Virus record (IMG/VR): IMGVR_UViG_3300022602_001838
Coordinates: 17,548-81,547 of that record
Reading direction: 5' to 3' (one strand)
Length of the DNA: 64,000 nucleotides
From: a virus
In this document: one piece after another, positions 1 through 64,000 of the stretch
How positions within the stretch are numbered: the first letter of the stretch is position 1
Layout: every line of letters starts with the position of its first letter
Made by a program: the position numbers and the translations under genes
Notes under the pieces: model-generated
Seen by the model: only the letters and a program-made list of their open reading frames with translations
Database searches by the model: none
What the model was told of the DNA's origin: nothing

Positions 1-473
1 TTTTCAGTAGCGTTTTGCATCAAGTGATCGTAGACTTCTTCCATACTCCAGCCCTTGTATTTTTGATCATACAAGCCCACTGGAATCTTTTCACCCAAAC
101 GCTGATCAACCAAGTCATTGTTCACGCAGTAGTCTGCGGCAATGTTACTGACTTTGGGATCACGATCAACACGGCGACCCATGTGATCATAGACAACGTG
201 CAACACTTCGTGACCAAACAAGAACTCAATCTGCTTGATCGGCATCTTGTTGATAAATTCTGAGTTGTAATAAAAATGGCGACCGTCAGTGGCAGCAGTA
301 CCACACCATTCGTCGGCGTTAACCAACTTCAAACGAGTAGCCAAGTTGCCGAAAAATGGCGCACGGAGTAACAGACCGATACGAGCAGTGACGAGTTTAT
401 CACGTGCGGCTGCATCGACTTGGGGGTTAGTTACTGTTGCGGCTTTTGTTTTTTCTGCGAGAGTGTTAGACAT
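1..473 (-). CDS. DUF2201/vWA-associated metallopeptidase, N-terminal part (runs off the window)
   Basis: Not in ORF track. ATG at 473 after AGGAG; reads MSNTLAEK...PFFGNLATRL...TAATDG...FLFGHEVLHVVYDH...NIAADY (HExxH); close to a MoxR ATPase. Confidence 0.8.
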   Translation of the reverse strand, partial: MSNTLAEKTKAATVTNPQVDAAARDKLVTARIGLLLRAPFFGNLATRLKLVNADEWCGTAATDGRHFYYNSEFINKMPIKQIEFLFGHEVLHVVYDHMGRRVDRDPKVSNIAADYCVNNDLVDQRLGEKIPVGLYDQKYKGWSMEEVYDHLMQNATE

Positions 474-494
474 TTCTGCTCCTGTTGAGTCTCT

Positions 495-523
495 ATTATA
501 GCATAGAGTTGAAAATTTTGCAA
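495..523 (-). promoter_or_regulatory. sigma70-type early promoter
   Basis: TTGCAA-17 nt-TATAAT with extended -10 TG. Confidence 0.7.
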
Positions 524-540
524 ATTCGAAAATGTAATAC

Positions 541-834
541 TCAAGTATTCATCCACTTGAGCGAAAAATATGTTAGTAGTTCATCTTTTAGATAGATGTA
601 GTATTTACGATCATCTTTGTGCCAAGCCCATTTTGGGTTAAAACCATCCAACTTGTCCATAACTTCGTGATACTGTATTGCCCAGAAGGTATCACGATCA
701 ATACCCGGACCATAGTTTTCCCAACACCAGTTGCGAATCTGTATATACACAGCAATGTCACTAGTCCCAAGTCTAACACGGTGACTGAAAAAAGTGCTTA
801 GTGCGTGTCTACCGTCAAGTTTTTCTAGTTGCAT
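541..834 (-). CDS. hypothetical phage protein
   Basis: 97 aa ORF filling the gap between neighbours; ends YFSLKW. Confidence 0.6.
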   Translation of the reverse strand: MQLEKLDGRHALSTFFSHRVRLGTSDIAVYIQIRNWCWENYGPGIDRDTFWAIQYHEVMDKLDGFNPKWAWHKDDRKYYIYLKDELLTYFSLKWMNT

Positions 835-837
835 AGT

Positions 838-869
838 AAAAAAGGGGACTTACAGATTTCTCTAGCCCC
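838..869 (-). terminator. possible intrinsic terminator after MoxR gene
   Basis: GGGGCU..AGA-GAAA-UCU..AGUCCCC followed by U6. Confidence 0.45.
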
Positions 870-895
870 AATGTTCAACCTAAGGAGATAACCGA

Positions 896-1996
896 TTACT
901 TACCGCTTGCGGCGATAATGTACTTGCCGAAGCGTTTGTGGAACTCGTCAAAGTGAGCCATCTTACCTGGCACCATTGGCAAGCTGTAAGTTGTCAGAGC
1001 AACACGAGCACCCATAACAGTCAACTCTGTGGAGAAGTTGTTCATCATGAATGATAAGAAGTTGTCTGCCTGTTTGTGGAAGTCAGCAATCTTGTCCTTG
1101 CCCAACTTTTTGTATTGCTCTTGCAATTCGTAGCACATACTGATAGTCAATGAGTACATAGCACTCACTTCTTTGACTTTCAACTCAGTGACTTTGCCTT
1201 GCAACACATCAGAGGGGTTAGGCATTTGACCTGCAACTTTGCGGTGAGCCATAAAGCTCAGAGCAAGACCTTCACCAATAGTACCTGACACCAAGTCACG
1301 CAACTCGTCATCACTCATACCGTCTTGTTTCAAGAACTGCGACACGAACGACCAGCTACGAGGAGTAGCAAACGCACGACTTGCACTTTTTGGATCAAAG
1401 TCAAACAAACTGTGTTTTGCGAAACCAATGTAACCAACAACGTCTTGGTGAACTTGATTGTTCACAGCCCATTGGAACCAGCTGTCAAAGTCAGGACGAA
1501 CTTCCAAGTGAACAAAACGATTAGCCAGTGGGCTAGCCATACGATATGTCACACCTTTGTCAGACTCACGGTTACCAGCAGCAACCACAACCACGTTGTC
1601 GGGCAACTGATATTTGCCAACACGGCGGTCCAAGACTAGTTGATAAGCAGCAGCCTGCACAGCGGGAGCCGCAGAGTTCATTTCGTCCAAGAACAATACA
1701 ACGATGGGATACTGAGCACAGGTTTCAGCATCTGGCAAATCGATTGGGGGAGCCCAGTCCATTTTGCCTGTGTCACGATTGAAGTATGGAATACCTTTAA
1801 TGTCAGTTGGCTCCATTTGTGACAAACGGACGTCATAGCAGACGCCATCAAGTTCTTGTGTCAGACCCTTGATAACGTCAGACTTGCCGACGCCTGGAGG
1901 ACCCCACAGAAAAACGGGGCGTTTCGTATTGAAACAGGCTTTGATACGATTACGGGCTTCACTCGGGGTGACGGTGCGAGACTCAGTTACTGCCAT
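896..1996 (-). CDS. MoxR-like AAA+ ATPase
   Basis: Walker A GPPGVGKS, Walker B LFLDE, AAGN, PLANRF; SD AAGGAG. Confidence 0.85.
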   Translation of the reverse strand: MAVTESRTVTPSEARNRIKACFNTKRPVFLWGPPGVGKSDVIKGLTQELDGVCYDVRLSQMEPTDIKGIPYFNRDTGKMDWAPPIDLPDAETCAQYPIVVLFLDEMNSAAPAVQAAAYQLVLDRRVGKYQLPDNVVVVAAGNRESDKGVTYRMASPLANRFVHLEVRPDFDSWFQWAVNNQVHQDVVGYIGFAKHSLFDFDPKSASRAFATPRSWSFVSQFLKQDGMSDDELRDLVSGTIGEGLALSFMAHRKVAGQMPNPSDVLQGKVTELKVKEVSAMYSLTISMCYELQEQYKKLGKDKIADFHKQADNFLSFMMNNFSTELTVMGARVALTTYSLPMVPGKMAHFDEFHKRFGKYIIAASGK

Positions 1997-2097
1997 TTAG
2001 ATACTCCTTGTTGAATGACATTTTTAACATTGAAACTGTATTATACAGACTTTTTATGATCTGTCTGTAGTTTTTATGCAACAAACAGAAAATATTT

Positions 2098-2382
2098 TTA
2101 TGCCGCCTCCAGCATATTAGCTGGAACGCGCCAAGTAAGATGACTCTTGCCATTTTCTGACACGAGAATGAATTTGCGGTTGACTTTTTTCACAGTGCCC
2201 AAGACGATTTTGTTATCACGGGTACTAGTAAAACGAACTTGGCTACCGATGACCAAGCTGCCTGTATTTTTATGAACCAGTTGACTGCGGGCAAATTTCA
2301 GCGCATTGTAGATGGAATCCAGATCAGTATTAGAAAACTGACCAGAAATGATCGCTGAGTTAACTTCTTGAAGTGTAGTCAT
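2098..2382 (-). CDS. small hypothetical protein (possible SH3/KOW-like C-terminus)
   Basis: Likely start MTTLQE at 2382 after AGGAAG; TATAAT at 2414-2419. Confidence 0.6.
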   Translation of the reverse strand: MTTLQEVNSAIISGQFSNTDLDSIYNALKFARSQLVHKNTGSLVIGSQVRFTSTRDNKIVLGTVKKVNRKFILVSENGKSHLTWRVPANMLEAA

Positions 2383-2445
2383 TTTGCTTCCTGTTTCGTT
2401 TAACAATATATGTATTATACAGCCGTTTTTCAAAATCACCAAACG

Positions 2446-2480
2446 CAAAAAGAAAAACCGTTGCATTTCTACAACGGCTT
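2446..2480 (-). terminator. intrinsic terminator (also an 18-bp palindrome)
   Basis: AAGCCGUUGUA-GAAA-UGCAACGGUUU then a U-rich tail. Confidence 0.6.
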
Positions 2481-2501
2481 AAAAATGAATACTTTTGTTT
2501 G

Positions 2502-3467
2502 TCAGTCTAGTAAATGGTCTATGTTGATGGGCTTCAACTTGTCAGTAGTTGATACAACTACTGGCTCAATGAATCGCTGATCCATCTTTTCAAACATTTT
2601 TGGATCTCGCTCAATCAGAATGGCCCTACGATTCAGTGCCTGACAGGCAAGCCCAGCTGACCCACTTCCAGCAAAAGTGTCCAGAATCAAATCACCATCA
2701 TTGGACAAGAGTTCGATAAAGTAACGCAAAACTTCTTGTGGCTTTTCAGTTGGGTGAATTTTGTTCTTGCCAAGACCGCCGCTGTACGTGATGGTATTTG
2801 GAACTACACACTCGATAAGCCCATTGGACTGTTTTCTTGAATTGAACACTGTTTCGTATTCTTTTCTGGCACGTTCAAATACCTCAGTCAAGTTATCAGT
2901 TGACTTGCTGTCCTTGATTGCTTTGTACAAGATACTGCTGGCTTTGTCGGCTGAGGCATATCGCTCAACCATACTGTCAATCTTTGCGTTGGCGTGAAAT
3001 GTACGCTTACCCCCGGGCTTGATACCAAACAACACATACTCACACCCGCTCACAGGATTTACTTGACGATTGAATGGCACGGCAGCTGGCTTCTTCCAAG
3101 TCCACACACGCTTGGGTTCAAACCCAACTCGCTCCATTGACTTCCACAGATAAGATACATACTGGTCAGAGATAAAGACTGCAAACGCTCCGCCCTTACG
3201 AACTTTTTTGAACCACAGAGCAGACCAGCTGTCAATCTGCTTTAAGAAGTCATTGTGTTCTACTGAATCCCAATCCTGCTCAAAACTTTCGCTGAATCTT
3301 TGATTGTGAATAGTAGTTTTATTCTCACCAGTTTCTTTGTCGATCCACACTGGCTTGGCGCCATCTTCACTGATATTATATGGTGGGTCAGTAAGCAACA
3401 GGTCAACGCTGTTGTCGGCAATCAACTGATCCTGTTCGAGCATATCGCCCTGTATTCTGGTAATCAT
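2502..3467 (-). CDS. DNA methyltransferase, N6-adenine/N4-cytosine (beta class)
   Basis: TDPPY catalytic motif precedes HPTEKP and DTFAGSG SAM motif. Confidence 0.88.
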   Translation of the reverse strand: MITRIQGDMLEQDQLIADNSVDLLLTDPPYNISEDGAKPVWIDKETGENKTTIHNQRFSESFEQDWDSVEHNDFLKQIDSWSALWFKKVRKGGAFAVFISDQYVSYLWKSMERVGFEPKRVWTWKKPAAVPFNRQVNPVSGCEYVLFGIKPGGKRTFHANAKIDSMVERYASADKASSILYKAIKDSKSTDNLTEVFERARKEYETVFNSRKQSNGLIECVVPNTITYSGGLGKNKIHPTEKPQEVLRYFIELLSNDGDLILDTFAGSGSAGLACQALNRRAILIERDPKMFEKMDQRFIEPVVVSTTDKLKPINIDHLLD

Positions 3468-3632
3468 TTATTCTCCGTAGTCTGCACTGTCTTCTTGTTC
3501 TTGCCTGAATGCCTCTGCTTGTTCAAGCGTATCAAATGGATCACTTTGGAAAGCACACTGACCCCAGGGTCCGTTGAAGTAAACATAATACTTGCGTTCT
3601 TGATCATCAAAACGAATTTTCAGTTCATCCAT
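3468..3632 (-). CDS. small hypothetical protein (54 aa)
   Basis: Below ORF-track cutoff; MDELKIRFDDQERKYY...; SD AAGGAG; stop abuts MTase ATG. Confidence 0.65.
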   Translation of the reverse strand: MDELKIRFDDQERKYYVYFNGPWGQCAFQSDPFDTLEQAEAFRQEQEDSADYGE

Positions 3633-3654
3633 ACAATGCTCCTTTAAGTTCAGT

Positions 3655-3683
3655 ATTATACATTAGCACTGATTAAATGTAAA
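3655..3683 (-). promoter_or_regulatory. sigma70-type early promoter
   Basis: TTTACA-17-TATAAT. Confidence 0.7.
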
Positions 3684-3696
3684 GTAGAAAAAAGTA

Positions 3697-4068
3697 TTAA
3701 TTATTTTCTTGCAGATTGTCCAAATACGTACCCAAGTTGCCAGCGTGTAGAGCCAGCATTATGGCATCTTGCTCACTGTGTACCCATAATTCTTTTAGGT
3801 CTTTGATGTAGTATGGCTGTGTTAACAGTCGCTCTAACTGTAACAACATTTTGGGGGTGATGGGTCTATCAAGACCTACAAGGTGTAAATCGAAGTCTGT
3901 TTTCTTTGCTAACCACATAGCGCCAACTTTGCTTAGGCGCATACTTGTGGGCTTGGTGGGATTAAAGAACCACTGATATCTGTCCCAGGTACTGGTCGGC
4001 GCATTTGGGATAGTGGCCCATTCTATGACCCATTGGTCTTGTGTCTTATGCTCTGTAGATTGTGTCAC
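3697..4068 (-). CDS. hypothetical phage protein
   Basis: 123 aa ORF overlapping the upstream gene. Confidence 0.6.
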   Translation of the reverse strand: MTQSTEHKTQDQWVIEWATIPNAPTSTWDRYQWFFNPTKPTSMRLSKVGAMWLAKKTDFDLHLVGLDRPITPKMLLQLERLLTQPYYIKDLKELWVHSEQDAIMLALHAGNLGTYLDNLQENN

Positions 4069-4336
4069 CTTGCTTCAACAAGACCACTGTAAATTTATCT
4101 GTCTTGAAAGTGTTGTTCATCTTTTTGCACAGATTGATAGCGTGTCCGCTATTGCTAAATGAAACCTTTTTGTATTTAGGTCCCGGATAGTGAACTAGGG
4201 TATGGAATGTTTTAAGATTAATAGGTTGGTTGTCGTAGAACACTGCCCATATGCCTTCGCTGGCTAGCACTTGATCGCTCTTATATGTAGTTTTGTTAAC
4301 GTGTTCTAATAGAACCGTTGGCTTTGGTCTTGACAT
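4046..4336 (-). CDS. hypothetical phage protein
   Basis: Likely start MSRPKP at 4336 (SD AAGGA); TATAAATA just upstream. Confidence 0.65.
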   Translation of the reverse strand: MSRPKPTVLLEHVNKTTYKSDQVLASEGIWAVFYDNQPINLKTFHTLVHYPGPKYKKVSFSNSGHAINLCKKMNNTFKTDKFTVVLLKQGDTIYRA

Positions 4337-4381
4337 ACTCTTTCCTTGACTATAGTTATTTATATTCAATAACTACGCACA

Positions 4382-4606
4382 TTATTTAAAACTGCCCCCA
4401 TCCATCCCCATTTGGGCAACCTGCGCAACAGGTTCTGGTTGATCGCTGAGTTCTGCTATATGTGTTAATAAGGCAAAGATATCGTTGTGAAGATTTCTTG
4501 CCTCTTGTGCAGACAGTACCAACTGCTTGCTTTGTGTTTGATTCATAACACGCACTTTGTCGTTAAACATACGCACGTGCAAACTTAGTTTATTGATTTC
4601 GATCAT
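4382..4606 (-). CDS. hypothetical protein
   Basis: 74 aa ORF in tightly packed run. Confidence 0.55.
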   Translation of the reverse strand: MIEINKLSLHVRMFNDKVRVMNQTQSKQLVLSAQEARNLHNDIFALLTHIAELSDQPEPVAQVAQMGMDGGSFK

Positions 4607-5057
4607 CTACTTCTCGTTCAGCGGCTTCTTGCGTTGCAAAAGGTCCACAGTATTCGTAACGATTCAACATAATGAGTTTTGGACAGTATTGCAAACTCCA
4701 ATCATCATCAAGTTTTACTGCGTAGTATCCAGCGCCGAAATAGCTCTTGCTCATACGAGTTTTGGTATAGATTGGCAAGTAACGTTGGACATCAAACAGT
4801 GCATTGAAGTGTTTACCGCCTGTGGGGAATCCATAGATGTTATCTTCAACTGTGACTTTCTTGCGTTCGGCTTTGGCAAATACAATGTTGTATTTGGAAC
4901 TCAGCATTTTGATACTGGGAAAGTATTCCCGCTGATAGTCATGCACATAAGCATATCCACCATCTTCATCAATTGCCTGAATTGTAGCGCATTGCTGTCC
5001 ATCACGCTCGACAATCCAGAACTTATCTTTAACTATGGGTTTTGCGATGGTGTTCAT
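4590..5057 (-). CDS. hypothetical phage protein
   Basis: 155 aa; ATGA overlap with upstream gene. Confidence 0.6.
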   Translation of the reverse strand: MNTIAKPIVKDKFWIVERDGQQCATIQAIDEDGGYAYVHDYQREYFPSIKMLSSKYNIVFAKAERKKVTVEDNIYGFPTGGKHFNALFDVQRYLPIYTKTRMSKSYFGAGYYAVKLDDDWSLQYCPKLIMLNRYEYCGPFATQEAAEREVDDRNQ

Positions 5058-5392
5058 TTTTGTAGTTGGCTCATTGTAATAATTTTGCCCAACTCTTTAT
5101 CGAAGTCAGCATCCTCGTGAATCAGATACAGCTTGGGTATTGGGCCAGACTGGATGCTGATGATATAGCCACCGTTGGCATGTGTGATGCGTATTGTAAT
5201 ATCACTGTTGATATAAACGTTGGGTTCTTGTGCGCCTATGCTATATAAACTACTTGCGTTGCCTAGTGCTATGCCCGCACTTGCGTATTGTCCTGCTATT
5301 GCCGTCATTGCTTTGTTTTCCTCTTTGTCAAATAAGATGCGTCCACCAGATAACCAGTTGGCCAGACGCAGGCGTGATTTTTTGAACATCAT
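5054..5392 (-). CDS. hypothetical protein, paralog of 5389-5685
   Basis: Shared A.GG.I...K.Y.I...G.I..M..L pattern. Confidence 0.6.
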   Translation of the reverse strand: MMFKKSRLRLANWLSGGRILFDKEENKAMTAIAGQYASAGIALGNASSLYSIGAQEPNVYINSDITIRITHANGGYIISIQSGPIPKLYLIHEDADFDKELGKIITMSQLQK

Positions 5393-5685
5393 TGTTTCAA
5401 TAACTCCATGGCAACAATTTGTCCAATGCGATGAGCAATGTCTTGTTCGGTGTCGGGGATCACATAAGTTTTGTTGTTGCTTTCGTCCCGGCGACGATCG
5501 TATGTACGCATCTGTACAATGGTTCCGCCCTCGGCCGGCATCACTATGAATCGCATACCGTCAATGTCTGCTTCTTCGCCGACTCGTACTTTACCTGATG
5601 CCACTGTTGTAGCGTAGATCTCGTTTTCACGTTTTGGATAGTCTTGGACCCATGCCATAAAGCGGTATAGAGTGCGTCTAATCAT
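5389..5685 (-). CDS. hypothetical protein, paralog of 5054-5392
   Basis: ATGA overlaps on both sides; shared C-terminal pattern. Confidence 0.6.
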   Translation of the reverse strand: MIRRTLYRFMAWVQDYPKRENEIYATTVASGKVRVGEEADIDGMRFIVMPAEGGTIVQMRTYDRRRDESNNKTYVIPDTEQDIAHRIGQIVAMELLKQ

Positions 5686-6038
5686 TTTTGTTCCTTGGTT
5701 TCTTCTTCTAGGGTGAGCGCCTTCATAATCTCAAGACGCTCGTATGCGTCTCTAAGGCCAGGATGTTGGTCCATTCTAGCCTTGAGTTCTAGTTCTTCAG
5801 CACGCCGTTGTTTGGCCCAATCTAGCAGACTTTCGGCCTCCTGGCTAAGTCCAACACCAGCATAGCCCATATTCAATGTAACCCAACTAGCTCCATCGTA
5901 GACTTCCATATTTTGATTGCCGGTATTGTAGCGCACATTACCTACACCTTGAAGTCCACTGTAGCCATTTACGTAAGTGCTTGCCTGGCCACCTGTGATG
6001 TGTATATAACGCCCAATTGGGTTTATATCTCTAATCAT
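5682..6038 (-). CDS. hypothetical phage protein
   Basis: 118 aa; G.VRYN...MEVYDG.SW motif; coupled overlaps. Confidence 0.6.
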   Translation of the reverse strand: MIRDINPIGRYIHITGGQASTYVNGYSGLQGVGNVRYNTGNQNMEVYDGASWVTLNMGYAGVGLSQEAESLLDWAKQRRAEELELKARMDQHPGLRDAYERLEIMKALTLEEETKEQK

Positions 6039-6241
6039 TCGCCATCGGACTCCGCAGCCGCCTGGCGCGCCACTTCCTCGTCAATCTTGGCCTGTAGCAC
6101 TTGTGTTATAAGCTGATTGAGAGTGATGTCTTTTTCATGTGCCATCAGCATGAGTTGATACAGTTCTTCCTTAGGAAGATTGAGTTCAATCTCGCTGTAG
6201 CCGTCTAGTGATTCTTCAAAGTCTTCATGTTGTGTAGTCAT
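6035..6241 (-). CDS. small ribbon-helix-helix-like protein
   Basis: LNLPKEELYQL...AHEKDITLNQLI pattern. Confidence 0.45.
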   Translation of the reverse strand: MTTQHEDFEESLDGYSEIELNLPKEELYQLMLMAHEKDITLNQLITQVLQAKIDEEVARQAAAESDGE

Positions 6242-7236
6242 AGTTTAGTCTCCGGGTAAGGTGCTGCCAAGCAGTCAACATATTGTTGTGGGCTTTCGCT
6301 GATTTTCTTCAAGTCATACTTGCCGCAGAACTTCAAGAATTTAGAACCAATTTGTGGCACAGATTTGACCACGCTGCCTTCTGCAATGGTAGTGGCTATT
6401 TTGACTTTGACTTCATCTGGCTGAGCAGTGAGGTCAACGAGTGTGACATTGCGGTTGTAGTCATCCAATACTCGATGCTCAACCCCGTTGTGGTCAACCC
6501 ACTTCTGCAACATAAGATTGTTCCAAGAATATCCTTTGCTATCCCTATCGGCAAAGGCTTCTTCCAGACCCGTCTTATTCTTAGTGCCCTTGGTTCTAAC
6601 TCCAGGATATGCGGAGAAGACATTATCACTAGCATCTCCACGCATACATTTCTCAAAGAGTATCCACTTGGGCTCGGGAATTTTCTTGGGTTCTTTGGTT
6701 TTCTTATCAACGACTTGCTTGCCTTTTTTGTCAAAAATACCTTGCAGAGTGTGCAATTCTTCATTGACGCCATTGTACTGAACAACATTAGTGGCCAGTA
6801 ACTGATGGAAGTCTGAATCTGTGCTGATGATAACGTGCTCGTCTTGTGGATGTGCCTGAATCCAACCAGCAATCAAATCATCTGCTTCTAAGTTTTCGTG
6901 TCGGAGCACTGTACAGTTTGTGCTTTCTTTGAGGAAAGTTTTAAGTGCATCAAATGCTTCCCAAAACAAACGATCCTCTTCTTGTTCTTTTTCAGTCAAT
7001 GATGCAGTTTTAACTGCACGATTCTTTTTGTATGGCTCATAGAAGTCCTTGCGCCAGCTACGACCTTCTAGGCAGATCACAACGTGGTCTGCTTTGTGAT
7101 TACGAAACGCACTAGAAATGCTACTCAAGGTAACGTGGATAGCAAATCCAAGTTTGTCCCACATTTCTGCCTGACGATGTGCGCTGTGCCGAGCACGAAA
7201 GAATGTGTTTGCAGTATCAACAATTAGGTATTTCAT
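6238..7236 (-). CDS. rnh: T4-type RNase H / 5'-3' exonuclease
   Basis: LIVD, YKKNR, EADD, STDSDFHQL, GDASDN acidic motifs of the FEN/5' nuclease family. Confidence 0.88.
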   Translation of the reverse strand: MKYLIVDTANTFFRARHSAHRQAEMWDKLGFAIHVTLSSISSAFRNHKADHVVICLEGRSWRKDFYEPYKKNRAVKTASLTEKEQEEDRLFWEAFDALKTFLKESTNCTVLRHENLEADDLIAGWIQAHPQDEHVIISTDSDFHQLLATNVVQYNGVNEELHTLQGIFDKKGKQVVDKKTKEPKKIPEPKWILFEKCMRGDASDNVFSAYPGVRTKGTKNKTGLEEAFADRDSKGYSWNNLMLQKWVDHNGVEHRVLDDYNRNVTLVDLTAQPDEVKVKIATTIAEGSVVKSVPQIGSKFLKFCGKYDLKKISESPQQYVDCLAAPYPETKL

Positions 7237-7243
7237 AGTTGAT

Positions 7244-7272
7244 ATTATACTAGCAGTTTATTTTTTAGTCAA
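7244..7272 (-). promoter_or_regulatory. sigma70-type promoter, probably leaderless rnh mRNA
   Basis: TTGACT-17-TATAAT, ATG 7 nt downstream, no SD. Confidence 0.75.
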
Positions 7273-7962
7273 GTAATATTGCACAATTTGGTCGTACAGA
7301 TAATCGGCCCAAGCTGCGTGTGCGTCTGCCCCAAAATGATAACTATTTTGTTTTACAGTTTTAAAACCCTGTGCCAAACACCAATTGTAATACGTTAGTT
7401 CTCTGTTGTATGGATCAAGATAGCAGTTGTTCCAATCCAAGTGTTCTACATTGGCAAACGGTTCATAGCAGGTAAAGAAGTAGTGATTGATGCCATGCTT
7501 TTCCAAGAACTGGTGAAAGTTGTGTATGGCTCTGTGCTCTTTGTTTATGTGTGTTTGATAGTCTAAGTTTACTATCCATTTTCGGTAACGATCTTTGATT
7601 TCATCAGGCCAATCTTCACCAACTCCACCTGCATTGACCTGATAGTAGCTGTCCTTGTGGAACCATTCTTCACGCTCCCAAGTTGACCATCCAATCACAA
7701 TCAAGTCTGGACGAACCTGATTTAATATAAAGTCTTCTGTGGTGCGAACTATGCGTGTGTTACTGGCGGCACTTTCGGCATCACAATGTAGCGTAGCACC
7801 TAGTCTGTCTGCTAGTCTTTGTCCCCAGCTTACAGCAAGATTGTCAGGATGTGGCGCACGACCATATGCCCACAACTTGGGATCATCTTGTGCAAAACAA
7901 TAATCGTTTACTGCTTCGCCTGCGGCAGTATGACTATCACCGTTGACGTATAAAATTGTCAT
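7258..7962 (-). CDS. SGNH/GDSL-like hydrolase
   Basis: Start [11 protein letters not shown] at 7962; SN motif; C-terminal YHFGADAH. Confidence 0.6.
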
Positions 7963-7968
7963 AATTAG

Positions 7969-8038
7969 TATAAATAAAAGTGCCGATCGCGGATTCCCCA
8001 ACCCCATCGGCTCTAACAGTTGTAAAGGAACTATCAGC
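7969..8038 (+). promoter_or_regulatory. T4-late-type promoter plus structured leader of homing endonuclease gene
   Basis: TATAAATA 7969-7976; GCCGAT..ATCGGC stem; AGTT..AAGG-AACT stem over the SD. Confidence 0.6.
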
Positions 8039-8575
8039 ATGAATATTTATTATGTATATGCCTACATCAGAGAAGATGGCACCCCATACTATATTGGAAA
8101 AGGTACTGGAAAACGAGCGTGGGTTCATTGCAATAACGATGTTATCCACCCGCCCAAGGACACAATGAGAATTGTAATTCTTGAAAATAATCTAACAAAT
8201 CTTGGGGCACTTGCCCTTGAGCGTAGAATGATTCGTTGGTATGGTAGAAAAGATTTGGGCACTGGGATTCTACATAACAGGACTGATGGTGGCGAAGGTG
8301 GGCAAGGATATAAACCAAAACCATTTACCGAAGAACACAAGAAAAATATGAGCAAGGCATGGGAAAAGAGAAGATTGACTCCTATATCTGAAAAAACTCG
8401 TGCCAAATTAAGTGCTAAACGCAAAGGTAGGACCTCTCCAAATAAAGGGTTATTAGTTGGCTACAATAAAGGTAAACGTTTAAAAACATTTAAATGTATA
8501 CATTGCGAAGTTGAAACTACCAATGGAAATTTGCAACGATGGCACAATGATAATTGCAAGAAGAAAAGTTCATAA
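8039..8575 (+). mobile_element. free-standing GIY-YIG homing endonuclease with NUMOD3-like repeats
   Basis: YYVYAY...[25 protein letters not shown] / TRAKLSAK repeats, C-terminal CxxC; opposite strand to neighbours. Confidence 0.82.
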
Positions 8576-8768
8576 TTTCAATTGTATAAACGTTGCCATC
8601 TTGGGGTCATCGAATCTTACAATGGCTTTGATATCCCTTATAAGCAGGTCTAACATCCCACCCTTCACCGCCTATGCGATTGTGTAGAACGAACTTTCGT
8701 GGGCCGACATACTTTTCTAATTGGTCAGCCATCCAGCGAAACCCACAATCAAATTCAACTTCGACCAT
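8570..8768 (-). pseudogene. small ORF with apparent +1 frameshift
   Basis: MVEVEFDCGF...AYK stops after 53 aa; removing one G in AAGGGA gives DIKAIVRFDDPKMATFIQLKL-stop. Confidence 0.4.
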
Positions 8769-9078
8769 TTTCTTTTACTAATGCCATAACTACTTGAAGA
8801 CGCTCAAACACATCTGCTACCGCGGGATGATCGTGATATCTTGCTGCATCGTCCAAAAGAGCCTTTAATGCAGTATACCTAGCAAAGTCACTGATTAGAG
8901 GGAACAGATAAGTTTTACCATCGGTCTTGAGTATTGTAGTTTTCTCTGTCGGGGCAGCTACCTTAATGGTAACATGAGATCCTGCTGGCGGAGGAGTAGT
9001 AAACATAATAGTGCCCTCACCAGCGACATAGTTAATGCCAGGCACCTGTACTACACCATTTACAAAAACGCTTAACAT
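8755..9078 (-). CDS. hypothetical protein with virion-like beta motif
   Basis: VFVNGVVQVPG.NY...I.F..PP.AG..V.I motif, typical of tail/baseplate repeats. Confidence 0.5.
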   Translation of the reverse strand: MLSVFVNGVVQVPGINYVAGEGTIMFTTPPPAGSHVTIKVAAPTEKTTILKTDGKTYLFPLISDFARYTALKALLDDAARYHDHPAVADVFERLQVVMALVKENGRS

Positions 9079-9320
9079 TCTCTATATGCCGGGTTAGGAA
9101 ATTCAAGTTCAAACACGAAGAACTTATTTCCATCTGTGTCTCTGAGAGTTTCTAATGTGCGATTCTGTTCCGCTTCACTCTGTGTCAAATAAAATCCTGA
9201 CCCAATATACGCTGCACCAGCGGCAGCAGCGCCAGTGGTGCTAAAGTTCAGATTTGTCTTTGTTGACATTCTGACTAACTGAAAGACCCGCATGGTCTTG
9301 GGTATTGGTAGAGACTCCAT
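9072..9320 (-). CDS. hypothetical protein
   Basis: 82 aa; TAATG coupling. Confidence 0.55.
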   Translation of the reverse strand: MESLPIPKTMRVFQLVRMSTKTNLNFSTTGAAAAGAAYIGSGFYLTQSEAEQNRTLETLRDTDGNKFFVFELEFPNPAYREC

Positions 9321-9688
9321 TAACTGGCCTCGCTACGTCCGTCACCTAGGTTCTTGCGATCAATGACTCGTGGACGAGCATCATATGGTTGATTAGACTC
9401 CCATTGCTCATAGTTTTCCATAGCAATGTTCTTGCAGATAGTTTGGAACCAACGATCAATGATAACATCTTCTGCTTCGTTGGGCTTGCTTTGATAGCCA
9501 GCACGAACTAGATTAGTGATGAATTTCTCATTCCAATCTAATTCAAATGCGCCATTACCCACATTGTCTGGATCAAGTTCAATGCTTATGATAGCAACAT
9601 AGGGTTCACCCGCTTCTGTTGCGATTTCTTTTGCTGTCTTTACAGCTTCTGCTGGTTTCTTAGCAGGTGTTTTCTTTACTGTGGCCAT
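9320..9688 (-). CDS. hypothetical phage protein
   Basis: Likely start MATVKK at 9688, coupled to queE stop; FELDWN motif. Confidence 0.65.
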   Translation of the reverse strand: MATVKKTPAKKPAEAVKTAKEIATEAGEPYVAIISIELDPDNVGNGAFELDWNEKFITNLVRAGYQSKPNEAEDVIIDRWFQTICKNIAMENYEQWESNQPYDARPRVIDRKNLGDGRSEAS

Positions 9689-10536
9689 TAGGTTCCCCAT
9701 TCATTTTTAAATAGCGGCACTTGCAATCGGTCGCTGTAACGCCAACCCTTACGCATTGCCATTTCTGCTACAGCACGATTGTTTAGACCATAGACTGATT
9801 CAACGCCGCCGCAGGGCATTAGATAAACGTGCCCTTTAAAGCCCTCTGCACGATATTCAGCTACAGTATCTTCAATCTCTTGTAAGTCAGTGTCGTGTGC
9901 TATAACAAACTTTAGATACACTGTACCAACATCTTCGTATTCGCAAACGATTTTGGGTCGGATGGCTTCTTCGTGCTTCTCGCCACTAATACTTAGTTTT
10001 GGGCTGACACTGAAAGTAATTTCACGATCTGGTGATTGTGTAGCCCAGCCACGCAAAAAGTTGTAGAAACTTGCGCTGAGTTCCTGTGTGCCATTTGTTT
10101 CAAAGGTCAGTTCTTTTAGTTCTGCCATGAAAGGGTGTGTGAGTAAGTCTGGATAACTGCGTTGCCATCCTAGAAGCGGCTCACCGCCTGTGATAACCAA
10201 GTGCGCATCCTGCCAAGCCCCTCCAGGCAATATATTCCTACAACGATCGGCAATAGCATCAATTGTAAGCATAGGACTAAGGTCCTTAAAATCAGGGTGC
10301 CAACTAGCGTAACTGTCACATCCAGTTTCTGTGAGAGGAAGTTCTTCATATTTTGTGTATAAGTGTTTGACGGTTGCAATATCATCTGCTTCTGTACTTA
10401 GTTGACCCTTGGGCATACCAAAGCCGGCGCACTTGAAATTGCAGCCAAATGTTCTAAGAAACACGCTGGGTACGCCCATATAGCGCCCCTCGCCCTGAAT
10501 ACTATAAAACAATTCTGCGATTTTAATTTTGCTCAT
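9688..10536 (-). CDS. queE: 7-carboxy-7-deazaguanine synthase (radical SAM)
   Basis: ELFYSIQGEG, FLRTFGCNFKC...GCDS, ITGGEPLL, FETNGT, VSPK, RLQ. Confidence 0.92.
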   Translation of the reverse strand: MSKIKIAELFYSIQGEGRYMGVPSVFLRTFGCNFKCAGFGMPKGQLSTEADDIATVKHLYTKYEELPLTETGCDSYASWHPDFKDLSPMLTIDAIADRCRNILPGGAWQDAHLVITGGEPLLGWQRSYPDLLTHPFMAELKELTFETNGTQELSASFYNFLRGWATQSPDREITFSVSPKLSISGEKHEEAIRPKIVCEYEDVGTVYLKFVIAHDTDLQEIEDTVAEYRAEGFKGHVYLMPCGGVESVYGLNNRAVAEMAMRKGWRYSDRLQVPLFKNEWGT

Positions 10537-10816
10537 AAATGTTTGACCACTTTGTTAGTTTATCTTTTTTCTGTAGTTTGGCCATTTCTAGCCCTTCTTG
10601 TGTGACAACCCCTTGTTCGACTAGAATATCAATCATGGCTAGTACATCACCTAGTTCCATTTGTAGATGTGTTCTGTGTGTGAGACCACTTTTGTAGTGT
10701 TTGTCATCAAATCCAAATCTGCGAACTTTGCTGACTTCTACAATGGCTTCTGCACATTCTTCTTGTAGTATGTCTAGTGCTTCTTGAATTTGTTCTTGAG
10801 TTTTTCCGGGTGTCAT
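10523..10816 (-). CDS. MazG-like NTP pyrophosphohydrolase
   Basis: QEECAE...ELGDVL motif. Confidence 0.7.
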   Translation of the reverse strand: MTPGKTQEQIQEALDILQEECAEAIVEVSKVRRFGFDDKHYKSGLTHRTHLQMELGDVLAMIDILVEQGVVTQEGLEMAKLQKKDKLTKWSNIYEQN

Positions 10817-10992
10817 ATTTGATTCCAATGTCTTAAAATACCTGCTACGATAAACAAGTTTGTCACTACAGATATTAACACAATTGCGCTACGGATACAA
10901 GCAATTAGGTCTGCTTCTCGATCCGTACCGCCAGTTTTTTCACCAAGAGCTTTCGCCCAAAGTCTCCAGAGATTACGCAAACAAGTCCTCAT
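10813..10992 (-). CDS. small membrane protein
   Basis: WAKALGEK...AD..A.IR followed by a hydrophobic helix. Confidence 0.55.
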   Translation of the reverse strand: MRTCLRNLWRLWAKALGEKTGGTDREADLIACIRSAIVLISVVTNLFIVAGILRHWNQI

Positions 10993-11518
10993 TCCATTCT
11001 CTGTGGCCTTCACGGAAAGCCATGTTGCTCTGTGTCTCACGCACTTCTACACGGTAGCACCAAAGTCTTTTTGCTTCTCCTGGGCCCCACATTTCAGGAA
11101 TGTAAACGCCATTCACATACTTGTAGAGTTGATCACTCAGTGCTTCGCAGCCCAATGCTGGCAGCACAATGATCTTGGCCATTTTCTTTTCTTGTAGCAG
11201 TTTGAAAGTTTCAAGTTCTGGATCATCTTGAGCCACGATTAAGGTATGGTCGAACTGATCTTCAAGAAACTTCTTCAAGTCTTTCAATCCGCCATAGTCT
11301 GCGGCCCAGTTGCGAACGTCTAGGTCATCTGTACCAAAGTAGAACTTCATACTGAATGAGTATCCATGGATTAGATTACAATGGCTATCTGCACGCCACT
11401 GTCTATATGCACAAGGAAATGCATCGTGATACTCTTTTGTGCTGGTGTATTTGTATTGAACTGGATGACGAAGATACTGTCTGTAATCTTTATCTACTGC
11501 GTTAAAATCGTCTGACAT
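10973..11518 (-). CDS. queD: 6-carboxytetrahydropterin synthase (QueD/PTPS)
   Basis: HCNLIHGYS, DYG.LK, FDH, EVRET; SD AGGAG. Confidence 0.88.
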   Translation of the reverse strand: MSDDFNAVDKDYRQYLRHPVQYKYTSTKEYHDAFPCAYRQWRADSHCNLIHGYSFSMKFYFGTDDLDVRNWAADYGGLKDLKKFLEDQFDHTLIVAQDDPELETFKLLQEKKMAKIIVLPALGCEALSDQLYKYVNGVYIPEMWGPGEAKRLWCYRVEVRETQSNMAFREGHREWNEDLFA

Positions 11519-11526
11519 GCTGTTTT

Positions 11527-11589
11527 CTCCTATGTTAATTTTAGCATAGGCTGGCAGAGTTTGTAAAGCGGGATGAAGCCAAGGCCGCT
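11527..11589 (-). promoter_or_regulatory. candidate preQ1-I-like riboswitch plus SD-sequestering hairpin
   Basis: AGCGG-CCU-UGGC-UUCAUC-CCGCU-UUACAAACUCU-GCCA pseudoknot, then CCUAUG..CAUAGG hairpin overlapping AGGAG. Confidence 0.6.
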
Positions 11590-12427
11590 AGATCAACTGA
11601 CCGATCAGTGATTCTTTATTACCATACCAATGTGGAATTGGTTCTGGTTTGTCTTTCTCACGCATCCGTTTGATGTTCATAAACTCAGTAGAAACATTTA
11701 AGAATGGTATGAAGTAACTATATTTAACCCTGACCCCTACATTGTAGAATTGTATTTTATTATATTGTTCATCTAGTGTGCAATCAAACTGGTTGACATA
11801 ACTCAGTGCAATCTCGGGAGTATATAGAAAGAATCCAGCTGGGTGTTTTCCATTACGATGTATGGTCAATGGGAAATCCACATAATCACAAAAGAACTGT
11901 TGTCGTTCGAGGTCCCAGTTTGGATCAGCAAGTCCGCTGATACACACCCCTCCCAATTGCTCTACATAGTCTGCCAAATACAAATAGATTGTGGTTGTAT
12001 AGTCACGAGTGTATTTAGGCAATATACGCAAGTATGGTTTAATAACTTTTCTGAGCAATTCTTCTGGAGTAAACGTGAGTACTATGGGCCGGATACCACG
12101 CTTATTGCACCAGTAGTCTGCGTACCATTTTTCTGGATAATTCACATCACCCAAATCAACAATGATGGGCGTGAATGGAATATTTTGCTCGTAGAATGAA
12201 TTGGCAACACGCTCACTGTCTATGCCGCCACTGAGCATAAGATACAGGGGTTTGTTCCCCCAGTCTGTGTAGATGCACTGTGCGTTGTAGGCTGCTGCCT
12301 CATCAAAGTTAGTGTACAACTTAGTTGCTTTTTGATGACTCTGAAACAACAACTGTTCTTGTGGCATAGCAACACTGAACCAGTTGTTTCGGCCAGCATA
12401 ACTCCAATCAACTGTGGTCTTGCTCAT
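11588..12427 (-). CDS. PP-loop (adenine nucleotide alpha-hydrolase-like) protein
   Basis: LMLSGGIDSE. Confidence 0.6.
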   Translation of the reverse strand: MSKTTVDWSYAGRNNWFSVAMPQEQLLFQSHQKATKLYTNFDEAAAYNAQCIYTDWGNKPLYLMLSGGIDSERVANSFYEQNIPFTPIIVDLGDVNYPEKWYADYWCNKRGIRPIVLTFTPEELLRKVIKPYLRILPKYTRDYTTTIYLYLADYVEQLGGVCISGLADPNWDLERQQFFCDYVDFPLTIHRNGKHPAGFFLYTPEIALSYVNQFDCTLDEQYNKIQFYNVGVRVKYSYFIPFLNVSTEFMNIKRMREKDKPEPIPHWYGNKESLIGQLI

Positions 12428-12746
12428 ACCTATCCATAGTCTCTTGCATATTGTGTGTTACGATTTCATCGTAATACTTCAACAGAAACAAACTTGCCGT
12501 CGACGCATCTGTGCCAGAAAATCTGACCAAGTAATTACCAGTGCCGTCTTGCATTTTGTGGCTGGGCTTGGCTTTACCAAAGCGAACGTGTTTGATCATA
12601 CGTTTGCGACCATGATAGTCATATTCTTCTGTGGCCCAGGCTTCGCCACCTTGTAATAGAAACCACTGACACATTTCATCGGTTAGATCGTTGACTGCAA
12701 ATTTGATTTCATAGCCAACTGTACATCCGGGAGGTAAACTAATCAT
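12408..12746 (-). CDS. hypothetical phage protein
   Basis: 112 aa; overlaps both neighbours. Confidence 0.6.
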   Translation of the reverse strand: MISLPPGCTVGYEIKFAVNDLTDEMCQWFLLQGGEAWATEEYDYHGRKRMIKHVRFGKAKPSHKMQDGTGNYLVRFSGTDASTASLFLLKYYDEIVTHNMQETMDRYEQDHS

Positions 12747-13588
12747 AATAATTTTCCAAGCAATTCTTGCGTGTCGCCCAATAAGGCACTATCAATGCTA
12801 CCAAACAAGTCTCTGGGCTGTCTTAGTTTAGTCAATTGTCTAGCACTTTTTAAAAATGGTGCATTGATCATCTTGGGTCTGTACTCTGTATTATACAACT
12901 TTGCCTTGGCCTTTGTCATGTCCATACTAGTATCCCAGTTACCAATCACACTTGCCATAATTTCTGGACTCCAGTAAAAGAATGCCCAAGGATGTTGATT
13001 GGGACTCAGAATTTCGAAATAGGCGTCACACTCATTTAGTACAAAGCCACGATAGTCTTTGGGTATGCCCTCTAGCCCACTGAATTGCTCATCAGGATGA
13101 TATTCTACTTGCATACCCGCAATTATGTGACCATTTCTGCGCTCTACTTCATCAACTAAGAGTACAGGGGTAACCCCGATGTGCAATCTTGCTCTGGTAG
13201 TTTTAAGTGCATTGCGATACACTCCGTTGTCCATTATCTCATAGCCAAAATGCAAATGCAATGGCTCAATGTTTCTGTGCTTGCACCAACGAAACGCATA
13301 GTCAGTTTCTTCTGTAGCAATTTCACCCAGTGTCATTATAACTGGTACAAAATCAATTTTGTTTCTGTACAGCACATTGGCTACGTGTTCACTGTCTGCG
13401 CCGCCGCTGAATGATAGATGCAGATTGTCATACTGTGCAGCAATTTCTTGTGCTGTTTGATCACATACTGCGTCAAAGTCCACTAGACCAGATGCTCGTT
13501 GTTTAAACTCAATTGTGAAATTTTCTTTGATGTGTCTGGGTATCTTGCCTTCCCACGACATATCTATCCAATTATTTTTTGATAGCAT
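12743..13588 (-). CDS. PP-loop protein, paralog of 11588-12427
   Basis: LSFSGGADSE; shared HP..FF..(T/S)PEI. Confidence 0.6.
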   Translation of the reverse strand: MLSKNNWIDMSWEGKIPRHIKENFTIEFKQRASGLVDFDAVCDQTAQEIAAQYDNLHLSFSGGADSEHVANVLYRNKIDFVPVIMTLGEIATEETDYAFRWCKHRNIEPLHLHFGYEIMDNGVYRNALKTTRARLHIGVTPVLLVDEVERRNGHIIAGMQVEYHPDEQFSGLEGIPKDYRGFVLNECDAYFEILSPNQHPWAFFYWSPEIMASVIGNWDTSMDMTKAKAKLYNTEYRPKMINAPFLKSARQLTKLRQPRDLFGSIDSALLGDTQELLGKLL

Positions 13589-14351
13589 TTAAGTGATGCA
13601 GTTTTAAGTCTGATAGATTATTGACGGGAACGGCAACAATGTTTTCACACAATTCTTTGTCCTGTGCCCAAGCCTCTTCCCAAACAGTTTCATTCAACAC
13701 CCATTCTGCGTCTGAGATTCTGCTGTCACGATATTTGTATATGACAACATCTGTGCCCGTTGCTGTAGCAACTGCAACATTTACAAATAGTGCGCCCTGT
13801 TGCCACTCAATGGTTGTGTTGGGATAAATTGTAGTCCATACTGCATCCTGATCCTGTACAAACTGATGCGATCCACAGTCAAAGAACTCTGTACGTATTG
13901 TGGATACATCTGTGATGCCTATTTTGTCATAAACGCCCCTGTGTACTACGGGGATATGTTCTATGTCCAAGAATACATCTATGAATATTTCTGGACTAGT
14001 CTTTAGGCTGTCAACACGACATTCTACTAATTGCATAAAAGACAAGTCTATGGGATAATCAAACTCAATCTGTTCGCTGAATAACATATTGCCCACTGTG
14101 TAGACGGGCTTTGTTTCTAACTGATAACTGTTGTCTAGTCCCGTGCCCATGGAGTCAAAGCGTAGACCGTGGTAAGGACATACCATTACATCACTGCACA
14201 CCTTTTTCGCTAATAAACTATTTTGATGGGGACAAACATTGGACAACAACGATATGTGATCATTGTTTTTTGTCAGTGCCCAATGTTTGTTGAGTTGTAG
14301 TAATGGTCTAATTTGATTGTCAGATAAATTTTGGACTAATCCTAAGAACAT
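13572..14351 (-). CDS. Rieske non-heme iron oxygenase alpha-subunit-like
   Basis: CPH...CPYHG Rieske ligands; DIEHIPVVH and late D mononuclear Fe ligands. Confidence 0.82.
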   Translation of the reverse strand: MFLGLVQNLSDNQIRPLLQLNKHWALTKNNDHISLLSNVCPHQNSLLAKKVCSDVMVCPYHGLRFDSMGTGLDNSYQLETKPVYTVGNMLFSEQIEFDYPIDLSFMQLVECRVDSLKTSPEIFIDVFLDIEHIPVVHRGVYDKIGITDVSTIRTEFFDCGSHQFVQDQDAVWTTIYPNTTIEWQQGALFVNVAVATATGTDVVIYKYRDSRISDAEWVLNETVWEEAWAQDKELCENIVAVPVNNLSDLKLHHLNAIKK

Positions 14352-14358
14352 ACAGTAT

Positions 14359-14820
14359 TTATTTGCCAGCCATTCTACTGTTCAAGTATTCTTCGTGCTG
14401 TATCCATTTGCCACGAGTCAGAAATCCCCATTCACGTTTTTGTGGACCTGGCATAAAAACGGTCCAACATTCTACGCTAGGATCAAGCTCAATACGATGA
14501 AAGCTGCCAGCGCTACATATACGAAAATGGCCGGGTCCACACCACCGAGCCATCTCGCCAATTTTCTTTCCTGCTGCATCAAACTGCGGAGTCCATTCAT
14601 AATAACCACCCTTCAAAATAACAGTAGCATAGCTCCAAGGATGATCGTGAACATCATCTGGATCACTCTTTAGAAACTTGTGCAAGAACACATTGAAGGG
14701 AAACTTTTTGCGATCTTTCAGAAACAAGTAGTAGCGCTCGAGATAAGGTTCATTGTCAATCCTGTCCATTACAATACGTTTGCGGCCCAAGCTGTCGAGC
14801 CAATTGAGAAACCAAGTCAT
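14359..14820 (-). CDS. cupin-fold protein
   Basis: HDHPW...GGYYE...FHRI. Confidence 0.65.
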   Translation of the reverse strand: MTWFLNWLDSLGRKRIVMDRIDNEPYLERYYLFLKDRKKFPFNVFLHKFLKSDPDDVHDHPWSYATVILKGGYYEWTPQFDAAGKKIGEMARWCGPGHFRICSAGSFHRIELDPSVECWTVFMPGPQKREWGFLTRGKWIQHEEYLNSRMAGK

Positions 14821-14837
14821 TGTATCTCCTATACATG

Positions 14838-15128
14838 TCAGTTGATTTGTGTTGCCACGTTCCGGTCTAGGCAGAGAATGATGTGCGGAGTCTTGACCGT
14901 GATTGGTTCATCTCCGGGCGGAAACATTATGTATCCATTGGGATCATTGGTCTTAGTTCCATCCAGACGTATGCCACCTTGAGCATGTAGTCGTCGTGCT
15001 TGACCGCGACTCTGCGCCAATCCTGTTTGTACCAGAATGCCAGGCAAATCAATAGCATCTACCCACTTATCCAGTGGCACATAACGCCACTGTGTCAATA
15101 CGTCCAATAACGAAACGTCACTTGTCAT
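14838..15128 (-). CDS. stand-alone S4 RNA-binding domain (TyrS C-terminal-like)
   Basis: LVQTGLAQSRGQARRL..QGGIRLDG. Confidence 0.65.
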   Translation of the reverse strand: MTSDVSLLDVLTQWRYVPLDKWVDAIDLPGILVQTGLAQSRGQARRLHAQGGIRLDGTKTNDPNGYIMFPPGDEPITVKTPHIILCLDRNVATQIN

Positions 15129-16306
15129 TGTATCTCCTTGATGTAAAAACTTGTGTCCAATAATTGTAGCATATAGCTCTTGTTTGTTGATGTGTTTCGG
15201 TAAACTGCCGCTGCCTGTGCTGTTGTGTGCCCTGCTGCCATGTCTGAGAAAGCAGTGGGTTGATACACTGTGTGGTCGCTGACTCGATACAATCTAGTGC
15301 CCACACTATTGCCTGGCATCAGGATCATTGGTGTGTTGTCTACAGTGACCAAATAACTATAATAGTCGTTGCCCAATGTGTCCAGAGTAGCGTAGTACAA
15401 ATAAGTATTACCAGCAGTGTTGACCCAAATATCACGACCATTTCCCGAGTTGTGCATAGTGATTAAGTCTTTGATACCATCACCAGTTACGTCTACTGCG
15501 ATTGAGTCGATTGTGGCATCTTCACCGGGCTGTGCTGTGATTCCTACTGCGCTTTGAAATACCATTGCGCTGTCGTATACGTTGATATTGTCTGGGATAC
15601 CTGTTGCGTAGTTGTTGGACAAGAAGATATCCACGTCACCGTTTGTTTGATGCATTACTGCACAGGAACTGAAATAGTTGTTACCGTGCAACACTGTGTT
15701 GTCTAGTACAAAAGTTCTGTTGCCCTGATTATAGTAGATGCCACCACTAGCTCCACTATCAGCCACAATCATATCAAGTTTACCATCGCCATTCACATCG
15801 TCAATGCAAGCACCGTGTGATTCTGTTTGCTCTGTGAATGTTTGTCGTGTGAATTGTGCATTACTGCCTGTACCCCAGAACATCACACTGTTTGCTGGGA
15901 CTTCTGCGCTGCCGTCACGAAAGCCCGGCAACCAAATATCATTCTTACCATCGTTGTCAAAATCAGCAATGAATACGTGCTGACTGCCCAAGTAAGTGTT
16001 GCTGCCCAATAAGCTCAAGGTGCTGTCTGTGAGTGTGCCATCTGCGTTTTGAGTAAAGACCCAAAGATGTGCCACAGCACTGTCATATTTCCAACCACCG
16101 ACTACAACATCTTCTAGACCATCGCCATTCAGATCGCCCACTGCTGTGTTATACACTGTGTCTACGTTGGTGCTCTGTACTGCTAGAACTAAAGTATTAC
16201 TCAGTGTATGCGATGAGTTGCTTGTGGGTTCACTAGACCCACCGGGACCACCGCCACAAGCAGTTAGAACTAAAGACAACAGAATTGGGGCAATGAATTT
16301 GTTCAT
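15125..16306 (-). CDS. lipoprotein with FG-GAP/VCBS repeats
   Basis: MNKFIAPILLSLVLTA-C lipobox; repeats GDLNGDGLED, ADFDNDGKND, DDVNGDGKLD, VDVTGDGIKD. Confidence 0.8.
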   Translation of the reverse strand: MNKFIAPILLSLVLTACGGGPGGSSEPTSNSSHTLSNTLVLAVQSTNVDTVYNTAVGDLNGDGLEDVVVGGWKYDSAVAHLWVFTQNADGTLTDSTLSLLGSNTYLGSQHVFIADFDNDGKNDIWLPGFRDGSAEVPANSVMFWGTGSNAQFTRQTFTEQTESHGACIDDVNGDGKLDMIVADSGASGGIYYNQGNRTFVLDNTVLHGNNYFSSCAVMHQTNGDVDIFLSNNYATGIPDNINVYDSAMVFQSAVGITAQPGEDATIDSIAVDVTGDGIKDLITMHNSGNGRDIWVNTAGNTYLYYATLDTLGNDYYSYLVTVDNTPMILMPGNSVGTRLYRVSDHTVYQPTAFSDMAAGHTTAQAAAVYRNTSTNKSYMLQLLDTSFYIKEIQ

Positions 16307-16312
16307 AGCCCT

Positions 16313-16341
16313 ATTATACAATCAATTTGATTTTATGTCAA
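16313..16341 (-). promoter_or_regulatory. consensus sigma70 promoter, leaderless start
   Basis: TTGACA-17-TATAAT, ATG 6 nt downstream. Confidence 0.8.
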
Positions 16342-16342
16342 A

Positions 16343-17044
16343 TCAGCGTGGGGCAAAGTCCTGTTGCAGTTTGATGTTGTCAAAGAATTCTTTCTTGGTG
16401 CCTAAGTCTTCTTTGAACGCACCACGAAGAACGGTTGTTTGTGTAAGGGACGAGTGCGCCATAATACCACGGTTTTCACAGCAACCGTGTGTGGCTTGGA
16501 TATAAACTCCAACATCAGTCGAACCCGTTGCCAACATAATCTCCCGAGCAATGTCCAAGCAGAGTTCTTCTTGTAGTGTACCTCTTCTGGCACACCATTG
16601 TGCGATGCGACTATATTTTGATAGGCCGATAAGTTTAGGCCCAGCAATGATTCCAATATAAGCCACGCCTGTAACAGGTTGATGATGATGGCTACACATA
16701 CTCTTGAGTTCGCTGCGAACGACAAGCATACCCTCATATCGTCCCTCAGTATCATTTGGGAAAGCTGTAGCGCTCGGACTTGGCTCATATCGCCCAGCCA
16801 TAATTTCATTGAAGTACATTTTGGCGAGTCGTCGGGCTGTGTCTTTTGAGTTTGGGTCATTTTGTCTGTCAATCAACAATGTGTCAAGCACTTGCTCGAA
16901 AGCCTGTGTGGCTTCGTCAATCAAGACCGCTTTTTGTTCCTCGTCTACATAATCGCTGATATTGTCTCCAGCCCAAAACCGTTTGCCGTTAGAACGCATT
17001 TGATTGCGAATTACTTGTGATAAGTTTTTACTTGTATCTGTCAT
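16343..17044 (-). CDS. folE: GTP cyclohydrolase I
   Basis: SMCSHH, GLSKYSR, LQEE, HGCCENRG. Confidence 0.93.
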   Translation of the reverse strand: MTDTSKNLSQVIRNQMRSNGKRFWAGDNISDYVDEEQKAVLIDEATQAFEQVLDTLLIDRQNDPNSKDTARRLAKMYFNEIMAGRYEPSPSATAFPNDTEGRYEGMLVVRSELKSMCSHHHQPVTGVAYIGIIAGPKLIGLSKYSRIAQWCARRGTLQEELCLDIAREIMLATGSTDVGVYIQATHGCCENRGIMAHSSLTQTTVLRGAFKEDLGTKKEFFDNIKLQQDFAPR

Positions 17045-17052
17045 ATTGTTAC

Positions 17053-17985
17053 TTAGGATTGCTTTATGTCCTGCGGCAAAATTCCACTGTTGTAGTATTT
17101 GGCAAAGCATAAACGATTTGTGTCTACACTACCACGATTGTAATGATCATAGTTGTGATTATGGTCGATACCAAAAATCACAGTCTTGCTGGGCACAAGA
17201 TTCATTTGTTTGCACCAGTCAAGTTGTAACTCTCGGTAAGTGTTGTAAATGTCATCTGCGCCCCAAGTATTCATAAACTCTAGACCAATGGCAGCACCCA
17301 AACGATTTACATACTGTGTCTTATGATACACTAATAAGCTGTCATCGTCATCCTCTCTGGTAAAACGAATGCCAATACGAATCAAGTTGACGGGAAATGT
17401 CTTGCTCAGACTAAATGTAATGTCAGTGATTGCAGGATGATCAAAGTCAAACTCTAATCCACCCACGATGCCAAAAAATGCAGCATCGATCAGGATGGGC
17501 ACACCCTTAGCATAACAATCATCCAAGAATTCTTTAGTGAACATCTTGTGAATATCACCAGTGTCTGCAAACGGCAAACTTGTTACCACTGCATCACCTG
17601 CCTGAATGGGTTCATCGTCAATGAATGCCCAATTAGGGAAGTAGTTACGCCACGCTACTCTGTGGTACATATACTCGCCACGGAAACAACGGAATCGTTT
17701 TGTCGCATTCTTTAGATAGAACTTGTCAAAACTCTCTGTCGTACCGTTGCTATAGGCCATAATGGGAAATGCATCTAGACCCTTGATGGTATTGTTGATG
17801 CTGCCCCCAATCCAAGAACGATACTTGTCGTAATATCGTGGGATAACGCTTTCATCGTGCATACAATCATCAAACATCACACGAGTTGTAAAGAATTGCA
17901 GTGCTGCCTCACGTTTTGTATCAATAACGCATTGTGCAGCCGCAAACGGCCAACCTTTGAGATTAGCTTGTAGCGGCAGTGTCAT
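17053..17985 (-). CDS. PLP-dependent aminotransferase-like protein
   Basis: GTTESF, IDAAF, FSLSK, RIG fold-type I motifs. Confidence 0.65.
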   Translation of the reverse strand: MTLPLQANLKGWPFAAAQCVIDTKREAALQFFTTRVMFDDCMHDESVIPRYYDKYRSWIGGSINNTIKGLDAFPIMAYSNGTTESFDKFYLKNATKRFRCFRGEYMYHRVAWRNYFPNWAFIDDEPIQAGDAVVTSLPFADTGDIHKMFTKEFLDDCYAKGVPILIDAAFFGIVGGLEFDFDHPAITDITFSLSKTFPVNLIRIGIRFTREDDDDSLLVYHKTQYVNRLGAAIGLEFMNTWGADDIYNTYRELQLDWCKQMNLVPSKTVIFGIDHNHNYDHYNRGSVDTNRLCFAKYYNSGILPQDIKQS

Positions 17986-17986
17986 A

Positions 17987-18370
17987 TTATTCCTCAATTT
18001 TTTTGATAATCGGATCACAGTCAATAATCATTTCTGTATCACCCTGTGTCCAGCCATGTTCTTCCAAGTCAAGCCAGCTATTGCCTTCGTCAAAGAATTC
18101 TTCTAGCCATTCCTGTGTTTCTTCATCACATTCATCTGTATCGTGCTCTTCCCAACACCCGTCAAATGTTTCAACTAGTTCAACTTCATAATCACAGTTG
18201 TATAGGTCAGTACCTTCTGTGATATCTGGCGGAGTGTCGTCTTCGGTCTCGCAAGTAAATTTTCCACCACGCCAACCAGTTTCAATGATGATTGTGTTGT
18301 CGTCTTTGTGATAATAAGAGCGTTCAATCAACGACTTTTTCATTGAAGGTGTAATTGTCCAAGTTGCCAT
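17987..18370 (-). CDS. acidic hypothetical protein
   Basis: Start MATWTI, coupled to upstream stop. Confidence 0.6.
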   Translation of the reverse strand: MATWTITPSMKKSLIERSYYHKDDNTIIIETGWRGGKFTCETEDDTPPDITEGTDLYNCDYEVELVETFDGCWEEHDTDECDEETQEWLEEFFDEGNSWLDLEEHGWTQGDTEMIIDCDPIIKKIEE

Positions 18371-18371
18371 A

Positions 18372-19310
18372 TTAATTCTCCTCGTATTTAAATTCAACAC
18401 TATCTGGGTCCACAGAAGCACCGCGCCAAGATTTGATTTTTAGAACTTCATCGCCCCAGTTAGACTTCCAGTATTCACCGGTCCACTCTGCGTTACGCAA
18501 ATAGCTACTACGACCAGCTGTCATAACTTCATACATACCTGTACGCACTGGGTTAATTTTCTTTGGGAACCAATCAGTTGTTGGATATGTAATACTATCT
18601 ACATTGGTATAGCTCTCAATGCTGTCTGGCTGATAGATATAGCCACCCGAGAAACCTGACTTCAACGCATAGAGAGTCATATCATAACCCTTACCATTGG
18701 TGTTCATATCCATATTGTCTAGTTCTTCACCGTCATATTGTGCGCCAGACATAATCTCATTTCCATCAACATCGCAGAAAGTGATATTAAGTTTTTCGAG
18801 TTCAAACGGGGCTTTGAGTTCAATCTCTGTTTCAAAAAACGTGCCCTTTTCACTGCTGACCCCATAGAACACTACTTTGTCTTTGGTGACGTGTTGATGA
18901 ATGAATGCTTCATCACCGCCGTCTGTGGTAATATCATCTTCGCTGATATCACTCATATCTTTACGATAGACTATGTTTCCCTCTTCGTCCTCGATTTCAA
19001 TGGTACCACCATTCATATCGACTCCGTTAACGTGTATTAGATTATCACACTCGTACCACTGATCTGGCGGAAAAGGCCACATTTCTTCGGGAATATTGTT
19101 TTCTTCTGCATACGAATCGTTATAACAAAACTCAGCAAAATCAAGACGGCGATTTTTAAAGTAGTCATAGATTTTGCGATCTACGGTACCCATAGCATAA
19201 TCACCACCATAGCCCCATACTCGCATGGTATATGTACGTGGAGTAAACTTCAAAAGTTCAATGAGTTTTTGATGTTCTGCGTTTTCTGTTTCGGGAGTTT
19301 GGTCAGACAT
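18372..19310 (-). CDS. acidic hypothetical phage protein
   Basis: Long ORF; SD AAGGA; sigma70 promoter upstream. Confidence 0.65.
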   Translation of the reverse strand: MSDQTPETENAEHQKLIELLKFTPRTYTMRVWGYGGDYAMGTVDRKIYDYFKNRRLDFAEFCYNDSYAEENNIPEEMWPFPPDQWYECDNLIHVNGVDMNGGTIEIEDEEGNIVYRKDMSDISEDDITTDGGDEAFIHQHVTKDKVVFYGVSSEKGTFFETEIELKAPFELEKLNITFCDVDGNEIMSGAQYDGEELDNMDMNTNGKGYDMTLYALKSGFSGGYIYQPDSIESYTNVDSITYPTTDWFPKKINPVRTGMYEVMTAGRSSYLRNAEWTGEYWKSNWGDEVLKIKSWRGASVDPDSVEFKYEEN

Positions 19311-19336
19311 AATCATCCTTTGTGAATAGTGTTGTA

Positions 19337-19365
19337 ATTTTACTTTGAAGTGGCACTGCTGTCAA
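19337..19365 (-). promoter_or_regulatory. sigma70-type promoter
   Basis: TTGACA-17-TAAAAT. Confidence 0.7.
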
Positions 19366-19382
19366 ATAAGTCCTAACCGAAC

Positions 19383-19562
19383 TCATAGTCCTTTAAGGGT
19401 TTTTATCATAACATATTGGTCAAACAGGTTGGTCAACTCTGACTCTTCTCCCAAATACCAACGACTGGCTGCTTCTAAACTCAGTGCAGCCAGTTGATCC
19501 TCGGTGAGATTTGGGTATTGCTCACGGGCCAAAGTTAACCAAATTTGTTTCTTATCATCCAT
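19383..19562 (-). CDS. small hypothetical protein (59 aa)
   Basis: Below cutoff; MDDKKQIWLTLAREQYP...; overlaps glycosyltransferase stop. Confidence 0.5.
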   Translation of the reverse strand: MDDKKQIWLTLAREQYPNLTEDQLAALSLEAASRWYLGEESELTNLFDQYVMIKTLKGL

Positions 19563-20625
19563 GCAGATTGTCCAATAATGCCTGTGCTGAGAAAAAGTTA
19601 TTGGTCAATGTTTGTGCTTGCTGATATACGTGACCAACAATGTCTTCTTGATTACGCATCATATAGCGAATACGCTCAACCAACTCTGCTCGATGTGCAA
19701 TATAACTATCCCAATCCTGAGTCCATTCACTTGGATATTTGAATTCTGTATCGTACATTTCTGTATATGACAGACGATCTGGAACTAACGGGATACTACC
19801 CAACAACGCACCTTCGTAGCAGCCAATACCCAATGTTTCTTGTAAACTGCAACTAAACACAATCTTGCTTTCGGCAAGTAAACGATGATACGCATCTTTG
19901 GTAAGTTGGTGATCCTGACAAACAACAAACTCGTATTCGGGCATTTGCTGTGCCAAGTCACGGAAGATTTCCACTTGCTTCTCGGGAGCAATACGATGTG
20001 GGAATAAAATCAAATTGCGCTTGATAAAGTGCTTGTATGGGTACAGCGTCATTGGCATATACTCCATTGGCCACCCTGTACGCACGATCTTCCTAGTGGG
20101 CATGTAATCTTGCCGTGAGTCTCTGGTTTCACCAAACAGATTTGTTAAAAACATTTGGATGTGAAACTGTGTGGCAAAGTAGTTGTGGTCGATTGCGTGG
20201 AAGAATGACTTTTCAGCGTGTCTAACCCAAGGAGCATCGCCAATTAACCTACCAAGAAAGTCTGCTGGGTCATAACTACCAGCATGCCATAGTGCGTGAA
20301 TCTTAACTGGAATGTTAAGAAGCTCACTCATATATTTTAAGTTGATAATTCCAGGGTGCCAAGCATCAGTAAAGATAAAATGATCGCCGGCATTGATTGT
20401 GCCTGCGCAAAACAAACGACCAAGTTGCTCAACTTGGGCAGACTTATAAACATTAGTTCCGCCAAAGTTAAGGAATGCTCCTGGGGTTGTGGCTGCTGGG
20501 ATGTCTGTGGGGCCTTCAATAACTGTAACATCTTGTCCTCTACCTAAAAGTAATTTTGGGATGTGGGTCTTCCATTGACCTGTGTAGCGTGTTTCTACGG
20601 GTTCGATATCTACAATGTAAATCAT
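19555..20625 (-). CDS. GT-B fold glycosyltransferase (GT4-like)
   Basis: FPHRIAPEKQ; ETLGIGCYEG (Ex7E); HAGSYD. Confidence 0.8.
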   Translation of the reverse strand: MIYIVDIEPVETRYTGQWKTHIPKLLLGRGQDVTVIEGPTDIPAATTPGAFLNFGGTNVYKSAQVEQLGRLFCAGTINAGDHFIFTDAWHPGIINLKYMSELLNIPVKIHALWHAGSYDPADFLGRLIGDAPWVRHAEKSFFHAIDHNYFATQFHIQMFLTNLFGETRDSRQDYMPTRKIVRTGWPMEYMPMTLYPYKHFIKRNLILFPHRIAPEKQVEIFRDLAQQMPEYEFVVCQDHQLTKDAYHRLLAESKIVFSCSLQETLGIGCYEGALLGSIPLVPDRLSYTEMYDTEFKYPSEWTQDWDSYIAHRAELVERIRYMMRNQEDIVGHVYQQAQTLTNNFFSAQALLDNLHG

Positions 20626-20708
20626 TATTTTTTACCCTGAGTTGTGATTAGATTATACACTAAGTCTGCGAACATTGCATTACTCTTTTCACCCGTATAC
20701 TAACAGTT

Positions 20709-21077
20709 TCATTTTTTCAAGTATGGCTCAAGATCAGGTGGAGTCCAGCCTACTGGCTTGAGCACTTTGCCATCTTCACGCTTACGCACTTTGCCAGTTT
20801 CTTTGTCGATCTTGGCAAAGTTTGTACGCATTACTTCTTTCCACGCACCTTCAGCATCAAAGCCTGCGCTGTGAATAGCACCGACGGTAACAACTAGAAT
20901 ATCAATTAAGGCATCTAGTTGTTCTTTACGATTCTGAGCTTCTACGGCTTCGGTTAATTCTTTGTATTCTTCTTCGATGAGATTGAGATACAGCCCGTAT
21001 TGATCTACGTTCATATTGTCTGTGCTTTGGTCACAGGCCCGCATAAATTTTTCTTGGTCTCTAAATGGATTTGTCAT
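20709..21077 (-). CDS. MazG-family / PRA-PH-like nucleotide pyrophosphatase
   Basis: LIEEEYKEL...DALID...REDGKVLKP. Confidence 0.8.
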   Translation of the reverse strand: MTNPFRDQEKFMRACDQSTDNMNVDQYGLYLNLIEEEYKELTEAVEAQNRKEQLDALIDILVVTVGAIHSAGFDAEGAWKEVMRTNFAKIDKETGKVRKREDGKVLKPVGWTPPDLEPYLKK

Positions 21078-21652
21078 GAGTATAACTTCTGTAGGTCTAA
21101 AATGATTTCTTGTTCTGCACGTTTAACTAACTGCCACCAACGTTGATGTATTTGTGCAGCCTGTTCGTAGTAGTCTCTTAGTTCGAACCACTGAACAATC
21201 TTTCTGTACAATTCAACATCTAGTTGGGGTTTAAACAAATCTGCACTATCAACGATCAACATATTGCTGTTGTTCAGCGAATGAATGCGATTGTTGTATT
21301 CCACAGTTTTTTCTTTAAATGTATGCACCAACGTAGTATTTAGGTTTGTGTTAAACTTTACATAATGTTTAAAAGCTAAATCTGGATCAGTTACCAATGC
21401 ACAGTATTTTACATCAGACCGTAACTCACGTAAATGACTGAAAGCAATAAGCTGATCCAGTTCCATTCTCCACCGCCATTCGTAGTTGAGCCAGTTTTGC
21501 CAATTACGATCATCAGTGTAGACAAACTTGTTTATGAAAGCAAAGTTATCGGGTGCAAGGTCTCTGAAATATGAAAACTCAGGATCTAGCAACAGTAACC
21601 ATCTAAGATGATTACCGCCACTACCTATGCACCCAATGACTTCACGTTTCAT
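21074..21652 (-). CDS. P-loop/sulfotransferase-like protein
   Basis: N-terminal GSGGNHLRWLL; weak similarity only. Confidence 0.4.
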   Translation of the reverse strand: MKREVIGCIGSGGNHLRWLLLLDPEFSYFRDLAPDNFAFINKFVYTDDRNWQNWLNYEWRWRMELDQLIAFSHLRELRSDVKYCALVTDPDLAFKHYVKFNTNLNTTLVHTFKEKTVEYNNRIHSLNNSNMLIVDSADLFKPQLDVELYRKIVQWFELRDYYEQAAQIHQRWWQLVKRAEQEIILDLQKLYS

Positions 21653-21921
21653 TAGTAAGAACGAACTTTCCAATTGGTGTTCGTGTCACGTGGGCGGAAC
21701 TCACGCTTCTCTTTGGGATATGGACTCCAGTTGTCCTTTGGATGCTTACCGTTTTTAACACGTTGCATCTCACCCCACGGGGTCTTCTCGTTGTACAAAT
21801 GACTTTCATCATATACATAGCCCTGCTTTTTGCAGAATACCAAGTATTCTTCGAGGTCATCGAAAATGTTGCGTACATCTTTAGACATACGGAAATATTT
21901 TTGTAAATGTTCATTAGCCAT
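21652..21921 (-). CDS. hypothetical phage protein
   Basis: 89 aa; SD AAGGA. Confidence 0.6.
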   Translation of the reverse strand: MANEHLQKYFRMSKDVRNIFDDLEEYLVFCKKQGYVYDESHLYNEKTPWGEMQRVKNGKHPKDNWSPYPKEKREFRPRDTNTNWKVRSY

Positions 21922-21932
21922 AGTTTTTCCTT

Positions 21933-22373
21933 TTAAACGCTAATAAGTTGTGGTTTTGAAACTTCGTACTTGATTAACGCACCGTTCTCTCCGTCTTCAC
22001 TGACTTCGATCCATACGGCACGATTGGGATATCGTTCTGCGATTTTTAAGTATAAGTCATCGCTCATCATTTCGCAAGACTTGTAGTCCAGTTTAAGAAC
22101 ACTGTCTCGGTAGAGATTTTCCAACCAGCGCTTAAACTGGATGAATTCAATATCTCGGTCATTGTGGAGTACATCGATCCAGACACGAAAATGAAAAATA
22201 TGACGATGAGGTGTACCGAGAAAACTAACATCGTACTCGTCACCAGTTGCCAAAGTAGGATCAGTCGCTGCTGCGGGGTAGCAGTGAATACCCTCTTTCT
22301 GAAATGTAATCCAAATTTTTCTGTCTGCACGTTGTTTGATTCTTTCAATTGTGTCTCGTTCATCTTGTGTCAT
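21933..22373 (-). CDS. dpdL: QueD-like T-fold protein, probable CDG decarboxylase
   Basis: LGTPHRHIF matches the LxxxHRHxF DpdL signature as I recall it; SCE and EVSEDGENG; distinct from queD. Confidence 0.7.
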   Translation of the reverse strand: MTQDERDTIERIKQRADRKIWITFQKEGIHCYPAAATDPTLATGDEYDVSFLGTPHRHIFHFRVWIDVLHNDRDIEFIQFKRWLENLYRDSVLKLDYKSCEMMSDDLYLKIAERYPNRAVWIEVSEDGENGALIKYEVSKPQLISV

Positions 22374-22903
22374 AGTGGGGTATCTCCTGTATAGTCTTTC
22401 CAGTCTGTGTAAACATCACGAGTCATTAGCTCGTTCAGTGGATGGCACCAAACGCCGGGGTTGCTGTGACCCCAAGTAGTGTCGTCGATCTTTAGTGTAG
22501 CGTTGTAGTTGAACTGCTGAATATAGGGCAGTTTAACGCTGATCATGGGGATAAAGTTGAAATGCTCATTCCAACCAAATTCAAGTACTTCGGGAGCGTA
22601 CTCTACTCCAAAGTCTAATGTAACCCACAAGCCAGCTTTGAGCAAGTCTGTGATAAACTTATCCCACGCAGACCAATCTTCGTTTGTTTTGGGTGTGAAG
22701 CACTGACTTGTGCCAAGATATACGTGATTAACGTCTGCTGACATTGCAGAGTTAAATCTGTAGATACGTATTTGTTCTCGAACTTCTTCTAATGTTTTAA
22801 TACCCACAACAAACAAGGTTAGTTTACCCTTCATTGTGGTATTCTCTACTTCGGTGCCAACAAAGTAATCTACTTGTTGACGACCGTCTGTATCAATTGC
22901 CAT
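22370..22903 (-). CDS. hypothetical protein within deazaguanine cluster
   Basis: Likely start MAIDTDG; KIDD..W..SNPGVW; overlaps both neighbours. Confidence 0.6.
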   Translation of the reverse strand: MAIDTDGRQQVDYFVGTEVENTTMKGKLTLFVVGIKTLEEVREQIRIYRFNSAMSADVNHVYLGTSQCFTPKTNEDWSAWDKFITDLLKAGLWVTLDFGVEYAPEVLEFGWNEHFNFIPMISVKLPYIQQFNYNATLKIDDTTWGHSNPGVWCHPLNELMTRDVYTDWKDYTGDTPL

Positions 22904-23801
22904 CTTGTGACCAATAAATGTAACCTCGGCTATAGTTTTGAGGTCTGTTGTAGCCATCGGCAAACGCCTGTTGCCATTCTGTGTCTCTATTATAGCCCTT
23001 AGTCCAAAACTTGTCAATGTTTAACTCGCCCTTTTGGATAAGTCTGACTGCGTGATACATACTTTCTTGGAACCATTTTGTTCTGGGACTTGGAAATACC
23101 ACTGTACAGGCCTTCCAAAGCAAGTTTGCAAAGTCTGTAGTTACTGATTTTTGTACGCCAAAGATAACAAGTGCTTCGTTGCGTAGAATGGGCTGTGTGA
23201 ATACTTCATCTCCGTCGCCCAAATCAATCACAACATCATAATCGCCCACGGGCTTGTCTTGTAGTCTATTGCCCCATAGGTCACGATTGCTGCGTCCCAC
23301 AACTTCGATTTCAAAGTTTAAATTGCGATGTACTAAATCTGTATATGCAACCCAAGCCAAGAAGCCACTGCCAATAATCAGCAATCTAGCTCCTACACGA
23401 TCCCGACTAAGCAATGCTGCAATGTCTTGTCTGACAATGTTAAGTCCACAGGCCACTGGTTCAATGATGTATTTAGGATCAGCTTCGGGTACTGTGACAT
23501 ATTCATTGGCTCTGACATTGTAGTAATCTGCATAAGCAGGCTCGCCTCGTGTAGCGACAATGTTACCCACTTGTGTGCGCCCAATATTCTTGCCTACTTT
23601 GGTAACGATGCCCAGACCCTCGTGTCCCTGCATTTCTAAGGGCAACGGACCAAACTCGCCCATCATCATGGCAATGTCACTGCGACATACACCAGTCATC
23701 ACAGCACGAACTTCAATCTCGTCGTCTGTGGGTTCTGGCTTATCCCATTGAGTTTCGACAAAGTTACCTTTGCCATCAGTTGATAATAATCTTACTTGCA
23801 T
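22893..23801 (-). CDS. zinc-dependent (MDR) dehydrogenase
   Basis: GVCRSD, GHEG.G.V..VG, IEPVAC, IIGSGFL. Confidence 0.85.
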   Translation of the reverse strand: MQVRLLSTDGKGNFVETQWDKPEPTDDEIEVRAVMTGVCRSDIAMMMGEFGPLPLEMQGHEGLGIVTKVGKNIGRTQVGNIVATRGEPAYADYYNVRANEYVTVPEADPKYIIEPVACGLNIVRQDIAALLSRDRVGARLLIIGSGFLAWVAYTDLVHRNLNFEIEVVGRSNRDLWGNRLQDKPVGDYDVVIDLGDGDEVFTQPILRNEALVIFGVQKSVTTDFANLLWKACTVVFPSPRTKWFQESMYHAVRLIQKGELNIDKFWTKGYNRDTEWQQAFADGYNRPQNYSRGYIYWSQDGN

Positions 23802-24655
23802 AGTTCGTCTATTTTAGCATGAATCCATAAGTCTTGTTGCAATTGTGTTTGCCAAAACTCTGCGTTGTCTCTGTTGTTGATTGCATCTATGACCATAGCC
23901 TTGTATGCACTCTCGGGGCACAAGCCAAGTTCAAATTCTTGTTTGTCAAATCTTATACTGCGGTCATCAGCAGTATCATCTTTCCAATCCGCATATAAGA
24001 TCCAACGATCATCGAAATACACCGTTGCATGGTCATCAACATCATATGTGCCATCGGGATCAACGTTGCCATATTCAGAACCAGTTAGTTTGTCCAATGT
24101 CCAAAACTGTCCCATGCTACTGTCTGTGACAGGTGTAGTCATCCAATTTGGATTCAATGCAATGTACAAACTCAGTAGGTGTGGCATTAAGTCTCTGCTG
24201 ACTCCGCCATAGGCCAATGATTTAGTAGTGAACCAACTACCTGGATTTGGCACACGGTCTTTATTGACCCAAGTGATTTCTATCTGGGCAGCATTAGCAG
24301 CGGCCTTTTGCAAGTCTGCAATGTTGTCACGCCACATATTGTTCTTGCTCATCATAAAGCGTGTGCTGGGATAATCCTGAACAAGTTGTTGCCACGCTTC
24401 TGCTGTAGCAACTCCGGGCTTCTCAATGATAATGATATCACAGGCTGGAGCAATCTTACGAGCAATCTTGATATGCGTAAAGTTGGGAGTGCAGATATGT
24501 GCAACATCAAACGCACTATTCTCTCGAATAGCGTCATCTACTGTAGCGTAATCTGCTGTGCCATTTGTATCTACGGTGACAATATCATTGACTAAATCAG
24601 TATGCACACTCTTATAGAGGTTGCCAAACCCCATGCCTACAATCAATACTTTCAT
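23792..24655 (-). CDS. Gfo/Idh/MocA oxidoreductase
   Basis: IVGMGFG, ICTPNFTH, IEKP, GG...DLMPH. Confidence 0.85.
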   Translation of the reverse strand: MKVLIVGMGFGNLYKSVHTDLVNDIVTVDTNGTADYATVDDAIRENSAFDVAHICTPNFTHIKIARKIAPACDIIIIEKPGVATAEAWQQLVQDYPSTRFMMSKNNMWRDNIADLQKAAANAAQIEITWVNKDRVPNPGSWFTTKSLAYGGVSRDLMPHLLSLYIALNPNWMTTPVTDSSMGQFWTLDKLTGSEYGNVDPDGTYDVDDHATVYFDDRWILYADWKDDTADDRSIRFDKQEFELGLCPESAYKAMVIDAINNRDNAEFWQTQLQQDLWIHAKIDELCK

Positions 24656-26190
24656 ACTTCCTCTGGATTATCGTTAATGTCTTCTGGATTGAATTCGTTT
24701 TCGTCTAGTTCGACTTCTTCTGAGTCGAACAGAGCATTAAACATAGTTGTAGCATTACGAGCCTTCTTGCCAGTGTATCCACGAGTGCCAGCAATCTCAA
24801 GCCAATAGTTTGCATATTGTTCAATAAGATCCAAGCTGGCCTCTTTAGTGGGGGCAGCAAAGATTCGTTCAACAACTTCATCAAACTTGTCCTGAGTCGG
24901 CGCACTGTAGCGCATCATCTTTGGATATTCGCCTGCATCGTATCTGCGATTGGCTTCTTGCACTGCTGTGATGTGCATCCAGCAGTTATGTGCCTTCAAC
25001 AAGATATAACTGAATCCATCCCAGCTACTCTTACCCTCCTTGCCAATCTTGTTCAGATCGCCTGGCTTGTAATAGCAAACATCTCGAATCTGCATCAGGT
25101 CACTGACTGGGCTGTCTTCAAATACTTTGTAGAATCCATCTTGCACAACTGCATCACTGAGTTTGCGTGTGTCTGTTGAATACTTCTTATCGTCAGCAAA
25201 CTTGTACATACGATAGCTCCAACGTCCATTATTTGGAAAACTACGTTCGTGATAGACTTGTCCATTTGCTGCTGCCAAGAACGGACTTGCACAGTCAAAA
25301 CTGATTTGAAAGTTTGGATTTGCATACTTACGAACTGCACGTTGAACTGCTGTGAGCAACACAGCCCATTCTAGTTTGCTTGTGCCCAAGAAGTGCATCC
25401 AATCGTGTACACCTTCTTGTAACAGGCCATCATACTTCAATGTAATCAGTCTGCGCAAAATCAAATGAATGTCACACATATTTTGTCCACCCATTGCCCA
25501 ACCATTAAAGTGATTGTCTGGATACTTCGTTGGATCACAGTAGTGCTTCATGGTCTCGTACCATTCATCTGCGTCTGTGTGATTTGCACCCTGTAATACA
25601 TTCAAGAACTTAGTACCACCATTCTTAACGCCCTTGCGATTGTTAATAAAGTACTCATTGTTGAACTTAGTTGCATCAACTGCTTCTTGGTGGCTAGTAA
25701 TTTGTGTGGCCTTCATACCAGCTGGCTCTCTGACGATCCAAGTTGGGATATCCAGAATCATTGCATAGTCTGTCAACGTGTCTAGCCAATTCAACACATC
25801 ACGGCGTTTCTTGTCTGCTTTGGGACAGCCACTACCAGCACGCCAGTCGCCTTCCCATTTACCTTTACCGATCTGAAATCCGCCTGAGTCACCCAACATA
25901 AAAGTGCCCTTTTCACGATTTCTGACCATGTCTTCGCTCTTAACAACTTTATTAAGATCCAGGCTGGCGTGACCAGCACTGTACAGACTCCATTTATATG
26001 GAAAGAATCCATCCTGACTATTCCACCAGTTAAGATTCTCTACAGTGGTCATACCCTTGGGCAATCTGCCACGGCTTTCTTCGTACTTGTCGAATCGCTC
26101 TTGTCCAATAGCTGTGCTAAAGTGTCCGCCAATGGCTGGCAAGAACAGTGCATAATCGCTTTGCTTACTGGTTAAATCATCACGTGCCAT
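24652..26190 (-). CDS. dpdA: TGT-family deazaguanine transglycosylase
   Basis: DSGGFQ, MILD, NVLQG, GWAMGG, HFLG, SFD motifs; same region as folE/queD/queE. Confidence 0.8.
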   Translation of the reverse strand: MARDDLTSKQSDYALFLPAIGGHFSTAIGQERFDKYEESRGRLPKGMTTVENLNWWNSQDGFFPYKWSLYSAGHASLDLNKVVKSEDMVRNREKGTFMLGDSGGFQIGKGKWEGDWRAGSGCPKADKKRRDVLNWLDTLTDYAMILDIPTWIVREPAGMKATQITSHQEAVDATKFNNEYFINNRKGVKNGGTKFLNVLQGANHTDADEWYETMKHYCDPTKYPDNHFNGWAMGGQNMCDIHLILRRLITLKYDGLLQEGVHDWMHFLGTSKLEWAVLLTAVQRAVRKYANPNFQISFDCASPFLAAANGQVYHERSFPNNGRWSYRMYKFADDKKYSTDTRKLSDAVVQDGFYKVFEDSPVSDLMQIRDVCYYKPGDLNKIGKEGKSSWDGFSYILLKAHNCWMHITAVQEANRRYDAGEYPKMMRYSAPTQDKFDEVVERIFAAPTKEASLDLIEQYANYWLEIAGTRGYTGKKARNATTMFNALFDSEEVELDENEFNPEDINDNPEEV

Positions 26191-26803
26191 AAAATTTTAC
26201 TTGTTCTATTAATTTGTAATCGTCAGCAAAATGCTGTTTTAATCTGTCAACGTATTTAGGATTGTTATCCAGAATTGTTTGAAAAATCTGTTTGAATCGT
26301 TTGCGATCTGGACTATTTTCGCTTACGTGCTGATAATCATAGTTTTCATATTTGTTATGTCCAAGATGCTCAAATACAAACTTGCTAAAATTACTACGAT
26401 ACTCTGTGTTGCACATCATAAATGTGCAGTTGTCTGTGTCTAGACCTTCAATGAATTTAATCTGATGTTCGGTGTGATCGTCAAATGTTATTCTATCAAA
26501 TATCAATTGCTCTGTCTCATAAAATGGGACTTGCATTGTTGGATGATATAGTGTCAAGTACTCAGCAATGCCACTAAGCCAACGGTCAATGGGGTCACGC
26601 AGAACAACCAATGCTGGTTTGTCTAGTTTGTCTGTGTGATAATTATAAAACTCCCAACCCCAGTCTAGTAAATTGGGTTTAGTCCAAGAACTGGCATTTT
26701 TGGGAATGTGAACGTACATTAGGGCATACTCTGGGTGAGTCATACACTCCCCAAAGATATGACCTTTATGCTGCCATTCAGCAATACTACGTTCTATGAT
26801 CAC
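26180..26803 (-). CDS. sulfotransferase family 2-like protein
   Basis: HIPKNASSW (5'-PSB) and LRDPIDRWLSG (3'-PB). Confidence 0.75.
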   Translation of the reverse strand: MIIERSIAEWQHKGHIFGECMTHPEYALMYVHIPKNASSWTKPNLLDWGWEFYNYHTDKLDKPALVVLRDPIDRWLSGIAEYLTLYHPTMQVPFYETEQLIFDRITFDDHTEHQIKFIEGLDTDNCTFMMCNTEYRSNFSKFVFEHLGHNKYENYDYQHVSENSPDRKRFKQIFQTILDNNPKYVDRLKQHFADDYKLIEQVKFYGT

Positions 26804-27537
26804 TTGGTCAGTGCTGGCAAGATGTAGTTGTATTCAATTAGACCACTGTCAACAGTAATCATACTAGCACCATCATCGCTCATACGATAAGTCTTATCTC
26901 CCGGCAATGCTAGAATTGAGAGTACTGTTGCTACTGGCCAGTGCCATTGTGTCTTGGTGAAGTTGCCGCTTACGCCACTGGCAAAAACAAAGTTACCAGC
27001 GTGTGAGTTTGGATCACCGAAGAAGAATTTCAGATCGCCATTTTCTGTCTTTGCAGTAAACGATGTTTCTTCACTGTTTGCTGCTGCCTGAAAACGCAGA
27101 CGCTGAATGTTTTGCACTGTTGGTGCAAACTCAACATTCCATTTAGCGCCACGGAACTTGACAGATTTCAATTTGTCATTGATAATGCCTTCTGCCATAT
27201 AACGATAATCGTTTTTGAAGTCGCCTGCTGCGTTTTCGAAATGAAGTCCGCTGGGCACAGTATCGCCATTTGTGTCAGTTTGTGTGTTGACTGTGATTTT
27301 TGCGTTCTCACGATACTCGTCAATGCCCAGAATTGTTTTCAGTTTGCTGAGATTGGGCATACCGAAAGTACCAATAAAGTCTGGGTGTGCTGATTTGAAT
27401 TTGGCTTCAAGAATAACACTGCGGTCTTCGCTGATGCTGTTGATAAGTGTTTCGTTTTGTGTGCCAGTGATTTTGATAAGATCAATGTTGTTCAAGCCAT
27501 GTGTATGTTGAACAATGTCTTTTAGATAGTCTTGCAT
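26800..27537 (-). CDS. probable sliding clamp (gp45-like)
   Basis: 245 aa two-domain alpha/beta pattern; ends YNYILPA; near PolB. Confidence 0.6.
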   Translation of the reverse strand: MQDYLKDIVQHTHGLNNIDLIKITGTQNETLINSISEDRSVILEAKFKSAHPDFIGTFGMPNLSKLKTILGIDEYRENAKITVNTQTDTNGDTVPSGLHFENAAGDFKNDYRYMAEGIINDKLKSVKFRGAKWNVEFAPTVQNIQRLRFQAAANSEETSFTAKTENGDLKFFFGDPNSHAGNFVFASGVSGNFTKTQWHWPVATVLSILALPGDKTYRMSDDGASMITVDSGLIEYNYILPALTK

Positions 27538-27557
27538 AATATACTCCTAGTGTGTTG

Positions 27558-27586
27558 ATTGTAACTTTTTTATTTAGGTTTTTCAA
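27558..27586 (-). promoter_or_regulatory. sigma70-type promoter with embedded TAAATA
   Basis: TTGAAA-17-TACAAT. Confidence 0.65.
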
Positions 27587-28518
27587 GGCATTCTGCGCTT
27601 TATTTCACCCATTACCTGATGTGCTTTGACCGTAGTCAGTGTACCTGGTCGTTTGACTTCTATCCAGCTGATGTTTGGTTCTTCTGTAATAGTCTGAACA
27701 ACTTCAAATCCAATACCCTCGCAAGTCGGCACCAAGATACTCTTGGGGATAAAGGTCTGTGCAAAGTTTTCTGCCATACCAGCACCTGCAGGAGTATCAC
27801 CATCGTTGTAACTGAACAAGAATACTCCGCCTGTACGTAGTAAGTTCTTAACGCTTTTCAGAACCTGTGTGATTGTATCCAAACTCACATAGTTGAAGTG
27901 TCCCCAACTGAATATAAATCCAAACTGTTCCTGGGGCAAGGGTGCAAAGTCGTATTCTTTATTTAGGTATTTGCGCAGGCGTTGTTGATATTCTGGAGGG
28001 AACTTGCTGTTAGCACTATCCAGAAAACCCTGATACTTGTCCATAATGTACAAGGGATCGGCAGCAACTAAGTACTGCGTCCACTCACCGTCACGACAAC
28101 CAATCTCTAGTGCAGGGTATTGCCAACTTGTATAGAGTTGAATACGCTGACGAACCATATCTTCTACTTCGGGTCTTAGATGAATACGACGGTGATTTCT
28201 AACGTGGTCAATTCCTCCGTCGTGTTCTTCTAGTTCGTAGTTGTCTACAAACAATTTGTGACTTACTTGATCGATTCTGCCCTGTATGTCAGCAATCTTG
28301 TATTTAAAGTCATCATAGGGCGCAACTACTTGATCCAACAAGGTTGAATAATATTGAACCAAGCCCTCGATATAATCCAAGTTGTCTTGCTCAATCACTG
28401 GCACTTGCAGTTTTACATTCTCAATATGATTGCGTAATCTTGCTATGGATTCTTCAATCTCTTGTGTGTTAAAACTATCTAGCAGTGATTTCTTTAGTGT
28501 GACTAGATCGTAGAGCAT
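27583..28518 (-). CDS. class I SAM-dependent methyltransferase with coiled-coil N-terminus
   Basis: LEIGCRDG, FIFSW..F.Y, LRTGGVFLF. Confidence 0.7.
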   Translation of the reverse strand: MLYDLVTLKKSLLDSFNTQEIEESIARLRNHIENVKLQVPVIEQDNLDYIEGLVQYYSTLLDQVVAPYDDFKYKIADIQGRIDQVSHKLFVDNYELEEHDGGIDHVRNHRRIHLRPEVEDMVRQRIQLYTSWQYPALEIGCRDGEWTQYLVAADPLYIMDKYQGFLDSANSKFPPEYQQRLRKYLNKEYDFAPLPQEQFGFIFSWGHFNYVSLDTITQVLKSVKNLLRTGGVFLFSYNDGDTPAGAGMAENFAQTFIPKSILVPTCEGIGFEVVQTITEEPNISWIEVKRPGTLTTVKAHQVMGEIKRRMP

Positions 28519-28519
28519 A

Positions 28520-31180
28520 TCAGTCCCAGCTGAATAGATTGTCGAATGTTGATTTAGTATCAGTGTGAGCAAGAATATCCCACTCTAGTACGCCCAACAA
28601 GTTTTCTACTTTCTGGTCAACAATGGTTGATTGCATAGTCTCTTGGTCGAATGGCAACTGTTTGAACCAATCGGGAATATTTGCCTGATCGATTGGATAG
28701 CCCACTGATGTATAGTCCAAAGGATTATCTTTGAGTTTACATACAATTGTTTTCATACCGTCAACAATCTTCATTGAATAATTGTCAGCATACATTCTGC
28801 GTAGAGTATTCCAATTCATAGCAGCACGAACGTGTCCAGGCATATTTGCTTTGCCCAGTCGTTGTTCATCTGCTGTGTATTTTGTCAGATTGTTCACACG
28901 CTTGGGTGTGCCCTTCTCCCACGCTGGCAGATCGTTGAAGTCTAGTTTGAATTTACGAATCTTTTCATAGATGTGTTCTTTATCGCTGCCAGTCAATACA
29001 TCCAACAAGATTGCGCTCAAGAAATCCTGAACTAGTTTTGGCGTATCTGATCGTTTCAAGTCCAAGCCCATAGCCTTGACTTTGCCTGGCTTGCCATCAA
29101 CATCTAGTCGTTTGCCCTCAAGATCAAAAATCAGTACAGCATACCGCTTCTTCTTGATGAACAAGCCCTTTTCAGCAATCAGTTCACGACCACCCTTGAT
29201 GATAGCACCCATTTCACGTGGACAATGACAAGCACGTTCCATGAACGGTGGAAAACTTTCATTCACGCTGTCTGCGATTGTGTCATAGAGTGCGATACAA
29301 ACGTCCTTGTTCCATTCCATCTTGCCAGCACGAATATCTTTTTCAAAGATTGGGTATGCACTGAAATAAACTGAGTCAGTATCACCATAGATGATTGATT
29401 TGCCCACGTGATCGTATTCACCAGTCAGACATTCATTAACGTGTGCATCCATATGACGAGCAATGCTACGACCAGTAAGAGTAGTTGATTGACCAATGCG
29501 TTTGTCAAAGAATCTACAGCCAGCGTTCAAAATCGCACCGTACAAACTGTTCAAGTTAATCTTCTTAACAAGCTGACGTTTGTCCCAGTACGCCTTGTCC
29601 GCATCTGTCTCGGCTTCTTTCTTCTTGGCCTGCATTTCTTTACGTTCTGCATACCAACGTTTCAACAAGCCGGGAATGATACCTTCAACGTCATATCTAA
29701 AGATAGTACCGTTTGCACTCAGAGTCCAGGGCTGATTGCTGTCAAAGATTAGATGCCAGACTTCTGCTGCTGTGTGCGTAGTACTGCCACCCTCTTCCCA
29801 ATCAATTGTGATTTCTGTGCCCTGTTCCATATTCATCACAGCGTTATACTCAAGACAGGCAAACAAACCTTCCCACGAGTCAGCGAAACTACTGCCAGCA
29901 GCCTGTTTCTGCGACAAGTGATGATCGGTCATTGTTTGTCTGAATTGCCCAACGATGGTTTCGGGTCCCATGTTGAGTGCTCGAATAGTCGAGGGATAGA
30001 GTGAGTTAATGTCGATTGCCCCGATGTAGTCGTGCATACCTCTTTTGGGCGTAGCAACATAGGCACCTGCGGCTTGCGTTGATTCAGAGTCGTCATACTT
30101 CTTTCTATTTGGAACGATCATACCACGTCCGTGAGCCTCGTTGATGATGGCCTGCTCTGTAACTGCGACTGCACCCATAGTAGTCGCCAACAACACGGTA
30201 TTATCGTGAGCAATTTCGTTGGCCAGGTCGATGAAACGTAGTTTCTTGTCTAGCTTTGCCAACAACATGGTATCTTGTCTGTTATAGTCGATGAACTTGT
30301 AGAAGTCAGTGTTGTACAACTGATCCAATGTGCCTTCGTAGGCAACTTTACGTTCATCAAGTTCGTATTCGCCAATGGCGTCCAAACTATAACTGTGTCG
30401 TTCTTCGTAGGTATACTTGCGATAGAGTTGCATATAGTCCATATGCACACGACCAATTAAATCGTATGTAATGTTCTTTGCACCAAATCGCTCAAACTCA
30501 CGCTGTTTGGGAAACTGATTCCACAAACACATTCTGCGTGTATCATCTTTGCTAAGAATGCGAATGATACGCCCAACAGTATAGGGTACGTCGAAGCCTT
30601 CGCTGTTCCAGCCACTCATAATATCTGCGTCTTCGATCAGGTCAAGGAATGTATTGAGCATATCCTCTTCTCTGTCAAACAGATAGCAGTTTTCAAATCT
30701 GTTGCAGATTTCTTCTGCCGATTCCCAGCTATAACTCTTTGGAGGCAAGGCCAATGTTACCATCTTGTCGCACCAATCAAGGTACACTGAGATAGCAGTT
30801 ATAGCGTTAAATGGGTCTTCTGGGGGAGCATAGCCTTTCTCAGGGTGGAAATCCACCTCAATGTCGAAAAATGCTGTTTGTAGTTTAGGTGAATCGATTC
30901 CAAGATAGTTATTTGAGAGGCATCTAAACACGGGGTTAAAGTCACTCTCCCACAATCTCTTGTTATCTTGAATCTTGAGTTCTTTGTGAAACTCTTTGCT
31001 ATTGCGAGTGCTGAATCTACTGACAGGAGTCCCATAAATTGTGGTAAATTTACCTTTGGGATCGTCATAATAGAATGTATATTCAGCTGGGTATTCTCGG
31101 TATTCTCTGACGCCGTTCACTCGTTCTACGATGTGAATACGGTCTTTTTGCCTGTCGTACAGGGCATCAACGTAACTCAT
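28520..31180 (-). CDS. family B DNA polymerase (gp43-like)
   Basis: Exonuclease FDIE, WNSEGFD, YNRQD; polymerase DINSLYPS, KINLNSLYG, YGDTDS, KKRY. Confidence 0.96.
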   Translation of the reverse strand: MSYVDALYDRQKDRIHIVERVNGVREYREYPAEYTFYYDDPKGKFTTIYGTPVSRFSTRNSKEFHKELKIQDNKRLWESDFNPVFRCLSNNYLGIDSPKLQTAFFDIEVDFHPEKGYAPPEDPFNAITAISVYLDWCDKMVTLALPPKSYSWESAEEICNRFENCYLFDREEDMLNTFLDLIEDADIMSGWNSEGFDVPYTVGRIIRILSKDDTRRMCLWNQFPKQREFERFGAKNITYDLIGRVHMDYMQLYRKYTYEERHSYSLDAIGEYELDERKVAYEGTLDQLYNTDFYKFIDYNRQDTMLLAKLDKKLRFIDLANEIAHDNTVLLATTMGAVAVTEQAIINEAHGRGMIVPNRKKYDDSESTQAAGAYVATPKRGMHDYIGAIDINSLYPSTIRALNMGPETIVGQFRQTMTDHHLSQKQAAGSSFADSWEGLFACLEYNAVMNMEQGTEITIDWEEGGSTTHTAAEVWHLIFDSNQPWTLSANGTIFRYDVEGIIPGLLKRWYAERKEMQAKKKEAETDADKAYWDKRQLVKKINLNSLYGAILNAGCRFFDKRIGQSTTLTGRSIARHMDAHVNECLTGEYDHVGKSIIYGDTDSVYFSAYPIFEKDIRAGKMEWNKDVCIALYDTIADSVNESFPPFMERACHCPREMGAIIKGGRELIAEKGLFIKKKRYAVLIFDLEGKRLDVDGKPGKVKAMGLDLKRSDTPKLVQDFLSAILLDVLTGSDKEHIYEKIRKFKLDFNDLPAWEKGTPKRVNNLTKYTADEQRLGKANMPGHVRAAMNWNTLRRMYADNYSMKIVDGMKTIVCKLKDNPLDYTSVGYPIDQANIPDWFKQLPFDQETMQSTIVDQKVENLLGVLEWDILAHTDTKSTFDNLFSWD

Positions 31181-31185
31181 AATCT

Positions 31186-31258
31186 CTCCGTATGTGATTT
31201 AAAGCTCACACTCACTCTACATGCCAGTTTATAGTCAGGCGACGACTTAAAATATTTA
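31186..31258 (-). promoter_or_regulatory. structured polymerase leader (pseudoknot plus hairpin) downstream of TAAATA
   Basis: AGUCG-UCGCC-UGACU..GGC; GUGUGA-8 nt-UCACAU just 5' of SD GGAG. Confidence 0.5.
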
Positions 31259-31546
31259 TGCAACAATCATTCGCACCAGGCCAATAGTGTCGATTGAAGT
31301 CAAGAGGATATAGTTGGCCAACATCCCAAAACTCTTGCGAGTCCACGCAGCCCAAGCATACATAGCACAGCCACTGATCCATATAGGATATAGGGCAAAA
31401 AGAGGAGGGTTAGGTACTGTGCAAGCCATAGTGAGGCTGCAACCAATACTAGTAGCCCAAGCAAGTAGCTCAATGCAAAACCTAAATGGATGTGTTTTGT
31501 AGTCATCTTTGATCCACAGGAAAATGTTGGCCAATATATCGTTCAT
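31256..31546 (-). CDS. small membrane protein
   Basis: Three hydrophobic segments. Confidence 0.6.
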   Translation of the reverse strand: MNDILANIFLWIKDDYKTHPFRFCIELLAWATSIGCSLTMACTVPNPPLFALYPIWISGCAMYAWAAWTRKSFGMLANYILLTSIDTIGLVRMIVA

Positions 31547-31611
31547 AATAAATTTACAATCAGTGGTTTATAAAGTAATATATTGTTTCGTCTGATTGTA
31601 AAGTGCGTGAG

Positions 31612-31878
31612 TCACAGTGTTTTCCCAACAGTTTCTAGAATAGTGTTGAGTTCATCGTGATCACGATTGGTCTCACCCAACTTGGCTTTATGTGCAATTT
31701 TCAGTGCCTTTTTCAGCGTTGCTGGTTTGATTTCCAATTCTTCTGCTACTGCTTTGACAGTATCATTCAGACCTGCGTTGAGGTCTTCGATTTCTTGCAA
31801 CACACTCATACCTTCATTGATGAGTTGTGTCAATTTGATTTTGGCTTCGCCATTGAATGTGCGGTCGTAATCGCTCAT
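31612..31878 (-). CDS. T4 DsbA-like dsDNA-binding protein
   Basis: 88 aa helical; VKAVAEELEIKP..LKKA.KIAHK; SD AGGAG. Confidence 0.6.
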   Translation of the reverse strand: MSDYDRTFNGEAKIKLTQLINEGMSVLQEIEDLNAGLNDTVKAVAEELEIKPATLKKALKIAHKAKLGETNRDHDELNTILETVGKTL

Positions 31879-31900
31879 AAGTTCTCCTAAGTGATAATCT

Positions 31901-31929
31901 ATTGTATAAGTTTATGCGTTGATTTTCAA
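31901..31929 (-). promoter_or_regulatory. sigma70-type promoter
   Basis: TTGAAA-17-TACAAT. Confidence 0.65.
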
Positions 31930-31940
31930 GTTAAACGGTG

Positions 31941-33071
31941 TTATCCCTTGAATTGTTCCAGCAGAATAGTGATGGCTTCTCTGACACCGGGGTCGTGCAT
32001 ATAGTACTGCTTTAGGTCTTTGTCCAAATAAGCTGGTCGCTTCATTGGATCTCCTGCGATACTTTCTGACTTGCGTTTGTTTTCAAAGTAGTCCATATTC
32101 TTATCCAAATCATAGATATATGATTTTGGTTCTTGTTTGTGTCGCTTGGGGTCAGCACACAATCTATCTAAATTACTATAACTCCAAGATTGGAAGTAGT
32201 CTGTGTTATAGAATGTGTCTGCGTTGTATTGTACCAGTGTACTCTGTGCAATGGATTTTCTGCCCTTGCTGTCTCTGGTATCAAAGAATGGTCTCAGCAT
32301 ACTGAATTCCCATTTCAAATTGTAGTAATGCCACCACCACCAATCTGATATGGTGTTGATACCTTCAATACCGACTTCTTCAATGTTTGCGCTGACTTTA
32401 TCTGTGTACCAATCGGCAAAACTCTGACTGGCGCCTTTGTTAACTATGCCCTGTGCAATCAATCTTCGATTGTTGCGCCAAGGCAGTAAGTGCTGTTTAT
32501 CTGCTAACAGATACTCATACATGGGCATACTGGGTCCAAACAAACAATCTCCTGGGTCACCGTGCGCAACAATGTGCGATTTGACGAACTCATCAGTGAC
32601 ATTTAGTGTAGCAGTTTCACGGCATTCTATTTTGCCTTCTATGAATTCTTGATAGAAATGTGGGTTTTCTTCTACACTTTTTGCCGAATGATAGATAACA
32701 ATCTGTTCTAGGTCGTTAGTGTTCTTTATCAAGGCACTGAGCACACAAGTGCTATCAATGCCCCCACTCCACATCACAGCTATTCTACGATCTTGTGCAA
32801 GCAACTCTGTTGCTCTGCGATCCAACAAGTCGCTTAACTTGTCCTGAACATAATACAATTCGGGAGCAGCAAATACGGGATTGCTAGTTGCTGACCAAGG
32901 ATTAGTAAATGTGCCCTGTCTGGCTCTAAGATCGTGTAGCCCCAATACATAGAAAGCAATCTCTGCCCAATGTTGACCTTTTCCAGCAACACGCATCTGA
33001 CGTATTGGCAAACATACCATAGCACTTGACTTTAATCCGGCTAAATGGTAATCTACGTAACGTGGGTTCAT
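31941..33071 (-). CDS. asparagine synthase-like PP-loop protein
   Basis: VMWSGGIDST; HGDPGDCLFG. Confidence 0.7.
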   Translation of the reverse strand: MNPRYVDYHLAGLKSSAMVCLPIRQMRVAGKGQHWAEIAFYVLGLHDLRARQGTFTNPWSATSNPVFAAPELYYVQDKLSDLLDRRATELLAQDRRIAVMWSGGIDSTCVLSALIKNTNDLEQIVIYHSAKSVEENPHFYQEFIEGKIECRETATLNVTDEFVKSHIVAHGDPGDCLFGPSMPMYEYLLADKQHLLPWRNNRRLIAQGIVNKGASQSFADWYTDKVSANIEEVGIEGINTISDWWWWHYYNLKWEFSMLRPFFDTRDSKGRKSIAQSTLVQYNADTFYNTDYFQSWSYSNLDRLCADPKRHKQEPKSYIYDLDKNMDYFENKRKSESIAGDPMKRPAYLDKDLKQYYMHDPGVREAITILLEQFKG

Positions 33072-33107
33072 TGTTGAATTCTACAGGAATTTTAGAGGAA
33101 AATAAAT

Positions 33108-33197
33108 GCTCACTTTACCCAGAGAATGGCGTTTATCTGGGATTCGGCAGCAGCCGCCGACACCTTCGTAACTAAGTACGGTCCTAAGGTAGGTGTT
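33108..33197 (-). ncRNA. candidate structured RNA of unknown class
   Basis: GC-rich intergenic with stems ACACCU/AGGUGU, CGUA/UACG, CGGCGG/CUGCCG, CCCAGA/UCUGGG. Confidence 0.5.
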
Positions 33198-33735
33198 AAG
33201 AATATTTAGCGCGGAATGTAGCGTATAGGCTATATCTACTGGAATCTTTGACTGGATTAAGCATACCGTGTGGTAATCGTCTGTTGCAAATAGTTATGTA
33301 ACCTGAATTTGGTACGAAAGCACAAGTATGTCTGCCTTTAGTAGTATACCAAGTAGTGCCAATATATGGGTCTAGACTTTGAATATAGACCTGAAAATGT
33401 GCATATACAACATTATCATCTTCGTGGAATGGAATCATATAACCAGGATCGTCACGCCAGACTCTGACCTGATTGCATTGTATGTTTTGATTGTCTAGTA
33501 GTTCAATGATACCAGACATATCAACTGAGGTCAATTCTTCTAAGATGCCATCATTGACCCAAGTCAATTCTTGTCTTAAATTACTTGCTGTACTTTGTAC
33601 AAATGCTTCTTGGTCTAGCCCAAGCACAGTTTGTTTGATGTATTCAAAATCAGCAGAGTCAAAAAATTGACCAACACTCCATAGCCCATCGTCCAAAGGT
33701 ACTACGTCTGATAGATTTAACTTGAGTTTTTTCAT
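33196..33735 (-). CDS. 2OG-Fe(II) oxygenase
   Basis: HED...H...RYS. Confidence 0.7.
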   Translation of the reverse strand: MKKLKLNLSDVVPLDDGLWSVGQFFDSADFEYIKQTVLGLDQEAFVQSTASNLRQELTWVNDGILEELTSVDMSGIIELLDNQNIQCNQVRVWRDDPGYMIPFHEDDNVVYAHFQVYIQSLDPYIGTTWYTTKGRHTCAFVPNSGYITICNRRLPHGMLNPVKDSSRYSLYATFRAKYS

Positions 33736-34694
33736 TAGAATAAGTCTGGGTTTTGGTCAGCAAAGTCACGCATCAACACACCCGCTTGTGCGTTGGCTTC
33801 GTTCTCGATCTCACTGCCAGTATCACCGTCGCCTGGTTGAATTCTGTCTTCTTCACGTTGTTTGTGATGTGTGAGTTCGTGACCCAATGTTCGCAGCATA
33901 TCCATGATATGACGATCTCGGTATGCTACTTGTACGGTATTTGTATTTGGATCAAATAGACCAAATGTTGGATGTTCTGTAGAACCAATCTCTGCTACAA
34001 GTTTAATCTTTGGTAGTCGTTTAATACCCAAAGATTTAACGCAGTGTTTGACAAAGTTGTTGCCAACTCGATGTAGGTCTGGCTCGGCAGATTCTTTTAA
34101 GTGTTCTTTTTGGAATGTGTCAGCAAAGGCCTTACACATTTTTTCAATATCTGGATTGTTTGTGAAGCGAATATCAAAGTCGTTGTGCTCAACTTCTTGA
34201 TGTTCTGGATCACGGTATCCGCAATAGACCACTTTAACAGGAGTAGTTTCAATCAGTTCGTTGCAGCTAATGCCCTGTCTGTCTGGCATATCATCTACAC
34301 AAGGACTCAGTGTAGTAACAATCACAGCATCTTCGGGTATCTCGCCATACATACTCTTGAACTTGTCTAGTGCTCTGCGTTCAGCATGTGCCCACTTACC
34401 TTCAAAATGGCTAGTGGCGCAGACCTTTTTACCGTCGCCGATTACCGCAGCAGCAACAAGTCCACTACCACTGTCTTTGCGTTTGTTTTTGATGATCAGA
34501 TCGCAGAGTTCTACTAGAACATCATCATAATCAGTTTCTTGTGATTCTGCTAGATCAAATGCTTTGAGATTCTTTTGTATCTGTCCTGGACGAACATCCT
34601 TGGTCAGACTCATACTATAACGAGGGTCTTTAGCTTGTGATTTCGTAGCAATCACGCCAGTACCACCAGCCTCAAACAACTCGTAGATATTCAT
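33735..34694 (-). CDS. modular protein: zinc deaminase plus HExxH metallopeptidase
   Basis: MNIYELFEA; HAE..TLSPC..C (RibD/CDA-like); TLGHELTH..E.EAN. Confidence 0.75.
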   Translation of the reverse strand: MNIYELFEAGGTGVIATKSQAKDPRYSMSLTKDVRPGQIQKNLKAFDLAESQETDYDDVLVELCDLIIKNKRKDSGSGLVAAAVIGDGKKVCATSHFEGKWAHAERRALDKFKSMYGEIPEDAVIVTTLSPCVDDMPDRQGISCNELIETTPVKVVYCGYRDPEHQEVEHNDFDIRFTNNPDIEKMCKAFADTFQKEHLKESAEPDLHRVGNNFVKHCVKSLGIKRLPKIKLVAEIGSTEHPTFGLFDPNTNTVQVAYRDRHIMDMLRTLGHELTHHKQREEDRIQPGDGDTGSEIENEANAQAGVLMRDFADQNPDLF

Positions 34695-35134
34695 TTCAAG
34701 ACGCTTCTTAACATCCAGCTGTGTTTGCGATGTGCGTCCATACGCTCTGCTAAGAAGTTGCTGAATCCGTGTTCACCTTCTGCCTCAGCAACATCATAGA
34801 CCATCTTTAACAAGATGCACATTTTGTCGCTGTCTTCTAGCAACATAGTGACCATAGCACCATCTGGGATGACTTCGGTTTGGTCTTCAATACGAGTAAG
34901 AACACTCAACTTGCTCAAACTACCTGGAGCGTAGCAGTCTAAGGCGCGCAACTTTTCAGCAAAGTCATCTATGATGCCATAGACTTCTTCGTAGATGTTT
35001 TTAAATAGTTCGTGGAACTGTTGAAAGTGAACACCTTCGACATTCCAGTGAAACTCGTGTGCCTTAAGATAGAAAGCAAACTCGCTGGCGAATGCGATTC
35101 TGGCTGCTTGCTGTAGTTGTGATAGTTCTTCCAT
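34691..35134 (-). CDS. dps: Dps/ferritin-like protein
   Basis: HEFHWNVEG..F...H..F..IY....D..AE; HRKHSWML; TATAAATA 4 nt before ATG. Confidence 0.88.
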   Translation of the reverse strand: MEELSQLQQAARIAFASEFAFYLKAHEFHWNVEGVHFQQFHELFKNIYEEVYGIIDDFAEKLRALDCYAPGSLSKLSVLTRIEDQTEVIPDGAMVTMLLEDSDKMCILLKMVYDVAEAEGEHGFSNFLAERMDAHRKHSWMLRSVLK

Positions 35135-35141
35135 ACTGTAT

Positions 35142-38100
35142 TTATATAATGTCGTATCCAGCTCGTTTCATAGCATAAAGACGACTTTCCATGATTTCAT
35201 CTTCGTCAAATGGTAACTCTGTTTGCAACTCTTCTGGATCGTGCAACAACTCTTGTGTATGTCCCGGAGTTACCTTCATTGGGGCATTAGCTGGATTTTT
35301 CAATCCTCTGAGCTGACTTATCAAAGCATCTTTTTGGATTGTTAGTCTGGCTTTTTGACTTGAATCATCCCCGTAACTTCCAGGTATTTTATCCAACTGT
35401 TTTTGAATCAATTTGATCTGTTGCTGTAACTGTGTGATTGAGTCGTGATCATTGCTCTTAGCTGGAGCTGCTACTGGTGCTGGGGTAGGATGAACTTGTT
35501 GTTTTAGTTCATCTTTAGCAACTGGTTTGTCCAACTCTTTTCTAATCACTTCACGCTCTTTGCTGTCTTGGTCTTTTTTCTGTTGAACTGGCACATCTGC
35601 GGCACGGACTTTGCTTGGCAAAGTTTGTGTTTTGACTTGATCAACTCGTTGACTCAATCTGCGTAACAAATCTTGTTGCTGTTTGTTAACAGTTTCAACA
35701 CCCTGTAACTCTCGTTCAGTACTGTCTAGTTCTGAGCTTAATGGATCTAGTTGACGCAAAATTTTGTTGACCTGTGCGTAGTTGTCTCTGGTCTGTTTAG
35801 CAACCCCGCTCAAATATCCAAACACTGCGTCTGTATCGCTTTGTGCTTCTGGGTTAGTACGGCGAGCAACTCTGATTAGTTCTTTACCAGCTGGGCTAGA
35901 GATAGCTTCGTTGGTCTTTTGCTTTTGTGGTTGTTGACGTTGTTGTTTGCGTTTTTCTTGTTGAGCAACACGTTTGACCATGTCTTGATACTCATCACCA
36001 TAATCAGCTTCTTGGTCTTTTTTCTTGCTTTCACCCAAGCTGCCCATACCACTACCACCCACTGGGCTAGTTGTGTCTGTGACTGGAGCAATGCCGCCTC
36101 CGCCAAAGCCGCCACCGTATTGATCCTCACGAGTGTAGTTTCCAATTGGCTGCAGGATAAAATCCTCTGCACTTAACTTTTGTCTTGTTGGATCAGCTTC
36201 TGCTTTATGAACATATGTGTCGATGACTCGTTTAGCCATGATGTGATTAACTGCCTTAGCAACTATGATTTTTTTATTACTACGGTGTGGATTATAAATC
36301 ACATTGACTTTTTGATCTGAGTGGAATATTCTAGACTCATCCACTTCGCCTCCTGGACTTGCACTACCCACTTGTTGTCCATCAGAGTTCATAATAAATA
36401 TGGCCTCATTGCGAGCATTGGCAAGTTCTTGAGCCGCTTGAATAGCATCGCCTCCTCCCCAAAATTGACCAAGCATTGTGCCTTGCGCATCTGTTAGATT
36501 GAATGAATCGTCGTCGGTGTCATCGTTGTATTCATTTTCCTGTGGTCTTGCACCGCCTACACGACCTGCATCGTCATTTACAAACACATGGATGTTGCGT
36601 TGATTTGCATATTGCTGTGCGGCATCTAGTGCATCTTCTTCTGAACCATTTATGATATCAATAAGACCACCTTCGCTGTTTGTTAAACTATATTGACCCT
36701 GCGCAAGTCTTTGTTCTTGGTCTGCTGTGCGCTGACTTGTAAACTTGGCTGCATCGGCTTTTGGAGCTGCCTTAGTGCCTGGTAATGGAAGTGGTTTACT
36801 TGTATCACCACGCAGTGCTTTAACAGCATCAACAAATCCTGGATCTGTTTGTTTAATGGTCTGCATATAGCCAATACCAACAGCATTCTTATCACGGTTC
36901 TCGTTATACATACCAAATGCACTACCACGTTCAGTACCATGAGCGCTGAATTTATCAGCAAACTGTTCCAAGGTACTTCGTTTTGTTGGGAACATTTCGA
37001 GGCGTAAGAAGTTTTCTGGTGCTGCCGAAGCAATATTTTCTTTTGTTGCTGTAGCAAATCCACTATCTGCTAACAATCGTTCGCGGGCACTTGGATCTGG
37101 TACAACTTTGACAGTTATTCTACCAGTCCCGTAGTTAGATTTTGCCCAATATTTGGCAGCTTCTATTGCTTGTTCTGGTGTGCTACCACGAGTCGTAACA
37201 ACATCAACAAAACGAACTGGAATACCACGAGCCGCAATAGAACGAATATCAGTTAATGCCAATTTATCAGAGTTTGAAACTTCAGGAGCTTTCATCATCT
37301 TGACCAACTTACCAACATATTCATCACGATAGGCAGTTGGATCACTTGCGATAATCATGGCACGAACAAAACGGCCCACTGTGTTGGCAATATCTGCTGC
37401 CTTGCTCAAATAGTCACCACCTGCGTGTCTGAATGAAACATACTTGCCGTTAAAGTTGACTGTGGCAAAGTGATCGTCGCTGATGCGTTTGACCATCTCT
37501 TTCATTTCTTTTTCTGCGTCTTTGAATGTGGTAGAACCAACAGTTGGCAAACTACCGTTGCCCTTTAGATTATTGATAACACTGCGAGCATAGCTGTTGT
37601 TTTCACGACCAAACTGTTTCAACACATAGTTGTCACCAATGAATGTTGCCAACTTTAGCACATCAAGTTTGTCCGGAATACTGACATTGATGTGTAGGCC
37701 AGTAGAGTTGTTGGTATAGAAGTTTAACTGTTGTGCTTTCTGATACCATGTGCGTAGTGCTGTCATTGCAGCATCTGCCTTCAGTGGGGGACTAACAACC
37801 TCTGCTGCATAATCGCCCTGATTTGGGCGCAAGCTACCGTCTGGTTCAATATACCAACGGTCAAGTTTCTTTGTTGCTTGGTGATACCCTCGGAAGATTT
37901 CCATGTTGTCACCAAACACATCTTTAAGATTTGCCTTCAAAAACTCAGCGCCGTCCATGTAATCGCCACTGTGGCTACTGCGTCTGCGTGGTGCTAAACT
38001 TGCTGGTTCAGCGGCCCCGGGAGTAACATAGTACCAAAGTTTTTCTTTTAGAGTGTCTGTGTTGTTATTAACGCGACCTTTGAATGCCCACTTGGTCTTT

Positions 38101-39146
38101 AACAAGTCTTTGAGATTGTCTGTGCCCATTGTTTCTGTGCAAAAATCAGCAAAGTGTTGTTTAAATTTATTAAGAAGTTCTGGAGTTTGCTCTTGTCTAT
38201 AACTCCAGCCTGGAATATATTCACTGTAAAATTCATCTCTGCGACCATCTTCGGCGTTAGCAACTTGACTGCAACGACCGTCCACTGGACCAGTAGTAAC
38301 ACGATAGCAATGAAGCATTGCATCTTTGATTTGTGTGATTACTTCGGGGGTCAACGCACTTTTTGCAACACGGCCACTGAAATCAATATCAGTATAATCT
38401 TTGAGAACTCTGATGACAAAATCACGAGCGTTGACATCCACGGGATTACCCTCTGCGTCTCTGCCATATCTGCGTTCAGCGTCACCGTTCATAAAATAAG
38501 CCGTCATATTTTTGAACTCACGGTCTTTTAACAGTTTTTTTAATTTTTCTAAGATTGGGCTGCCTCTTTCGTCATTTGCTATAAGGTCCCTGACTTTTGT
38601 TTCTGCCCAATTTCTATAGTGCGCCCAAACGCTTTTGTACCCACCAGATGCAACCTGAACGCTGCTTTTATACTTGAACAAGTCATCAAAGACTTTTTGA
38701 AATTTATCGCTACCATGTGCGGTACGCAGAATACCATCTATCAAATCGTTTGTGGTCTTGCCCTCAATCCATGTAATACTGTTTGGATCATAGCCCGCTG
38801 GCACTTCTTGTGGGCCCTCTTTCCATGCTTTTACAGTTCGTACTGGAATCAGTGTTTCAAACTCAAAACCAACCAACACACCTTTTTCAGCACCCTGACT
38901 AATAGCCTGAGCAAACGCTGAGGGGTTCATGGCTACTTCGTCAATATTGTCTTCTGTGACAGCCTCTTCTTCCATACTGCCGATTGGACTAACATCATTG
39001 TCTGTGCCCCAAGTAGCACTGACGCCATTGCCATCAGCCAATGCACCATCGATGCCGTTATTCTCTTGAACACCCATCATTAGACCATTAAAGTCTTCGG
39101 CTAGTGTGTTCTTCTTGGTGCCTTCAAATAATGTGTATAAGTTCAT
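35142..39146 (-). CDS. large modular protein with putative amidoligase (COOH-NH2 ligase) domain
   Basis: GFEFE, IEPDGSL, AEVVSPP, TNNSTGLHINVS, SFRHAGG; MNLYTLFEG start. Confidence 0.75.
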   Translation of the reverse strand: MNLYTLFEGTKKNTLAEDFNGLMMGVQENNGIDGALADGNGVSATWGTDNDVSPIGSMEEEAVTEDNIDEVAMNPSAFAQAISQGAEKGVLVGFEFETLIPVRTVKAWKEGPQEVPAGYDPNSITWIEGKTTNDLIDGILRTAHGSDKFQKVFDDLFKYKSSVQVASGGYKSVWAHYRNWAETKVRDLIANDERGSPILEKLKKLLKDREFKNMTAYFMNGDAERRYGRDAEGNPVDVNARDFVIRVLKDYTDIDFSGRVAKSALTPEVITQIKDAMLHCYRVTTGPVDGRCSQVANAEDGRRDEFYSEYIPGWSYRQEQTPELLNKFKQHFADFCTETMGTDNLKDLLKTKWAFKGRVNNNTDTLKEKLWYYVTPGAAEPASLAPRRRSSHSGDYMDGAEFLKANLKDVFGDNMEIFRGYHQATKKLDRWYIEPDGSLRPNQGDYAAEVVSPPLKADAAMTALRTWYQKAQQLNFYTNNSTGLHINVSIPDKLDVLKLATFIGDNYVLKQFGRENNSYARSVINNLKGNGSLPTVGSTTFKDAEKEMKEMVKRISDDHFATVNFNGKYVSFRHAGGDYLSKAADIANTVGRFVRAMIIASDPTAYRDEYVGKLVKMMKAPEVSNSDKLALTDIRSIAARGIPVRFVDVVTTRGSTPEQAIEAAKYWAKSNYGTGRITVKVVPDPSARERLLADSGFATATKENIASAAPENFLRLEMFPTKRSTLEQFADKFSAHGTERGSAFGMYNENRDKNAVGIGYMQTIKQTDPGFVDAVKALRGDTSKPLPLPGTKAAPKADAAKFTSQRTADQEQRLAQGQYSLTNSEGGLIDIINGSEEDALDAAQQYANQRNIHVFVNDDAGRVGGARPQENEYNDDTDDDSFNLTDAQGTMLGQFWGGGDAIQAAQELANARNEAIFIMNSDGQQVGSASPGGEVDESRIFHSDQKVNVIYNPHRSNKKIIVAKAVNHIMAKRVIDTYVHKAEADPTRQKLSAEDFILQPIGNYTREDQYGGGFGGGGIAPVTDTTSPVGGSGMGSLGESKKKDQEADYGDEYQDMVKRVAQQEKRKQQRQQPQKQKTNEAISSPAGKELIRVARRTNPEAQSDTDAVFGYLSGVAKQTRDNYAQVNKILRQLDPLSSELDSTERELQGVETVNKQQQDLLRRLSQRVDQVKTQTLPSKVRAADVPVQQKKDQDSKEREVIRKELDKPVAKDELKQQVHPTPAPVAAPAKSNDHDSITQLQQQIKLIQKQLDKIPGSYGDDSSQKARLTIQKDALISQLRGLKNPANAPMKVTPGHTQELLHDPEELQTELPFDEDEIMESRLYAMKRAGYDII

Positions 39147-40231
39147 TTCGTTTGTCCTGGAACAGGGTTCTGCTGTGCAGTATTTGTGCTTTGTTGTGGT
39201 TGTTGACCCGCTGGCTGATTGGTACCAGTTTGTTGCTGTGCCTGTTGAACTTTAAGTTCTTTTTGCTTGTCTACTGTATCTGCTTTGGTAATCAACTGTT
39301 TCATTTGTGCAGCAGTCTGTGGGTTTTGCAAGGCCTTGCTTGTAGCAACTGCCAATGGTTCCATTTGCTTTAACTCTTGTGCATTTAAATCAGTGTTTGG
39401 CTTGTCATCAAGTTTAGTCATAGTATCACTGAACTTGACTTTATTTAATGGCTGCGCTGCACCCTGTTGATTTAATGCTGTAGATAACTGATTGGTATTC
39501 TTTTGAATCTGTTGCTGATCCATTTTCTGTTGTTGAGCTTTTGGATCGGGATTTTGATTTGTACTACCTTGTGGGGCTTGACTAGCAGCACCATAGCCAC
39601 CAGTGCCACCATACTCGTTCAAGTCTTCTTTATCTTGCCACCAGTATTTTTGACCTGCCTGCGTAGCTTTGGTTGGACGAGCTTTTGCTTTTGGACCACG
39701 ATAGCCACGTTCCCATGCTGCTGCACCTGCTGCTGCTGATTTGCCCTGTTTAACAAAGTGAGCAATCACTGCCTGCTTGCTGTCTAGTTCTTCTGCTATG
39801 AGTTGATTTATAAATGACTCGTTGATTTCGACTGGCATCATCTTACAAACTTCTTTTTTGGTCTCTATCTTAGCACTGGGCACACGTTGTTTCAACATCA
39901 TCAAGTCTTGTTCTGCTTGTCCAAGATTGTTATATTTTGACGCTGGCTTATCATTTACATAAAGAACAAACTCGTCTGCACTTTCTTTAAACTCTTGGAA
40001 CTCACGCATTAATTGATGTGCGTTGGTACGAGGATTCTCTACTAGTGCTTTTTCTAGGTCTTTGATAATGCTTTCTTCTGCACTGCCACCAACCATTTTG
40101 TTCTTGGCCTGGCTTGCTTTGTCAGTGCCTTTCCAGTATCCAGGAAACTTTGGACCCGTTGGCTTCTTAGTATCGCTTTTCATACTTTCGTCAATGCGGG
40201 CTAACTTGCCCAACAGGTCTCGCATACTCAT
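39143..40231 (-). CDS. modular Q-rich hypothetical protein (probable virion protein)
   Basis: Many hydrophobic-x-E sites (IDES, FKES, INES, LNEY); Q-rich C-terminus. Confidence 0.6.
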   Translation of the reverse strand: MSMRDLLGKLARIDESMKSDTKKPTGPKFPGYWKGTDKASQAKNKMVGGSAEESIIKDLEKALVENPRTNAHQLMREFQEFKESADEFVLYVNDKPASKYNNLGQAEQDLMMLKQRVPSAKIETKKEVCKMMPVEINESFINQLIAEELDSKQAVIAHFVKQGKSAAAGAAAWERGYRGPKAKARPTKATQAGQKYWWQDKEDLNEYGGTGGYGAASQAPQGSTNQNPDPKAQQQKMDQQQIQKNTNQLSTALNQQGAAQPLNKVKFSDTMTKLDDKPNTDLNAQELKQMEPLAVATSKALQNPQTAAQMKQLITKADTVDKQKELKVQQAQQQTGTNQPAGQQPQQSTNTAQQNPVPGQTK

Positions 40232-41418
40232 CTTTTAATCATCCCTGATTTCTTTGGCTTTTTGGCTTTGAATGGACTGTTCTTTTGGCTATAGTTACCA
40301 CCAAACAATGTACCAACATTGCTGCCTTTACCAACGCTCATAGATGTAGCAATACCACCAGCACCGCCACCTGCACTGGCAAACTCCATCAATTTGCTTT
40401 CAAACATCTCAGCATAGTCTGGGCTTTCCTTCATACCAGGATAGCGCTGTTTGCCGGGCTGTCCTTCGTTGCCATCATCACGAATTGGATGTGCTTCGTC
40501 ACTGTAGTTGCCTCTTGGCATTTTTTGCGCCACACTTTGCTTTTGTAGATAAGCATAGTTGGTTACCAGGTCGCCTGGAAAGTCTTCGTTATACGTAAAT
40601 AACATACGAGCACGACGGTCACCTAGTTCATCACGAGCAATAGTATATGCCGCTCCTAATACTTCTTCAGCAGAACCTGACGAAACTAAATTGGGATTTT
40701 CATTAAAGACTTGTTGTGCCAACTGTTCTGCATAATTAGAGCCTTCCGCCACACCTTGATCGCCTTTGATAGAAAAAGGTTTCATTCCCATTTTCTGTCT
40801 AAGCACATTGATTTCTTGTATGGTTCTGAACTCACCATCTTGACATTTCAAACGCATAGGTTCATTCTCGTCCCACGATGTGAATTTTCCGCGTTTGTTT
40901 ATTGCCGGGGTAGCACTAGCACGGCCATCCAATCCTTCCGTCATGCCTTGTTCAAACATACCAGATTGGCCACGATGCATTTCTTTTTCGCTGATCAAAT
41001 ACTGCATAACGCTGGTCAACATACCTTTGGCAGCGCCCATCTTTTCTGCTACCCATTCAGGAATATCATCATCGGCACTGATATTTTTGTTTAAGTACAC
41101 TGCCACGCGGTGTATGGTGTGTAGGCTGTTTTTAAATGTAGAACCATCATGCTCGGGTTCGCCGATGAATTCTTCGCCCACGCCTTGCTCACCAAGCCCA
41201 TGTACTCTCAACGACTTCTCGTAATGAGATTCTTCATCGTTTGCTGGCTCATCGTCAAAATCATCAAAATCCCCATCAAATTCTTCTTCATCGTGATTGC
41301 CGTGCAAATCGTTGTAATAATCTTCATCACTGTCATAGTTATGAGGATTGATTTCATTGACGGTCTTGATAGATTCTGTCATCAATTTATTAATGTTAAA
41401 AAGATCGTTGGTTTTCAT
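40228..41418 (-). CDS. modular hypothetical protein with QGxxEG linkers
   Basis: QGVGEE, QGMTEG, QGVAEG; CATAAATA upstream. Confidence 0.65.
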   Translation of the reverse strand: MKTNDLFNINKLMTESIKTVNEINPHNYDSDEDYYNDLHGNHDEEEFDGDFDDFDDEPANDEESHYEKSLRVHGLGEQGVGEEFIGEPEHDGSTFKNSLHTIHRVAVYLNKNISADDDIPEWVAEKMGAAKGMLTSVMQYLISEKEMHRGQSGMFEQGMTEGLDGRASATPAINKRGKFTSWDENEPMRLKCQDGEFRTIQEINVLRQKMGMKPFSIKGDQGVAEGSNYAEQLAQQVFNENPNLVSSGSAEEVLGAAYTIARDELGDRRARMLFTYNEDFPGDLVTNYAYLQKQSVAQKMPRGNYSDEAHPIRDDGNEGQPGKQRYPGMKESPDYAEMFESKLMEFASAGGGAGGIATSMSVGKGSNVGTLFGGNYSQKNSPFKAKKPKKSGMIKR

Positions 41419-42566
41419 ATTATTTTATCCGTGTTAGCGTATTTATGCGAAAAACAATCCGCCGCCTCTGACATTGACTTCCCCGTTTATAGTCATATTT
41501 TGTGTGTAAAATACTGGGTCAGAGTTACATTCACGCACATACAATCTGTGCGCCCCTGGTTCAATATTAATTTCGATGTGTTCTCTAATGAATACATCGT
41601 ATGCAGCCCAAGTCCAACTGCGTTCTGTGAGCATTTCATCATCAACATAGATGCGGTAGCTGGGCTGGCCTTCGCTACGACTGCAATAAACATCCACAGT
41701 TAAACTTACTGCTGCCATTATTTTGCCTTCTTCATACCAGCAATCAAGGCAAGCTCTTGATCAATACTTTGGACCACGCTTTCTGTCAGACCTTGCTTAT
41801 GAATGAATCCACGACTATTTTGTGGAACATTTGTGGTGCAAAACTTGCCGCATACTTTGCCAGTTTTGTCAGTAGCGTGATGAGTCCACTCTAGATCATT
41901 TTTTGGTTTAATAACATTCAACCCTTGCGATTTTGCGTCATCTGTCCAAGATTTCAAATCTCGGTGCAACACTCTGCCTTCTGCCACACCTTGCTTGATG
42001 CTTTTAAGAATAGATTTAGCCTGGGTGCTAGAATCATATGAGCCAATTTGAGTGTTGACTCTTCCCATTGCTTGGAGAATTTTTCCATCGGCAGCATAAT
42101 GAGTGACCTTGCCACCTTTTACTCTGAACAATATGCCGCGAAAACTATAAATGCCATCCGGTTTGCTTACTGACTTATCAATAATTAAATTTACATTATC
42201 GTTATCTAACACCCCGTACTGGATTTTGCCTTCCGCCACACCTTGCTCCCAAACTTTAGAACCAGCACCTTTATTCTTGTCCCAGAAATGTGAGCCGGCA
42301 TCTGTTTGGTGTTGACTACGATTGATTCTAAAGCCTTTTGCTTTGAGCATATCATACACTGTTTGAGCGATGCCTTGCCCTCTGTATTCAGGTGTTACAG
42401 ACATATCCTGTGCTTCAAGATCATGGCCAAGCATATCAAATGTAAAGCCTGCCACTTGTTTTCCGCCCAATGTAACATCAACATAAAGTTCTTCACCTGC
42501 TGTTTCTATGTTGAATTTCATCTTGGGTTTGACGAATTTGTCCAATAAGCCTTCCGCCAAGCCGCC
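40741..42566 (-). repeat. dispersed 18-bp coding repeat CAAGGTGTGGCGGAAGGC (QGVAEG)
   Basis: Exact at 40741-40758 and 42228-42245; one mismatch at 41976-41993; degenerate at 40933, 41170, 41778, 42549. Confidence 0.85.
41443..41718 (-). CDS. hypothetical beta-rich protein
   Basis: P.YRIYVDDE; resembles 43196-43672. Confidence 0.6.
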   Translation of the reverse strand: MAAVSLTVDVYCSRSEGQPSYRIYVDDEMLTERSWTWAAYDVFIREHIEINIEPGAHRLYVRECNSDPVFYTQNMTINGEVNVRGGGLFFA

Positions 42567-43169
42567 GCCCAAATACTTGTCTAGTATTTGTCTTGCCACT
42601 GCTGGATTGCGAGGATACAGGTCTGCGATAATGGCATTCTTTTGTGCATCATCTGCTTGTGGCCACATTGTGCGTATTTGTGTAGCACTGGTTACTCCAC
42701 TGGGGCCTGCATCAAACTGTACAGTTGGCAAGTAGACCATGTAACCATGTTGACTCATTGGAGCAAGATTGCCCTTGTGATATGGTTGTAGATAACTGGG
42801 AGTACCGTCTTTTTTGACACCACCTGCCCCTGGTGGTTCATTGCGATCTTTTTCGCTACGTGCAAAGATCAACACAGTATTATCAGGATCGTATTGACCA
42901 GTAACTTCTTTTGCTACAAAAGGGCTTTTTACCAGTTGGAAGTTCTTGGGGTTCACACCAGCGATCTGAGCAAGTTTTTGCTTTTCGGCAAATGGAAAAG
43001 GACGATCTTTACGGTCGTCCGTTGCTACATAAACGATGTGTGCTCCTGGGAATGCTTGCTCTGCTGCTCGGTACAAGCTCAAGTGTCCGGGGTGAAATGG
43101 GTGAAAACCCCCTGGGATTAAGACCAGGGTTTGTTTTTGCTGTGCTTCAAAAAGATCAAGAATGAACAT
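41718..43169 (-). CDS. modular protein: HxGH nucleotidyltransferase, GNAT and two unknown modules
   Basis: MFILDLFEA; PGGFHPFHPGH and SATQIR; VTPEYRGQGIA; linkers GLAEG, QGVAEG twice, QGLTES. Confidence 0.8.
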   Translation of the reverse strand: MFILDLFEAQQKQTLVLIPGGFHPFHPGHLSLYRAAEQAFPGAHIVYVATDDRKDRPFPFAEKQKLAQIAGVNPKNFQLVKSPFVAKEVTGQYDPDNTVLIFARSEKDRNEPPGAGGVKKDGTPSYLQPYHKGNLAPMSQHGYMVYLPTVQFDAGPSGVTSATQIRTMWPQADDAQKNAIIADLYPRNPAVARQILDKYLGGGLAEGLLDKFVKPKMKFNIETAGEELYVDVTLGGKQVAGFTFDMLGHDLEAQDMSVTPEYRGQGIAQTVYDMLKAKGFRINRSQHQTDAGSHFWDKNKGAGSKVWEQGVAEGKIQYGVLDNDNVNLIIDKSVSKPDGIYSFRGILFRVKGGKVTHYAADGKILQAMGRVNTQIGSYDSSTQAKSILKSIKQGVAEGRVLHRDLKSWTDDAKSQGLNVIKPKNDLEWTHHATDKTGKVCGKFCTTNVPQNSRGFIHKQGLTESVVQSIDQELALIAGMKKAK

Positions 43170-43195
43170 ATTATACGCCTATAGCGTATTTATGC

Positions 43196-43672
43196 TCACA
43201 TTGTTTCTAGAAGCCAGATGTAGAAGGGGTTGGTCCAAGTCAAAGACCAAGCACCGTTCCAGCCCATATTCACACATTTGTTGATGGTCTGAGTAGTTTC
43301 GCCTTTGTAAACCACTGGCATCTTGGTTGTATAAACCCCGTGATCGTAAGGAATCATACCTAGATCAATCTCATCAATCTCAACGCTGACAACATTCAAC
43401 AGCATATCTGCTACGATTGTATAGTTGTCGGGATCAGTGTCATTGTCTTTTTTAGTGTCTGAGGGTTCTTTGTTCAACAACTCAACTTTGAGTGTGGCAT
43501 TGTCAGTGGTGTACTCTACATCAAACTCGTGATATTCGACTACCCCTGTTTCTGCCTGTACGCTACCCTCAGACAACACAGCTTCATTGAAGCTGATACG
43601 ATACTGGGGACGTTTGTCCCAGTACGTACCACTCAGACCCAGTTTGATGTGAATCTTTTCTAGGTCTGCCAT
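43196..43672 (-). CDS. hypothetical protein
   Basis: 158 aa; PQYRISFNE; ends PFYIWLLE. Confidence 0.6.
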   Translation of the reverse strand: MADLEKIHIKLGLSGTYWDKRPQYRISFNEAVLSEGSVQAETGVVEYHEFDVEYTTDNATLKVELLNKEPSDTKKDNDTDPDNYTIVADMLLNVVSVEIDEIDLGMIPYDHGVYTTKMPVVYKGETTQTINKCVNMGWNGAWSLTWTNPFYIWLLETM

Positions 43673-43674
43673 GT

Positions 43675-44580
43675 TTATGCCTTTTGTGGACCTGCAACTG
43701 GTTGACCAGCTTTGGCCATACCGATAGCGTCAAGCAGAGCCTGAGGAGCCCCTTGTGGCACACCGTGATCTTCGCCGTGATACTGATTCTTGGCCTGACC
43801 AACAATGTCCAACTTGCTAAGATCGCCTTGGAACTCATAGTGTCCAATGTGATTCAACAAGACCTTGCTGTGTGCCCAAATCTCGCCACCCAGCTTTTGC
43901 CAACGACGGCAGAACAACCAGTCTTCTGACAAGTAGTGACCACGCTCATCGATCTCACAATCAAAGATCGAGTACATCATTGGCTCGTATTGTTTGCCTA
44001 GGCCTACATCGTCAACATATTTTGTATCTGGATGTGCAGCAATCAACTTCTCATAGACCTGACGCTTGAACAACAAGAAGCCTGTACCAGCTGTGTCAAC
44101 TGTAAAGATATCGCCCTGAATCTTAGTTTCTGGTTTCAAGTTAATAACATAGTTGACTGGCAACGCTTTCTTGGGATACAGACCAGCAATGACTTCTTTG
44201 TCGCAGGCCAACATTTTCAAGATAGCATCTGGTTCAAAGCGAATGTCAGCATCAATAAACATAAAGTGAGTTGCTGTTTGATTGGTCATCATTTTGGCCA
44301 TCAAGTTGTTACGACCACGAGTGATCAACGACTCGTTAACCATTGTATCTAGTGACCAGTTTAACCCAGCTTGTTGTGCCAACAAGATGAAACGCAACAG
44401 ACTTGTGACTGTTGGTTCGCTCATCATACCACCATAACATGGGATACCGATGTGCAAATGAACTTGTCTAAAGTCGAAGGGAACGCCCTGCGGTTGTGCC
44501 TGAGCTTGCTGTGCTTGTTTAGCTGCCGCTGCCTTGATTAGGTTAACGGCGTCACTTTGAGATTTTTTCTTGTCTGTCAT
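43675..44580 (-). CDS. GT-A fold glycosyltransferase-like protein
   Basis: IPCYGG, RGRN, FIDAD (DxD), GTGFLL, LSEDW.FC, HIG. Confidence 0.75.
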   Translation of the reverse strand: MTDKKKSQSDAVNLIKAAAAKQAQQAQAQPQGVPFDFRQVHLHIGIPCYGGMMSEPTVTSLLRFILLAQQAGLNWSLDTMVNESLITRGRNNLMAKMMTNQTATHFMFIDADIRFEPDAILKMLACDKEVIAGLYPKKALPVNYVINLKPETKIQGDIFTVDTAGTGFLLFKRQVYEKLIAAHPDTKYVDDVGLGKQYEPMMYSIFDCEIDERGHYLSEDWLFCRRWQKLGGEIWAHSKVLLNHIGHYEFQGDLSKLDIVGQAKNQYHGEDHGVPQGAPQALLDAIGMAKAGQPVAGPQKA

Positions 44581-44596
44581 TTTTTACTTTCTTGAG

Positions 44597-44764
44597 TTAT
44601 GCTTTTTGAACTTCTACGATTACGTTGGCACCGGCCAATTCCTGTGCTACCACTTCTAAATTAGTCAGTGTGTCGTCATTGATGATTTGTGTAACGTCTT
44701 CTTCACTGTCTTTAATCAAAGTACTGAATGTAAGAACTACTGTTTCTTGGTTAATTTTGGCCAT
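44597..44764 (-). CDS. small hypothetical protein (55 aa)
   Basis: Below cutoff; MAKINQETVV...; SD AAGGAG; AATAAATA upstream. Confidence 0.65.
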   Translation of the reverse strand: MAKINQETVVLTFSTLIKDSEEDVTQIINDDTLTNLEVVAQELAGANVIVEVQKA

Positions 44765-44793
44765 ATGCCACTCCTTGAATAATATGCTAGTAT

Positions 44794-45534
44794 TTATTGG
44801 AGGTGATCTATGGGGTGAATTTTTCCTACGATGCCAGGACTAATCAATGATAAAATAGTTGCAATACTGTCATCGTTTGCGTAGATGTATGCTCCCCAAA
44901 GGGCTGGATACTTTTTCTTTAGATGTGTCAGTACACCTCCTGGGATTTTAACATCATCTCGGGCGGTTAACTGTGCCAGAATACTTCGTTTGGTTTCTAA
45001 TGGGTAATTTCCGTCTCGCAACACAATCTTGTATTTGTATTCCGTTTTGTTCAGAAACACCACATTGTTGCGCAACGCATCTTCTGTGCCAGGTTTGGGT
45101 ATGTTGATACTATACAAGTTGTCGTAAGAACTGATAGCTTCACTTATGATCTTTAGATCATATTCTGTTTCAGCATATACTTGTAGCATATTGCCCTCAG
45201 TTCTAAACTTGACTATGTGTTTGTGTGTTTTAATCACAGTGCGAACACGGTCAATCAAAAACTCATCAACATCATCCCAGTTAATATAAGGGTTGTAGGT
45301 ATAATTATTACTAGATTGATAGAAACCGCGATAGCCCATGCCTGCGTTGCCACTATTAGCAGCAAGTCTATGCTTTATAACATAGGCAACGATATCCTCA
45401 CAAAACTTGTCAGTGGCTAGATTTACCTTTTTTATATCATACACCAACCGCCACAAGTAGCGGTTGAAGTATTGTTTTTTGGTAGTCTCTAGCTTGATAT
45501 TGTGATTTAGATTAACCCAATACGATGAATCCAT
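44794..45534 (-). CDS. hypothetical phage protein
   Basis: About 246 aa; start uncertain; overlaps clpA end. Confidence 0.6.
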   Translation of the reverse strand: MDSSYWVNLNHNIKLETTKKQYFNRYLWRLVYDIKKVNLATDKFCEDIVAYVIKHRLAANSGNAGMGYRGFYQSSNNYTYNPYINWDDVDEFLIDRVRTVIKTHKHIVKFRTEGNMLQVYAETEYDLKIISEAISSYDNLYSINIPKPGTEDALRNNVVFLNKTEYKYKIVLRDGNYPLETKRSILAQLTARDDVKIPGGVLTHLKKKYPALWGAYIYANDDSIATILSLISPGIVGKIHPIDHLQ

Positions 45535-47803
45535 TTTCATCCACTTGAGGTTGATGGGTAGTAATCGTACTGAATTCAAACTTGTCATCGTTGAAATCAA
45601 TTTCGACTGTGTTGTTTGGAGCGATGCCTTCGAACAAGATTTTCTTGCTCAATGGAACTTTGATTAGTTCGTTGATCTTACGACCCAACGGACGAGCACC
45701 CATCTTGCTGTCATAACCAACTGTGGCCAGATGATCAACTGCTGCTTCGCTCAAACGAACTCTTATACCCTTTTCAGATAACAAGTCGTTGAGTTCGTTG
45801 ATAAACTTGGCAACGATTTTCTTGACACTGAATGTATCCAACTTGTTGAACTTGCAGATAGCATCAATACGATTGCGGAACTCTGGCTTAAAGTAGTCTT
45901 TGACTGCTTTGTCATCTTCGCCACTGCGCTCAAGATCACGACCAAAGCCGATTGCATTACGCTCATTAGCGGCAGCACCCAAGTTACTAGTCATAATAAT
46001 GATAGCATTACGAGCATCTGCTTTTTTACCACTGCTGCTTGTGACTGTACCTTCATCCATCAGACTCAGCAACACATTGCTAACGTCTGGGTGAGCTTTT
46101 TCGATCTCGTCAAACAAGATGATACTATTTGGATTCTTTTCCAAATCACTGATCAACAGGCCACCACCCAAGTTGCCGTCATCATAGCCAACATAGCCAG
46201 GGGGCGCACCAATCAGTTTGGCTGCTGTGTGTTTCTCTTGATATTCGCTCATATCATAGCGAACAAGTTTCATACCCAAGTTGTCAGCAAGCAATTTAGC
46301 CAGTTCTGTTTTACCAGTACCTGTTGGACCCAAGAACAAGAAACTTCCAATGGGCTTGTTCACAGATTTCAACCCAGCACGACTGACATAAATCTTTTCA
46401 AGCACATTCTCAACGACCTGATCTTGACCATAGAGCTTAGTGCGAATGTTTGATTCGAGGCTTTCTAGACTCTTGACTGCTTCGCTGCCAATCTGCTCTG
46501 CTGGAATCTTGACTGCTTTGGCAATAGCTTCAACGATGTTGCTTTTCTCACAGACTCGTTGACCTTGCACAGAGATTTTGAGTTTGGCACAGGCAGTGTC
46601 GATCAGGTCAATTGCCTTGTCTGGCAAACGTTTGTCTGACTGATAACGTACACTCAGATCCACTGCTGCATCAATGGCTTCGTCTTCAATCTGAACTTCG
46701 TGGAATTTTTCAAAGTGCTCACGCAGACCACGCAAGATTTCTTTTGACACTGTGGGAGTGGGCTCATCTACGCCCAAACGATAGAAACGGCGCATTAACG
46801 CACGATCTTTTTCAAAACTTTGGTTATATTCTTCCCACGTTGTACTTGCGATGACCTTGATAGTGCCCTTAGTCAATGCTGGCTTAATCATATTGGCAAA
46901 GTCAACTGAACTTTGTGCACCACTGCCAGCACCCTGCATTTGATGTGCTTCATCAATGAACAAGATACACTTGCCTTTTACAGTCAGTGCCTTGATAACA
47001 TCTTTGAACTTTTCTTCAAACTCACCACGATACTTCGAACCAGCCAACAATGAACCAATGTCCAAGTTGTAAACGTGATAGTCACGCAGATAATCTGGTA
47101 CGTTGAGTTGAACAATGTTCAAGGCTAAGCCTTCTGCAATAGCAGTTTTACCCACACCAGGATCGCCCACCATCAAGACATTTGACTTGTTGCGTTTGGC
47201 CAGAACGTGTGTGATTTCTTCAAGTTCGTATTCACGACCGATCACTGGATCAATCTTGCCTTCAAGTGCCAACGCATTCAAATCAGTACAATACTCATTT
47301 AGAATGTCTGTGGCCTTTTTGTCATTGGCTGTTTTACGACCAGTTTTTGCGTTGTAGAAGTGATTGTAGTATTCAATGAGTTCATCACGGTCTTCGATAC
47401 CATATTTCAACAAGAAGTAAGCAGCCTGACTGTTTGTTTCTTGACTGATACTGATGACCAAATCGATCACAGTCAGACTACGGCGAGACGAGAACAAGAC
47501 CTGTGTCAGCGCACGATTTAGCACACGCTCAACGCTGTGAGTTCTGCGCGGAGTTGTATTTTCTTCGCTGATTAAGAATGTTTGCTGGGCCAGATAAATT
47601 TCGACGTCCTGAGACATTCCCTGAATATCGACTCCATAGTTGTCCAGAAGTTTACCGAATGGTTCATAAGTGATGATACCATACAGAATGTGTTCCAGAG
47701 TTACATATTCGTGATTATAGTATTTGGCCTTTGCGGTGGCCGAATCGATGATTACTTCGATTTCGGGATTGGGTTGGATCATCTTATCGTTTTCCGTTGA
47801 CAT
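45512..47803 (-). CDS. clpA: ClpA ATP-binding subunit
   Basis: N-domain; GDPGVGKT; GPTGTGKT; RLPDKAIDL; IGF loop; no ClpB M-domain; TATAAATA upstream. Confidence 0.9.
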   Translation of the reverse strand: MSTENDKMIQPNPEIEVIIDSATAKAKYYNHEYVTLEHILYGIITYEPFGKLLDNYGVDIQGMSQDVEIYLAQQTFLISEENTTPRRTHSVERVLNRALTQVLFSSRRSLTVIDLVISISQETNSQAAYFLLKYGIEDRDELIEYYNHFYNAKTGRKTANDKKATDILNEYCTDLNALALEGKIDPVIGREYELEEITHVLAKRNKSNVLMVGDPGVGKTAIAEGLALNIVQLNVPDYLRDYHVYNLDIGSLLAGSKYRGEFEEKFKDVIKALTVKGKCILFIDEAHQMQGAGSGAQSSVDFANMIKPALTKGTIKVIASTTWEEYNQSFEKDRALMRRFYRLGVDEPTPTVSKEILRGLREHFEKFHEVQIEDEAIDAAVDLSVRYQSDKRLPDKAIDLIDTACAKLKISVQGQRVCEKSNIVEAIAKAVKIPAEQIGSEAVKSLESLESNIRTKLYGQDQVVENVLEKIYVSRAGLKSVNKPIGSFLFLGPTGTGKTELAKLLADNLGMKLVRYDMSEYQEKHTAAKLIGAPPGYVGYDDGNLGGGLLISDLEKNPNSIILFDEIEKAHPDVSNVLLSLMDEGTVTSSSGKKADARNAIIIMTSNLGAAANERNAIGFGRDLERSGEDDKAVKDYFKPEFRNRIDAICKFNKLDTFSVKKIVAKFINELNDLLSEKGIRVRLSEAAVDHLATVGYDSKMGARPLGRKINELIKVPLSKKILFEGIAPNNTVEIDFNDDKFEFSTITTHQPQVDENGFIVLG

Positions 47804-47819
47804 GGGTCCTCACAAATAT

Positions 47820-48668
47820 TTATAGAGTTGATTTGATTTTGTTTACCAGTTCCAGCTGCTCTTGTGAGAGATTTCTTGGAACAGTAACGTTGATTTTAAC
47901 AATTAAATTGCCTCTTGTCGAGCCGTGAAGTGCCCAAATACCCTGATTTTTCACTCTGAGCATTTGTCCGGGCTGTGTGCCTGGGGGAACTGTAATAATA
48001 AGTTTACTGCCCTCAAAATTGGTCACTTCAATATCTCCGCCAGTGATTGCTGTCAAACAGTCAATGTCGTGGAACGTGCCCACATCCTGCTCCATAACTT
48101 CAAAGTTTGGGTGTGGCTGCATAATAATCTGCACGTACAGATCACCACGAGTAAGAGTGTCAAAGAAGTTATCACCCAATCCTGGATACTTGATTTGGGT
48201 ACCCTGGACTGCGCCTCTGGGCACAGTGATTTCTACGTTCTCTCTGGTACCTTTTGTGGTCTGTATGCTGACTGTGACATTTTGGTCTTCCATAATACTG
48301 GCCAGTGTCACTGCTACTCTGACCTGTAAATCTTTGTTGCGTCTGGGTTGGTGTTGTCTGAATGGATTTTGCCCACCAAAGTTGAAACCAAAGTTGCGCA
48401 ACATTTCTTCCATATGCGGTGGCATACCATCGTGTATGTCGTGACCATTTACATTGAATCTGAATCCACCGGGATTGCGGCGTTCGTGGTCATACTGCTC
48501 ACGCTGTGCTGGATCACTCAGAACCCTGTAGGCACCTTCAATCTCTTGGAACTTGGCAGTGTCCCCGCCCTTGTCTGGATGATGCTGACTGGCTAACTTG
48601 CGATAAGCTCGTTTGATTTCTTCTGGTGTGGCATTCTCACCAACGCCCAGTGTATTATAGTGTGTCAT
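47820..48668 (-). CDS. dnaJ: class B J-domain protein (DnaJ/CbpA-like)
   Basis: HPD motif, G/F region, C-terminal domains, no Zn finger. Confidence 0.88.
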
Positions 48669-48933
48669 CGCCTAGTATGTTCCACATATTCAATTTTTCT
48701 CTCAGTACATTGTTTTCTCGTACTACAAATCGTAGCTCGGATTGGGCATCTTTGTAGAGGTCTTCATAGTATTCAGCGTTCTCTTCGGCTTCGATTACTT
48801 GTTCGCGGAGCTCATCGCATTCTAAATTAAAGCCAGAGATTATGGCGTCGCATAGTCGCCGCACTATGGGGTCTGTACTGGTTAGGTCAAGATAGTGTAC
48901 AAGTTCTTGGTCAGTGAGATGGTCAGTTTGCAT
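48655..48933 (-). CDS. hypothetical coiled-coil protein
   Basis: 92 aa; leaderless sigma70 promoter upstream. Confidence 0.6.
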
Positions 48934-48939
48934 ACGCTG

Positions 48940-48979
48940 ATTGTAAAATAAAAAATATCGAATGTCAAGGCTATAAATA
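48940..48979. promoter_or_regulatory. divergent promoters: sigma70 on minus, T4-late-type on plus
   Basis: Minus TTGACA-17-TACAAT (48940-48968); plus TATAAATA (48972-48979). Confidence 0.7.
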
Positions 48980-48998
48980 TTTACATCTTCCCACGATT

Positions 48999-50354
48999 AT
49001 GCTTCCAGAATTAAATGGTCTGCCCTTGAATGTAGACCCAAATCAAACTGCCATTATTTTTAAAAACGAGTCAATGACATATGGTCAGCTTGACCAGTAT
49101 GTTCAGGGTATTGCCAATACCTTAGTCTATGATGGCTACACTGGCGGATACAAAATAGCCATCATAGCCAAAAATTCACTAAACTCGTTTGCACTGTATC
49201 TTGCTTGCAGACGCACCAACAATGTTGCAGTAATGATAAATTGGAAACTACCCAAAACAATGCAAGAGAAAATGTTATTGGACTGTGATGTATCCATAGT
49301 ATTCAGAGATGAGCACTTAGATGCCCTGATAGTCACAGACGGCGCACTAGAACACAAATGTGATGCCAATGCTGCTGCGCTGTTTTTGTTTACCAGTGGC
49401 AGTTCGGGAGACCCAAAGGCAGCAATCATTACAAATGGCAACAGACAAGCAACTGTAAAACGACTGCACAAACCTTCACAGCACAATATTAAAATTGTAC
49501 CGACTCCTCTCTATCACATCAACGCACTGAACATAGCCGAACACACGCTGTCTATAAATGGTACTATCATATTGGTCTCTGAATTTAATACCACTGAGTA
49601 TATAAATTTGTTAGTGCAGTACAAACTCACACAAATTGCTCTAGTACCCAGTATGATGGCTATGTTACTCAAAGACCCATCTATTACAGAACACGACTTT
49701 TCTTTTGTTCGTGGTATAATAATGGCAACAAGCCCAGTCAGCGAGAAACTATACCAAGAAGTCAAACGTGTATTTTATAAATCTGATATTAGCATAGGTT
49801 ACGGACTTACAGAATTTGGTCCAGTATTTGGTCCACCGCCCAAGGGTCTAGCACAGCCTGCAATGAGCTGTGGGTACCCACAGGCAGAGATAGAGTGCAA
49901 ATTAGTAGATGGAGTTTTGCATCTCAGAGGTGCAAGTATGAGTCAGGGCTATTATAATAGCAACAGTTCTCGTATTGTAGATGGATGGTTGAATACTGGC
50001 GATGTGTTCAGAGTTGACGAAAACGGATTCTATTTCTTTGTGGGCAGAGCCGACGATATGTATAAAGTGGGGGGTGAGCAAGTATACCCTACAGAAATAG
50101 AACAGGTGCTGGAGCGTGTTGAGGGTGTTGCAGAAGCCTGTGTGGTTATGCTAGAAGATGATGTAAAGGGCTATAAGCCATATGCATTCTGTACTGGTAC
50201 ATTTGAACAAGATGCTGTAAATGCTGAATTACTAAAACAGTTACCCAGATTTAAAATACCCAGAAAGATATGGAAGTTGCCAGAAATGCCCTTGATGGGC
50301 GTTGGCAAAGTGGATCGTAAATTATTAACAAACAAAGCAAGGGAAATGATATGA
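48999..50354 (+). CDS. acyl-CoA synthetase / AMP-binding enzyme
   Basis: FTSGSSGDPK, GYGLTE, NTGD, GRADD, GKVDR. Confidence 0.9.
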   Translation: MLPELNGLPLNVDPNQTAIIFKNESMTYGQLDQYVQGIANTLVYDGYTGGYKIAIIAKNSLNSFALYLACRRTNNVAVMINWKLPKTMQEKMLLDCDVSIVFRDEHLDALIVTDGALEHKCDANAAALFLFTSGSSGDPKAAIITNGNRQATVKRLHKPSQHNIKIVPTPLYHINALNIAEHTLSINGTIILVSEFNTTEYINLLVQYKLTQIALVPSMMAMLLKDPSITEHDFSFVRGIIMATSPVSEKLYQEVKRVFYKSDISIGYGLTEFGPVFGPPPKGLAQPAMSCGYPQAEIECKLVDGVLHLRGASMSQGYYNSNSSRIVDGWLNTGDVFRVDENGFYFFVGRADDMYKVGGEQVYPTEIEQVLERVEGVAEACVVMLEDDVKGYKPYAFCTGTFEQDAVNAELLKQLPRFKIPRKIWKLPEMPLMGVGKVDRKLLTNKAREMI

Positions 50355-51067
50355 ATAAACTAGCAGTTGTCACTGGTGGGTTTGGTGGAATAGGTTATGC
50401 AGTAGTTAAAGAACTAGATGCACTGGGCTATGGTATAGTCATACTGAGCAGAACCGCAGAATCAGAAGAAAATCAGGCAAAACTTGCAGCATTGACCACA
50501 GATCGAAAAATGGCAATAAACTGTGATGTAACTGTGGCAGAGCAAGTAGAGTCTGCGATCTTTACAGTAGTTAAAGATTATGGAAATATTGACATACTGG
50601 TAAATTGTGCGGGTTGGACACAGCCGGTTGTTCACACAAACTTAGATGACTTATCAGATATGTTATTTGACAAGATTGTGGTATCTAATCTACGCAGTGT
50701 GTTTACTGTTGTTAGGGCTGTGAATCCGTTTTTGAATAACGATTCAGTCATAGTCAACATTGGGTCTGCTTCTGCTGCTAGACGTGGTGGTAGTAGTCTA
50801 GCCTATACAGCCAGTAAAGCCGGAGTAGAAAGTTTGACCAGAAATCTCGCAGTAGCACTGGCACCCAAGACTCGTGTAGTCGTAGTGTCTCCTGGATTTG
50901 TAGACACTGGGTTCAACTCTAATGCCAACAAGTATCTTGCAATCTCATCGACTCCAATGGGCAGAGTTGCCACACCAGAAGATGTAGCAGACGCAGTGGT
51001 CTGCGCTATCAATAATAAATTTATGACTGGCAATATGATTGTGGTCGATGGTGGCAGAAGTATATGA
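50351..51067 (+). CDS. short-chain dehydrogenase/reductase
   Basis: TGGFGGIG, NCAG, YTASK, PG. Confidence 0.9.
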   Translation: MNKLAVVTGGFGGIGYAVVKELDALGYGIVILSRTAESEENQAKLAALTTDRKMAINCDVTVAEQVESAIFTVVKDYGNIDILVNCAGWTQPVVHTNLDDLSDMLFDKIVVSNLRSVFTVVRAVNPFLNNDSVIVNIGSASAARRGGSSLAYTASKAGVESLTRNLAVALAPKTRVVVVSPGFVDTGFNSNANKYLAISSTPMGRVATPEDVADAVVCAINNKFMTGNMIVVDGGRSI

Positions 51068-51924
51068 AAACTATTCTGACCTGTGCTGTGACTGGTGCTG
51101 GTACTACCATTGAGCAGACTCCTCATTTACCTGTAACCCCCGAGCAAATTGCCAACTCAGCTTTAGAGGCAGCTAGTGCTGGTGCTGCTGTAGTACACAT
51201 TCACGTTCGTAATCCTGAAACAGCCAAACCCAGTATGGATATAAATCTCTACAGAGAAGTTGTTGACAGAATCAAAGACAAGAACACTGATGTTCTTATA
51301 AATCTGACAACAGGACCCGGAGCAACTGGTCCGGCAACTGCTGTGTATGGCATTAAACATCCTGGATTTCAATTACCCAACAAACGTGTTGAACATATCA
51401 TTGAACTCAAGCCAGATATTTGCAGTCTTGATTTGAACACTATGAATAGAGGGCCGCAAAATATCACTGTGAACACAATCGAAAATGCCAGAATTATGGC
51501 TCGTGCAGTTCAGTCTGCGGGTGTTAAGCCCGAACTAGAAATCTTTGACAGCGGTGATTTAGAAATTGCCAAGATGTTGATAGCAGAGGGCACTATTCAA
51601 GGACAGTCAATGTGGCAAATCGCAACTGGTATCAAGTGGGGTTGGCCTGGCAATATATCTACACTAGAGTATGCTAAACAATTACTGCCCAGAGACGCTA
51701 CTTGGTATGCGTTTGGTATAGGTGCAATGCAGATGCCATTTGTTGCGCTGAGTACAATCAGTGGGGGACACGCCAGAGTCGGACTTGAAGACAATATCTA
51801 TCTGACTAAGGGTGAGTTGGCAAAAACAAACGCACAGCTTGTTGAAAAGGCTGTGCGTATTATACGAGATATGGGCAACGAGCCAGCAACACCTGCTGAG
51901 GCTCGTGCCATTCTTGCAATTTAA
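51064..51924 (+). CDS. beta-keto acid cleavage enzyme (BKACE/DUF849, Kce-like)
   Basis: TCAVTG, P.TPEQIA, HIHVR, PELEIFD, RVGLED, ATPAEAR. Confidence 0.9.
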   Translation: MKTILTCAVTGAGTTIEQTPHLPVTPEQIANSALEAASAGAAVVHIHVRNPETAKPSMDINLYREVVDRIKDKNTDVLINLTTGPGATGPATAVYGIKHPGFQLPNKRVEHIIELKPDICSLDLNTMNRGPQNITVNTIENARIMARAVQSAGVKPELEIFDSGDLEIAKMLIAEGTIQGQSMWQIATGIKWGWPGNISTLEYAKQLLPRDATWYAFGIGAMQMPFVALSTISGGHARVGLEDNIYLTKGELAKTNAQLVEKAVRIIRDMGNEPATPAEARAILAI

Positions 51925-52196
51925 ATCACACTACAAGTAGCAGCTTCTTGCATCATAACAGTGCTGTCGCTGCCGACTCTGATATCACCGTAGCCACTGA
52001 TAAGCACAGTAAAATCACCGTCAGTAAGTGGCAACACTTTCATAGTACCACTTTGATCTCCGCTGCCCAAATCGATGGGTTGTGCGATGTTTGGAATAGT
52101 GAGTTGTGTGTCACTGAATCCTGTAGAACTATATGTAATAGTAACTGGATTACCCAATGTCACTGATGTTTCACGTATGCTAATTTGTACTTCCAT
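51921..52196 (-). CDS. hypothetical beta-strand protein
   Basis: 91 aa; coupled to holin stop. Confidence 0.55.
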   Translation of the reverse strand: MEVQISIRETSVTLGNPVTITYSSTGFSDTQLTIPNIAQPIDLGSGDQSGTMKVLPLTDGDFTVLISGYGDIRVGSDSTVMMQEAATCSVI

Positions 52197-52949
52197 TTAA
52201 ACTCCTGCTGTTTTCTCTTTGGTTCTGCCGTATGCACTGACACCAAGAATCGCACCGAAGGCCAAGTGAATCAACCCACCGTTGCTTAATGTAAGACTTT
52301 GCCAAGCTACATAACCCATTTGTAGACCAAACATACGTTCAATCACTGGCAAGAACATTGACAATAGTGGGAACACACAGAAGTCCATAAAACAGATTAG
52401 CATATATAACCAACCCATTGCTGGACGCCAGTATCTGCTCATCCAATGTTCTGGCTCGCCACCTGCTTGTGCTGCCATGATGCTGCCAAATGCGTTTGCG
52501 GCTTCTGCGGTACTTTGCTGATTCTGCATACCGCCCATACCACTACTCATTCCTCCGCCGAAGCCCCCTGTGCTGCCACCGAAGCCACCGCCGCCTGACC
52601 CGAAGCCACCAGATGAGCCTCCAAATCCGCCGCTGCTAGACCCAAACGAACTCGCTCCAGTTGATGGTGTTGAACCAAAACCTGAGCTGGAGCTGCCGAA
52701 GCCTCCTGTTGCTGGCGCAGAGCCAAATGCTGAACTCCCGCCTGATGAGCCGAACCCTGTTGATGTTGAGGCACTTCCAAACCCTCCTGTAGTTGCTGTA
52801 CTAGCTGCTGGTGAACCAAATCCACTAGTTGAAGTTTGACCAGCTGGCAACGGAGCAGGGGCTGTGGTTGTCGCTGTTGTTGATTGATCATCTGGATCTA
52901 ATTTTGGCATTGCTTTTTCCTTTTTTGTTCTTGTTTTCTTAGTTGCCAT
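52197..52949 (-). CDS. holin (GTA 3TM-like) with long FG-repeat N-terminus
   Basis: WRPAMGWLY..TM..GAILGVSAYGRTKEK; about 12 FG motifs; in lysis cassette. Confidence 0.7.
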   Translation of the reverse strand: MATKKTRTKKEKAMPKLDPDDQSTTATTTAPAPLPAGQTSTSGFGSPAASTATTGGFGSASTSTGFGSSGGSSAFGSAPATGGFGSSSSGFGSTPSTGASSFGSSSGGFGGSSGGFGSGGGGFGGSTGGFGGGMSSGMGGMQNQQSTAEAANAFGSIMAAQAGGEPEHWMSRYWRPAMGWLYMLICFMDFCVFPLLSMFLPVIERMFGLQMGYVAWQSLTLSNGGLIHLAFGAILGVSAYGRTKEKTAGV

Positions 52950-53210
52950 TTAGACTGCTCCCGCTAGGGTAATCAGTCCATTGATAATTGTATTTAATCG
53001 TTCTTTGTTAGCAAGATGTTCTACGTTCTGTATCACAACAATTTGACGTTGCATATCTCGCATTGTCTCTGCTGCTTCGCTGACACTCATTTGACCTTGC
53101 TCTACTGCTGCTACAACTTGTAACAAGTACTGTGCTGCATTTGCAAAGTCCGCATTGTCGCCATTGGCCATTGCACCTAACTCTTGTTTGATTGCATTAA
53201 TATCGCTCAT
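52950..53210 (-). CDS. hypothetical helical protein in lysis cassette
   Basis: 86 aa; coupled to neighbours. Confidence 0.6.
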   Translation of the reverse strand: MSDINAIKQELGAMANGDNADFANAAQYLLQVVAAVEQGQMSVSEAAETMRDMQRQIVVIQNVEHLANKERLNTIINGLITLAGAV

Positions 53211-53608
53211 CGTGGTCTAGCTCCTATTGTTTTTTGTGCTATCTCTGCGCTACGTTCAATACCCTCAAACTTGAATTTACAAAATACTGCGCTGACTTTT
53301 GGGTTAGTGTCGTATTGTTTCTTTAGGCCCTGGGCCATTTCATTTATGTTCTTGGCAATAGCATAACCATCATCGTTGCGTGGAATATGCTGTGCATAGA
53401 ATTCAAATGCCTGTGTGTCTCTTACTATTACTGTGGCGTTGTTGGCACTACGTGCTGCATCATCGCACTGTGTCTTGTATTCGGCTGCTTGTACTCGTAT
53501 GTTGTTTATGTGGTCGTATTCATTTGGATCGTATTTGGTCATCAAGAACGCATCCACGACGCCACAGCCACTTAGTGCAAACACTGACAGTAATAGTAAT
53601 CGTTTCAT
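53207..53608 (-). CDS. lipoprotein
   Basis: MKRLLLLSVFALSG-C lipobox. Confidence 0.7.
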   Translation of the reverse strand: MKRLLLLSVFALSGCGVVDAFLMTKYDPNEYDHINNIRVQAAEYKTQCDDAARSANNATVIVRDTQAFEFYAQHIPRNDDGYAIAKNINEMAQGLKKQYDTNPKVSAVFCKFKFEGIERSAEIAQKTIGARPR

Positions 53609-53880
53609 TTTACACTCTCATAGATTTTCTTTTGTGTGTTGTACCACTCGATCCAGTTGTCTACTTTGAGTTTGCACTCTTTGTATTCCGAGTAATTGTC
53701 TGATACAACTGTGATAACATCACTTAACTTGGTAGTGCTTTCATCAACTGTTTTTAAATCAGGACAAGCTGCTTTGATTTCTTCTGGCACCGCTGGCCAT
53801 TGTTGATGCACACTAACTTGGCCAGTAGTTGCCAAGCAACCGCATAGTAATAGGGGAAGTAAGGCTGCTAGATATTTCAT
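53605..53880 (-). CDS. o-spanin (Rz1-like lipoprotein)
   Basis: LLCG-C lipobox; P..PEE....C...N...Y.EC. Confidence 0.7.
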   Translation of the reverse strand: MKYLAALLPLLLCGCLATTGQVSVHQQWPAVPEEIKAACPDLKTVDESTTKLSDVITVVSDNYSEYKECKLKVDNWIEWYNTQKKIYESVK

Positions 53881-54314
53881 CGAGTCGCCTCGTTTAAGTC
53901 TTTGATTGCTACAGGATCAACTCGACATTCAGCATCAATACGTGCTGCGTCACGTGCTATGTCGTGTTGCACTACTACTCGACGGTCGTGTATGACCTGC
54001 ACTTTTGTTTTGTAAACTACACGCTGTTGTTTAACTGCGTCTTTTGACTTTTGCTGTGCAAGTTCAATCTCTTGTTGTTTGAGTTTGATACGCTCTTGCC
54101 AGGCTGCTGTTACGCCAGCACCGCCAGCCATAAACGCACCACCTACTAATAGTATAAGTGATGCACCACGAACAAGAACTGCATAAGGTTTAATGGCACT
54201 AAATCGACCAGCAAGACCTGATATGACATAGAGTCCAAGTCCTGCTCCGGCAACAAAGGCCCATACATAAACTGGTATGCTTTGTATAAAGTTTTGGACT
54301 ATCCAGTCAATCAT
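53877..54314 (-). CDS. i-spanin (Rz-like)
   Basis: N-terminal TM helices, coiled coil, C-terminal Cys; between endolysin and o-spanin. Confidence 0.65.
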   Translation of the reverse strand: MIDWIVQNFIQSIPVYVWAFVAGAGLGLYVISGLAGRFSAIKPYAVLVRGASLILLVGGAFMAGGAGVTAAWQERIKLKQQEIELAQQKSKDAVKQQRVVYKTKVQVIHDRRVVVQHDIARDAARIDAECRVDPVAIKDLNEATR

Positions 54315-54938
54315 TTAGACTCCAAAGATTTGTAGTGCGTGTTGATAACGAGCTGTTCGGTCATCTATGCCCAATGTACCACCGTTGATAACTTTGGTAG
54401 CGTGTACAATGTCACCTGCGTCACTGATTGCGTTTAAGCCGTGATGCTCCCAGAAGAAGCAGGCTGACTCAATAGCACCATCAAATGTTTCGCAGTAGGC
54501 TACTACTTCGTCTAGGTCACGACCAATTTCTTTTGCAAATGCTTCATACAGCGCACGACCAGTCAATTGAATTAAGCCACGACCGTGAAACTTCCAACCG
54601 TCGCCACTATCTTCTGGGCCATTGCCCATACGATCACAATAAGCACGATTGGCAATTGCTTCTTGGTTGTGTGCGTACTGAGCAGCTACATCTGGCGGAA
54701 AGCGTTTGGGCCAAATCGCTGTTAGTGCGTGTGGTTGATAGTTTAAGTTTTCTTTTAGTGCCGTGAAGTTAGCACTTTCGTGACCACACTGTGCCATGAA
54801 CATAGCAACACGTTGTGGAGTTGTAATTTTGTATTTTGGTAGTTCGTCGCAGAGTGCGTTATACCAATCCTGGCTGTGAGGATTGCCCTGCAATAGTGAA
54901 TGTACGTGTTCTACTCTAAAGTCAAAATCGAATGCCAT
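54315..54938 (-). CDS. GH19 endolysin
   Basis: AQCGHES, ENLNY, GRGLIQLTG, INGG..G..DR. Confidence 0.88.
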   Translation of the reverse strand: MAFDFDFRVEHVHSLLQGNPHSQDWYNALCDELPKYKITTPQRVAMFMAQCGHESANFTALKENLNYQPHALTAIWPKRFPPDVAAQYAHNQEAIANRAYCDRMGNGPEDSGDGWKFHGRGLIQLTGRALYEAFAKEIGRDLDEVVAYCETFDGAIESACFFWEHHGLNAISDAGDIVHATKVINGGTLGIDDRTARYQHALQIFGV

Positions 54939-54947
54939 CTTATAAAT

Positions 54948-54978
54948 CTCCCTTGATAAAGTATTTAGCTATCAAGGG
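54948..54978 (-). promoter_or_regulatory. late promoter inside an SD-sequestering hairpin
   Basis: CCCUUGAUAG-CUAAAUACU-UUAUCAAGGG(AG). Confidence 0.75.
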
Positions 54979-54995
54979 GATTTTGGATGTTGCAG

Positions 54996-55535
54996 TTAGA
55001 TTAAACCTGCTGCTGCTCTTAGACTTTCTGTGAAGTCATTTTTTGGAGCTTTTGTAGTGACTTTTACTCCAGCTGCTGCCTTCATATTGTCTAGCTCTTC
55101 GGAACCAAAGCGTTTTTGATACTCGCTGGGGTTGGTTGGAACCAGCTTTTTCAATGTAGATAGACTTAATGGATGTTCTTCTTTAAGATTGTAGTAACGA
55201 ACACGCCACTGCGACATTTCTTGTCCAGTAACATTCATCAACTCATCCATCATTTTGATGATGTTTGCGGGGATATTTTCGTCACGTTCACATTCAATAA
55301 ACACGATATAGTCGCCGTCGTCCATTTCGCCCGAGCTAACGTCAGCGTCAATGACCCAGTTGTAGCCCTTCTCAATGAAGTTGACTAGATCGTTTGCTGG
55401 TTCTTTGCCCTTGCACTTGAAACTAACAACACAAACGTCTTCGTCACGACCCAACTTACTCTTGAACTCGTCAATGTGTAGTTCATCGTGTACCAAACGT
55501 TTCAAATCATCTTGTTCTAGACCTTCACGTAACAT
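54996..55535 (-). CDS. hypothetical phage protein
   Basis: 179 aa; IDEFKSKLG; TAATG coupling. Confidence 0.65.
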   Translation of the reverse strand: MLREGLEQDDLKRLVHDELHIDEFKSKLGRDEDVCVVSFKCKGKEPANDLVNFIEKGYNWVIDADVSSGEMDDGDYIVFIECERDENIPANIIKMMDELMNVTGQEMSQWRVRYYNLKEEHPLSLSTLKKLVPTNPSEYQKRFGSEELDNMKAAAGVKVTTKAPKNDFTESLRAAAGLI

Positions 55536-56110
55536 TATATTGCTCCTGGTGCTGCTGGTGCTGCTGGTGCTGGAGCTGCTGCGCCAGGTGCTGCACCGCC
55601 CTGATCTTGTGGAGTTTGATACATTTTATCGTCAAGACCTGTTTCATAGCTTTGATCGATATCTTCTGCGTCAACTGTTTCACTTTCAAGTTCCAGAGAA
55701 CCCTGTGTGATTTCCTGCATCAATTTCTTAGGGATAGTAATAGTAAGAAGCCAAACTGGAGCCTTGGCCAATTTTGGCATTTTAGTTCCAGCAACAAAGT
55801 CTGTGGGTTTTTTGACTTTGACTGGATATTCTAGCACATCGTGTTTGTATTTGATTACACAATCGTAATCTGCTAATCTTTTAGCACCACGTGTATCGGG
55901 TTTATTCTTATAGGGCCACATAAATGTGCAGGTTACAAAGTATTTTTCATACTCAGGTCCTGCTACAAGTTCGCCCTGTTTCCAGTGGTCGAATGTGTAG
56001 ATATCTAACTCATCAAGTACACGTTCAAAGTCCAACAGCGTATTGATAGCGCTGTCAGTCATATAAATGTCCTTGGTATTTTCTATAATGTCTTTAAGGC
56101 TTGTTGGCAT
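55535..56110 (-). CDS. hypothetical phage protein
   Basis: Likely start MPTSLK at 56110, 7 nt after CATAAATA; LLDFERVLDE. Confidence 0.65.
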   Translation of the reverse strand: MPTSLKDIIENTKDIYMTDSAINTLLDFERVLDELDIYTFDHWKQGELVAGPEYEKYFVTCTFMWPYKNKPDTRGAKRLADYDCVIKYKHDVLEYPVKVKKPTDFVAGTKMPKLAKAPVWLLTITIPKKLMQEITQGSLELESETVDAEDIDQSYETGLDDKMYQTPQDQGGAAPGAAAPAPAAPAAPGAI

Positions 56111-56120
56111 AATGAAGTAT

Positions 56121-56366
56121 TTATGCCGCTTGTGAGTCCTCAGCTTGCTTGCTGGTACGATCCCAATCTGTTTTGTTCCAAGCACGTTCGTGTAAATAGT
56201 AAAGTGTACTGTTAACGATTGTTGTAAAGCCAGCCAGACTTGCTCCAAATGCTACGCTGCCTGTAGTGAAGTAACCAATGGCAAAGTACTGTCCCATAAT
56301 AATAAGACGCCAGCTTAAAACTTTGGCAAGGCTGCGGGGGATTCTCTCTGTAATAGAGGTTTTCAT
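56121..56366 (-). CDS. DUF2061-like membrane protein
   Basis: RSLAK..SWR...YYLHERAW. Confidence 0.75.
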   Translation of the reverse strand: MKTSITERIPRSLAKVLSWRLIIMGQYFAIGYFTTGSVAFGASLAGFTTIVNSTLYYLHERAWNKTDWDRTSKQAEDSQAA

Positions 56367-56385
56367 AATAGTTCCTTTTGATTTA

Positions 56386-56415
56386 TAAGAGAAAGCTGGG
56401 CGTAGATGCCCAGCT
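56386..56415 (-). terminator. intrinsic terminator after dctP-like gene
   Basis: AGCUGGGC-AUCUAC-GCCCAGCU then UUCUCUU. Confidence 0.6.
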
Positions 56416-56426
56416 GATGTTATAGT

Positions 56427-57368
56427 TTAGCAGTTTTTGATGTTGTCTACAAGACCGCTGGTAAAGTAATCGTCATACATTGCGTATACGTCTGCGGTGA
56501 TTGCTTTGAATTTAGCCATTTCGGCATCACTCATACGAACAACTTCAACATTGTTTTGTTCGCATTCAGCAAGAATGTTTGGAATATCAGCAACGCTTTC
56601 ACGGCGTTCTGCACGGGCTGCATTAAATGCTGCTGTGCTTAGAATTTGCTGGACTTCTGGACTGAACTCTGCGAAGAAATCTTGGTTAACAATGATGCTA
56701 GTCAAGAATAAACTGTGTGCTGTGTCGTTAACAACTTTGAATGATTTGTATTGACCCAATGGGAAAACACGAACATAAGTTGATTCCCCAGCTTCAATAA
56801 CGCCTTTGTCAGCGTATTCGTTCATGGCTTCGAGACTGATGTGTTCCATTGGTTCAGCACCAAGCAATTTGAATGTATCAACTGCTACAGGGCTACGACT
56901 TGTACGAACTTTGCGACCTTTCCAGCTGTCTACTGTGTCTGCTTTGAAGTTTGCAGGCACAATGCGATAACCGCCGCTGTAAGTGAAGGCAAGACCTTTG
57001 ATGTTGCTAGTTGCGCTAACACCGTCTAACAATCCACGACCAATAGTACCTTCTAGTACACGGTCAGCATGATCGTGATCTTTGAAGATGAATGGTAAGT
57101 CAAGTGCGTGTAAGTCTTTGTTATAGTCACCCAACCAAGTAGTGTAGATGTGTGACATTTCGATAGCTCCGCTGTTGATAAGATCCATCAGATCATATTT
57201 GGTAACGGCTTTGCCATCATTATATTTTGTTGCATAATCGCTGAGACTAAGAACTTCAATGTTAAACAGACCATTGGTTTTTTCATTGACTTCTTTGGCA
57301 AAGCGTTCAGCTACTTTTAAGAACAATCCGATAGGTTCGTGAGCGATAACCCATTTAATATGTTTCAT
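56427..57368 (-). CDS. TRAP DctP-like solute-binding protein without signal peptide
   Basis: FAKEVNEKTNG, LDLPFIFKD..H, G.KVR, F..LGA.P. Confidence 0.8.
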   Translation of the reverse strand: MKHIKWVIAHEPIGLFLKVAERFAKEVNEKTNGLFNIEVLSLSDYATKYNDGKAVTKYDLMDLINSGAIEMSHIYTTWLGDYNKDLHALDLPFIFKDHDHADRVLEGTIGRGLLDGVSATSNIKGLAFTYSGGYRIVPANFKADTVDSWKGRKVRTSRSPVAVDTFKLLGAEPMEHISLEAMNEYADKGVIEAGESTYVRVFPLGQYKSFKVVNDTAHSLFLTSIIVNQDFFAEFSPEVQQILSTAAFNAARAERRESVADIPNILAECEQNNVEVVRMSDAEMAKFKAITADVYAMYDDYFTSGLVDNIKNC

Positions 57369-57418
57369 TGTATTTTCCTTTGTGGGTATTAGAAGTGCTG
57401 TGTCGAATGACGCTAATA

Positions 57419-58084
57419 TTATTTATTCTTTTGAATGAATAATCTATTTTCTCTATCGGGCTGACAGCCAGCAAGTATGACTCTATCGAGCCAATGTTCG
57501 GCAATTGCCTGTACATATTTGTGATTGGCATCCACGGTGATAAACTTGTTTAATTTTACAGGATCTGTCTCTACAGGAAAATCCAGTATCTTACCAACCC
57601 ACTTGATATAATGCTCTTTGTGCAAGAAGAATGCTTCGTGGTCAAGAAAATGCACAGGAAACTCGCTGGGTAATAGCGTATTATAATAATAGTCCTGTGC
57701 GATGGGAGTTGTGTGCTGTTTGCGTACTCGCTCTTGTTGTACTTGATTGATATTTTGGTCTCTGACAATAATAGCAATCTCTACTTCTACTCCCAGACTT
57801 TTTGCTCGTTTAGCAACTTCTACAATCTTGGGAACATAACGAACCCCGTCAAAGAAGAAGGGGCAACTCACATTGGCTAGATGATATCTGGCACCATCAA
57901 ACTGTGCTGCTGTGAGCTTGTCGGGATCAACCCAGTATTCAGCAAAGGGTTCTTGGTCGCTGGGCACCCAATAGTTCTCTAACATAGCGTCCCATCCGCT
58001 CACATCTGGATGCATACTCAATATACGACTGAATAAATGGTTGCCTGATCCTTGTGGACCAGTTATGATTAGTAATTTCTTCAT
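57419..58084 (-). CDS. P-loop sulfotransferase-like protein
   Basis: ITGPQGSGNHLFSRILS.HP; IIVRD. Confidence 0.55.
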   Translation of the reverse strand: MKKLLIITGPQGSGNHLFSRILSMHPDVSGWDAMLENYWVPSDQEPFAEYWVDPDKLTAAQFDGARYHLANVSCPFFFDGVRYVPKIVEVAKRAKSLGVEVEIAIIVRDQNINQVQQERVRKQHTTPIAQDYYYNTLLPSEFPVHFLDHEAFFLHKEHYIKWVGKILDFPVETDPVKLNKFITVDANHKYVQAIAEHWLDRVILAGCQPDRENRLFIQKNK

Positions 58085-58731
58085 TGAGGCAAGTTTGCTA
58101 GATAGTCGTAGGTCTTGCCAGTGGCAATGCCTGTTAATTGAAATGTGACTCTGGGGTGCATACCAGCGTTGGCAGTTGAGTGTGGAATATTAGCCCAGTC
58201 AAATGTAGTAACATCACCAGCACGCCATTGATTCCAATGATAGTTGCCATACTCCCAAAACTGTCCAGGTTGCCAATCAGTTAATGAAATAAAGATACGC
58301 ATTATTCTACTGGGGTCTTCTGGGCACCACTTGTACAATTTGTCAATGTGTAAGTTCCATACTTCTCCTGGCATCTGTACGTGAATGCGTTCCATACAAT
58401 CTTCTAGTGCAAATGCTTCTGTGATTTTCTTTAGCTCTGCGGGTATAGTCCAGTTCAGATGTGTGATAGTATAGTCTTTACCATAACCAGCTCGCTCAAG
58501 ATCATATTCTTCTTTGACTTGATCTTCACGTGGTGCCATAACACCTTCGCCTTTGTAACCACGAGTGGCCCAAGTTGCTGGCTTTGCATTTGCAACAACG
58601 TCTGCAACGCTGTCAGTCCAAGTCGGAGTTATATGTCCTAAGTAACGAAGTACATCTTGCTTGCTGTCTACACGTGCAGAATCAAAGTGATAGTTACTTT
58701 TGGCTTTTGTTTCTTCCCAGTTGCTGATCAT
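58081..58731 (-). CDS. 2OG-Fe(II) / Asp-Asn beta-hydroxylase-like oxygenase
   Basis: PGEVWNLHID...W.AGD...D....HSTAN.G..PR. Confidence 0.7.
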   Translation of the reverse strand: MISNWEETKAKSNYHFDSARVDSKQDVLRYLGHITPTWTDSVADVVANAKPATWATRGYKGEGVMAPREDQVKEEYDLERAGYGKDYTITHLNWTIPAELKKITEAFALEDCMERIHVQMPGEVWNLHIDKLYKWCPEDPSRIMRIFISLTDWQPGQFWEYGNYHWNQWRAGDVTTFDWANIPHSTANAGMHPRVTFQLTGIATGKTYDYLANLPQ

Positions 58732-59357
58732 ATTAATACGCTCACTTGTATGTCTTGTTCTGTGTAACTTTGCTTGTACTCTTCCGGCGGTTGTTCCAAG
58801 CCCAGTATCAATGCTAGTCTAGTGTTGTTGTAAACACGATGTGGTTTTAGTCTGTCGTTGGCCCATTGAATGCCTGTGTTTTGTGCTTCAATAATCTTAG
58901 CCATACTGCGTAAATTTTCATAATTCTGATAGTTAGGGTAGGTGATATCAAAGTGACCGCACCGGACCCACCAACCCAAACAACTATCATCTGTACGATG
59001 CACTAACACTAGGGGACACTCAGGCCAAGTCTCGCGCAAGTATTCGATGTTCTGTTGGTAACTGAACCAATGACTTTTAACAATACGAACACCTGTGCCA
59101 CTGAACGGGCGATCAAATTCAGCTTCGTGTTCTTCTTTGGTACGTTCGCCAAACTCGTGTAAGAACCAGTCACCGAACTCCATACCAGGATCAAAGTAAG
59201 CACCAAGGTGCATTAACTGTTTAGTACCCGACGCATCGTGATAGTATGTGCGTTCTGCTCTGTAGTCTGTTTGATCTATGCTAGGGCTATAGTAGATGTT
59301 CTTTACTACGCTGCTCCACTTTGAGCCAGGAGCACCTGCTACGAAAATGTATTTCAT
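58728..59357 (-). CDS. P-loop sulfotransferase-like protein
   Basis: FVAGAPGSKWS; IVKSH; LVHR. Confidence 0.5.
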   Translation of the reverse strand: MKYIFVAGAPGSKWSSVVKNIYYSPSIDQTDYRAERTYYHDASGTKQLMHLGAYFDPGMEFGDWFLHEFGERTKEEHEAEFDRPFSGTGVRIVKSHWFSYQQNIEYLRETWPECPLVLVHRTDDSCLGWWVRCGHFDITYPNYQNYENLRSMAKIIEAQNTGIQWANDRLKPHRVYNNTRLALILGLEQPPEEYKQSYTEQDIQVSVLI

Positions 59358-60338
59358 TTATTCCTTGGATAAGTCTAGTTTACTTAGCACTGGCAAGAAC
59401 GTTGCTCGTAGTTCTTCCATATGCTTGCGTAAGCCTGCAGGAGTTAGTTCGCTTTCTTCGTAAAAGATAACCTGACCTTCCATATACTCACGATACTCAG
59501 GGCTATGGATGGCTGCACTAAAAGTACGTTGATACCAGTCTACAATTTCCTTGGGTGTGTTGGGTGGCAGTTCAATACTCCAAGCTGCATAGACATTGAT
59601 ACCTGGCGCTACGTCTTTGAGTAGTGGCACATTGGGATACTGTGGCATTTTGTGTGCGCCAGTAAATCCAATTGCTTTTACTCGGCCCGCGTCAACTAGT
59701 GCTTTGGCTACAGCAATGGGCATAATACCAAACTCTGTTCCAACTTTGCCATCATAACTGGCCACGCTTTGTACTGCTGGAACTGGACCATTGAACTTGA
59801 TTGCCTTGACAATATCGGGATTTCCGTGTGCCTTGTTTAGCAAATATTCAAAAGCTGTACGATGTGCCCCGCCTCCAGTTGCAACGTTGATAGGGCTAGT
59901 TGCAGTGCGTATTAGACGCATAAACTGCTCGGGAGTATTAACATCACTCTTGGGACTAGCAACCAAAACTAGCGGACTTTTGCCAATGGTCATAACATCA
60001 ATGAACGTATCGTAGTTGTACTTTTTGATATTCTTTTCCCAAATGTCATTGGTAACATAACTGCTCATATGACTGGGCAAGTTGATAGTATACCCGTCTG
60101 GTGCAGCATCCAAAAACTTGTTATTGGCAACAACACTGTCTGCTCCTGGCATACACTGTACAACATAGACAAATTTTGAGTCTGAGTTCTTTTGTACAAT
60201 TTCTGCCAATTTACGAAACGCAATTTCGTTGCCCGCGCCGGGGGCATTACCTACCAATACTGTAACGGGTTTAGTGGGCTCCCACGCAAAAGCCAAAATG
60301 GGTACGAGTAGCAATAATGCTAGAAATTTTTTCATCAT
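59358..60338 (-). CDS. tripartite tricarboxylate transporter binding protein (Bug/TctC)
   Basis: Signal peptide; P.KPVT..V...PG.G, PGA, PDGYT, PNVP, P..TPKEIV. Confidence 0.85.
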   Translation of the reverse strand: MMKKFLALLLLVPILAFAWEPTKPVTVLVGNAPGAGNEIAFRKLAEIVQKNSDSKFVYVVQCMPGADSVVANNKFLDAAPDGYTINLPSHMSSYVTNDIWEKNIKKYNYDTFIDVMTIGKSPLVLVASPKSDVNTPEQFMRLIRTATSPINVATGGGAHRTAFEYLLNKAHGNPDIVKAIKFNGPVPAVQSVASYDGKVGTEFGIMPIAVAKALVDAGRVKAIGFTGAHKMPQYPNVPLLKDVAPGINVYAAWSIELPPNTPKEIVDWYQRTFSAAIHSPEYREYMEGQVIFYEESELTPAGLRKHMEELRATFLPVLSKLDLSKE

Positions 60339-60413
60339 AGTTCCTTTGTTTAAATACTTATAGAAAAATCAAGTTCAGTAAAGAAATTTTTACTGTTCGA
60401 CAAAATTATTTAT

Positions 60414-61133
60414 ATGAATACTAAAATTTTTACTCTTTTACAAAAAAATTTGCAAACTGCATTTAATTTACCCAAGTACGCCAACATAGTCATAGACGAA
60501 GCAACTGTAGTGGATCAACTACCCTGGACGCCTGCACGCTACCGCAAATTCAAAGATGCTGTAGAATCAGAACTAAGTCTACCCTGTGACTATATTGGCA
60601 CACTTTATAGAATTACAGAGGATCTGAGCGAACGTTACATTCATCGCTTCTTTGCTGAAATTTGGAAACCCAGAACAAATGACTATGATTACACTGGCTG
60701 GCAACTTGCTGATGAAGTCAACGCCCTTAATCCTCGCAGCGTACTGGACGTGGGCTGTGGATATCATCCTTTTAAAGGTCGCATTCATAATCTTGTGGGC
60801 ATTGATCCTTATAACAACTGTGCTGACTATATGGTTGATATACTTGACTATGTGGGTCGTCATGATGTGGTTATTGCGCTAGGTTCAATCAACTTCAACA
60901 GCCGCGATGAGATTGAAGCACGTTTTGCAAAATGTGTTGATATCTTGGATCAGGGTGGTAGATTCATCCTACGTGCCAATCCTGGCATCACACACAAGAC
61001 CGGGCCTTATGTGGATATTTTCCCTTGGAGCTTTGAGATAGTTAAAGAGTTTGCAGATAAGTATAATTTAAAGTTGCTGGAATTTAAAAAGGATGGCAAC
61101 CAAAGATTATATTTTAGCTACCAAAAACTATGA
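60414..61133 (+). CDS. class I SAM methyltransferase with small N-terminal domain
   Basis: VLDVGCG, GIDP, ALGSINF. Confidence 0.75.
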   Translation: MNTKIFTLLQKNLQTAFNLPKYANIVIDEATVVDQLPWTPARYRKFKDAVESELSLPCDYIGTLYRITEDLSERYIHRFFAEIWKPRTNDYDYTGWQLADEVNALNPRSVLDVGCGYHPFKGRIHNLVGIDPYNNCADYMVDILDYVGRHDVVIALGSINFNSRDEIEARFAKCVDILDQGGRFILRANPGITHKTGPYVDIFPWSFEIVKEFADKYNLKLLEFKKDGNQRLYFSYQKL

Positions 61134-61675
61134 GTGAACTGACTTACGCACAAGAACAACTGAATATCTTCTATGGTCCCAGTTATCAATACCGTGATAC
61201 CTCAATGGATCAGTATGAAATGTCCGGATACAATCTGGCGCAGTTGTTCAATCCTGGCGATCATACCATACACATAAACTGTGGCAATAATCCCTTCAAG
61301 GGTATGGTGCCAAACTTTCGTGCGCAAGACCCCACTAACCCACGTGCTGACTATCTAATGACCATAGATCAGTATGCCAACGTACACAAGACCAGTAAGT
61401 TCAACAATGCTGTGATACTGAATGGCTTTGATACATACGCAGCGGTCAGTTTGGATTATTGGGTAAAAGTCATTGCCAGTATTATGATGAAACGTGATGC
61501 CAGAATCTTTTGGCGTACTGCAATCAACAACACTTATCCATGGACATTTGATGAGCACATCAGACTTGCTGCTCTAATCAATTACAGTGTTATTGGTATG
61601 GTGATGGAAACTGACACTGATATCTATGCTGAATGGAACAGCAATATCAAAAGTGCAAATTATTCTAACGGATAG
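61130..61675 (+). CDS. degenerate methyltransferase-like paralog
   Basis: HINCGNNPFKG aligns with DVGCGYHPFKG; shared ADY and PW.F. Confidence 0.55.
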   Translation: MSELTYAQEQLNIFYGPSYQYRDTSMDQYEMSGYNLAQLFNPGDHTIHINCGNNPFKGMVPNFRAQDPTNPRADYLMTIDQYANVHKTSKFNNAVILNGFDTYAAVSLDYWVKVIASIMMKRDARIFWRTAINNTYPWTFDEHIRLAALINYSVIGMVMETDTDIYAEWNSNIKSANYSNG

Positions 61676-61812
61676 CTTAATACTTATACCATATTTTTAG
61701 TATTTTATACGCACTTAAAATCACTGACTCCTCTGCTTTAAATACTTGCGTGAACATACTGTTGTTCACTTACTACAGTATGAATCACATTGACAACCCA
61801 GAGGAGTCCCAT

Positions 61813-62595
61813 TTGTCAAGACGTAGAAACAATCGAGCAATCGAAACAACGCAGTTTTATCCCCAATCTCAACCAAAACATATCAAAAGAGGCAGACAAC
61901 AACCTGAACTACAGGTAGTCACAGAAGATTACGTTCAACATCGAACGAAACGTGTAGAGTTAATTCCAAAAAGTTTAAATCAAGAAACCTACATTGAACT
62001 TTTAAATAGCCATCAGAAACTAATCATATTCGCAACAGGCCCAGCAGGGACTGGTAAAACAATGCTGGCTGTTATGGCTGCTATCAAAGCATACCAAGAA
62101 GGTCAATGTAAAAAAATCGTTATCACTCGCCCAGCAGTGGGTGTGGATGATGAGGAGCATGGGTTCTTACCCGGCGATCTTAATGCCAAGATGGCCCCTT
62201 GGACAAGACCCATTATGGATGTATTCGCTGAATACTATCGTCAGAGTGAAATTGCTAAAATGCTAGATGAACAAATCATAGAGGTATCTCCCCTAGCATT
62301 TATGCGTGGACGGACATTTAAAAACTCGTGGATCATCGCAGATGAAATGCAGAATGCCACACCATCACAAATGAAGATGCTGTTAACACGCTTAGGTGAA
62401 AACTCTAAAATGATAGTCACTGGTGATACAAAGCAAGCGGACCGTAAAGAGCAAGAAAACGGACTAATAGACTTCAAACGACTTGTTGCAGAGTACGAAA
62501 ATAGTCGCTATGTCGCTGGCGTCGAGTTTGCCGGTTCCGATATCCATCGCCACAAAGCAGTTGTGGAAGTCCTTAAAATCTACAAGGAGTTATGA
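61813..62595 (+). CDS. phoH: PhoH family ATPase
   Basis: GPAGTGKT, GFLPG, FMRGRTF, DEMQN, TRLG, GD..Q.D; likely TTG start after GAGGAG. Confidence 0.93.
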   Translation: MSRRRNNRAIETTQFYPQSQPKHIKRGRQQPELQVVTEDYVQHRTKRVELIPKSLNQETYIELLNSHQKLIIFATGPAGTGKTMLAVMAAIKAYQEGQCKKIVITRPAVGVDDEEHGFLPGDLNAKMAPWTRPIMDVFAEYYRQSEIAKMLDEQIIEVSPLAFMRGRTFKNSWIIADEMQNATPSQMKMLLTRLGENSKMIVTGDTKQADRKEQENGLIDFKRLVAEYENSRYVAGVEFAGSDIHRHKAVVEVLKIYKEL

Positions 62596-62844
62596 TTATC
62601 GGCGACGAGTTATACCACTAACAGTATTGTGTAGGGCAGAGAGATAGTCACTGTGACTTTGAATTTTTCTCTCTAGCTCTACAATACGGTTGTTCAAGGC
62701 CACGATTTGTTGACCTTGTTGTTCAATCACTTGTTTAGCGTCCTTGATAGTTTTTTCGTGAGAAAGAAGATTGGGACGAGGTGGAGCATTTGGGTCTACT
62801 GCCCGTTTTTTCTTTGCCCCATACATGTCAAATGCGTTAGCCAT
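62596..62844 (-). CDS. hypothetical coiled-coil protein
   Basis: 82 aa; AATAAATA 5 nt before ATG. Confidence 0.6.
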   Translation of the reverse strand: MANAFDMYGAKKKRAVDPNAPPRPNLLSHEKTIKDAKQVIEQQGQQIVALNNRIVELERKIQSHSDYLSALHNTVSGITRRR

Positions 62845-62852
62845 AAAGATAT

Positions 62853-63233
62853 TTATTCAGTCACAGTTTCTGTGGTTTCGTCTTTATTAGCATCCAATTC
62901 TGCTTGCATTTCGTCAAGCATTGAGTTCATATACTCGGCATCCAACTGTGTCATCACTGTGGTGACATATTTGTGGTAGCCCATGAAGTAGTGCTTGAAG
63001 TATTCGTCAAAACTACGAGCCGTCCCCCAACTGTTACGATCCACAGATTTCTTGGAGAGATTAAGAATGACCTTAGACATCGAACTGTTTTTCTTAAGTC
63101 CGCGGGTGATTTCAATCGATTCATCGTAAGTGATGTTGGCAAAATCCGCCATCCAACCCTTCTGGGAAGTATTAACTCCGGGTCTAGGTTTAAGATGGTA
63201 GAATGCCACAAGATAAATGTCCTTATTTTTCAT
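62853..63233 (-). CDS. hypothetical phage protein
   Basis: 126 aa. Confidence 0.6.
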   Translation of the reverse strand: MKNKDIYLVAFYHLKPRPGVNTSQKGWMADFANITYDESIEITRGLKKNSSMSKVILNLSKKSVDRNSWGTARSFDEYFKHYFMGYHKYVTTVMTQLDAEYMNSMLDEMQAELDANKDETTETVTE

Positions 63234-63846
63234 TGATTTTATGTTCTTTCAAATATTGTTTTATTGATTCTGGAATTTCAGTTACTGAGTTACTTTTTCT
63301 AACATTATCAGCGTAAGGTAATAGTTGTAAGTTTTCAATGGATGACACGAGTTCAATTGGGACATTGTACTTAAATGCTTCTGCTACTGGGTATTTGTGA
63401 TCCAGATGATAAACATTTTCGCCAAATAACCCAATGATATGATTGTCTGGGTTCAAAGTTTCCTTGTTTTTTCTATATGTATAGTTTGATCTGGTAACAA
63501 TGCGGCTTCTGTATTTTCTAAAATCTGAATAGATAGGATCATCAGACGGGATGATTTTTCGCATCTGCTCCTCTGCAATCTTTTTCTGTGCTTCTGATAC
63601 TGCTTTCATGCCCGGGTGAGTATCTTTTGTCAACCCTTTGTTCCAAGCAACAATATCTTGCTGTGATTTTGTCTTCTTATTAGATTCGCTTATTTTTTCA
63701 GACCAAGTACAAGTTCTTCCTCTATTACCATCCCCATTGATTTTCTTCATAGCTGGACATTTTGATACCCAGCTGCTGCAAATCTTTTTTCCATTTTTTT
63801 GAGTATGTGTTGCAGGGTTACCACAACCAAAAGCACAAAGTTCCAT
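63223..63846 (-). mobile_element. HNH homing endonuclease-like protein
   Basis: N-terminal C..GC, AWNKGLTK NUMOD-like motif, HLDHKYP...NLQ....DN..K. Confidence 0.75.
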
Positions 63847-63849
63847 AAA

Positions 63850-63879
63850 ATATCCTTTTATTTTATTTATTCAGGATAT
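63850..63879 (-). promoter_or_regulatory. late promoter inside an SD-sequestering hairpin
   Basis: AUAUCCU-(loop containing AAUAAAUA)-AGGAUAU, 3 nt before AUG. Confidence 0.65.
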
Positions 63880-63889
63880 GTCGCTTTGG

Positions 63890-64000
63890 TTATTTTCCTA
63901 TTTGACTTAGTTCGGTAATCATTGCGCTGACATTGATTTCCGGATCTGCTACCATACTATGATTTACCAGTCCTTTTCGAATTATCAAGATGGCTTCATC
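63890..64000 (-). CDS. clamp loader subunit (gp44/RFC-like), C-terminal end
   Basis: DEAILIIRKGLVNHSMVADPEINVSAMITELSQIGK-stop. Confidence 0.65.
   Translation of the reverse strand, partial: DEAILIIRKGLVNHSMVADPEINVSAMITELSQIGK

Follow-up and report, generated by a model that had tools for sequence, protein, structure and literature searches.

The internal proteins of phage T4 carry an N-terminal capsid-targeting sequence, are processed by the prohead protease gp21, which is described to cut after L/I-x-E with few other determinants, and are ejected with the DNA. This cargo consists of single small proteins cut once each (Alt twice), with leaders given as 10–19 residues. In the giant phages phiKZ, 201phi2-1 and SPN3US, a different lineage, many proteins inside the head have several cleavage sites, each following a Glu, and their propeptides, which are long (>100 residues), are thought to serve as targeting signals; in ejection and inner-body proteins the prohead protease cuts at (S/A/G)-x-E, and the available parts of these articles contain neither shuffled enzyme modules nor a fixed joint (PMC5694885, PMC9026906). 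Polyvalent proteins of phages and conjugative elements combine unrelated effector-type domains in one phage polypeptide, are predicted to travel with the DNA, include a zincin-like peptidase for which self-processing is proposed, and are extensively mosaic (Iyer et al. 2017, PMC5512222). In the accessible sections of that article we found neither a joint for a prohead protease, nor a leader of the T4 type, nor a linker fixed at the nucleotide level, and the word 'amidoligase' is absent from its main text. Short conserved motifs that flank variable modules, with exchange in or near them, are described in the available portions of reports on T4-type PeSL cassettes, which are intergenic promoter–terminator elements (PMC2839356, PMC4122927), and on the glycine-rich motifs of the gp38 adhesin, thought to be the structural core of one protein (PMC3157838).

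The locus described here lies in a 64 000-nt window (the whole stretch analysed) of an 81.5-kb contig. Like T4 IPI, IPII, IPIII and Alt, its products start with a short leader whose last residues are hydrophobic-x-Glu, followed by a small residue; as for T4 internal proteins, the cargo is diverse and fast-changing, the genes stand apart from the head module, and a protease, scaffold and capsid gene of the T4 type are found in relatives. Unlike in T4, unrelated enzymes and mini-modules are chained within one ORF, with up to five sites (up to 13 in a relative), the leaders in the window have 8 residues, and one joint has a fixed DNA spelling. Deaminase, GNAT, peptidase and nucleotidyltransferase domains are common to this locus and polyvalent proteins. 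The P3 residue is hydrophobic here, whereas it is small in the giant phages. Compared with the PeSL and gp38 motifs, the joint differs in linking independent domains in frame and in fitting a protease site as well. On balance we believe that these are cargo polyproteins of a ~350-kb T4-related lake phage, loaded into the head, cut by an S77 protease and swapped at their joints.

All target ORFs of the block are on the minus strand. The 319-aa ORF (33735–34694) consists of the leader MNIYELFE/A (34671–34694; the slash marks the putative cut), a 42-aa module (34545–34670), LAE/S, a deaminase module (34092–34544; Pfam dCMP_cyt_deam_1 at residues 62–159, E 5.7e-7), LKE/S and an HExxH peptidase module (33738–34091), the sites falling after residues 8, 50 and 201. 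The HExxH sequence is HELTH, and the Pfam match of this module is weak (DUF6782, E 0.023, below cut-off). The 483-aa ORF (41718–43169) has sites after residues 8, 206, 313, 397 and 463 (LFE/A, LAE/G, VAE/G, VAE/G and LTE/S). Its 8-residue capsid-targeting-like leader MFILDLFE/A (43146–43169; pLDDT <50 at residues 1–8) precedes an NMNAT-like nucleotidyltransferase (residues 9–206, 42552–43145), a GNAT acetyltransferase (207–313, 42231–42551), an 84-aa module with no fold assigned (314–397, 41979–42230), a 66-aa module (398–463, 41781–41978) and, from the joint QGLTE/S on, a 20-residue helical tail SVVQSIDQELALIAGMKKAK (41721–41795; helix 463–482). The nucleotidyltransferase, with the HxGH-type motif GGFHPFHPGH, was assigned from Pfam (CTP_transf_like at residues 18–99, E 3.1e-5), its fold and Foldseek, where NadD/NMNAT chains are the top matches (E 6e-6); its relatives align to residues 1–201/208 only. 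The GNAT assignment draws on Pfam families at residues 225–280 (E 2.6e-4 and 1.3e-3, both below Pfam cut-offs), on the fold and on a DNA match to the related locus L007.

The 396-aa ORF (40228–41418), in which a Pfam search detected no known domain, starts MKTNDLFN, has a 15-residue leader ending in MTE/S, and carries five sites, including joints QGMTE/G (40933–40950) and QGVAE/G (40741–40758) and, further along the chain, MKE/S and MFE/S. The 1334-aa ORF (35142–39146) comprises the leader MNLYTLFE/G (39123–39146), an amidoligase core (residues 390–623, 37278–37979; Pfam Amidoligase_2 at residues 408–492, E 4.1e-5), two ~55-aa repeats, a Lys/Gln-rich region and a final site IME/S followed by a conserved 14-residue tail (35145–35186), E[ST]RL..MK.AGYD, common to the large ORFs of L002, L004, G004 and G005. 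The low-complexity 362-aa ORF (39143–40231; start MSMRDLLG, leader MSMRDLLGKLARIDE/S) is a weak member. A Dps/ferritin-like gene within the block (34691–35134), syntenic in L001–L005 and L022, has neither leader nor sites. The first-pass annotation had listed five ORF starts (MNIYELFEA, MNLYTLFEG, MFILDLFEA, MKTNDLF and MSMRDLL), all of which are as written, three of them fitting M-x-[IL]-x-x-LFE-[AG]; it had also given the order of domains and sites in the 319-aa ORF and of sites in the 483-aa ORF correctly, with exact lengths for the 84-aa and 66-aa modules.

Sites were scored as [LIVM]-x-E-[SGA]. The five ORFs (2894 aa) contain 19, versus 7.77 expected at the rate of the remaining contig proteins (23 094 aa; Poisson P = 4.6e-4; composition shuffles P = 6e-4). 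The source of this excess is the 319-, 396- and 483-aa ORFs (13 sites in 1198 aa); the five sites of the 396-aa ORF compare with 1.66 in shuffles (P = 0.024). Site density in the 1334-aa ORF (3.0 per 1000 aa) and in the 362-aa ORF (5.5, two sites) is at or near background (2.7). The polyprotein reading, proposed by the annotation for all five, holds for three; the 1334-aa and 362-aa proteins carry a leader, but trimming is more probable for them than division into pieces.

In the predicted structure of the 319-aa protein, low-pLDDT stretches (1–16, 40–53 and 196–204) contain all three sites, which are among the 55 of 319 residues with pLDDT <50, and a TadA/RibD-like deaminase (54–195) and the HExxH domain (205–319) flank a site-bearing linker. 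In the 483-aa protein the sites after residues 8 and 206 are inside low-confidence stretches (1–8 and 204–214) next to confident domains (9–203 and 215–291); model confidence is low everywhere past residue 291, in the 84-aa module because of a shallow alignment, so the prediction gives little information on the last three sites. Homology borders were also compared with site positions (within 5 residues): 14 of 29 distinct borders in the 483-aa ORF are at sites (null 3.3, P = 0.004), as are 7 of 14 in the 319-aa ORF (P = 0.024) and 3 of 6 in the 396-aa ORF (P = 0.022), but only 1 of 17 and 0 of 3 in the 1334-aa and 362-aa ORFs. In the 319-, 396- and 483-aa ORFs a short N-terminal leader is followed by a string of independent modules, and the hydrophobic-x-Glu sites that separate the modules lie in linkers predicted to be unstructured. 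Both the enrichment of such sites and their position between folded domains (319- and 483-aa ORFs) had been anticipated.

The commonest joint form is (E/K)-Q-G-V-A-E/G, in which QGVAEG is written as one 18-mer, CAAGGTGTGGCGGAAGGC, with rare Val and Ala codons. At least 125 IMG/VR stretches contain this spelling, in 97 distinct contexts and never out of frame. The 80 loci examined yielded 98 exact matches (97 contexts), and in 97 of these 98 no other frame stays open longer than that of the 18-mer. When 71 joints in 23 genes were compared with the remainder of the same genes, joints used GTG for Val (44/53 versus 18% elsewhere; Fisher P = 8e-23), GCG for Ala (43/57 versus 6%; P = 9e-37) and CAA for Gln (44/44 versus 74%; P = 5e-6), and IMG/VR matches to CAAGGTGTNGCNGAAGGC have GTG and GCG in 130 of 153 cases. 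In the 483-aa ORF, joint 2 is the exact 18-mer (42228–42245), as is the QGVAE/G joint of the 396-aa ORF; joint 3 (CAAGGTGTGGCAGAAGGC, 41976–41993) has one synonymous change, and joint 1 is GGGLAE/G (residues 201–207, 42549–42569; low-pLDDT linker 204–214), where a [VIL]-x-E site is found in 7 of 7 relatives whose aligned piece extends that far (L001, L016, L006, L011, L123, L013 and L007). In near-matches of the 18-mer, P4 Gly, P3 Val or Met and P1 Glu are kept in 32 of 32 while P5, P2 and P1' vary, a pattern that suggests protein-level constraint. Since synonymous positions are fixed too, part of this conservation does not concern the protein, and a recombination linker that is never cut would also fit. 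The literature searched yielded no description of the QGVAEG joint.

Related phages have the same modules in other combinations, with breaks exactly at joints. Over 332 bp reaching from one joint to the next, the GNAT module is 93.7% identical in DNA to the related locus L007, and the flanks are unrelated; DNA likeness of the 483-aa ORF to L001 stops at residue 202 (joint 1); and the 66-aa module (query residues 393–463, 68% identity) recurs in G010, in a different polyprotein, with a QGVAE/G joint on either side. Four other lake samples supplied contigs that stop or diverge at joints: at 42228–42257 (joint 2), at 41976/41978 and 41993/41995 (joint 3), at 41788 (joint 4, one sample) and at 40738–40762 (QGVAE/G joint of the 396-aa ORF). 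Together with the fixed spelling, the joint-to-joint match and these breaks indicate that modules are swapped at the joint, which is likely to be a protease site too, and its conservation may be partly unrelated to a protease. The earlier reading had missed both the nucleotide-level fixation and this role.

The annotation had also called for a gp21-like protease. Genes for an S77 protease, scaffold or capsid were not detected on this contig (0/1; record 23% complete), nor protease or head genes in five other partial relatives searched, but relatives known from near-complete genomes of ~345 kb have genes for a T4 gp21-type (S77) prohead protease and for a scaffold in which the same motif is dense. 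In G001, Peptidase_S77 (E 1.6e-28) adjoins portal, scaffold and capsid genes; the scaffold has 13 sites in 361 aa, the final one LTE/SVV, and the capsid gene starts MSQELLES...EALME/G. S77 proteases are present in each of the near-complete relatives G007–G010, relatives of the window modules in 5 of 5 large records searched (G007–G011), and a 560-aa polyprotein with start MNLNNLFE/A and QGVAE/G joints in G007. The DNA polymerase in the window is 71% identical to that of G007 and 70% to that of G001.

A scan for MxxxxLFE starts, another suggestion of the first-pass annotation, found such leaders again on relatives: M-[FYL]-I-x-[ED]-[LM]-FEA is conserved in L001–L005 and in L126, with only 31% identity in the domain of the latter. 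Other leaders in relatives are MRAQEFIIE/N, MRATEFIVE/N and MRFTEFISE/N. A generic leader pattern, which capsid and scaffold proteins of relatives also fit, exceeds its shuffled control in G007 (11 versus 3.1) and G010 (9 versus 2.5), less so in G000 (3 versus 0.83) and G005 (3 versus 1.2), and not in G001 (1 versus 1.25) or G004 (2 versus 1.3). The T4 leader given in the annotation was found in the T4 record as MKTYQEFIAE/A (IPIII and IPII), and its Tyr4 and Phe7, which as in IPIII also occur in two window leaders, are positions given as targeting determinants in the available part of a review (PMC9026906).

In the explanation that we favour, the leader, like the T4 capsid-targeting sequence, would bring the chain into the prohead scaffold core, where a gp21-type (S77) protease would remove it and cut after each Glu, freeing the deaminase, zinc peptidase, NMNAT-like nucleotidyltransferase, acetyltransferase and several small modules to remain in the head and reach the host together with the DNA. 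The 18-nt identity between joints would suffice for in-frame recombination, so that cargo modules could be gained, lost or exchanged with frame and processing site intact. The packaged-and-cut effector reading of the annotation is partly supported; each in-silico check suggested there favoured it. Conservation of the joint extends from P6 to P1', with P3 mostly Val, which is more than gp21 should need and suggests a more specific enzyme, and the HExxH metallopeptidase encoded within the block could do the cutting instead, on its own chain or within the cluster. The HExxH module, with HELxH and a conserved ExEANAxAG, has stayed with the cluster in the relatives examined (14 pieces, alignment A2), and zincin-like peptidases are predicted, in the part of Iyer et al. 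available, to process polyvalent proteins (PMC5512222). We nevertheless regard this as improbable: Glu cuts with hydrophobic P3 are documented, in the sections available, for T4-type and giant-phage prohead proteases (PMC9026906, PMC5694885), the G001 lineage keeps the HExxH module with no QGVAEG near-match in 159.5 kb, and the module's Pfam match is weak.

Less unlikely, although we would not bet on it, the chains act as uncut multidomain 'polyvalent' fusions, packaged or not, in which the joint is a flexible linker and in-frame recombination site. Exchange of modules at the joint is observed directly, fixed synonymous codons imply DNA-level selection or homogenisation that a protease site does not need, and some phage polyvalent proteins are transferred full-length (PMC5512222, accessible part). 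Yet P1 Glu and P3 Val/Met stay unchanged where neighbours vary, joints lacking the 18-mer (LAE/S, LKE/S, LAE/G and LTE/S) are still hydrophobic-x-Glu and still at domain borders, the same motif ends the N-terminal leaders, and the scaffold of relatives has 12–15 such sites. That the products are late cytoplasmic enzymes, for example of nucleotide, NAD or DNA-modification metabolism, never packaged and with the leader as a translation or stability signal, seems to us poorer still as an account than cutting by the HExxH enzyme. The block does have replication and metabolic genes as neighbours (DNA polymerase, asparagine-synthase-like, glycosyltransferase and ClpA-like) rather than head genes, and the G007 cluster (76–89 kb) is distant from its head module (219–236 kb), but T4 internal-protein genes are likewise apart from head genes, beside denV, e and tRNA genes; moreover, the window leaders resemble the T4 targeting sequence and end in a protease motif, and capsid and scaffold proteins of relatives share the leader pattern. 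A chance pattern, or chimeric metagenome assembly at a short repeat, is very hard to credit. The relatives are all metagenome contigs, and an assembler working with short words could be misled by an 18-mer that recurs with similar flanks; however, the site excess and the open frame in all but one match speak against it, as does the same architecture in records of 300–355 kb, one with terminal repeats. The 18-mer is also shorter than the 31-letter words of the run index, from which length we assume the Logan contigs were built, so branches at joints in the four lake samples need real alternative neighbours.

Late-promoter words noted earlier upstream of three starts were all recovered. The T4-late-promoter-like CATAAATAC lies 17 nt before the start of the 483-aa ORF at 43169 (43186–43194, minus strand) and before the 396-aa ORF (start 41418; 41439–41447, minus strand), and TATAAATAC precedes the start at 35134 of the Dps/ferritin-like gene, with TATAAATA at 35139–35146. 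In the window CATAAATAC occurs 3 times versus 0.69 expected (at least 3 in 2 of 100 shuffles), and ATAAATA, with 22 occurrences on both strands, is found within 45 nt upstream of 10 of the 110 called ORFs of the contig.

The five neighbouring ORFs are read from the minus strand and code for proteins of 319 aa (33735–34694), 1334 aa (35142–39146), 362 aa (39143–40231), 396 aa (40228–41418) and 483 aa (41718–43169). In the first-pass annotation they had been proposed to be modular polyproteins bearing a capsid-targeting leader and cut at hydrophobic-x-Glu sites between enzyme domains; their N-termini read as quoted there. With the sites written as [LIVM]-x-E-[SGA] and the cut presumed to fall after the Glu (E|), they lie where they had been placed, that is after residues 8, 50 and 201 of the 319-aa ORF and after residues 8, 206, 313, 397 and 463 of the 483-aa ORF, which delimits modules of exactly 84 and 66 aa in the latter. 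Pfam recovered the deaminase, amidoligase and cytidylyltransferase-like domains and, more weakly, the GNAT domain; catalytic signatures (HAE and PC..C, HELTH, GGFHPFHPGH, RGQGIA) are readable in the sequence. Several domains are thus found per chain: a deaminase and an HExxH peptidase in the 319-aa ORF; a nucleotidyltransferase, a GNAT domain and two further modules in the 483-aa ORF. The HExxH domain is recognized by its HELTH motif and a confident fold, its sole Pfam match (DUF6782, putative metallopeptidase; E = 0.023) being below cut-off. PHROGs returned nothing for any of the five ORFs. Two small leaderless ORFs of 91 aa (41443–41718, minus strand) and 158 aa (43196–43672, minus strand) flank the nucleotidyltransferase polyprotein and hold the same places in the related IMG/VR loci L001–L014. 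Pfam gave no match for these two or for the 362- and 396-aa ORFs, and in the protein atlas the 158-aa neighbour matched viral clusters only, all of them unnamed.

Sites were expected to be denser in these ORFs than in other phage proteins. Together the five contain 19 sites in 2894 aa, against 7.77 expected from the other 23094 aa of the contig (P = 4.6e-4) and 8.05 expected from composition-keeping shuffles (P = 6e-4). It is the 483-, 396- and 319-aa ORFs (13 sites in 1198 aa) that account for the excess; the expectation did not hold for the 1334- and 362-aa ORFs, which are at or near background density and are therefore treated as leader-bearing proteins rather than polyproteins. In an unbiased count of repeated 5-mers across the contig proteome, QGVAE and GVAEG are among the most repeated words. 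The contig's highest site density is found elsewhere in the window, in a 207-aa ORF (63223–63846, minus strand; 4 sites, 19 per 1000 aa) that is preceded by a AATAAATA word and matches PHROG 5104, of unknown function.

AlphaFold models, built on alignments of the relatives' module pieces, place the sites between folded domains. In the 319-aa model a deaminase (residues 54–195, best matched by TadA and RibD chains) and the HExxH domain (205–319) are both folded with confidence, and all three sites lie within the model's sole stretches of pLDDT <50 (1–16, 23–36, 40–53 and 196–204). In the 483-aa model, confident domains at 9–203 (best matches: NadD/NMNAT) and 215–291 are flanked by low-confidence stretches that correspond to the leader (1–8) and the first joint (204–214). 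Past residue 291 this model is weak throughout owing to a shallow alignment, and homology borders were used there instead. Relatives of the 483-aa ORF at 18 IMG/VR loci match residues 1–201/208, 203/204–313/316 or 393–463, never across a site, and residues 9–47, 57–194 and 197/201–319 of the 319-aa ORF are found separately in relatives. Distinct homology borders that have a site at most 5 residues away number 14 of 29 for the 483-aa ORF (P = 0.004 under random site placement), 7 of 14 for the 319-aa ORF (P = 0.024) and 3 of 6 for the 396-aa ORF (P = 0.022), the borders behind these P values being mutually dependent; the corresponding counts are 1 of 17 for the 1334-aa and 0 of 3 for the 362-aa ORF. 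Relatives repeat this design at larger size: a 1274-aa ORF (G004) has 13 predicted sites giving 14 pieces of 35–163 aa, most of the sites spelling (E/K)-Q-G-[VM]-[AET]-E|G, and an 873-aa ORF (G005) carries the GNAT module beside quite different neighbours.

Modules are exchanged at the linker QGVAE|G, hereafter the joint. A quite different 906-aa ORF (L007) contains a module that matches the window's GNAT module at 93.7% identity over 332 bp, the likeness beginning at one joint and stopping at the next. Likeness to L001 (78%) ends at residue 202 of the 483-aa ORF and returns at residue 469; in the 1334-aa ORF, the level of likeness to L022 shifts at the VDE|S site. Contigs from four other lake samples end or diverge at 40738–40762, 41976–41995, 42228–42257 and 41788, positions which are those of three QGVAEG joints and of the QGLTES site, the last in the 483-aa ORF. 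The joint is therefore a conserved nucleotide motif that borders variable modules and contains the exchange breakpoints. It works like the glycine-rich motifs of gp38 or the linkers of PeSL-like cassettes, common descent not being implied. Such contig breaks could be produced by the assembly itself. The Logan contigs are assumed to be built from 31-letter words (the word length of the run index); because the 18-nt spelling of the joint (the 18-mer) is shorter, branches at joints need real alternative neighbours beside the shared module, which counts against an assembly artefact. Skips of 195–1707 bases in some contigs, whose short side spans only 20–47 letters, are read as two placements of the repeated joint rather than as deletions and are left out of the count. 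Neighbouring modules within 39143–43169 differ several-fold in summed contig depth across lake samples (for example, 42113–42247 versus 42248–42517), which would fit modules residing in several co-occurring phages, contig depth being a poor measure.

The joint is also fixed as DNA. Nineteen QG[VM][AT]EG joints, from 7 genes in 5 records, are spelled CAA GGT GTG GCG GAA GGC almost unchanged in proteins that are only 50–70% identical. The codon comparison covered 71 joints in the 23 genes, out of 1689 distinct ORFs, that hold at least two matches to a widened joint pattern: the joint Val is GTG in 44 of 53 cases versus 18% elsewhere in the same genes, the Ala GCG in 43 of 57 versus 6%, and the Gln CAA in 44 of 44 versus 74%. 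Information content falls to background within one codon either side of the joint. As the widened pattern was picked after the data had been seen, we place the weight of the codon lock only on three unconditioned tests, namely 32 near-matches in six records, a 98-match frame test and a 153-match test with free third positions. When up to 3 mismatches to the 18-mer are allowed, all 32 matches, each read in its own frame, encode the joint; for 31 that frame agrees with a called ORF, and the remaining one is antisense to an ORF whose strand was probably miscalled. No such near-match was found in G001. The exact 18-mer occurs in at least 125 IMG/VR stretches, a handful at most being expected by chance on a rough estimate from the size of the collection. 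In 80 of the IMG/VR loci there are 98 exact matches in 97 different contexts, and the joint frame is the longest open frame in 97 of the 98. When two third positions were left free, GTG and GCG were found together in 130 of the 153 IMG/VR matches listed.

What maintains this spelling can be considered at several levels. Among the 32 near-matches P4 Gly, P3 Val/Met and P1 Glu are invariant while P5, P2 and P1' vary (positions counted around the cut), so that protein-level selection on the joint is real; the Glu codon is both GAA and GAG. Selection of this kind cannot explain the fixed third positions. The joint may have a role at the RNA level or in translation pausing, or may be recognized by a dedicated enzyme. 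The account we prefer is that in-frame recombination between joints would be made possible by their identical spelling, and that modules with the canonical spelling on either side would spread as a result. We further suggest tentatively, as a reading that we consider somewhat less probable than its opposite, that the 18 nt are doubly coded: the head protease would cut there, and the same codon-locked stretch would serve as an in-frame docking site at which cassettes are exchanged. In the boldest form of this suggestion the joint would be recognized by a dedicated nuclease or recombinase. If the joint is doubly coded, the lake-phage population would share a pool of small cargo genes pluggable into any polyprotein with no loss of frame, head loading or processing, which would amount to an in-frame system of gene cassettes for injected proteins. 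The literature search found nothing relevant on prohead-protease polyproteins in jumbo phages, nor on QGVAEG.

Propeptides of 10–19 residues target the T4 internal proteins to the core, positions 4 and 7 serving targeting and 8 and 10 processing, and gp21 cuts after L/I-x-E (PMC9026906). The T4 record gives MKTYQEFIAE|A as the N-terminus of IPIII and IPII, and ITE|A as the end of the IPI leader. A short N-terminal leader ending in hydrophobic-x-Glu is present in the window ORFs as well. The leaders MNIYELFE|A, MNLYTLFE|G and MFILDLFE|A have 8 residues, shorter than those of T4, and the first two have Tyr4 and Phe7 in common with IPIII; 15-residue leaders in the window end MTE|S and IDE|S. Starts in relatives include MRAQEFIIE|N, MRATEFIVE|N, MRFTEFISE|N and MKIKDIIVE|S. 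The nucleotidyltransferase leader, M-[FYL]-I-x-[ED]-[LM]-FEA, is kept even where the domain is only 31% identical, and is entirely absent from more distant homologues. A generic leader pattern exceeds shuffled N-termini in G007 (11 versus 3.1) and G010 (9 versus 2.5), where it also picks out capsid and scaffold proteins, and on a smaller scale in the window's own contig (3 versus 0.83) and G005 (3 versus 1.2), but the excess does not extend to G001 (1 versus 1.25) or G004 (2 versus 1.3). Genes were called by a simple longest-ORF script and some starts are wrong; the true start of the G004 and G005 ORFs, for instance, is probably an internal MNLYDL. The promoter-like words noticed upstream are also present: two of the polyprotein genes, and likewise the Dps-like gene (34691–35134), have ATAAATA 17–30 nt upstream, and this word precedes many large structural-looking genes in relatives (43 ORFs in G010, 30 in G007).

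The source record is 81.5 kb long, the window being its bases 17548–81547, and is estimated to be 23% complete, which puts the full genome at about 350 kb. It carries a T4-type family-B DNA polymerase, a ClpA-like ATPase, queuosine-pathway genes, an endolysin and PhoH. The polymerase is 71% identical to that of G007 and 70% to that of G001; the nearest cultured giant phages are Sinorhizobium Phosso (52%), Agrobacterium Atu_ph07 (48%) and Cronobacter GAP32 (44%). Near-identical DNA is absent from 50,697 phage records, against which tblastn gave weak partial matches only (amidoligase core: Ralstonia RsoM2USA and Agrobacterium Atu_ph07; nucleotidyltransferase: Microcystis Mel-JY01). Most of the stretch is present in at least 9 freshwater or lake metagenome runs from different studies, and the run-index search found no RNA run holding it. 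The relatives are metagenome contigs throughout, and the related-locus search gave one locus each for the 319- and 1334-aa ORFs.

The gp21-like protease that the proposal calls for has no match in this incomplete contig, which also has no head genes, but it was found in relatives. The head genes of G001 follow the order known from T4: portal, acidic core protein, Peptidase_S77 (T4 gp21-type) protease (E = 1.6e-28), a scaffold whose 361 aa hold 13 sites (against a background of 2.7 per 1000), and a capsid gene that begins MSQELLES...EALME|G. The protease is also present in the near-complete G007–G010, among records of 303–355 kb of which three are at least 95% complete, and relatives of the window modules occur in all five large records searched (G007–G011). 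Scaffolds of protease-bearing relatives have 12–15 sites. In G007 there are 12 in the scaffold; the capsid protein there opens with MSQELLE|G...EALLE|G, and QGVAE|G joints are found in a 560-aa ORF whose first residues are MNLNNLFE|A. Genomes of the group therefore combine the protease, its expected substrates and polyproteins. Searches of the partial relatives G002–G006 for S77 and Gp23 gave no match, these records being fragments and uninformative on absence; among five partial relatives searched, four were without a protease match. ORFs of 820 aa (G007, 270618–273080, plus strand) and 931 aa (G010, 36199–38994, minus strand), preceded by late-promoter words, have 11–12 sites and match a PHROG annotated as virion structural protein; the former also carries a QGVAEG joint that departs from the 18-mer by a single synonymous letter.

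On the T4 precedent and the relatives' gene content, we infer that the leader would load the chain into the prohead, that the S77 protease would cut it there, and that the products would stay in the head and enter with the DNA. The closest precedents are the internal proteins of T4 together with Alt, the multiply cut phiKZ-type ejection proteins (PMC5694885) and the polyvalent proteins, phage or plasmid polypeptides with 2–15 unrelated conflict-type domains, a zincin-like MPTase domain among them (Iyer et al. 2017, PMC5512222; cited in PMC7824862), which the 319- and 483-aa ORFs resemble in being multi-domain. A further one is provided by the recombination-prone conserved motifs of T4-type phages (PMC3157838, PMC2839356, PMC4122927). 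As far as the excerpts of these papers go, they describe neither prohead-protease joints between shuffled enzyme modules nor a nucleotide-fixed in-frame linker. Should this inference be right, giant phages related to T4 load their heads with a variable set of enzymes in polyprotein form, here a nucleic-acid or nucleotide deaminase, an NAD-pathway-like adenylyltransferase, an acetyltransferase, a peptidase and an amidoligase. The concept of internal proteins would then grow from a handful of small inhibitors into a modular system of delivery, pointing to many candidate host-takeover or counter-defence activities. The codon-locked joint would then be a natural design rule for building and exchanging cargo, and could help engineer phage heads as protein carriers.

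Some further features of the group concern chain ends and neighbouring genes. The leaderless nucleotidyltransferase homologues (L006, L007, L008–L014 and L016–L017) have a conserved C-terminal motif, DY[ILVM][DE]E, located directly after GVAE in L006, which may be an alternative C-terminal tag. The 1334-aa ORF (tail at 35145–35186, minus strand) and large ORFs of L002, L004, G004 and G005 have in common a 14–15-residue C-terminal tail, E[ST]RL..MK.AGYD.., directly following a hydrophobic-x-Glu site; this recalls T4 Alt, which is reported to be trimmed at its C-terminus (PMC9026906). Upstream of the window, positions 9597–10475 of the contig (plus strand; L418:198–1073) hold a 292-aa ORF that starts MRIQEIITE|T, has ATAAATA 8 nt before its start and matches no Pfam or PHROG family; it is a possible further cargo gene with a leader. 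A ClpA-like two-ring AAA+ ATPase (763 aa; 45512–48668, minus strand) adjoins a DnaJ-like protein and is conserved upstream of the block in all relatives.

Follow-up and report, generated by a model that had tools for sequence, protein, structure and literature searches.

The window analysed here, a stretch of 64,000 nucleotides, carries on its minus strand two genes, named A and B, whose predicted products are strings of modules joined by a short, repeated linker. The coordinates of both genes, their linkers and the neighbouring genes are displayed in Table 1. The product of gene B matched the Pfam family CTP_transf_like at residues 18-99 (E 3e-5) and, below the cut-off, GNAT at residues 225-280, and it combines in one polypeptide a nucleotidyltransferase, a GNAT and two orphan modules, as multi-domain proteins of the polyvalent type do. 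Its predicted fold is confident for residues 10-200 and 216-290 and uninformative for residues 300-483, and pLDDT falls below 50 in the leader and in the first linker, which separates the two confident domains. Gene A gave no match in Pfam or PHROG, and no built-in peptidase was found in gene A or gene B in the Pfam search. An HExxH motif is present in the neighbouring ORF 33735-34694 and in an ORF of the related locus L025, with no Pfam peptidase match for either of them. Upstream of both genes there is a sequence, CATAAATA, that resembles the late promoter of T4, whose consensus is TATAAATA.

Table 1. Features of genes A and B and of the adjoining block (slash, predicted cut; percentages are identities of the matches)
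Feature	Position	Strand	Remarks
CATAAATA, T4-late-promoter-like	43187..43194	minus	Upstream of gene B
Gene B polyprotein, 483 aa	41718..43169	minus	Leader, NMNAT-like nucleotidyltransferase, GNAT, two orphan modules, 20-aa tail
Gene B leader MFILDLFE/A	43146..43169	minus	Like the T4 capsid-targeting sequence; predicted cut after E8; pLDDT <50 at residues 1-9
Degenerate linker GGLAEG (GGC GGC TTG GCG GAA GGC)	42549..42566	minus	Predicted cut after E206; pLDDT <50 at 203-215; L004, L005, L007 and L008 matches end and L010 match begins here
GNAT module, residues 207-313, mobile cassette	42231..42551	minus	93.7% nt identical to L010, where it has other neighbours; 7 more loci match only as far as 42226-42230
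Exact 18-mer linker QGVAEG	42228..42245	minus	Predicted cut after E313; breakpoint versus relatives and in lake contigs
Orphan module 3 of gene B, 84 aa	41979..42230	minus	No Pfam match
One-mismatch linker QGVAEG (GCA)	41976..41993	minus	Predicted cut after E397; L023 match (98%) starts at 41998
Orphan module 4 of gene B, 66 aa	41781..41978	minus	In L023, in the same gene as gene A module 3
Degenerate linker QGLTES	41778..41795	minus	Predicted cut after E463; followed by the 20-aa tail, conserved with L004
CATAAATA, late-promoter-like	41440..41447	minus	Upstream of gene A
Gene A polyprotein, 396 aa	40228..41418	minus	Acidic N-part, two modules, 171-aa C-part
Degenerate linker EQGVGEE	41170..41190	minus	Predicted cut after E82; L022 match (91%) starts at 41189
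Degenerate linker QGMTEG	40933..40950	minus	Predicted cut after E161; L022, L024 and L025 matches end at 40928-40934; L023 match starts at 40952
Exact 18-mer linker QGVAEG	40741..40758	minus	Predicted cut after E225; L023 match (98%) ends at 40738
Block of three more genes	33735..40231	minus	Similar leaders, no codon-locked linker
Block member, 362 aa		minus	Q-rich; leader MSMRDLL
Block member, 1334 aa		minus	Amidoligase domain; leader MNLYTLFE/G
Block member, 319 aa		minus	Deaminase and HExxH; leader MNIYELFE/A
Ferritin-like gene within the block	34691-35134		

A pattern search of the window for CAAGGTGTGGCGGAAGGC found two copies with no mismatch and a third with one silent mismatch (GCA for GCG). 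When up to three mismatches were allowed there were 3 matches against 0.04 expected from 100 shuffles, none of which reached 3, and the entire 81.5-kb record holds the same three only. All of them are in frame and read QGVAEG, across two minus-strand ORFs; together with the four degenerate copies they leave spacings of 79, 64, 107, 84 and 66 codons between linkers, and the DNA that flanks the 18-mer on both sides is unrelated from one window copy to another. The identical 18-mer in two genes, its one-mismatch and degenerate copies, the spacings, the frame and the unrelated flanking modules had been noted in the initial annotation, and they were borne out. At the protein level, the six matches of the pattern G[VLIM][AGTS]E[GS] in the window ORFs of at least 80 aa all fall in genes A and B. 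The linker has a GC content of 67%, compared with 42.7% for the window. An internal translation start in the linker was also considered and discarded: the GTG is located only 1 nt past AAGG, and no start codon follows.

Spelling and distribution of the linker

Codon usage was counted over the 50 window ORFs of at least 200 aa, where GCG represents 6.9% of the Ala codons and GTG 20.5% of the Val codons, and where the corresponding shares are 41% for GGT, 63% for CAA, 70% for GAA and 34% for GGC. With these frequencies, the probability of the observed spelling given the peptide QGVAEG is 8.8e-4, and the probability that two QGVAEG spellings are identical is 2.8e-3. Where an ORF holds another clear linker, its GVAE sites are spelled GGTGTGGCGGAA in 222 of 278 cases, a linker identity that is inflated because loci L026-L144 were chosen by the exact 18-mer. 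In the 185 GVAE sites other than the exact 18-mer, the codons are GGT in 175, GTG in 147, GCG in 143 and GAA in 160, and the codon preceding GVAE is NAA in every case; in the locus set picked by protein, the core is present in 28 of 42 GVAE sites, part of the 14 exceptions not being linkers. Free variation of these codons in relatives, which had been named beforehand as an argument against a conserved DNA element, is thus not what is found, and the spelling, which uses rare codons such as GCG, is kept even at silent positions.

The same peptide core is spelled otherwise outside linkers, as in LGVGE of a DnaJ J-domain (ORF 47820-48668) and in EGVAEA, a non-linker spelled GGT GTT GCA in ORF 48999-50354. 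Two further controls agree: the codons of the LFE sites in the leaders are free, and the junction after the NMNAT domain, which reads LAE, VAE, VDE or IKE in orthologs, is old, varying and not codon-locked. Peptide variants of the linker seem to derive from a single master spelling by point mutation (ACG, TCG, ATG). Variant linkers are shared within a genome in 6 pairs against 1.9 expected (p = 0.014), which is a modest excess.

The 18-mer, for which a search of related phages had been suggested, proved to be widespread: it occurs in at least 119 IMG/VR stretches, and 165 of its 166 exact copies read QGVAEG in frame. Five large relatives hold 2-7 copies each, clustered on one strand, and controls hold 0. 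These relatives are T4-like phages of 260-375 kb whose DNA polymerases show 69-80% protein identity to that of the window. Peptidase_S77 (the gp21-type protease; E 1e-25 to 1e-27) and the Gp23 capsid protein (E ~1e-98) were found in three of the five; relative G002, which is 99% complete, had no match to gp21-type protease or gp23, and this is unexplained. The window's own 81.5-kb record is a 23% complete fragment without protease or capsid genes. UvsX/RecA-like genes are present in four of the five large records. The same five records, three of which are 97-100% complete, gave no match to the tyrosine recombinase family PF00589 (the control was positive in 14/14 genomes) or to the serine recombinase family PF00239.

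Complete ORFs with 1-8 linkers number 92. In a set of 150 modules, only 10 Pfam families were matched, and at least 140 of the 150 have no Pfam match. Regarding known phages, no match was obtained when 40200-43200 was compared by blastn with 50,697 phage records, and tblastn of gene B gave three weak partial matches only. A search for the 15-mer with up to two mismatches in Phosso, Atu_ph07, Vibrio phage 2.275.O, GAP32 and LR756508 gave 2 matches, the same as the reversed-pattern control (2), which is chance. No cultured model phage carries the linker system, and no paper describing it was found in the literature search.

Module turnover at the linker

DNA similarity between the window and its relatives starts and stops inside linkers, and the matches of 15 loci (L004-L010, L019-L025 and L125) end within a few bases of one. 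Of 168 cross-locus junction pairs that share one flank, only 5 share both; in the other 163 the second neighbour is different, and nucleotide identity drops from ~0.85 to ~0.27 exactly at the linker. A strict rule sorted the 558 modules collected into 447 families, and where a family recurs its neighbours are new in nearly every case; a looser clustering, under which 180 modules ran together in a single family, was set aside. Module identities of 94-98% are seen between phages in which the core genes share 68-81%. The GNAT module of gene B is 93.7% identical to that of L010 at the nucleotide level, against 69-81% for the ClpA-like gene, and for a module of L025 the figure is 95%, compared with 67.8% for the DNA polymerase; the modules of L023 are 98% identical to those of the window.

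A tandem duplication of 201 nt bounded by linkers was found in L110. Its two copies differ only at 2 nt, both inside the linker, and the unequal crossover is therefore placed in the linker.

Contigs of four lake metagenome runs end or branch at 40739-40762, 41788 and 42228-42257, with continuations that differ within one sample; in all four runs this happens at the exact 18-mer 40741-40758, and there are breaks at 41788-41799 too. This comparison used contigs rather than raw reads, and it left out the RNA run X24 (share 0.05) and the uncovered parts in X10 and X12. Where contigs branch at a 30-mer that includes module sequence, real alternative neighbours are present in the sample. The contig joints 40758>42228, 40760>42228 and 41799>42227 were examined as candidate deletions and rejected, as their sides measure 20-22 letters and are probably the repeat aligning to either copy.

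Orthologs with a fixed module content would have spoken against the swap site that the initial annotation had proposed, and they are not what is observed, given that 163 of 168 junction pairs lose the other neighbour. With module content not fixed and codons not freely varying in relatives, the reading of the linker as an in-frame swap site for modules is well supported by sequence comparison. The second half of that proposal, an integron operating inside ORFs, is retained as an analogy only: tyrosine and serine recombinases were found in 0/5 records, and the 18-mer, a non-palindromic element of 15-18 nt, is not an imperfect palindrome of the attC type.

Predicted processing and comparison with known systems

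The linker looks like a cutting site for a phage head protease, and this prediction comes from several features of the proteins. The leaders in the window are MFILDLFE/A, MNLYTLFE/G and MNIYELFE/A, with MKTNDLF.. and MSMRDLL.. as weaker examples. A leader pattern of ~10-20 residues ending in hydrophobic-x-Glu was present in 46 of 105 polyprotein N-termini versus 70 of 585 other ORFs, in a comparison of sequence pattern only. The cleavage role first attributed to the linker is supported only indirectly, by these leaders, by the hydrophobic-x-Glu form of the sites, by the position of Tat signals and by the low confidence of the linker in the predicted fold. In a conserved 282-aa protein, the motif Y(A/N)TLGV(A/G/S)E, close to the N-terminus, was tried as the cut site of a capsid protein and turned out to be the DnaJ J-domain.

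In integrons, polymorphic toxin tips (CdiA, Rhs) and pilin minicassettes, a conserved boundary lets variable payloads be exchanged. Integrons require IntI and folded attC sites, and neither an IntI-type recombinase nor an attC-like site was found here. In toxin and pilin systems a single segment, terminal or internal, is replaced from silent copies, unlike the present strings of modules with predicted independent release. A parallel within T4-type phages is offered by the PeSL cassettes, on which Comeau et al. 2014 reportedly worked as well. In the available part of their paper on these cassettes, Arbiol et al. 2010 liken PeSLs to integrons and quote the 'linker' idea of Botstein (PMC2839356). 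As that part describes them, in both systems a short conserved DNA flanks unrelated ORFan payloads and gives homology for insertion, deletion or replacement without an integrase. PeSLs, for which mini-circles are shown there, are intergenic units of promoter plus stem-loop, unlike the linker, which is 15-18 nt long, lies inside an ORF, is translated, keeps the frame and is probably a protease site. The linker is not a unit of early promoter plus terminator stem-loop between genes: it is in ORFs, in frame (165/166 copies), and forms no stable hairpin.

Regarding head proteins, the available parts of the sources on T4 describe IPI, IPII, IPIII and Alt as carrying a capsid-targeting sequence and being processed by gp21 (PMC9026906, PMC5694885, PMC3012670, PMC12373910), and the mature internal proteins as small, hypervariable and non-homologous cargo of the head that leaves it together with the DNA and has an anti-restriction role. 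The present system resembles them in the short Glu-ended N-terminal leader, the small, variable and unrelated predicted products, the predicted cutting after Glu by a gp21-type protease, the putative late expression and the T4-like relatives. The T4 internal proteins are single genes with one leader each, whereas here up to nine modules follow one leader, the internal linker is fixed at the DNA level and some modules are enzymes (nucleotidyltransferase, GNAT). In phiKZ, 201phi2-1 and SPN3US, a gp21-related protease cuts head and ejection proteins after Glu, at x-x-Glu and at multiple sites; these phages belong to another lineage, their head proteins have long propeptides, and cassette arrays and codon-locked sites are not reported in the available parts of the sources (PMC9026906, PMC5694885).

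Polyvalent proteins (Iyer et al. 2017, PMC5512222) are similar in having many unrelated effector-type domains per polypeptide and an extensively mosaic make-up. In the accessible part of that work they are delivered with the DNA, contain 2-15 unrelated conflict-type domains and are predicted to be processed; the processing proposed there is by built-in metallopeptidase (MPTase) domains, and a joint conserved at the DNA level is not described in it. In the T-even adhesin gp38, according to the part available of Trojet et al. 2011 (PMC3157838), glycine-rich motifs are the structural core of one folded domain and have a fixed order, whereas here the linker connects modules that are independent and unrelated, with neither their order nor their number fixed.

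Interpretation and alternative explanations

Genes A and B probably encode head-cargo polyproteins in which the 15-nt linker core, AAGGTGTGGCGGAAG, has two roles, as a protease site and as a portable microhomology that allows exchange in frame. They would be expressed late by an uncultured T4-like giant lake phage of ~350 kb, and the short N-terminal leader, like the T4 capsid-targeting sequence, would bring the chain into the prohead. There, a gp21-type protease could cut after the Glu of hydrophobic-x-Glu sites, including ...GVAE/G, and the modules, of 60-200 residues each, would be released as individual small proteins and leave the head together with the DNA on ejection. They probably serve in host takeover or against host defences, and a few bear putative periplasmic export signals. 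At the DNA level, the core would be a portable, perfect and GC-rich homology common to the whole phage clade, which UvsX-type general recombination could use during co-infection and replication, with the outcome that modules may be exchanged, inserted, deleted or duplicated in frame between phages otherwise too diverged to recombine. It is proposed that the silent positions stay fixed because the junctions are continually re-made by exchanges that need identity, and linkers that no longer recombine would decay by point mutation, as the four degenerate copies in the window may have done. In the 5 junction pairs that keep both neighbours, wobble identity in the linker (1/4, 4/6, 5/5, 10/12) is no higher than in the flanks, which fits renewal by recombination and argues against direct purifying selection, with a tiny n. 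A length of 15-18 nt is short for a UvsX-type exchange, so a helper enzyme may be needed; the available part of the PeSL work speaks of homology patches of <50 bp (PMC2839356).

If this is true, one element of 15-18 nt would do two jobs, as protein in the release of payloads by the head protease and as DNA in their in-frame exchange between diverged phages. It would offer large virulent phages a concrete mechanism for renewing the anti-host arsenal that they inject, that is, the idea of Botstein within an ORF. The linkers would also delimit hundreds of orphan mini-proteins that are likely to act in anti-defence or takeover, and would provide a ready-made scheme for multi-cargo phage heads in the T4 packaging system.

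The shortness of the element for general recombination, judged by the available part of the PeSL paper (PMC2839356), could point instead to a dedicated sequence-specific enzyme (a nuclease, a recombinase or a homing-type enzyme) acting on the 15-mer in the manner of an intragenic integron, with the silent positions as its recognition site. The six wobble positions and the flanking NAA are all conserved, as a recognition site would be, the motif is confined to few genes per genome, homing nucleases are frequent in T4-like phages and an HNH ORF adjoins the capsid gene in L150. Such an enzyme is nevertheless unlikely: tyrosine and serine recombinases are lacking in the five records, the surroundings of the arrays showed no conserved candidate gene, the duplication in L110 recombined linkers that differ at 2 nt, and decay by plain transitions, like the lack of extra conservation at stable junctions, is equally compatible with passive homology. 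More doubtful still is its fullest form, where the 15-mer would be the site of an active dedicated exchange system with an unrecognised enzyme, possible module mini-circles and a clade-wide library of hundreds of ejected mini-effectors, some of them re-exported by Tat; a dedicated system, if real, would be an integron working within the reading frame, its site doubling as the protease site. It is decidedly improbable that the silent positions are fixed for RNA or DNA structure or for translation (a two-tetrad G-quadruplex, or an SD-like AAGG-N8-AAGG pause for folding) with recombination as a side effect. The wobble G of GTG and GCG does complete GG tracts 2 and 3 (GG TGT GG C GG AA GG), the GMAE variant GGC ATG GCG retains the pattern, and the linker is far richer in GC than the window. 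However, the quadruplex prediction comes out at a marginal -1.36 kcal/mol and does not appear in the MFE of any of the three window copies with 40-nt flanks, the anti-SD duplex reaches -5.7 versus -12.5 kcal/mol for a perfect SD, CAA and GGT are equally fixed though they are in loops or outside the G tracts, the tracts are broken in the GVTE and GVSE variants and in the GTA GCA spelling, which nevertheless persist, and stable junctions show no extra conservation.

That the linker is a protease site only, its DNA identity reflecting recent common descent of a few duplicated cassettes without a role in recombination, would agree with the apparent descent of the peptide variants from one spelling by point mutation and with the local duplication in L110. 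It is very improbable, however, since one spelling is kept across phages with DNA polymerases 69-80% identical in protein while the flanking modules are unrelated, breakpoints fall at the linker in the 163 one-sided pairs, and codon locking is not seen at other predicted cut sites (leaders, NMNAT end). Finally, the relatives are all metagenome contigs and de Bruijn contigs break at linkers, as expected if assemblers had joined different phages at a shared short repeat and the mosaic were an artefact. This is scarcely credible: an 18-nt repeat is below the usual k-mers and far below read length, the reading frame is uninterrupted in the 92 complete genes that have 1-8 linkers, identical junctions recur across samples (L022, L024, L138), and contigs from other runs span the window junctions 41976-93 and 42549-66.

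Furthermore, a twin-arginine motif, RRxF[LIVM], was found 4 times among the 558 modules. To our knowledge, Tat export of ejected phage proteins has not been described. The motif is always 3-7 residues past the linker Glu, and this position right after the predicted cuts suggests that some injected proteins may be sent on to the periplasm. In 4 single genes, the same motif is placed just behind the leader.

Linker copies and the genes that carry them

The 18-mer CAAGGTGTGGCGGAAGGC occurs in two exact copies and one copy with a single mismatch, i.e. three matches at ≤3 mismatches in the window against 0.04 expected by chance, a number reached in 0/100 shuffles. No further match at this threshold was found in the window or in the whole 81.5-kb record. 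All copies encode QGVAEG in frame in two minus-strand ORFs for polyproteins, called here gene A and gene B. The initial annotation had described these copies together with four degenerate ones, and all of them were borne out, coordinates included. Comparison of the copies also confirmed the spacings (107, 84 and 66 codons in gene B; 79 and 64 in gene A) and the unrelated flanking modules, the DNA beyond the 18-mer edges being unrelated from copy to copy. The linker repeat is confirmed as highly non-random.

Features of the window and blastn matches to it from relative loci (L-numbers); a slash within a peptide marks a predicted cut
Feature	Window position	Strand	Detail
Gene A	40228-41418	minus	396-aa ORF
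Gene B	41718-43169	minus	483-aa ORF
18-mer, exact	40741-40758	minus	gene A
18-mer, exact	42228-42245	minus	gene B
18-mer, one mismatch	41976-41993	minus	gene B
Degenerate linker GGLAEG	42549-42566	minus	gene B
Degenerate linker QGLTES	41778-41795	minus	gene B
Degenerate linker EQGVGEE	41170-41190	minus	gene A
Degenerate linker QGMTEG	40933-40950	minus	gene A
Leaders of block	33735-43169	minus	MFILDLFE/A, MKTNDLF.., MSMRDLL.., MNLYTLFE/G, MNIYELFE/A
Amidoligase protein	35142-39146	minus	1334 aa, leader MNLYTLFE/G
Ferritin/Dps-like gene	34691-35134	minus	Pfam E 1.7e-20
C-terminal tail of gene B	41721-41780	minus	20 aa
ClpA/B-type chaperone and DnaJ	45512-48668	minus	763 aa and 282 aa
Match, L004	43998 to 42565, resumes 41765-41389		80% nt identity
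Match, L010	42557-42226 only		93.7% nt identity, GNAT module alone
Matches, L009, L019, L020, L021, L067, L006, L125	end at 42226-42230		
Match, L023	40952-40738 and 41998-41895		98% nt identity
Matches, L022, L138	41189-40928		91% nt identity
Matches, L024, L025	end at 40928-40934		

Similar leaders open five minus-strand genes between 43169 and 33735. Gene B and gene A each have CATAAATA, a putative T4-late-promoter-like motif, 17-18 nt upstream of their start. Gene B carries a cytidylyltransferase-like (NMNAT-like) and a GNAT domain, and a 319-aa neighbour presents a deaminase domain and an HExxH motif. Besides its amidoligase domain, the 1334-aa neighbour shows long Gln/Lys-rich low-complexity stretches and many hydrophobic-x-Glu sites, without the codon-locked linker. 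The ferritin/Dps-like gene within this cargo block is leaderless; no other part of the region is matched as widely at the DNA level (27 loci, blastn), so it travels with the arrays. Just upstream of the block, a double-AAA chaperone and a full DnaJ are encoded, an arrangement that is syntenic in L004, L006 and L008.

Exchange of modules at the linker

The proposal that the linker serves as an in-frame site for swapping modules is well supported by sequence comparison. When window positions 33001-44000 were searched by blastn against 148 loci, the matches began and ended at linkers. In L004, the head and tail of gene B are retained and the internal modules between linkers are replaced. A single gene of L023 joins gene A module 3, a new module and gene B module 4, with QGVAEG at each joint. 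Moreover, 380 unique junctions were compared, taking cross-locus pairs with ≥50% identity over 20 flanking residues: of the 168 qualifying pairs, 163 share one flank only (79 left, 84 right) and 5 share both. Per-base identity is about 0.85 up to the linker and, precisely there, drops to about 0.27; linker bases 2-16, AAGGTGTGGCGGAAG, belong to neither side.

Logan contigs from four lake runs end or branch at 40739-40762, 41175, 41788 and 42228-42257, with differing continuations at linkers within one sample; one contig of run X2 links the GNAT module start to the module 4 end (side 50), and junctions 41976-93 and 42549-66 are bridged by contigs of other runs. Furthermore, L110 presents a perfect tandem duplication (833-1033 and 1034-1234) of a 201-nt unit of module plus linker. 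The two copies differ solely at 2 nt in the linker (GTC GCA vs GTG GCG), which locates an unequal crossover within it.

Regarding turnover, 161 polyprotein ORFs yielded 558 modules, of which 236 are internal, with a median length of 77 aa and extremes of 35 and 440 aa. Strict clustering gave 447 families, and the neighbours of recurrent families are nearly always different (family 1: left 5/5, right 4/5). The 92 complete ORFs carry 1 to 8 linkers in 77-1562 aa, the smallest being a leader, a linker and one module. The nucleotide identity of modules far exceeds that of the backbones carrying them, with 93.7% against 69-81% for a ClpA-like gene in L010 and 95% against 67.8% for the DNA polymerase region in L025. 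The 912-aa polyprotein of L010 (4513-7251) combines a nucleotidyltransferase-like N-part, an HD-motif segment (..HDTIEDT..), the GNAT module of the window and a C-part with hydrophobic stretches, and its two linkers are each spelled with the variant GTA GCA.

Conservation of the silent bases

The exact 18-mer was found in at least 119 IMG/VR stretches; in the loci examined, 165/166 exact copies read QGVAEG, 160 of them in ORFs of ≥150 aa. Complete genomes hold 2-7 copies (≤3 mismatches) on one strand, clustered in few genes, and a reversed-pattern control on these genomes gave 0 matches. Checked against the codon usage of the window, the linker spelling runs counter to it, since GCG, with a 6.9% share among Ala codons, and GTG, with 20.5% among Val codons, are both uncommon; under this usage, the probability of the spelling given the peptide is 8.8e-4 and that of two random spellings being identical is 2.8e-3. 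Ascertainment bias was limited by counting sites in ORFs having another clear linker. Of these 367 sites, 278 are GVAE, and 222/278 are spelled GGTGTGGCGGAA. The 185 GVAE sites other than the exact 18-mer use GGT (175), GTG (147), GCG (143) and GAA (160), preceded by CAA, GAA or AAA. In the loci found via module proteins (L004-L025 and the window), 28/42 GVAE sites have the core spelling; some of the 14 exceptions are not linkers, for example a site in a DnaJ J-domain. GMAE, GVTE, GVSE and other peptide variants are progressively more decayed relative to the master spelling and look like its point-mutation descendants.

Selection on the peptide alone is not the cause of this lock, as had been argued from the window: leader Glu sites are spelled freely (TTA TTT GAA, TTG TTT GAG, CTT TTT GAA), the old junction behind the NMNAT domain drifts in orthologs (LAE, VAE, LAE, VDE, IKE, VAE), and GVAE away from linkers uses other codons. 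Wobble conservation is not raised at junctions keeping both neighbours (n = 5), and variant spellings are shared within one locus in 6 pairs vs 1.9 expected (p = 0.014). The lock is probably the footprint of junctions continually re-created by exchanges requiring this DNA identity, a reading drawn from three observations: junctions that stay stable are scarce, the master spelling is accompanied by decayed variants, and modules are much more alike than their backbones. In a genome of 42.7% GC, a spelling this rich in GC and this rare would provide a patch both stable and specific.

Other causes can be considered. The core weakly suggests that a nucleic-acid structure (G-quadruplex) or an SD-like element keeps the silent bases: it reads GG TGT GG C GG AA GG in all copies, both rare wobble G's completing GG tracts, and contains an AAGG-N8-AAGG pattern. 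However, a two-tetrad quadruplex reaches -1.36 kcal/mol and does not appear in the MFE structures when the copies are folded in context, and pairing with the anti-SD gives -5.7 kcal/mol vs -12.5 kcal/mol for a perfect SD. A dedicated enzyme acting on the linker is unlikely; the authors who described PeSL met the same question for their own cassettes (PMC2839356). An integron operating inside ORFs, as the initial annotation put it, is not supported, with tyrosine integrases or serine recombinases in 0/5 records searched. A RecA/UvsX-like gene is present in 4/5 records. Re-creation by exchange resembles PeSL cassettes and gp38 glycine-rich motifs as exchange at conserved joints, but the linker differs from PeSL in lying in frame inside ORFs (165/166 copies) and in forming no stable hairpin.

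Related viruses and predicted cutting

The record of the window is an IMG/VR viral contig (CheckV, 23% complete), and the metagenome runs that contain the window carry the label freshwater or lake water. Its DNA polymerase is nearest to those of the cultured Sinorhizobium phage Phosso (52%) and Agrobacterium phage Atu_ph07 (48%), followed by a 349-kb Vibrio phage (45%) and GAP32 (44%); the linker motif was not found in cultured relatives. The 18-mer is also present in five large uncultured records (262-374 kb; completeness 76-100%) whose DNA polymerases share 69-80% identity with that of the window, and in 3/5 of them a gp21-type prohead protease (PF03420, E 1e-25 to 1e-27) adjoins a gp23-type capsid protein (PF07068, E about 1e-98). 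G002 (342,865 nt, 99% complete; polymerase 71% identical) has 5 linker copies and, unlike G001, G003 and G004, no match to either family.

In T4, the first 10 residues of IPIII are a capsid-targeting sequence that gp21 cleaves off, cutting after Glu and depending on little else in the site. The internal proteins have no further relation to one another; they enter the host by injection and act as inhibitors of restriction enzymes (PMC9026906, PMC5694885, PMC3012670, PMC12373910). The likeness to these proteins and Alt lies in targeting and processing, here predicted from sequence; that to polyvalent proteins lies in content. No description of codon-locked linker polyproteins was found, including in literature on phage polyproteins, prohead protease, ejection proteins and modular recombination, and full-text mentions of "GVAEG" were unrelated. 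Titles and abstracts on T4-like internal proteins, capsid targeting and anti-restriction diversity held none on the linker system.

Cleavage at the linker is probable. The linker is a hydrophobic-x-Glu site with Gly, Ser, Ala, Asp or Glu as the next residue, resembling the leader sites; capsid proteins of the relatives start MTQALLEG...ALLEG, and a core-region ORF adjoining the protease starts MNKYEQLIEF. The leader pattern is enriched at polyprotein N-termini (46/105 vs 70/585 other ORFs, many of these 70 being clearly further leader-bearing neighbours). Among the 558 modules, the twin-arginine motif RRxF[LIVM] was seen 4 times, always in an internal module and 3-7 residues past its linker Glu (L021, module 2 of 5; L107, 5 of 8; L134, 1 of 4; L137, 2 of 4), in the form RRGFLKG..GAA, and Pfam TAT_signal was found in 3/150 modules. 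Single genes of L038, L052, L041 and L025 carry the motif directly behind the leader; the single-gene search of these phages gave 10 twin-arginine contexts, 2 of which are not signals. A Tat signal is functional only at a free N-terminus, so linker and leader Glu sites are predicted to become N-termini. This suggests that the Tat-bearing proteins would be packaged and, after injection, would be exported by the host into the periplasm.

The AlphaFold model of gene B (19-row alignment) has a mean pLDDT of 60.9, with residues 1-9 and 203-215 below 50, between two confident domains, and residues 300-483 uninformative. The tail of gene B past the last linker (..IDQELALIAGMKKAK) is kept in L004 despite differing internal modules. 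Its residues 463-482 are predicted to be helical, and it may represent a C-terminal propeptide of the kind found in T4 Alt.
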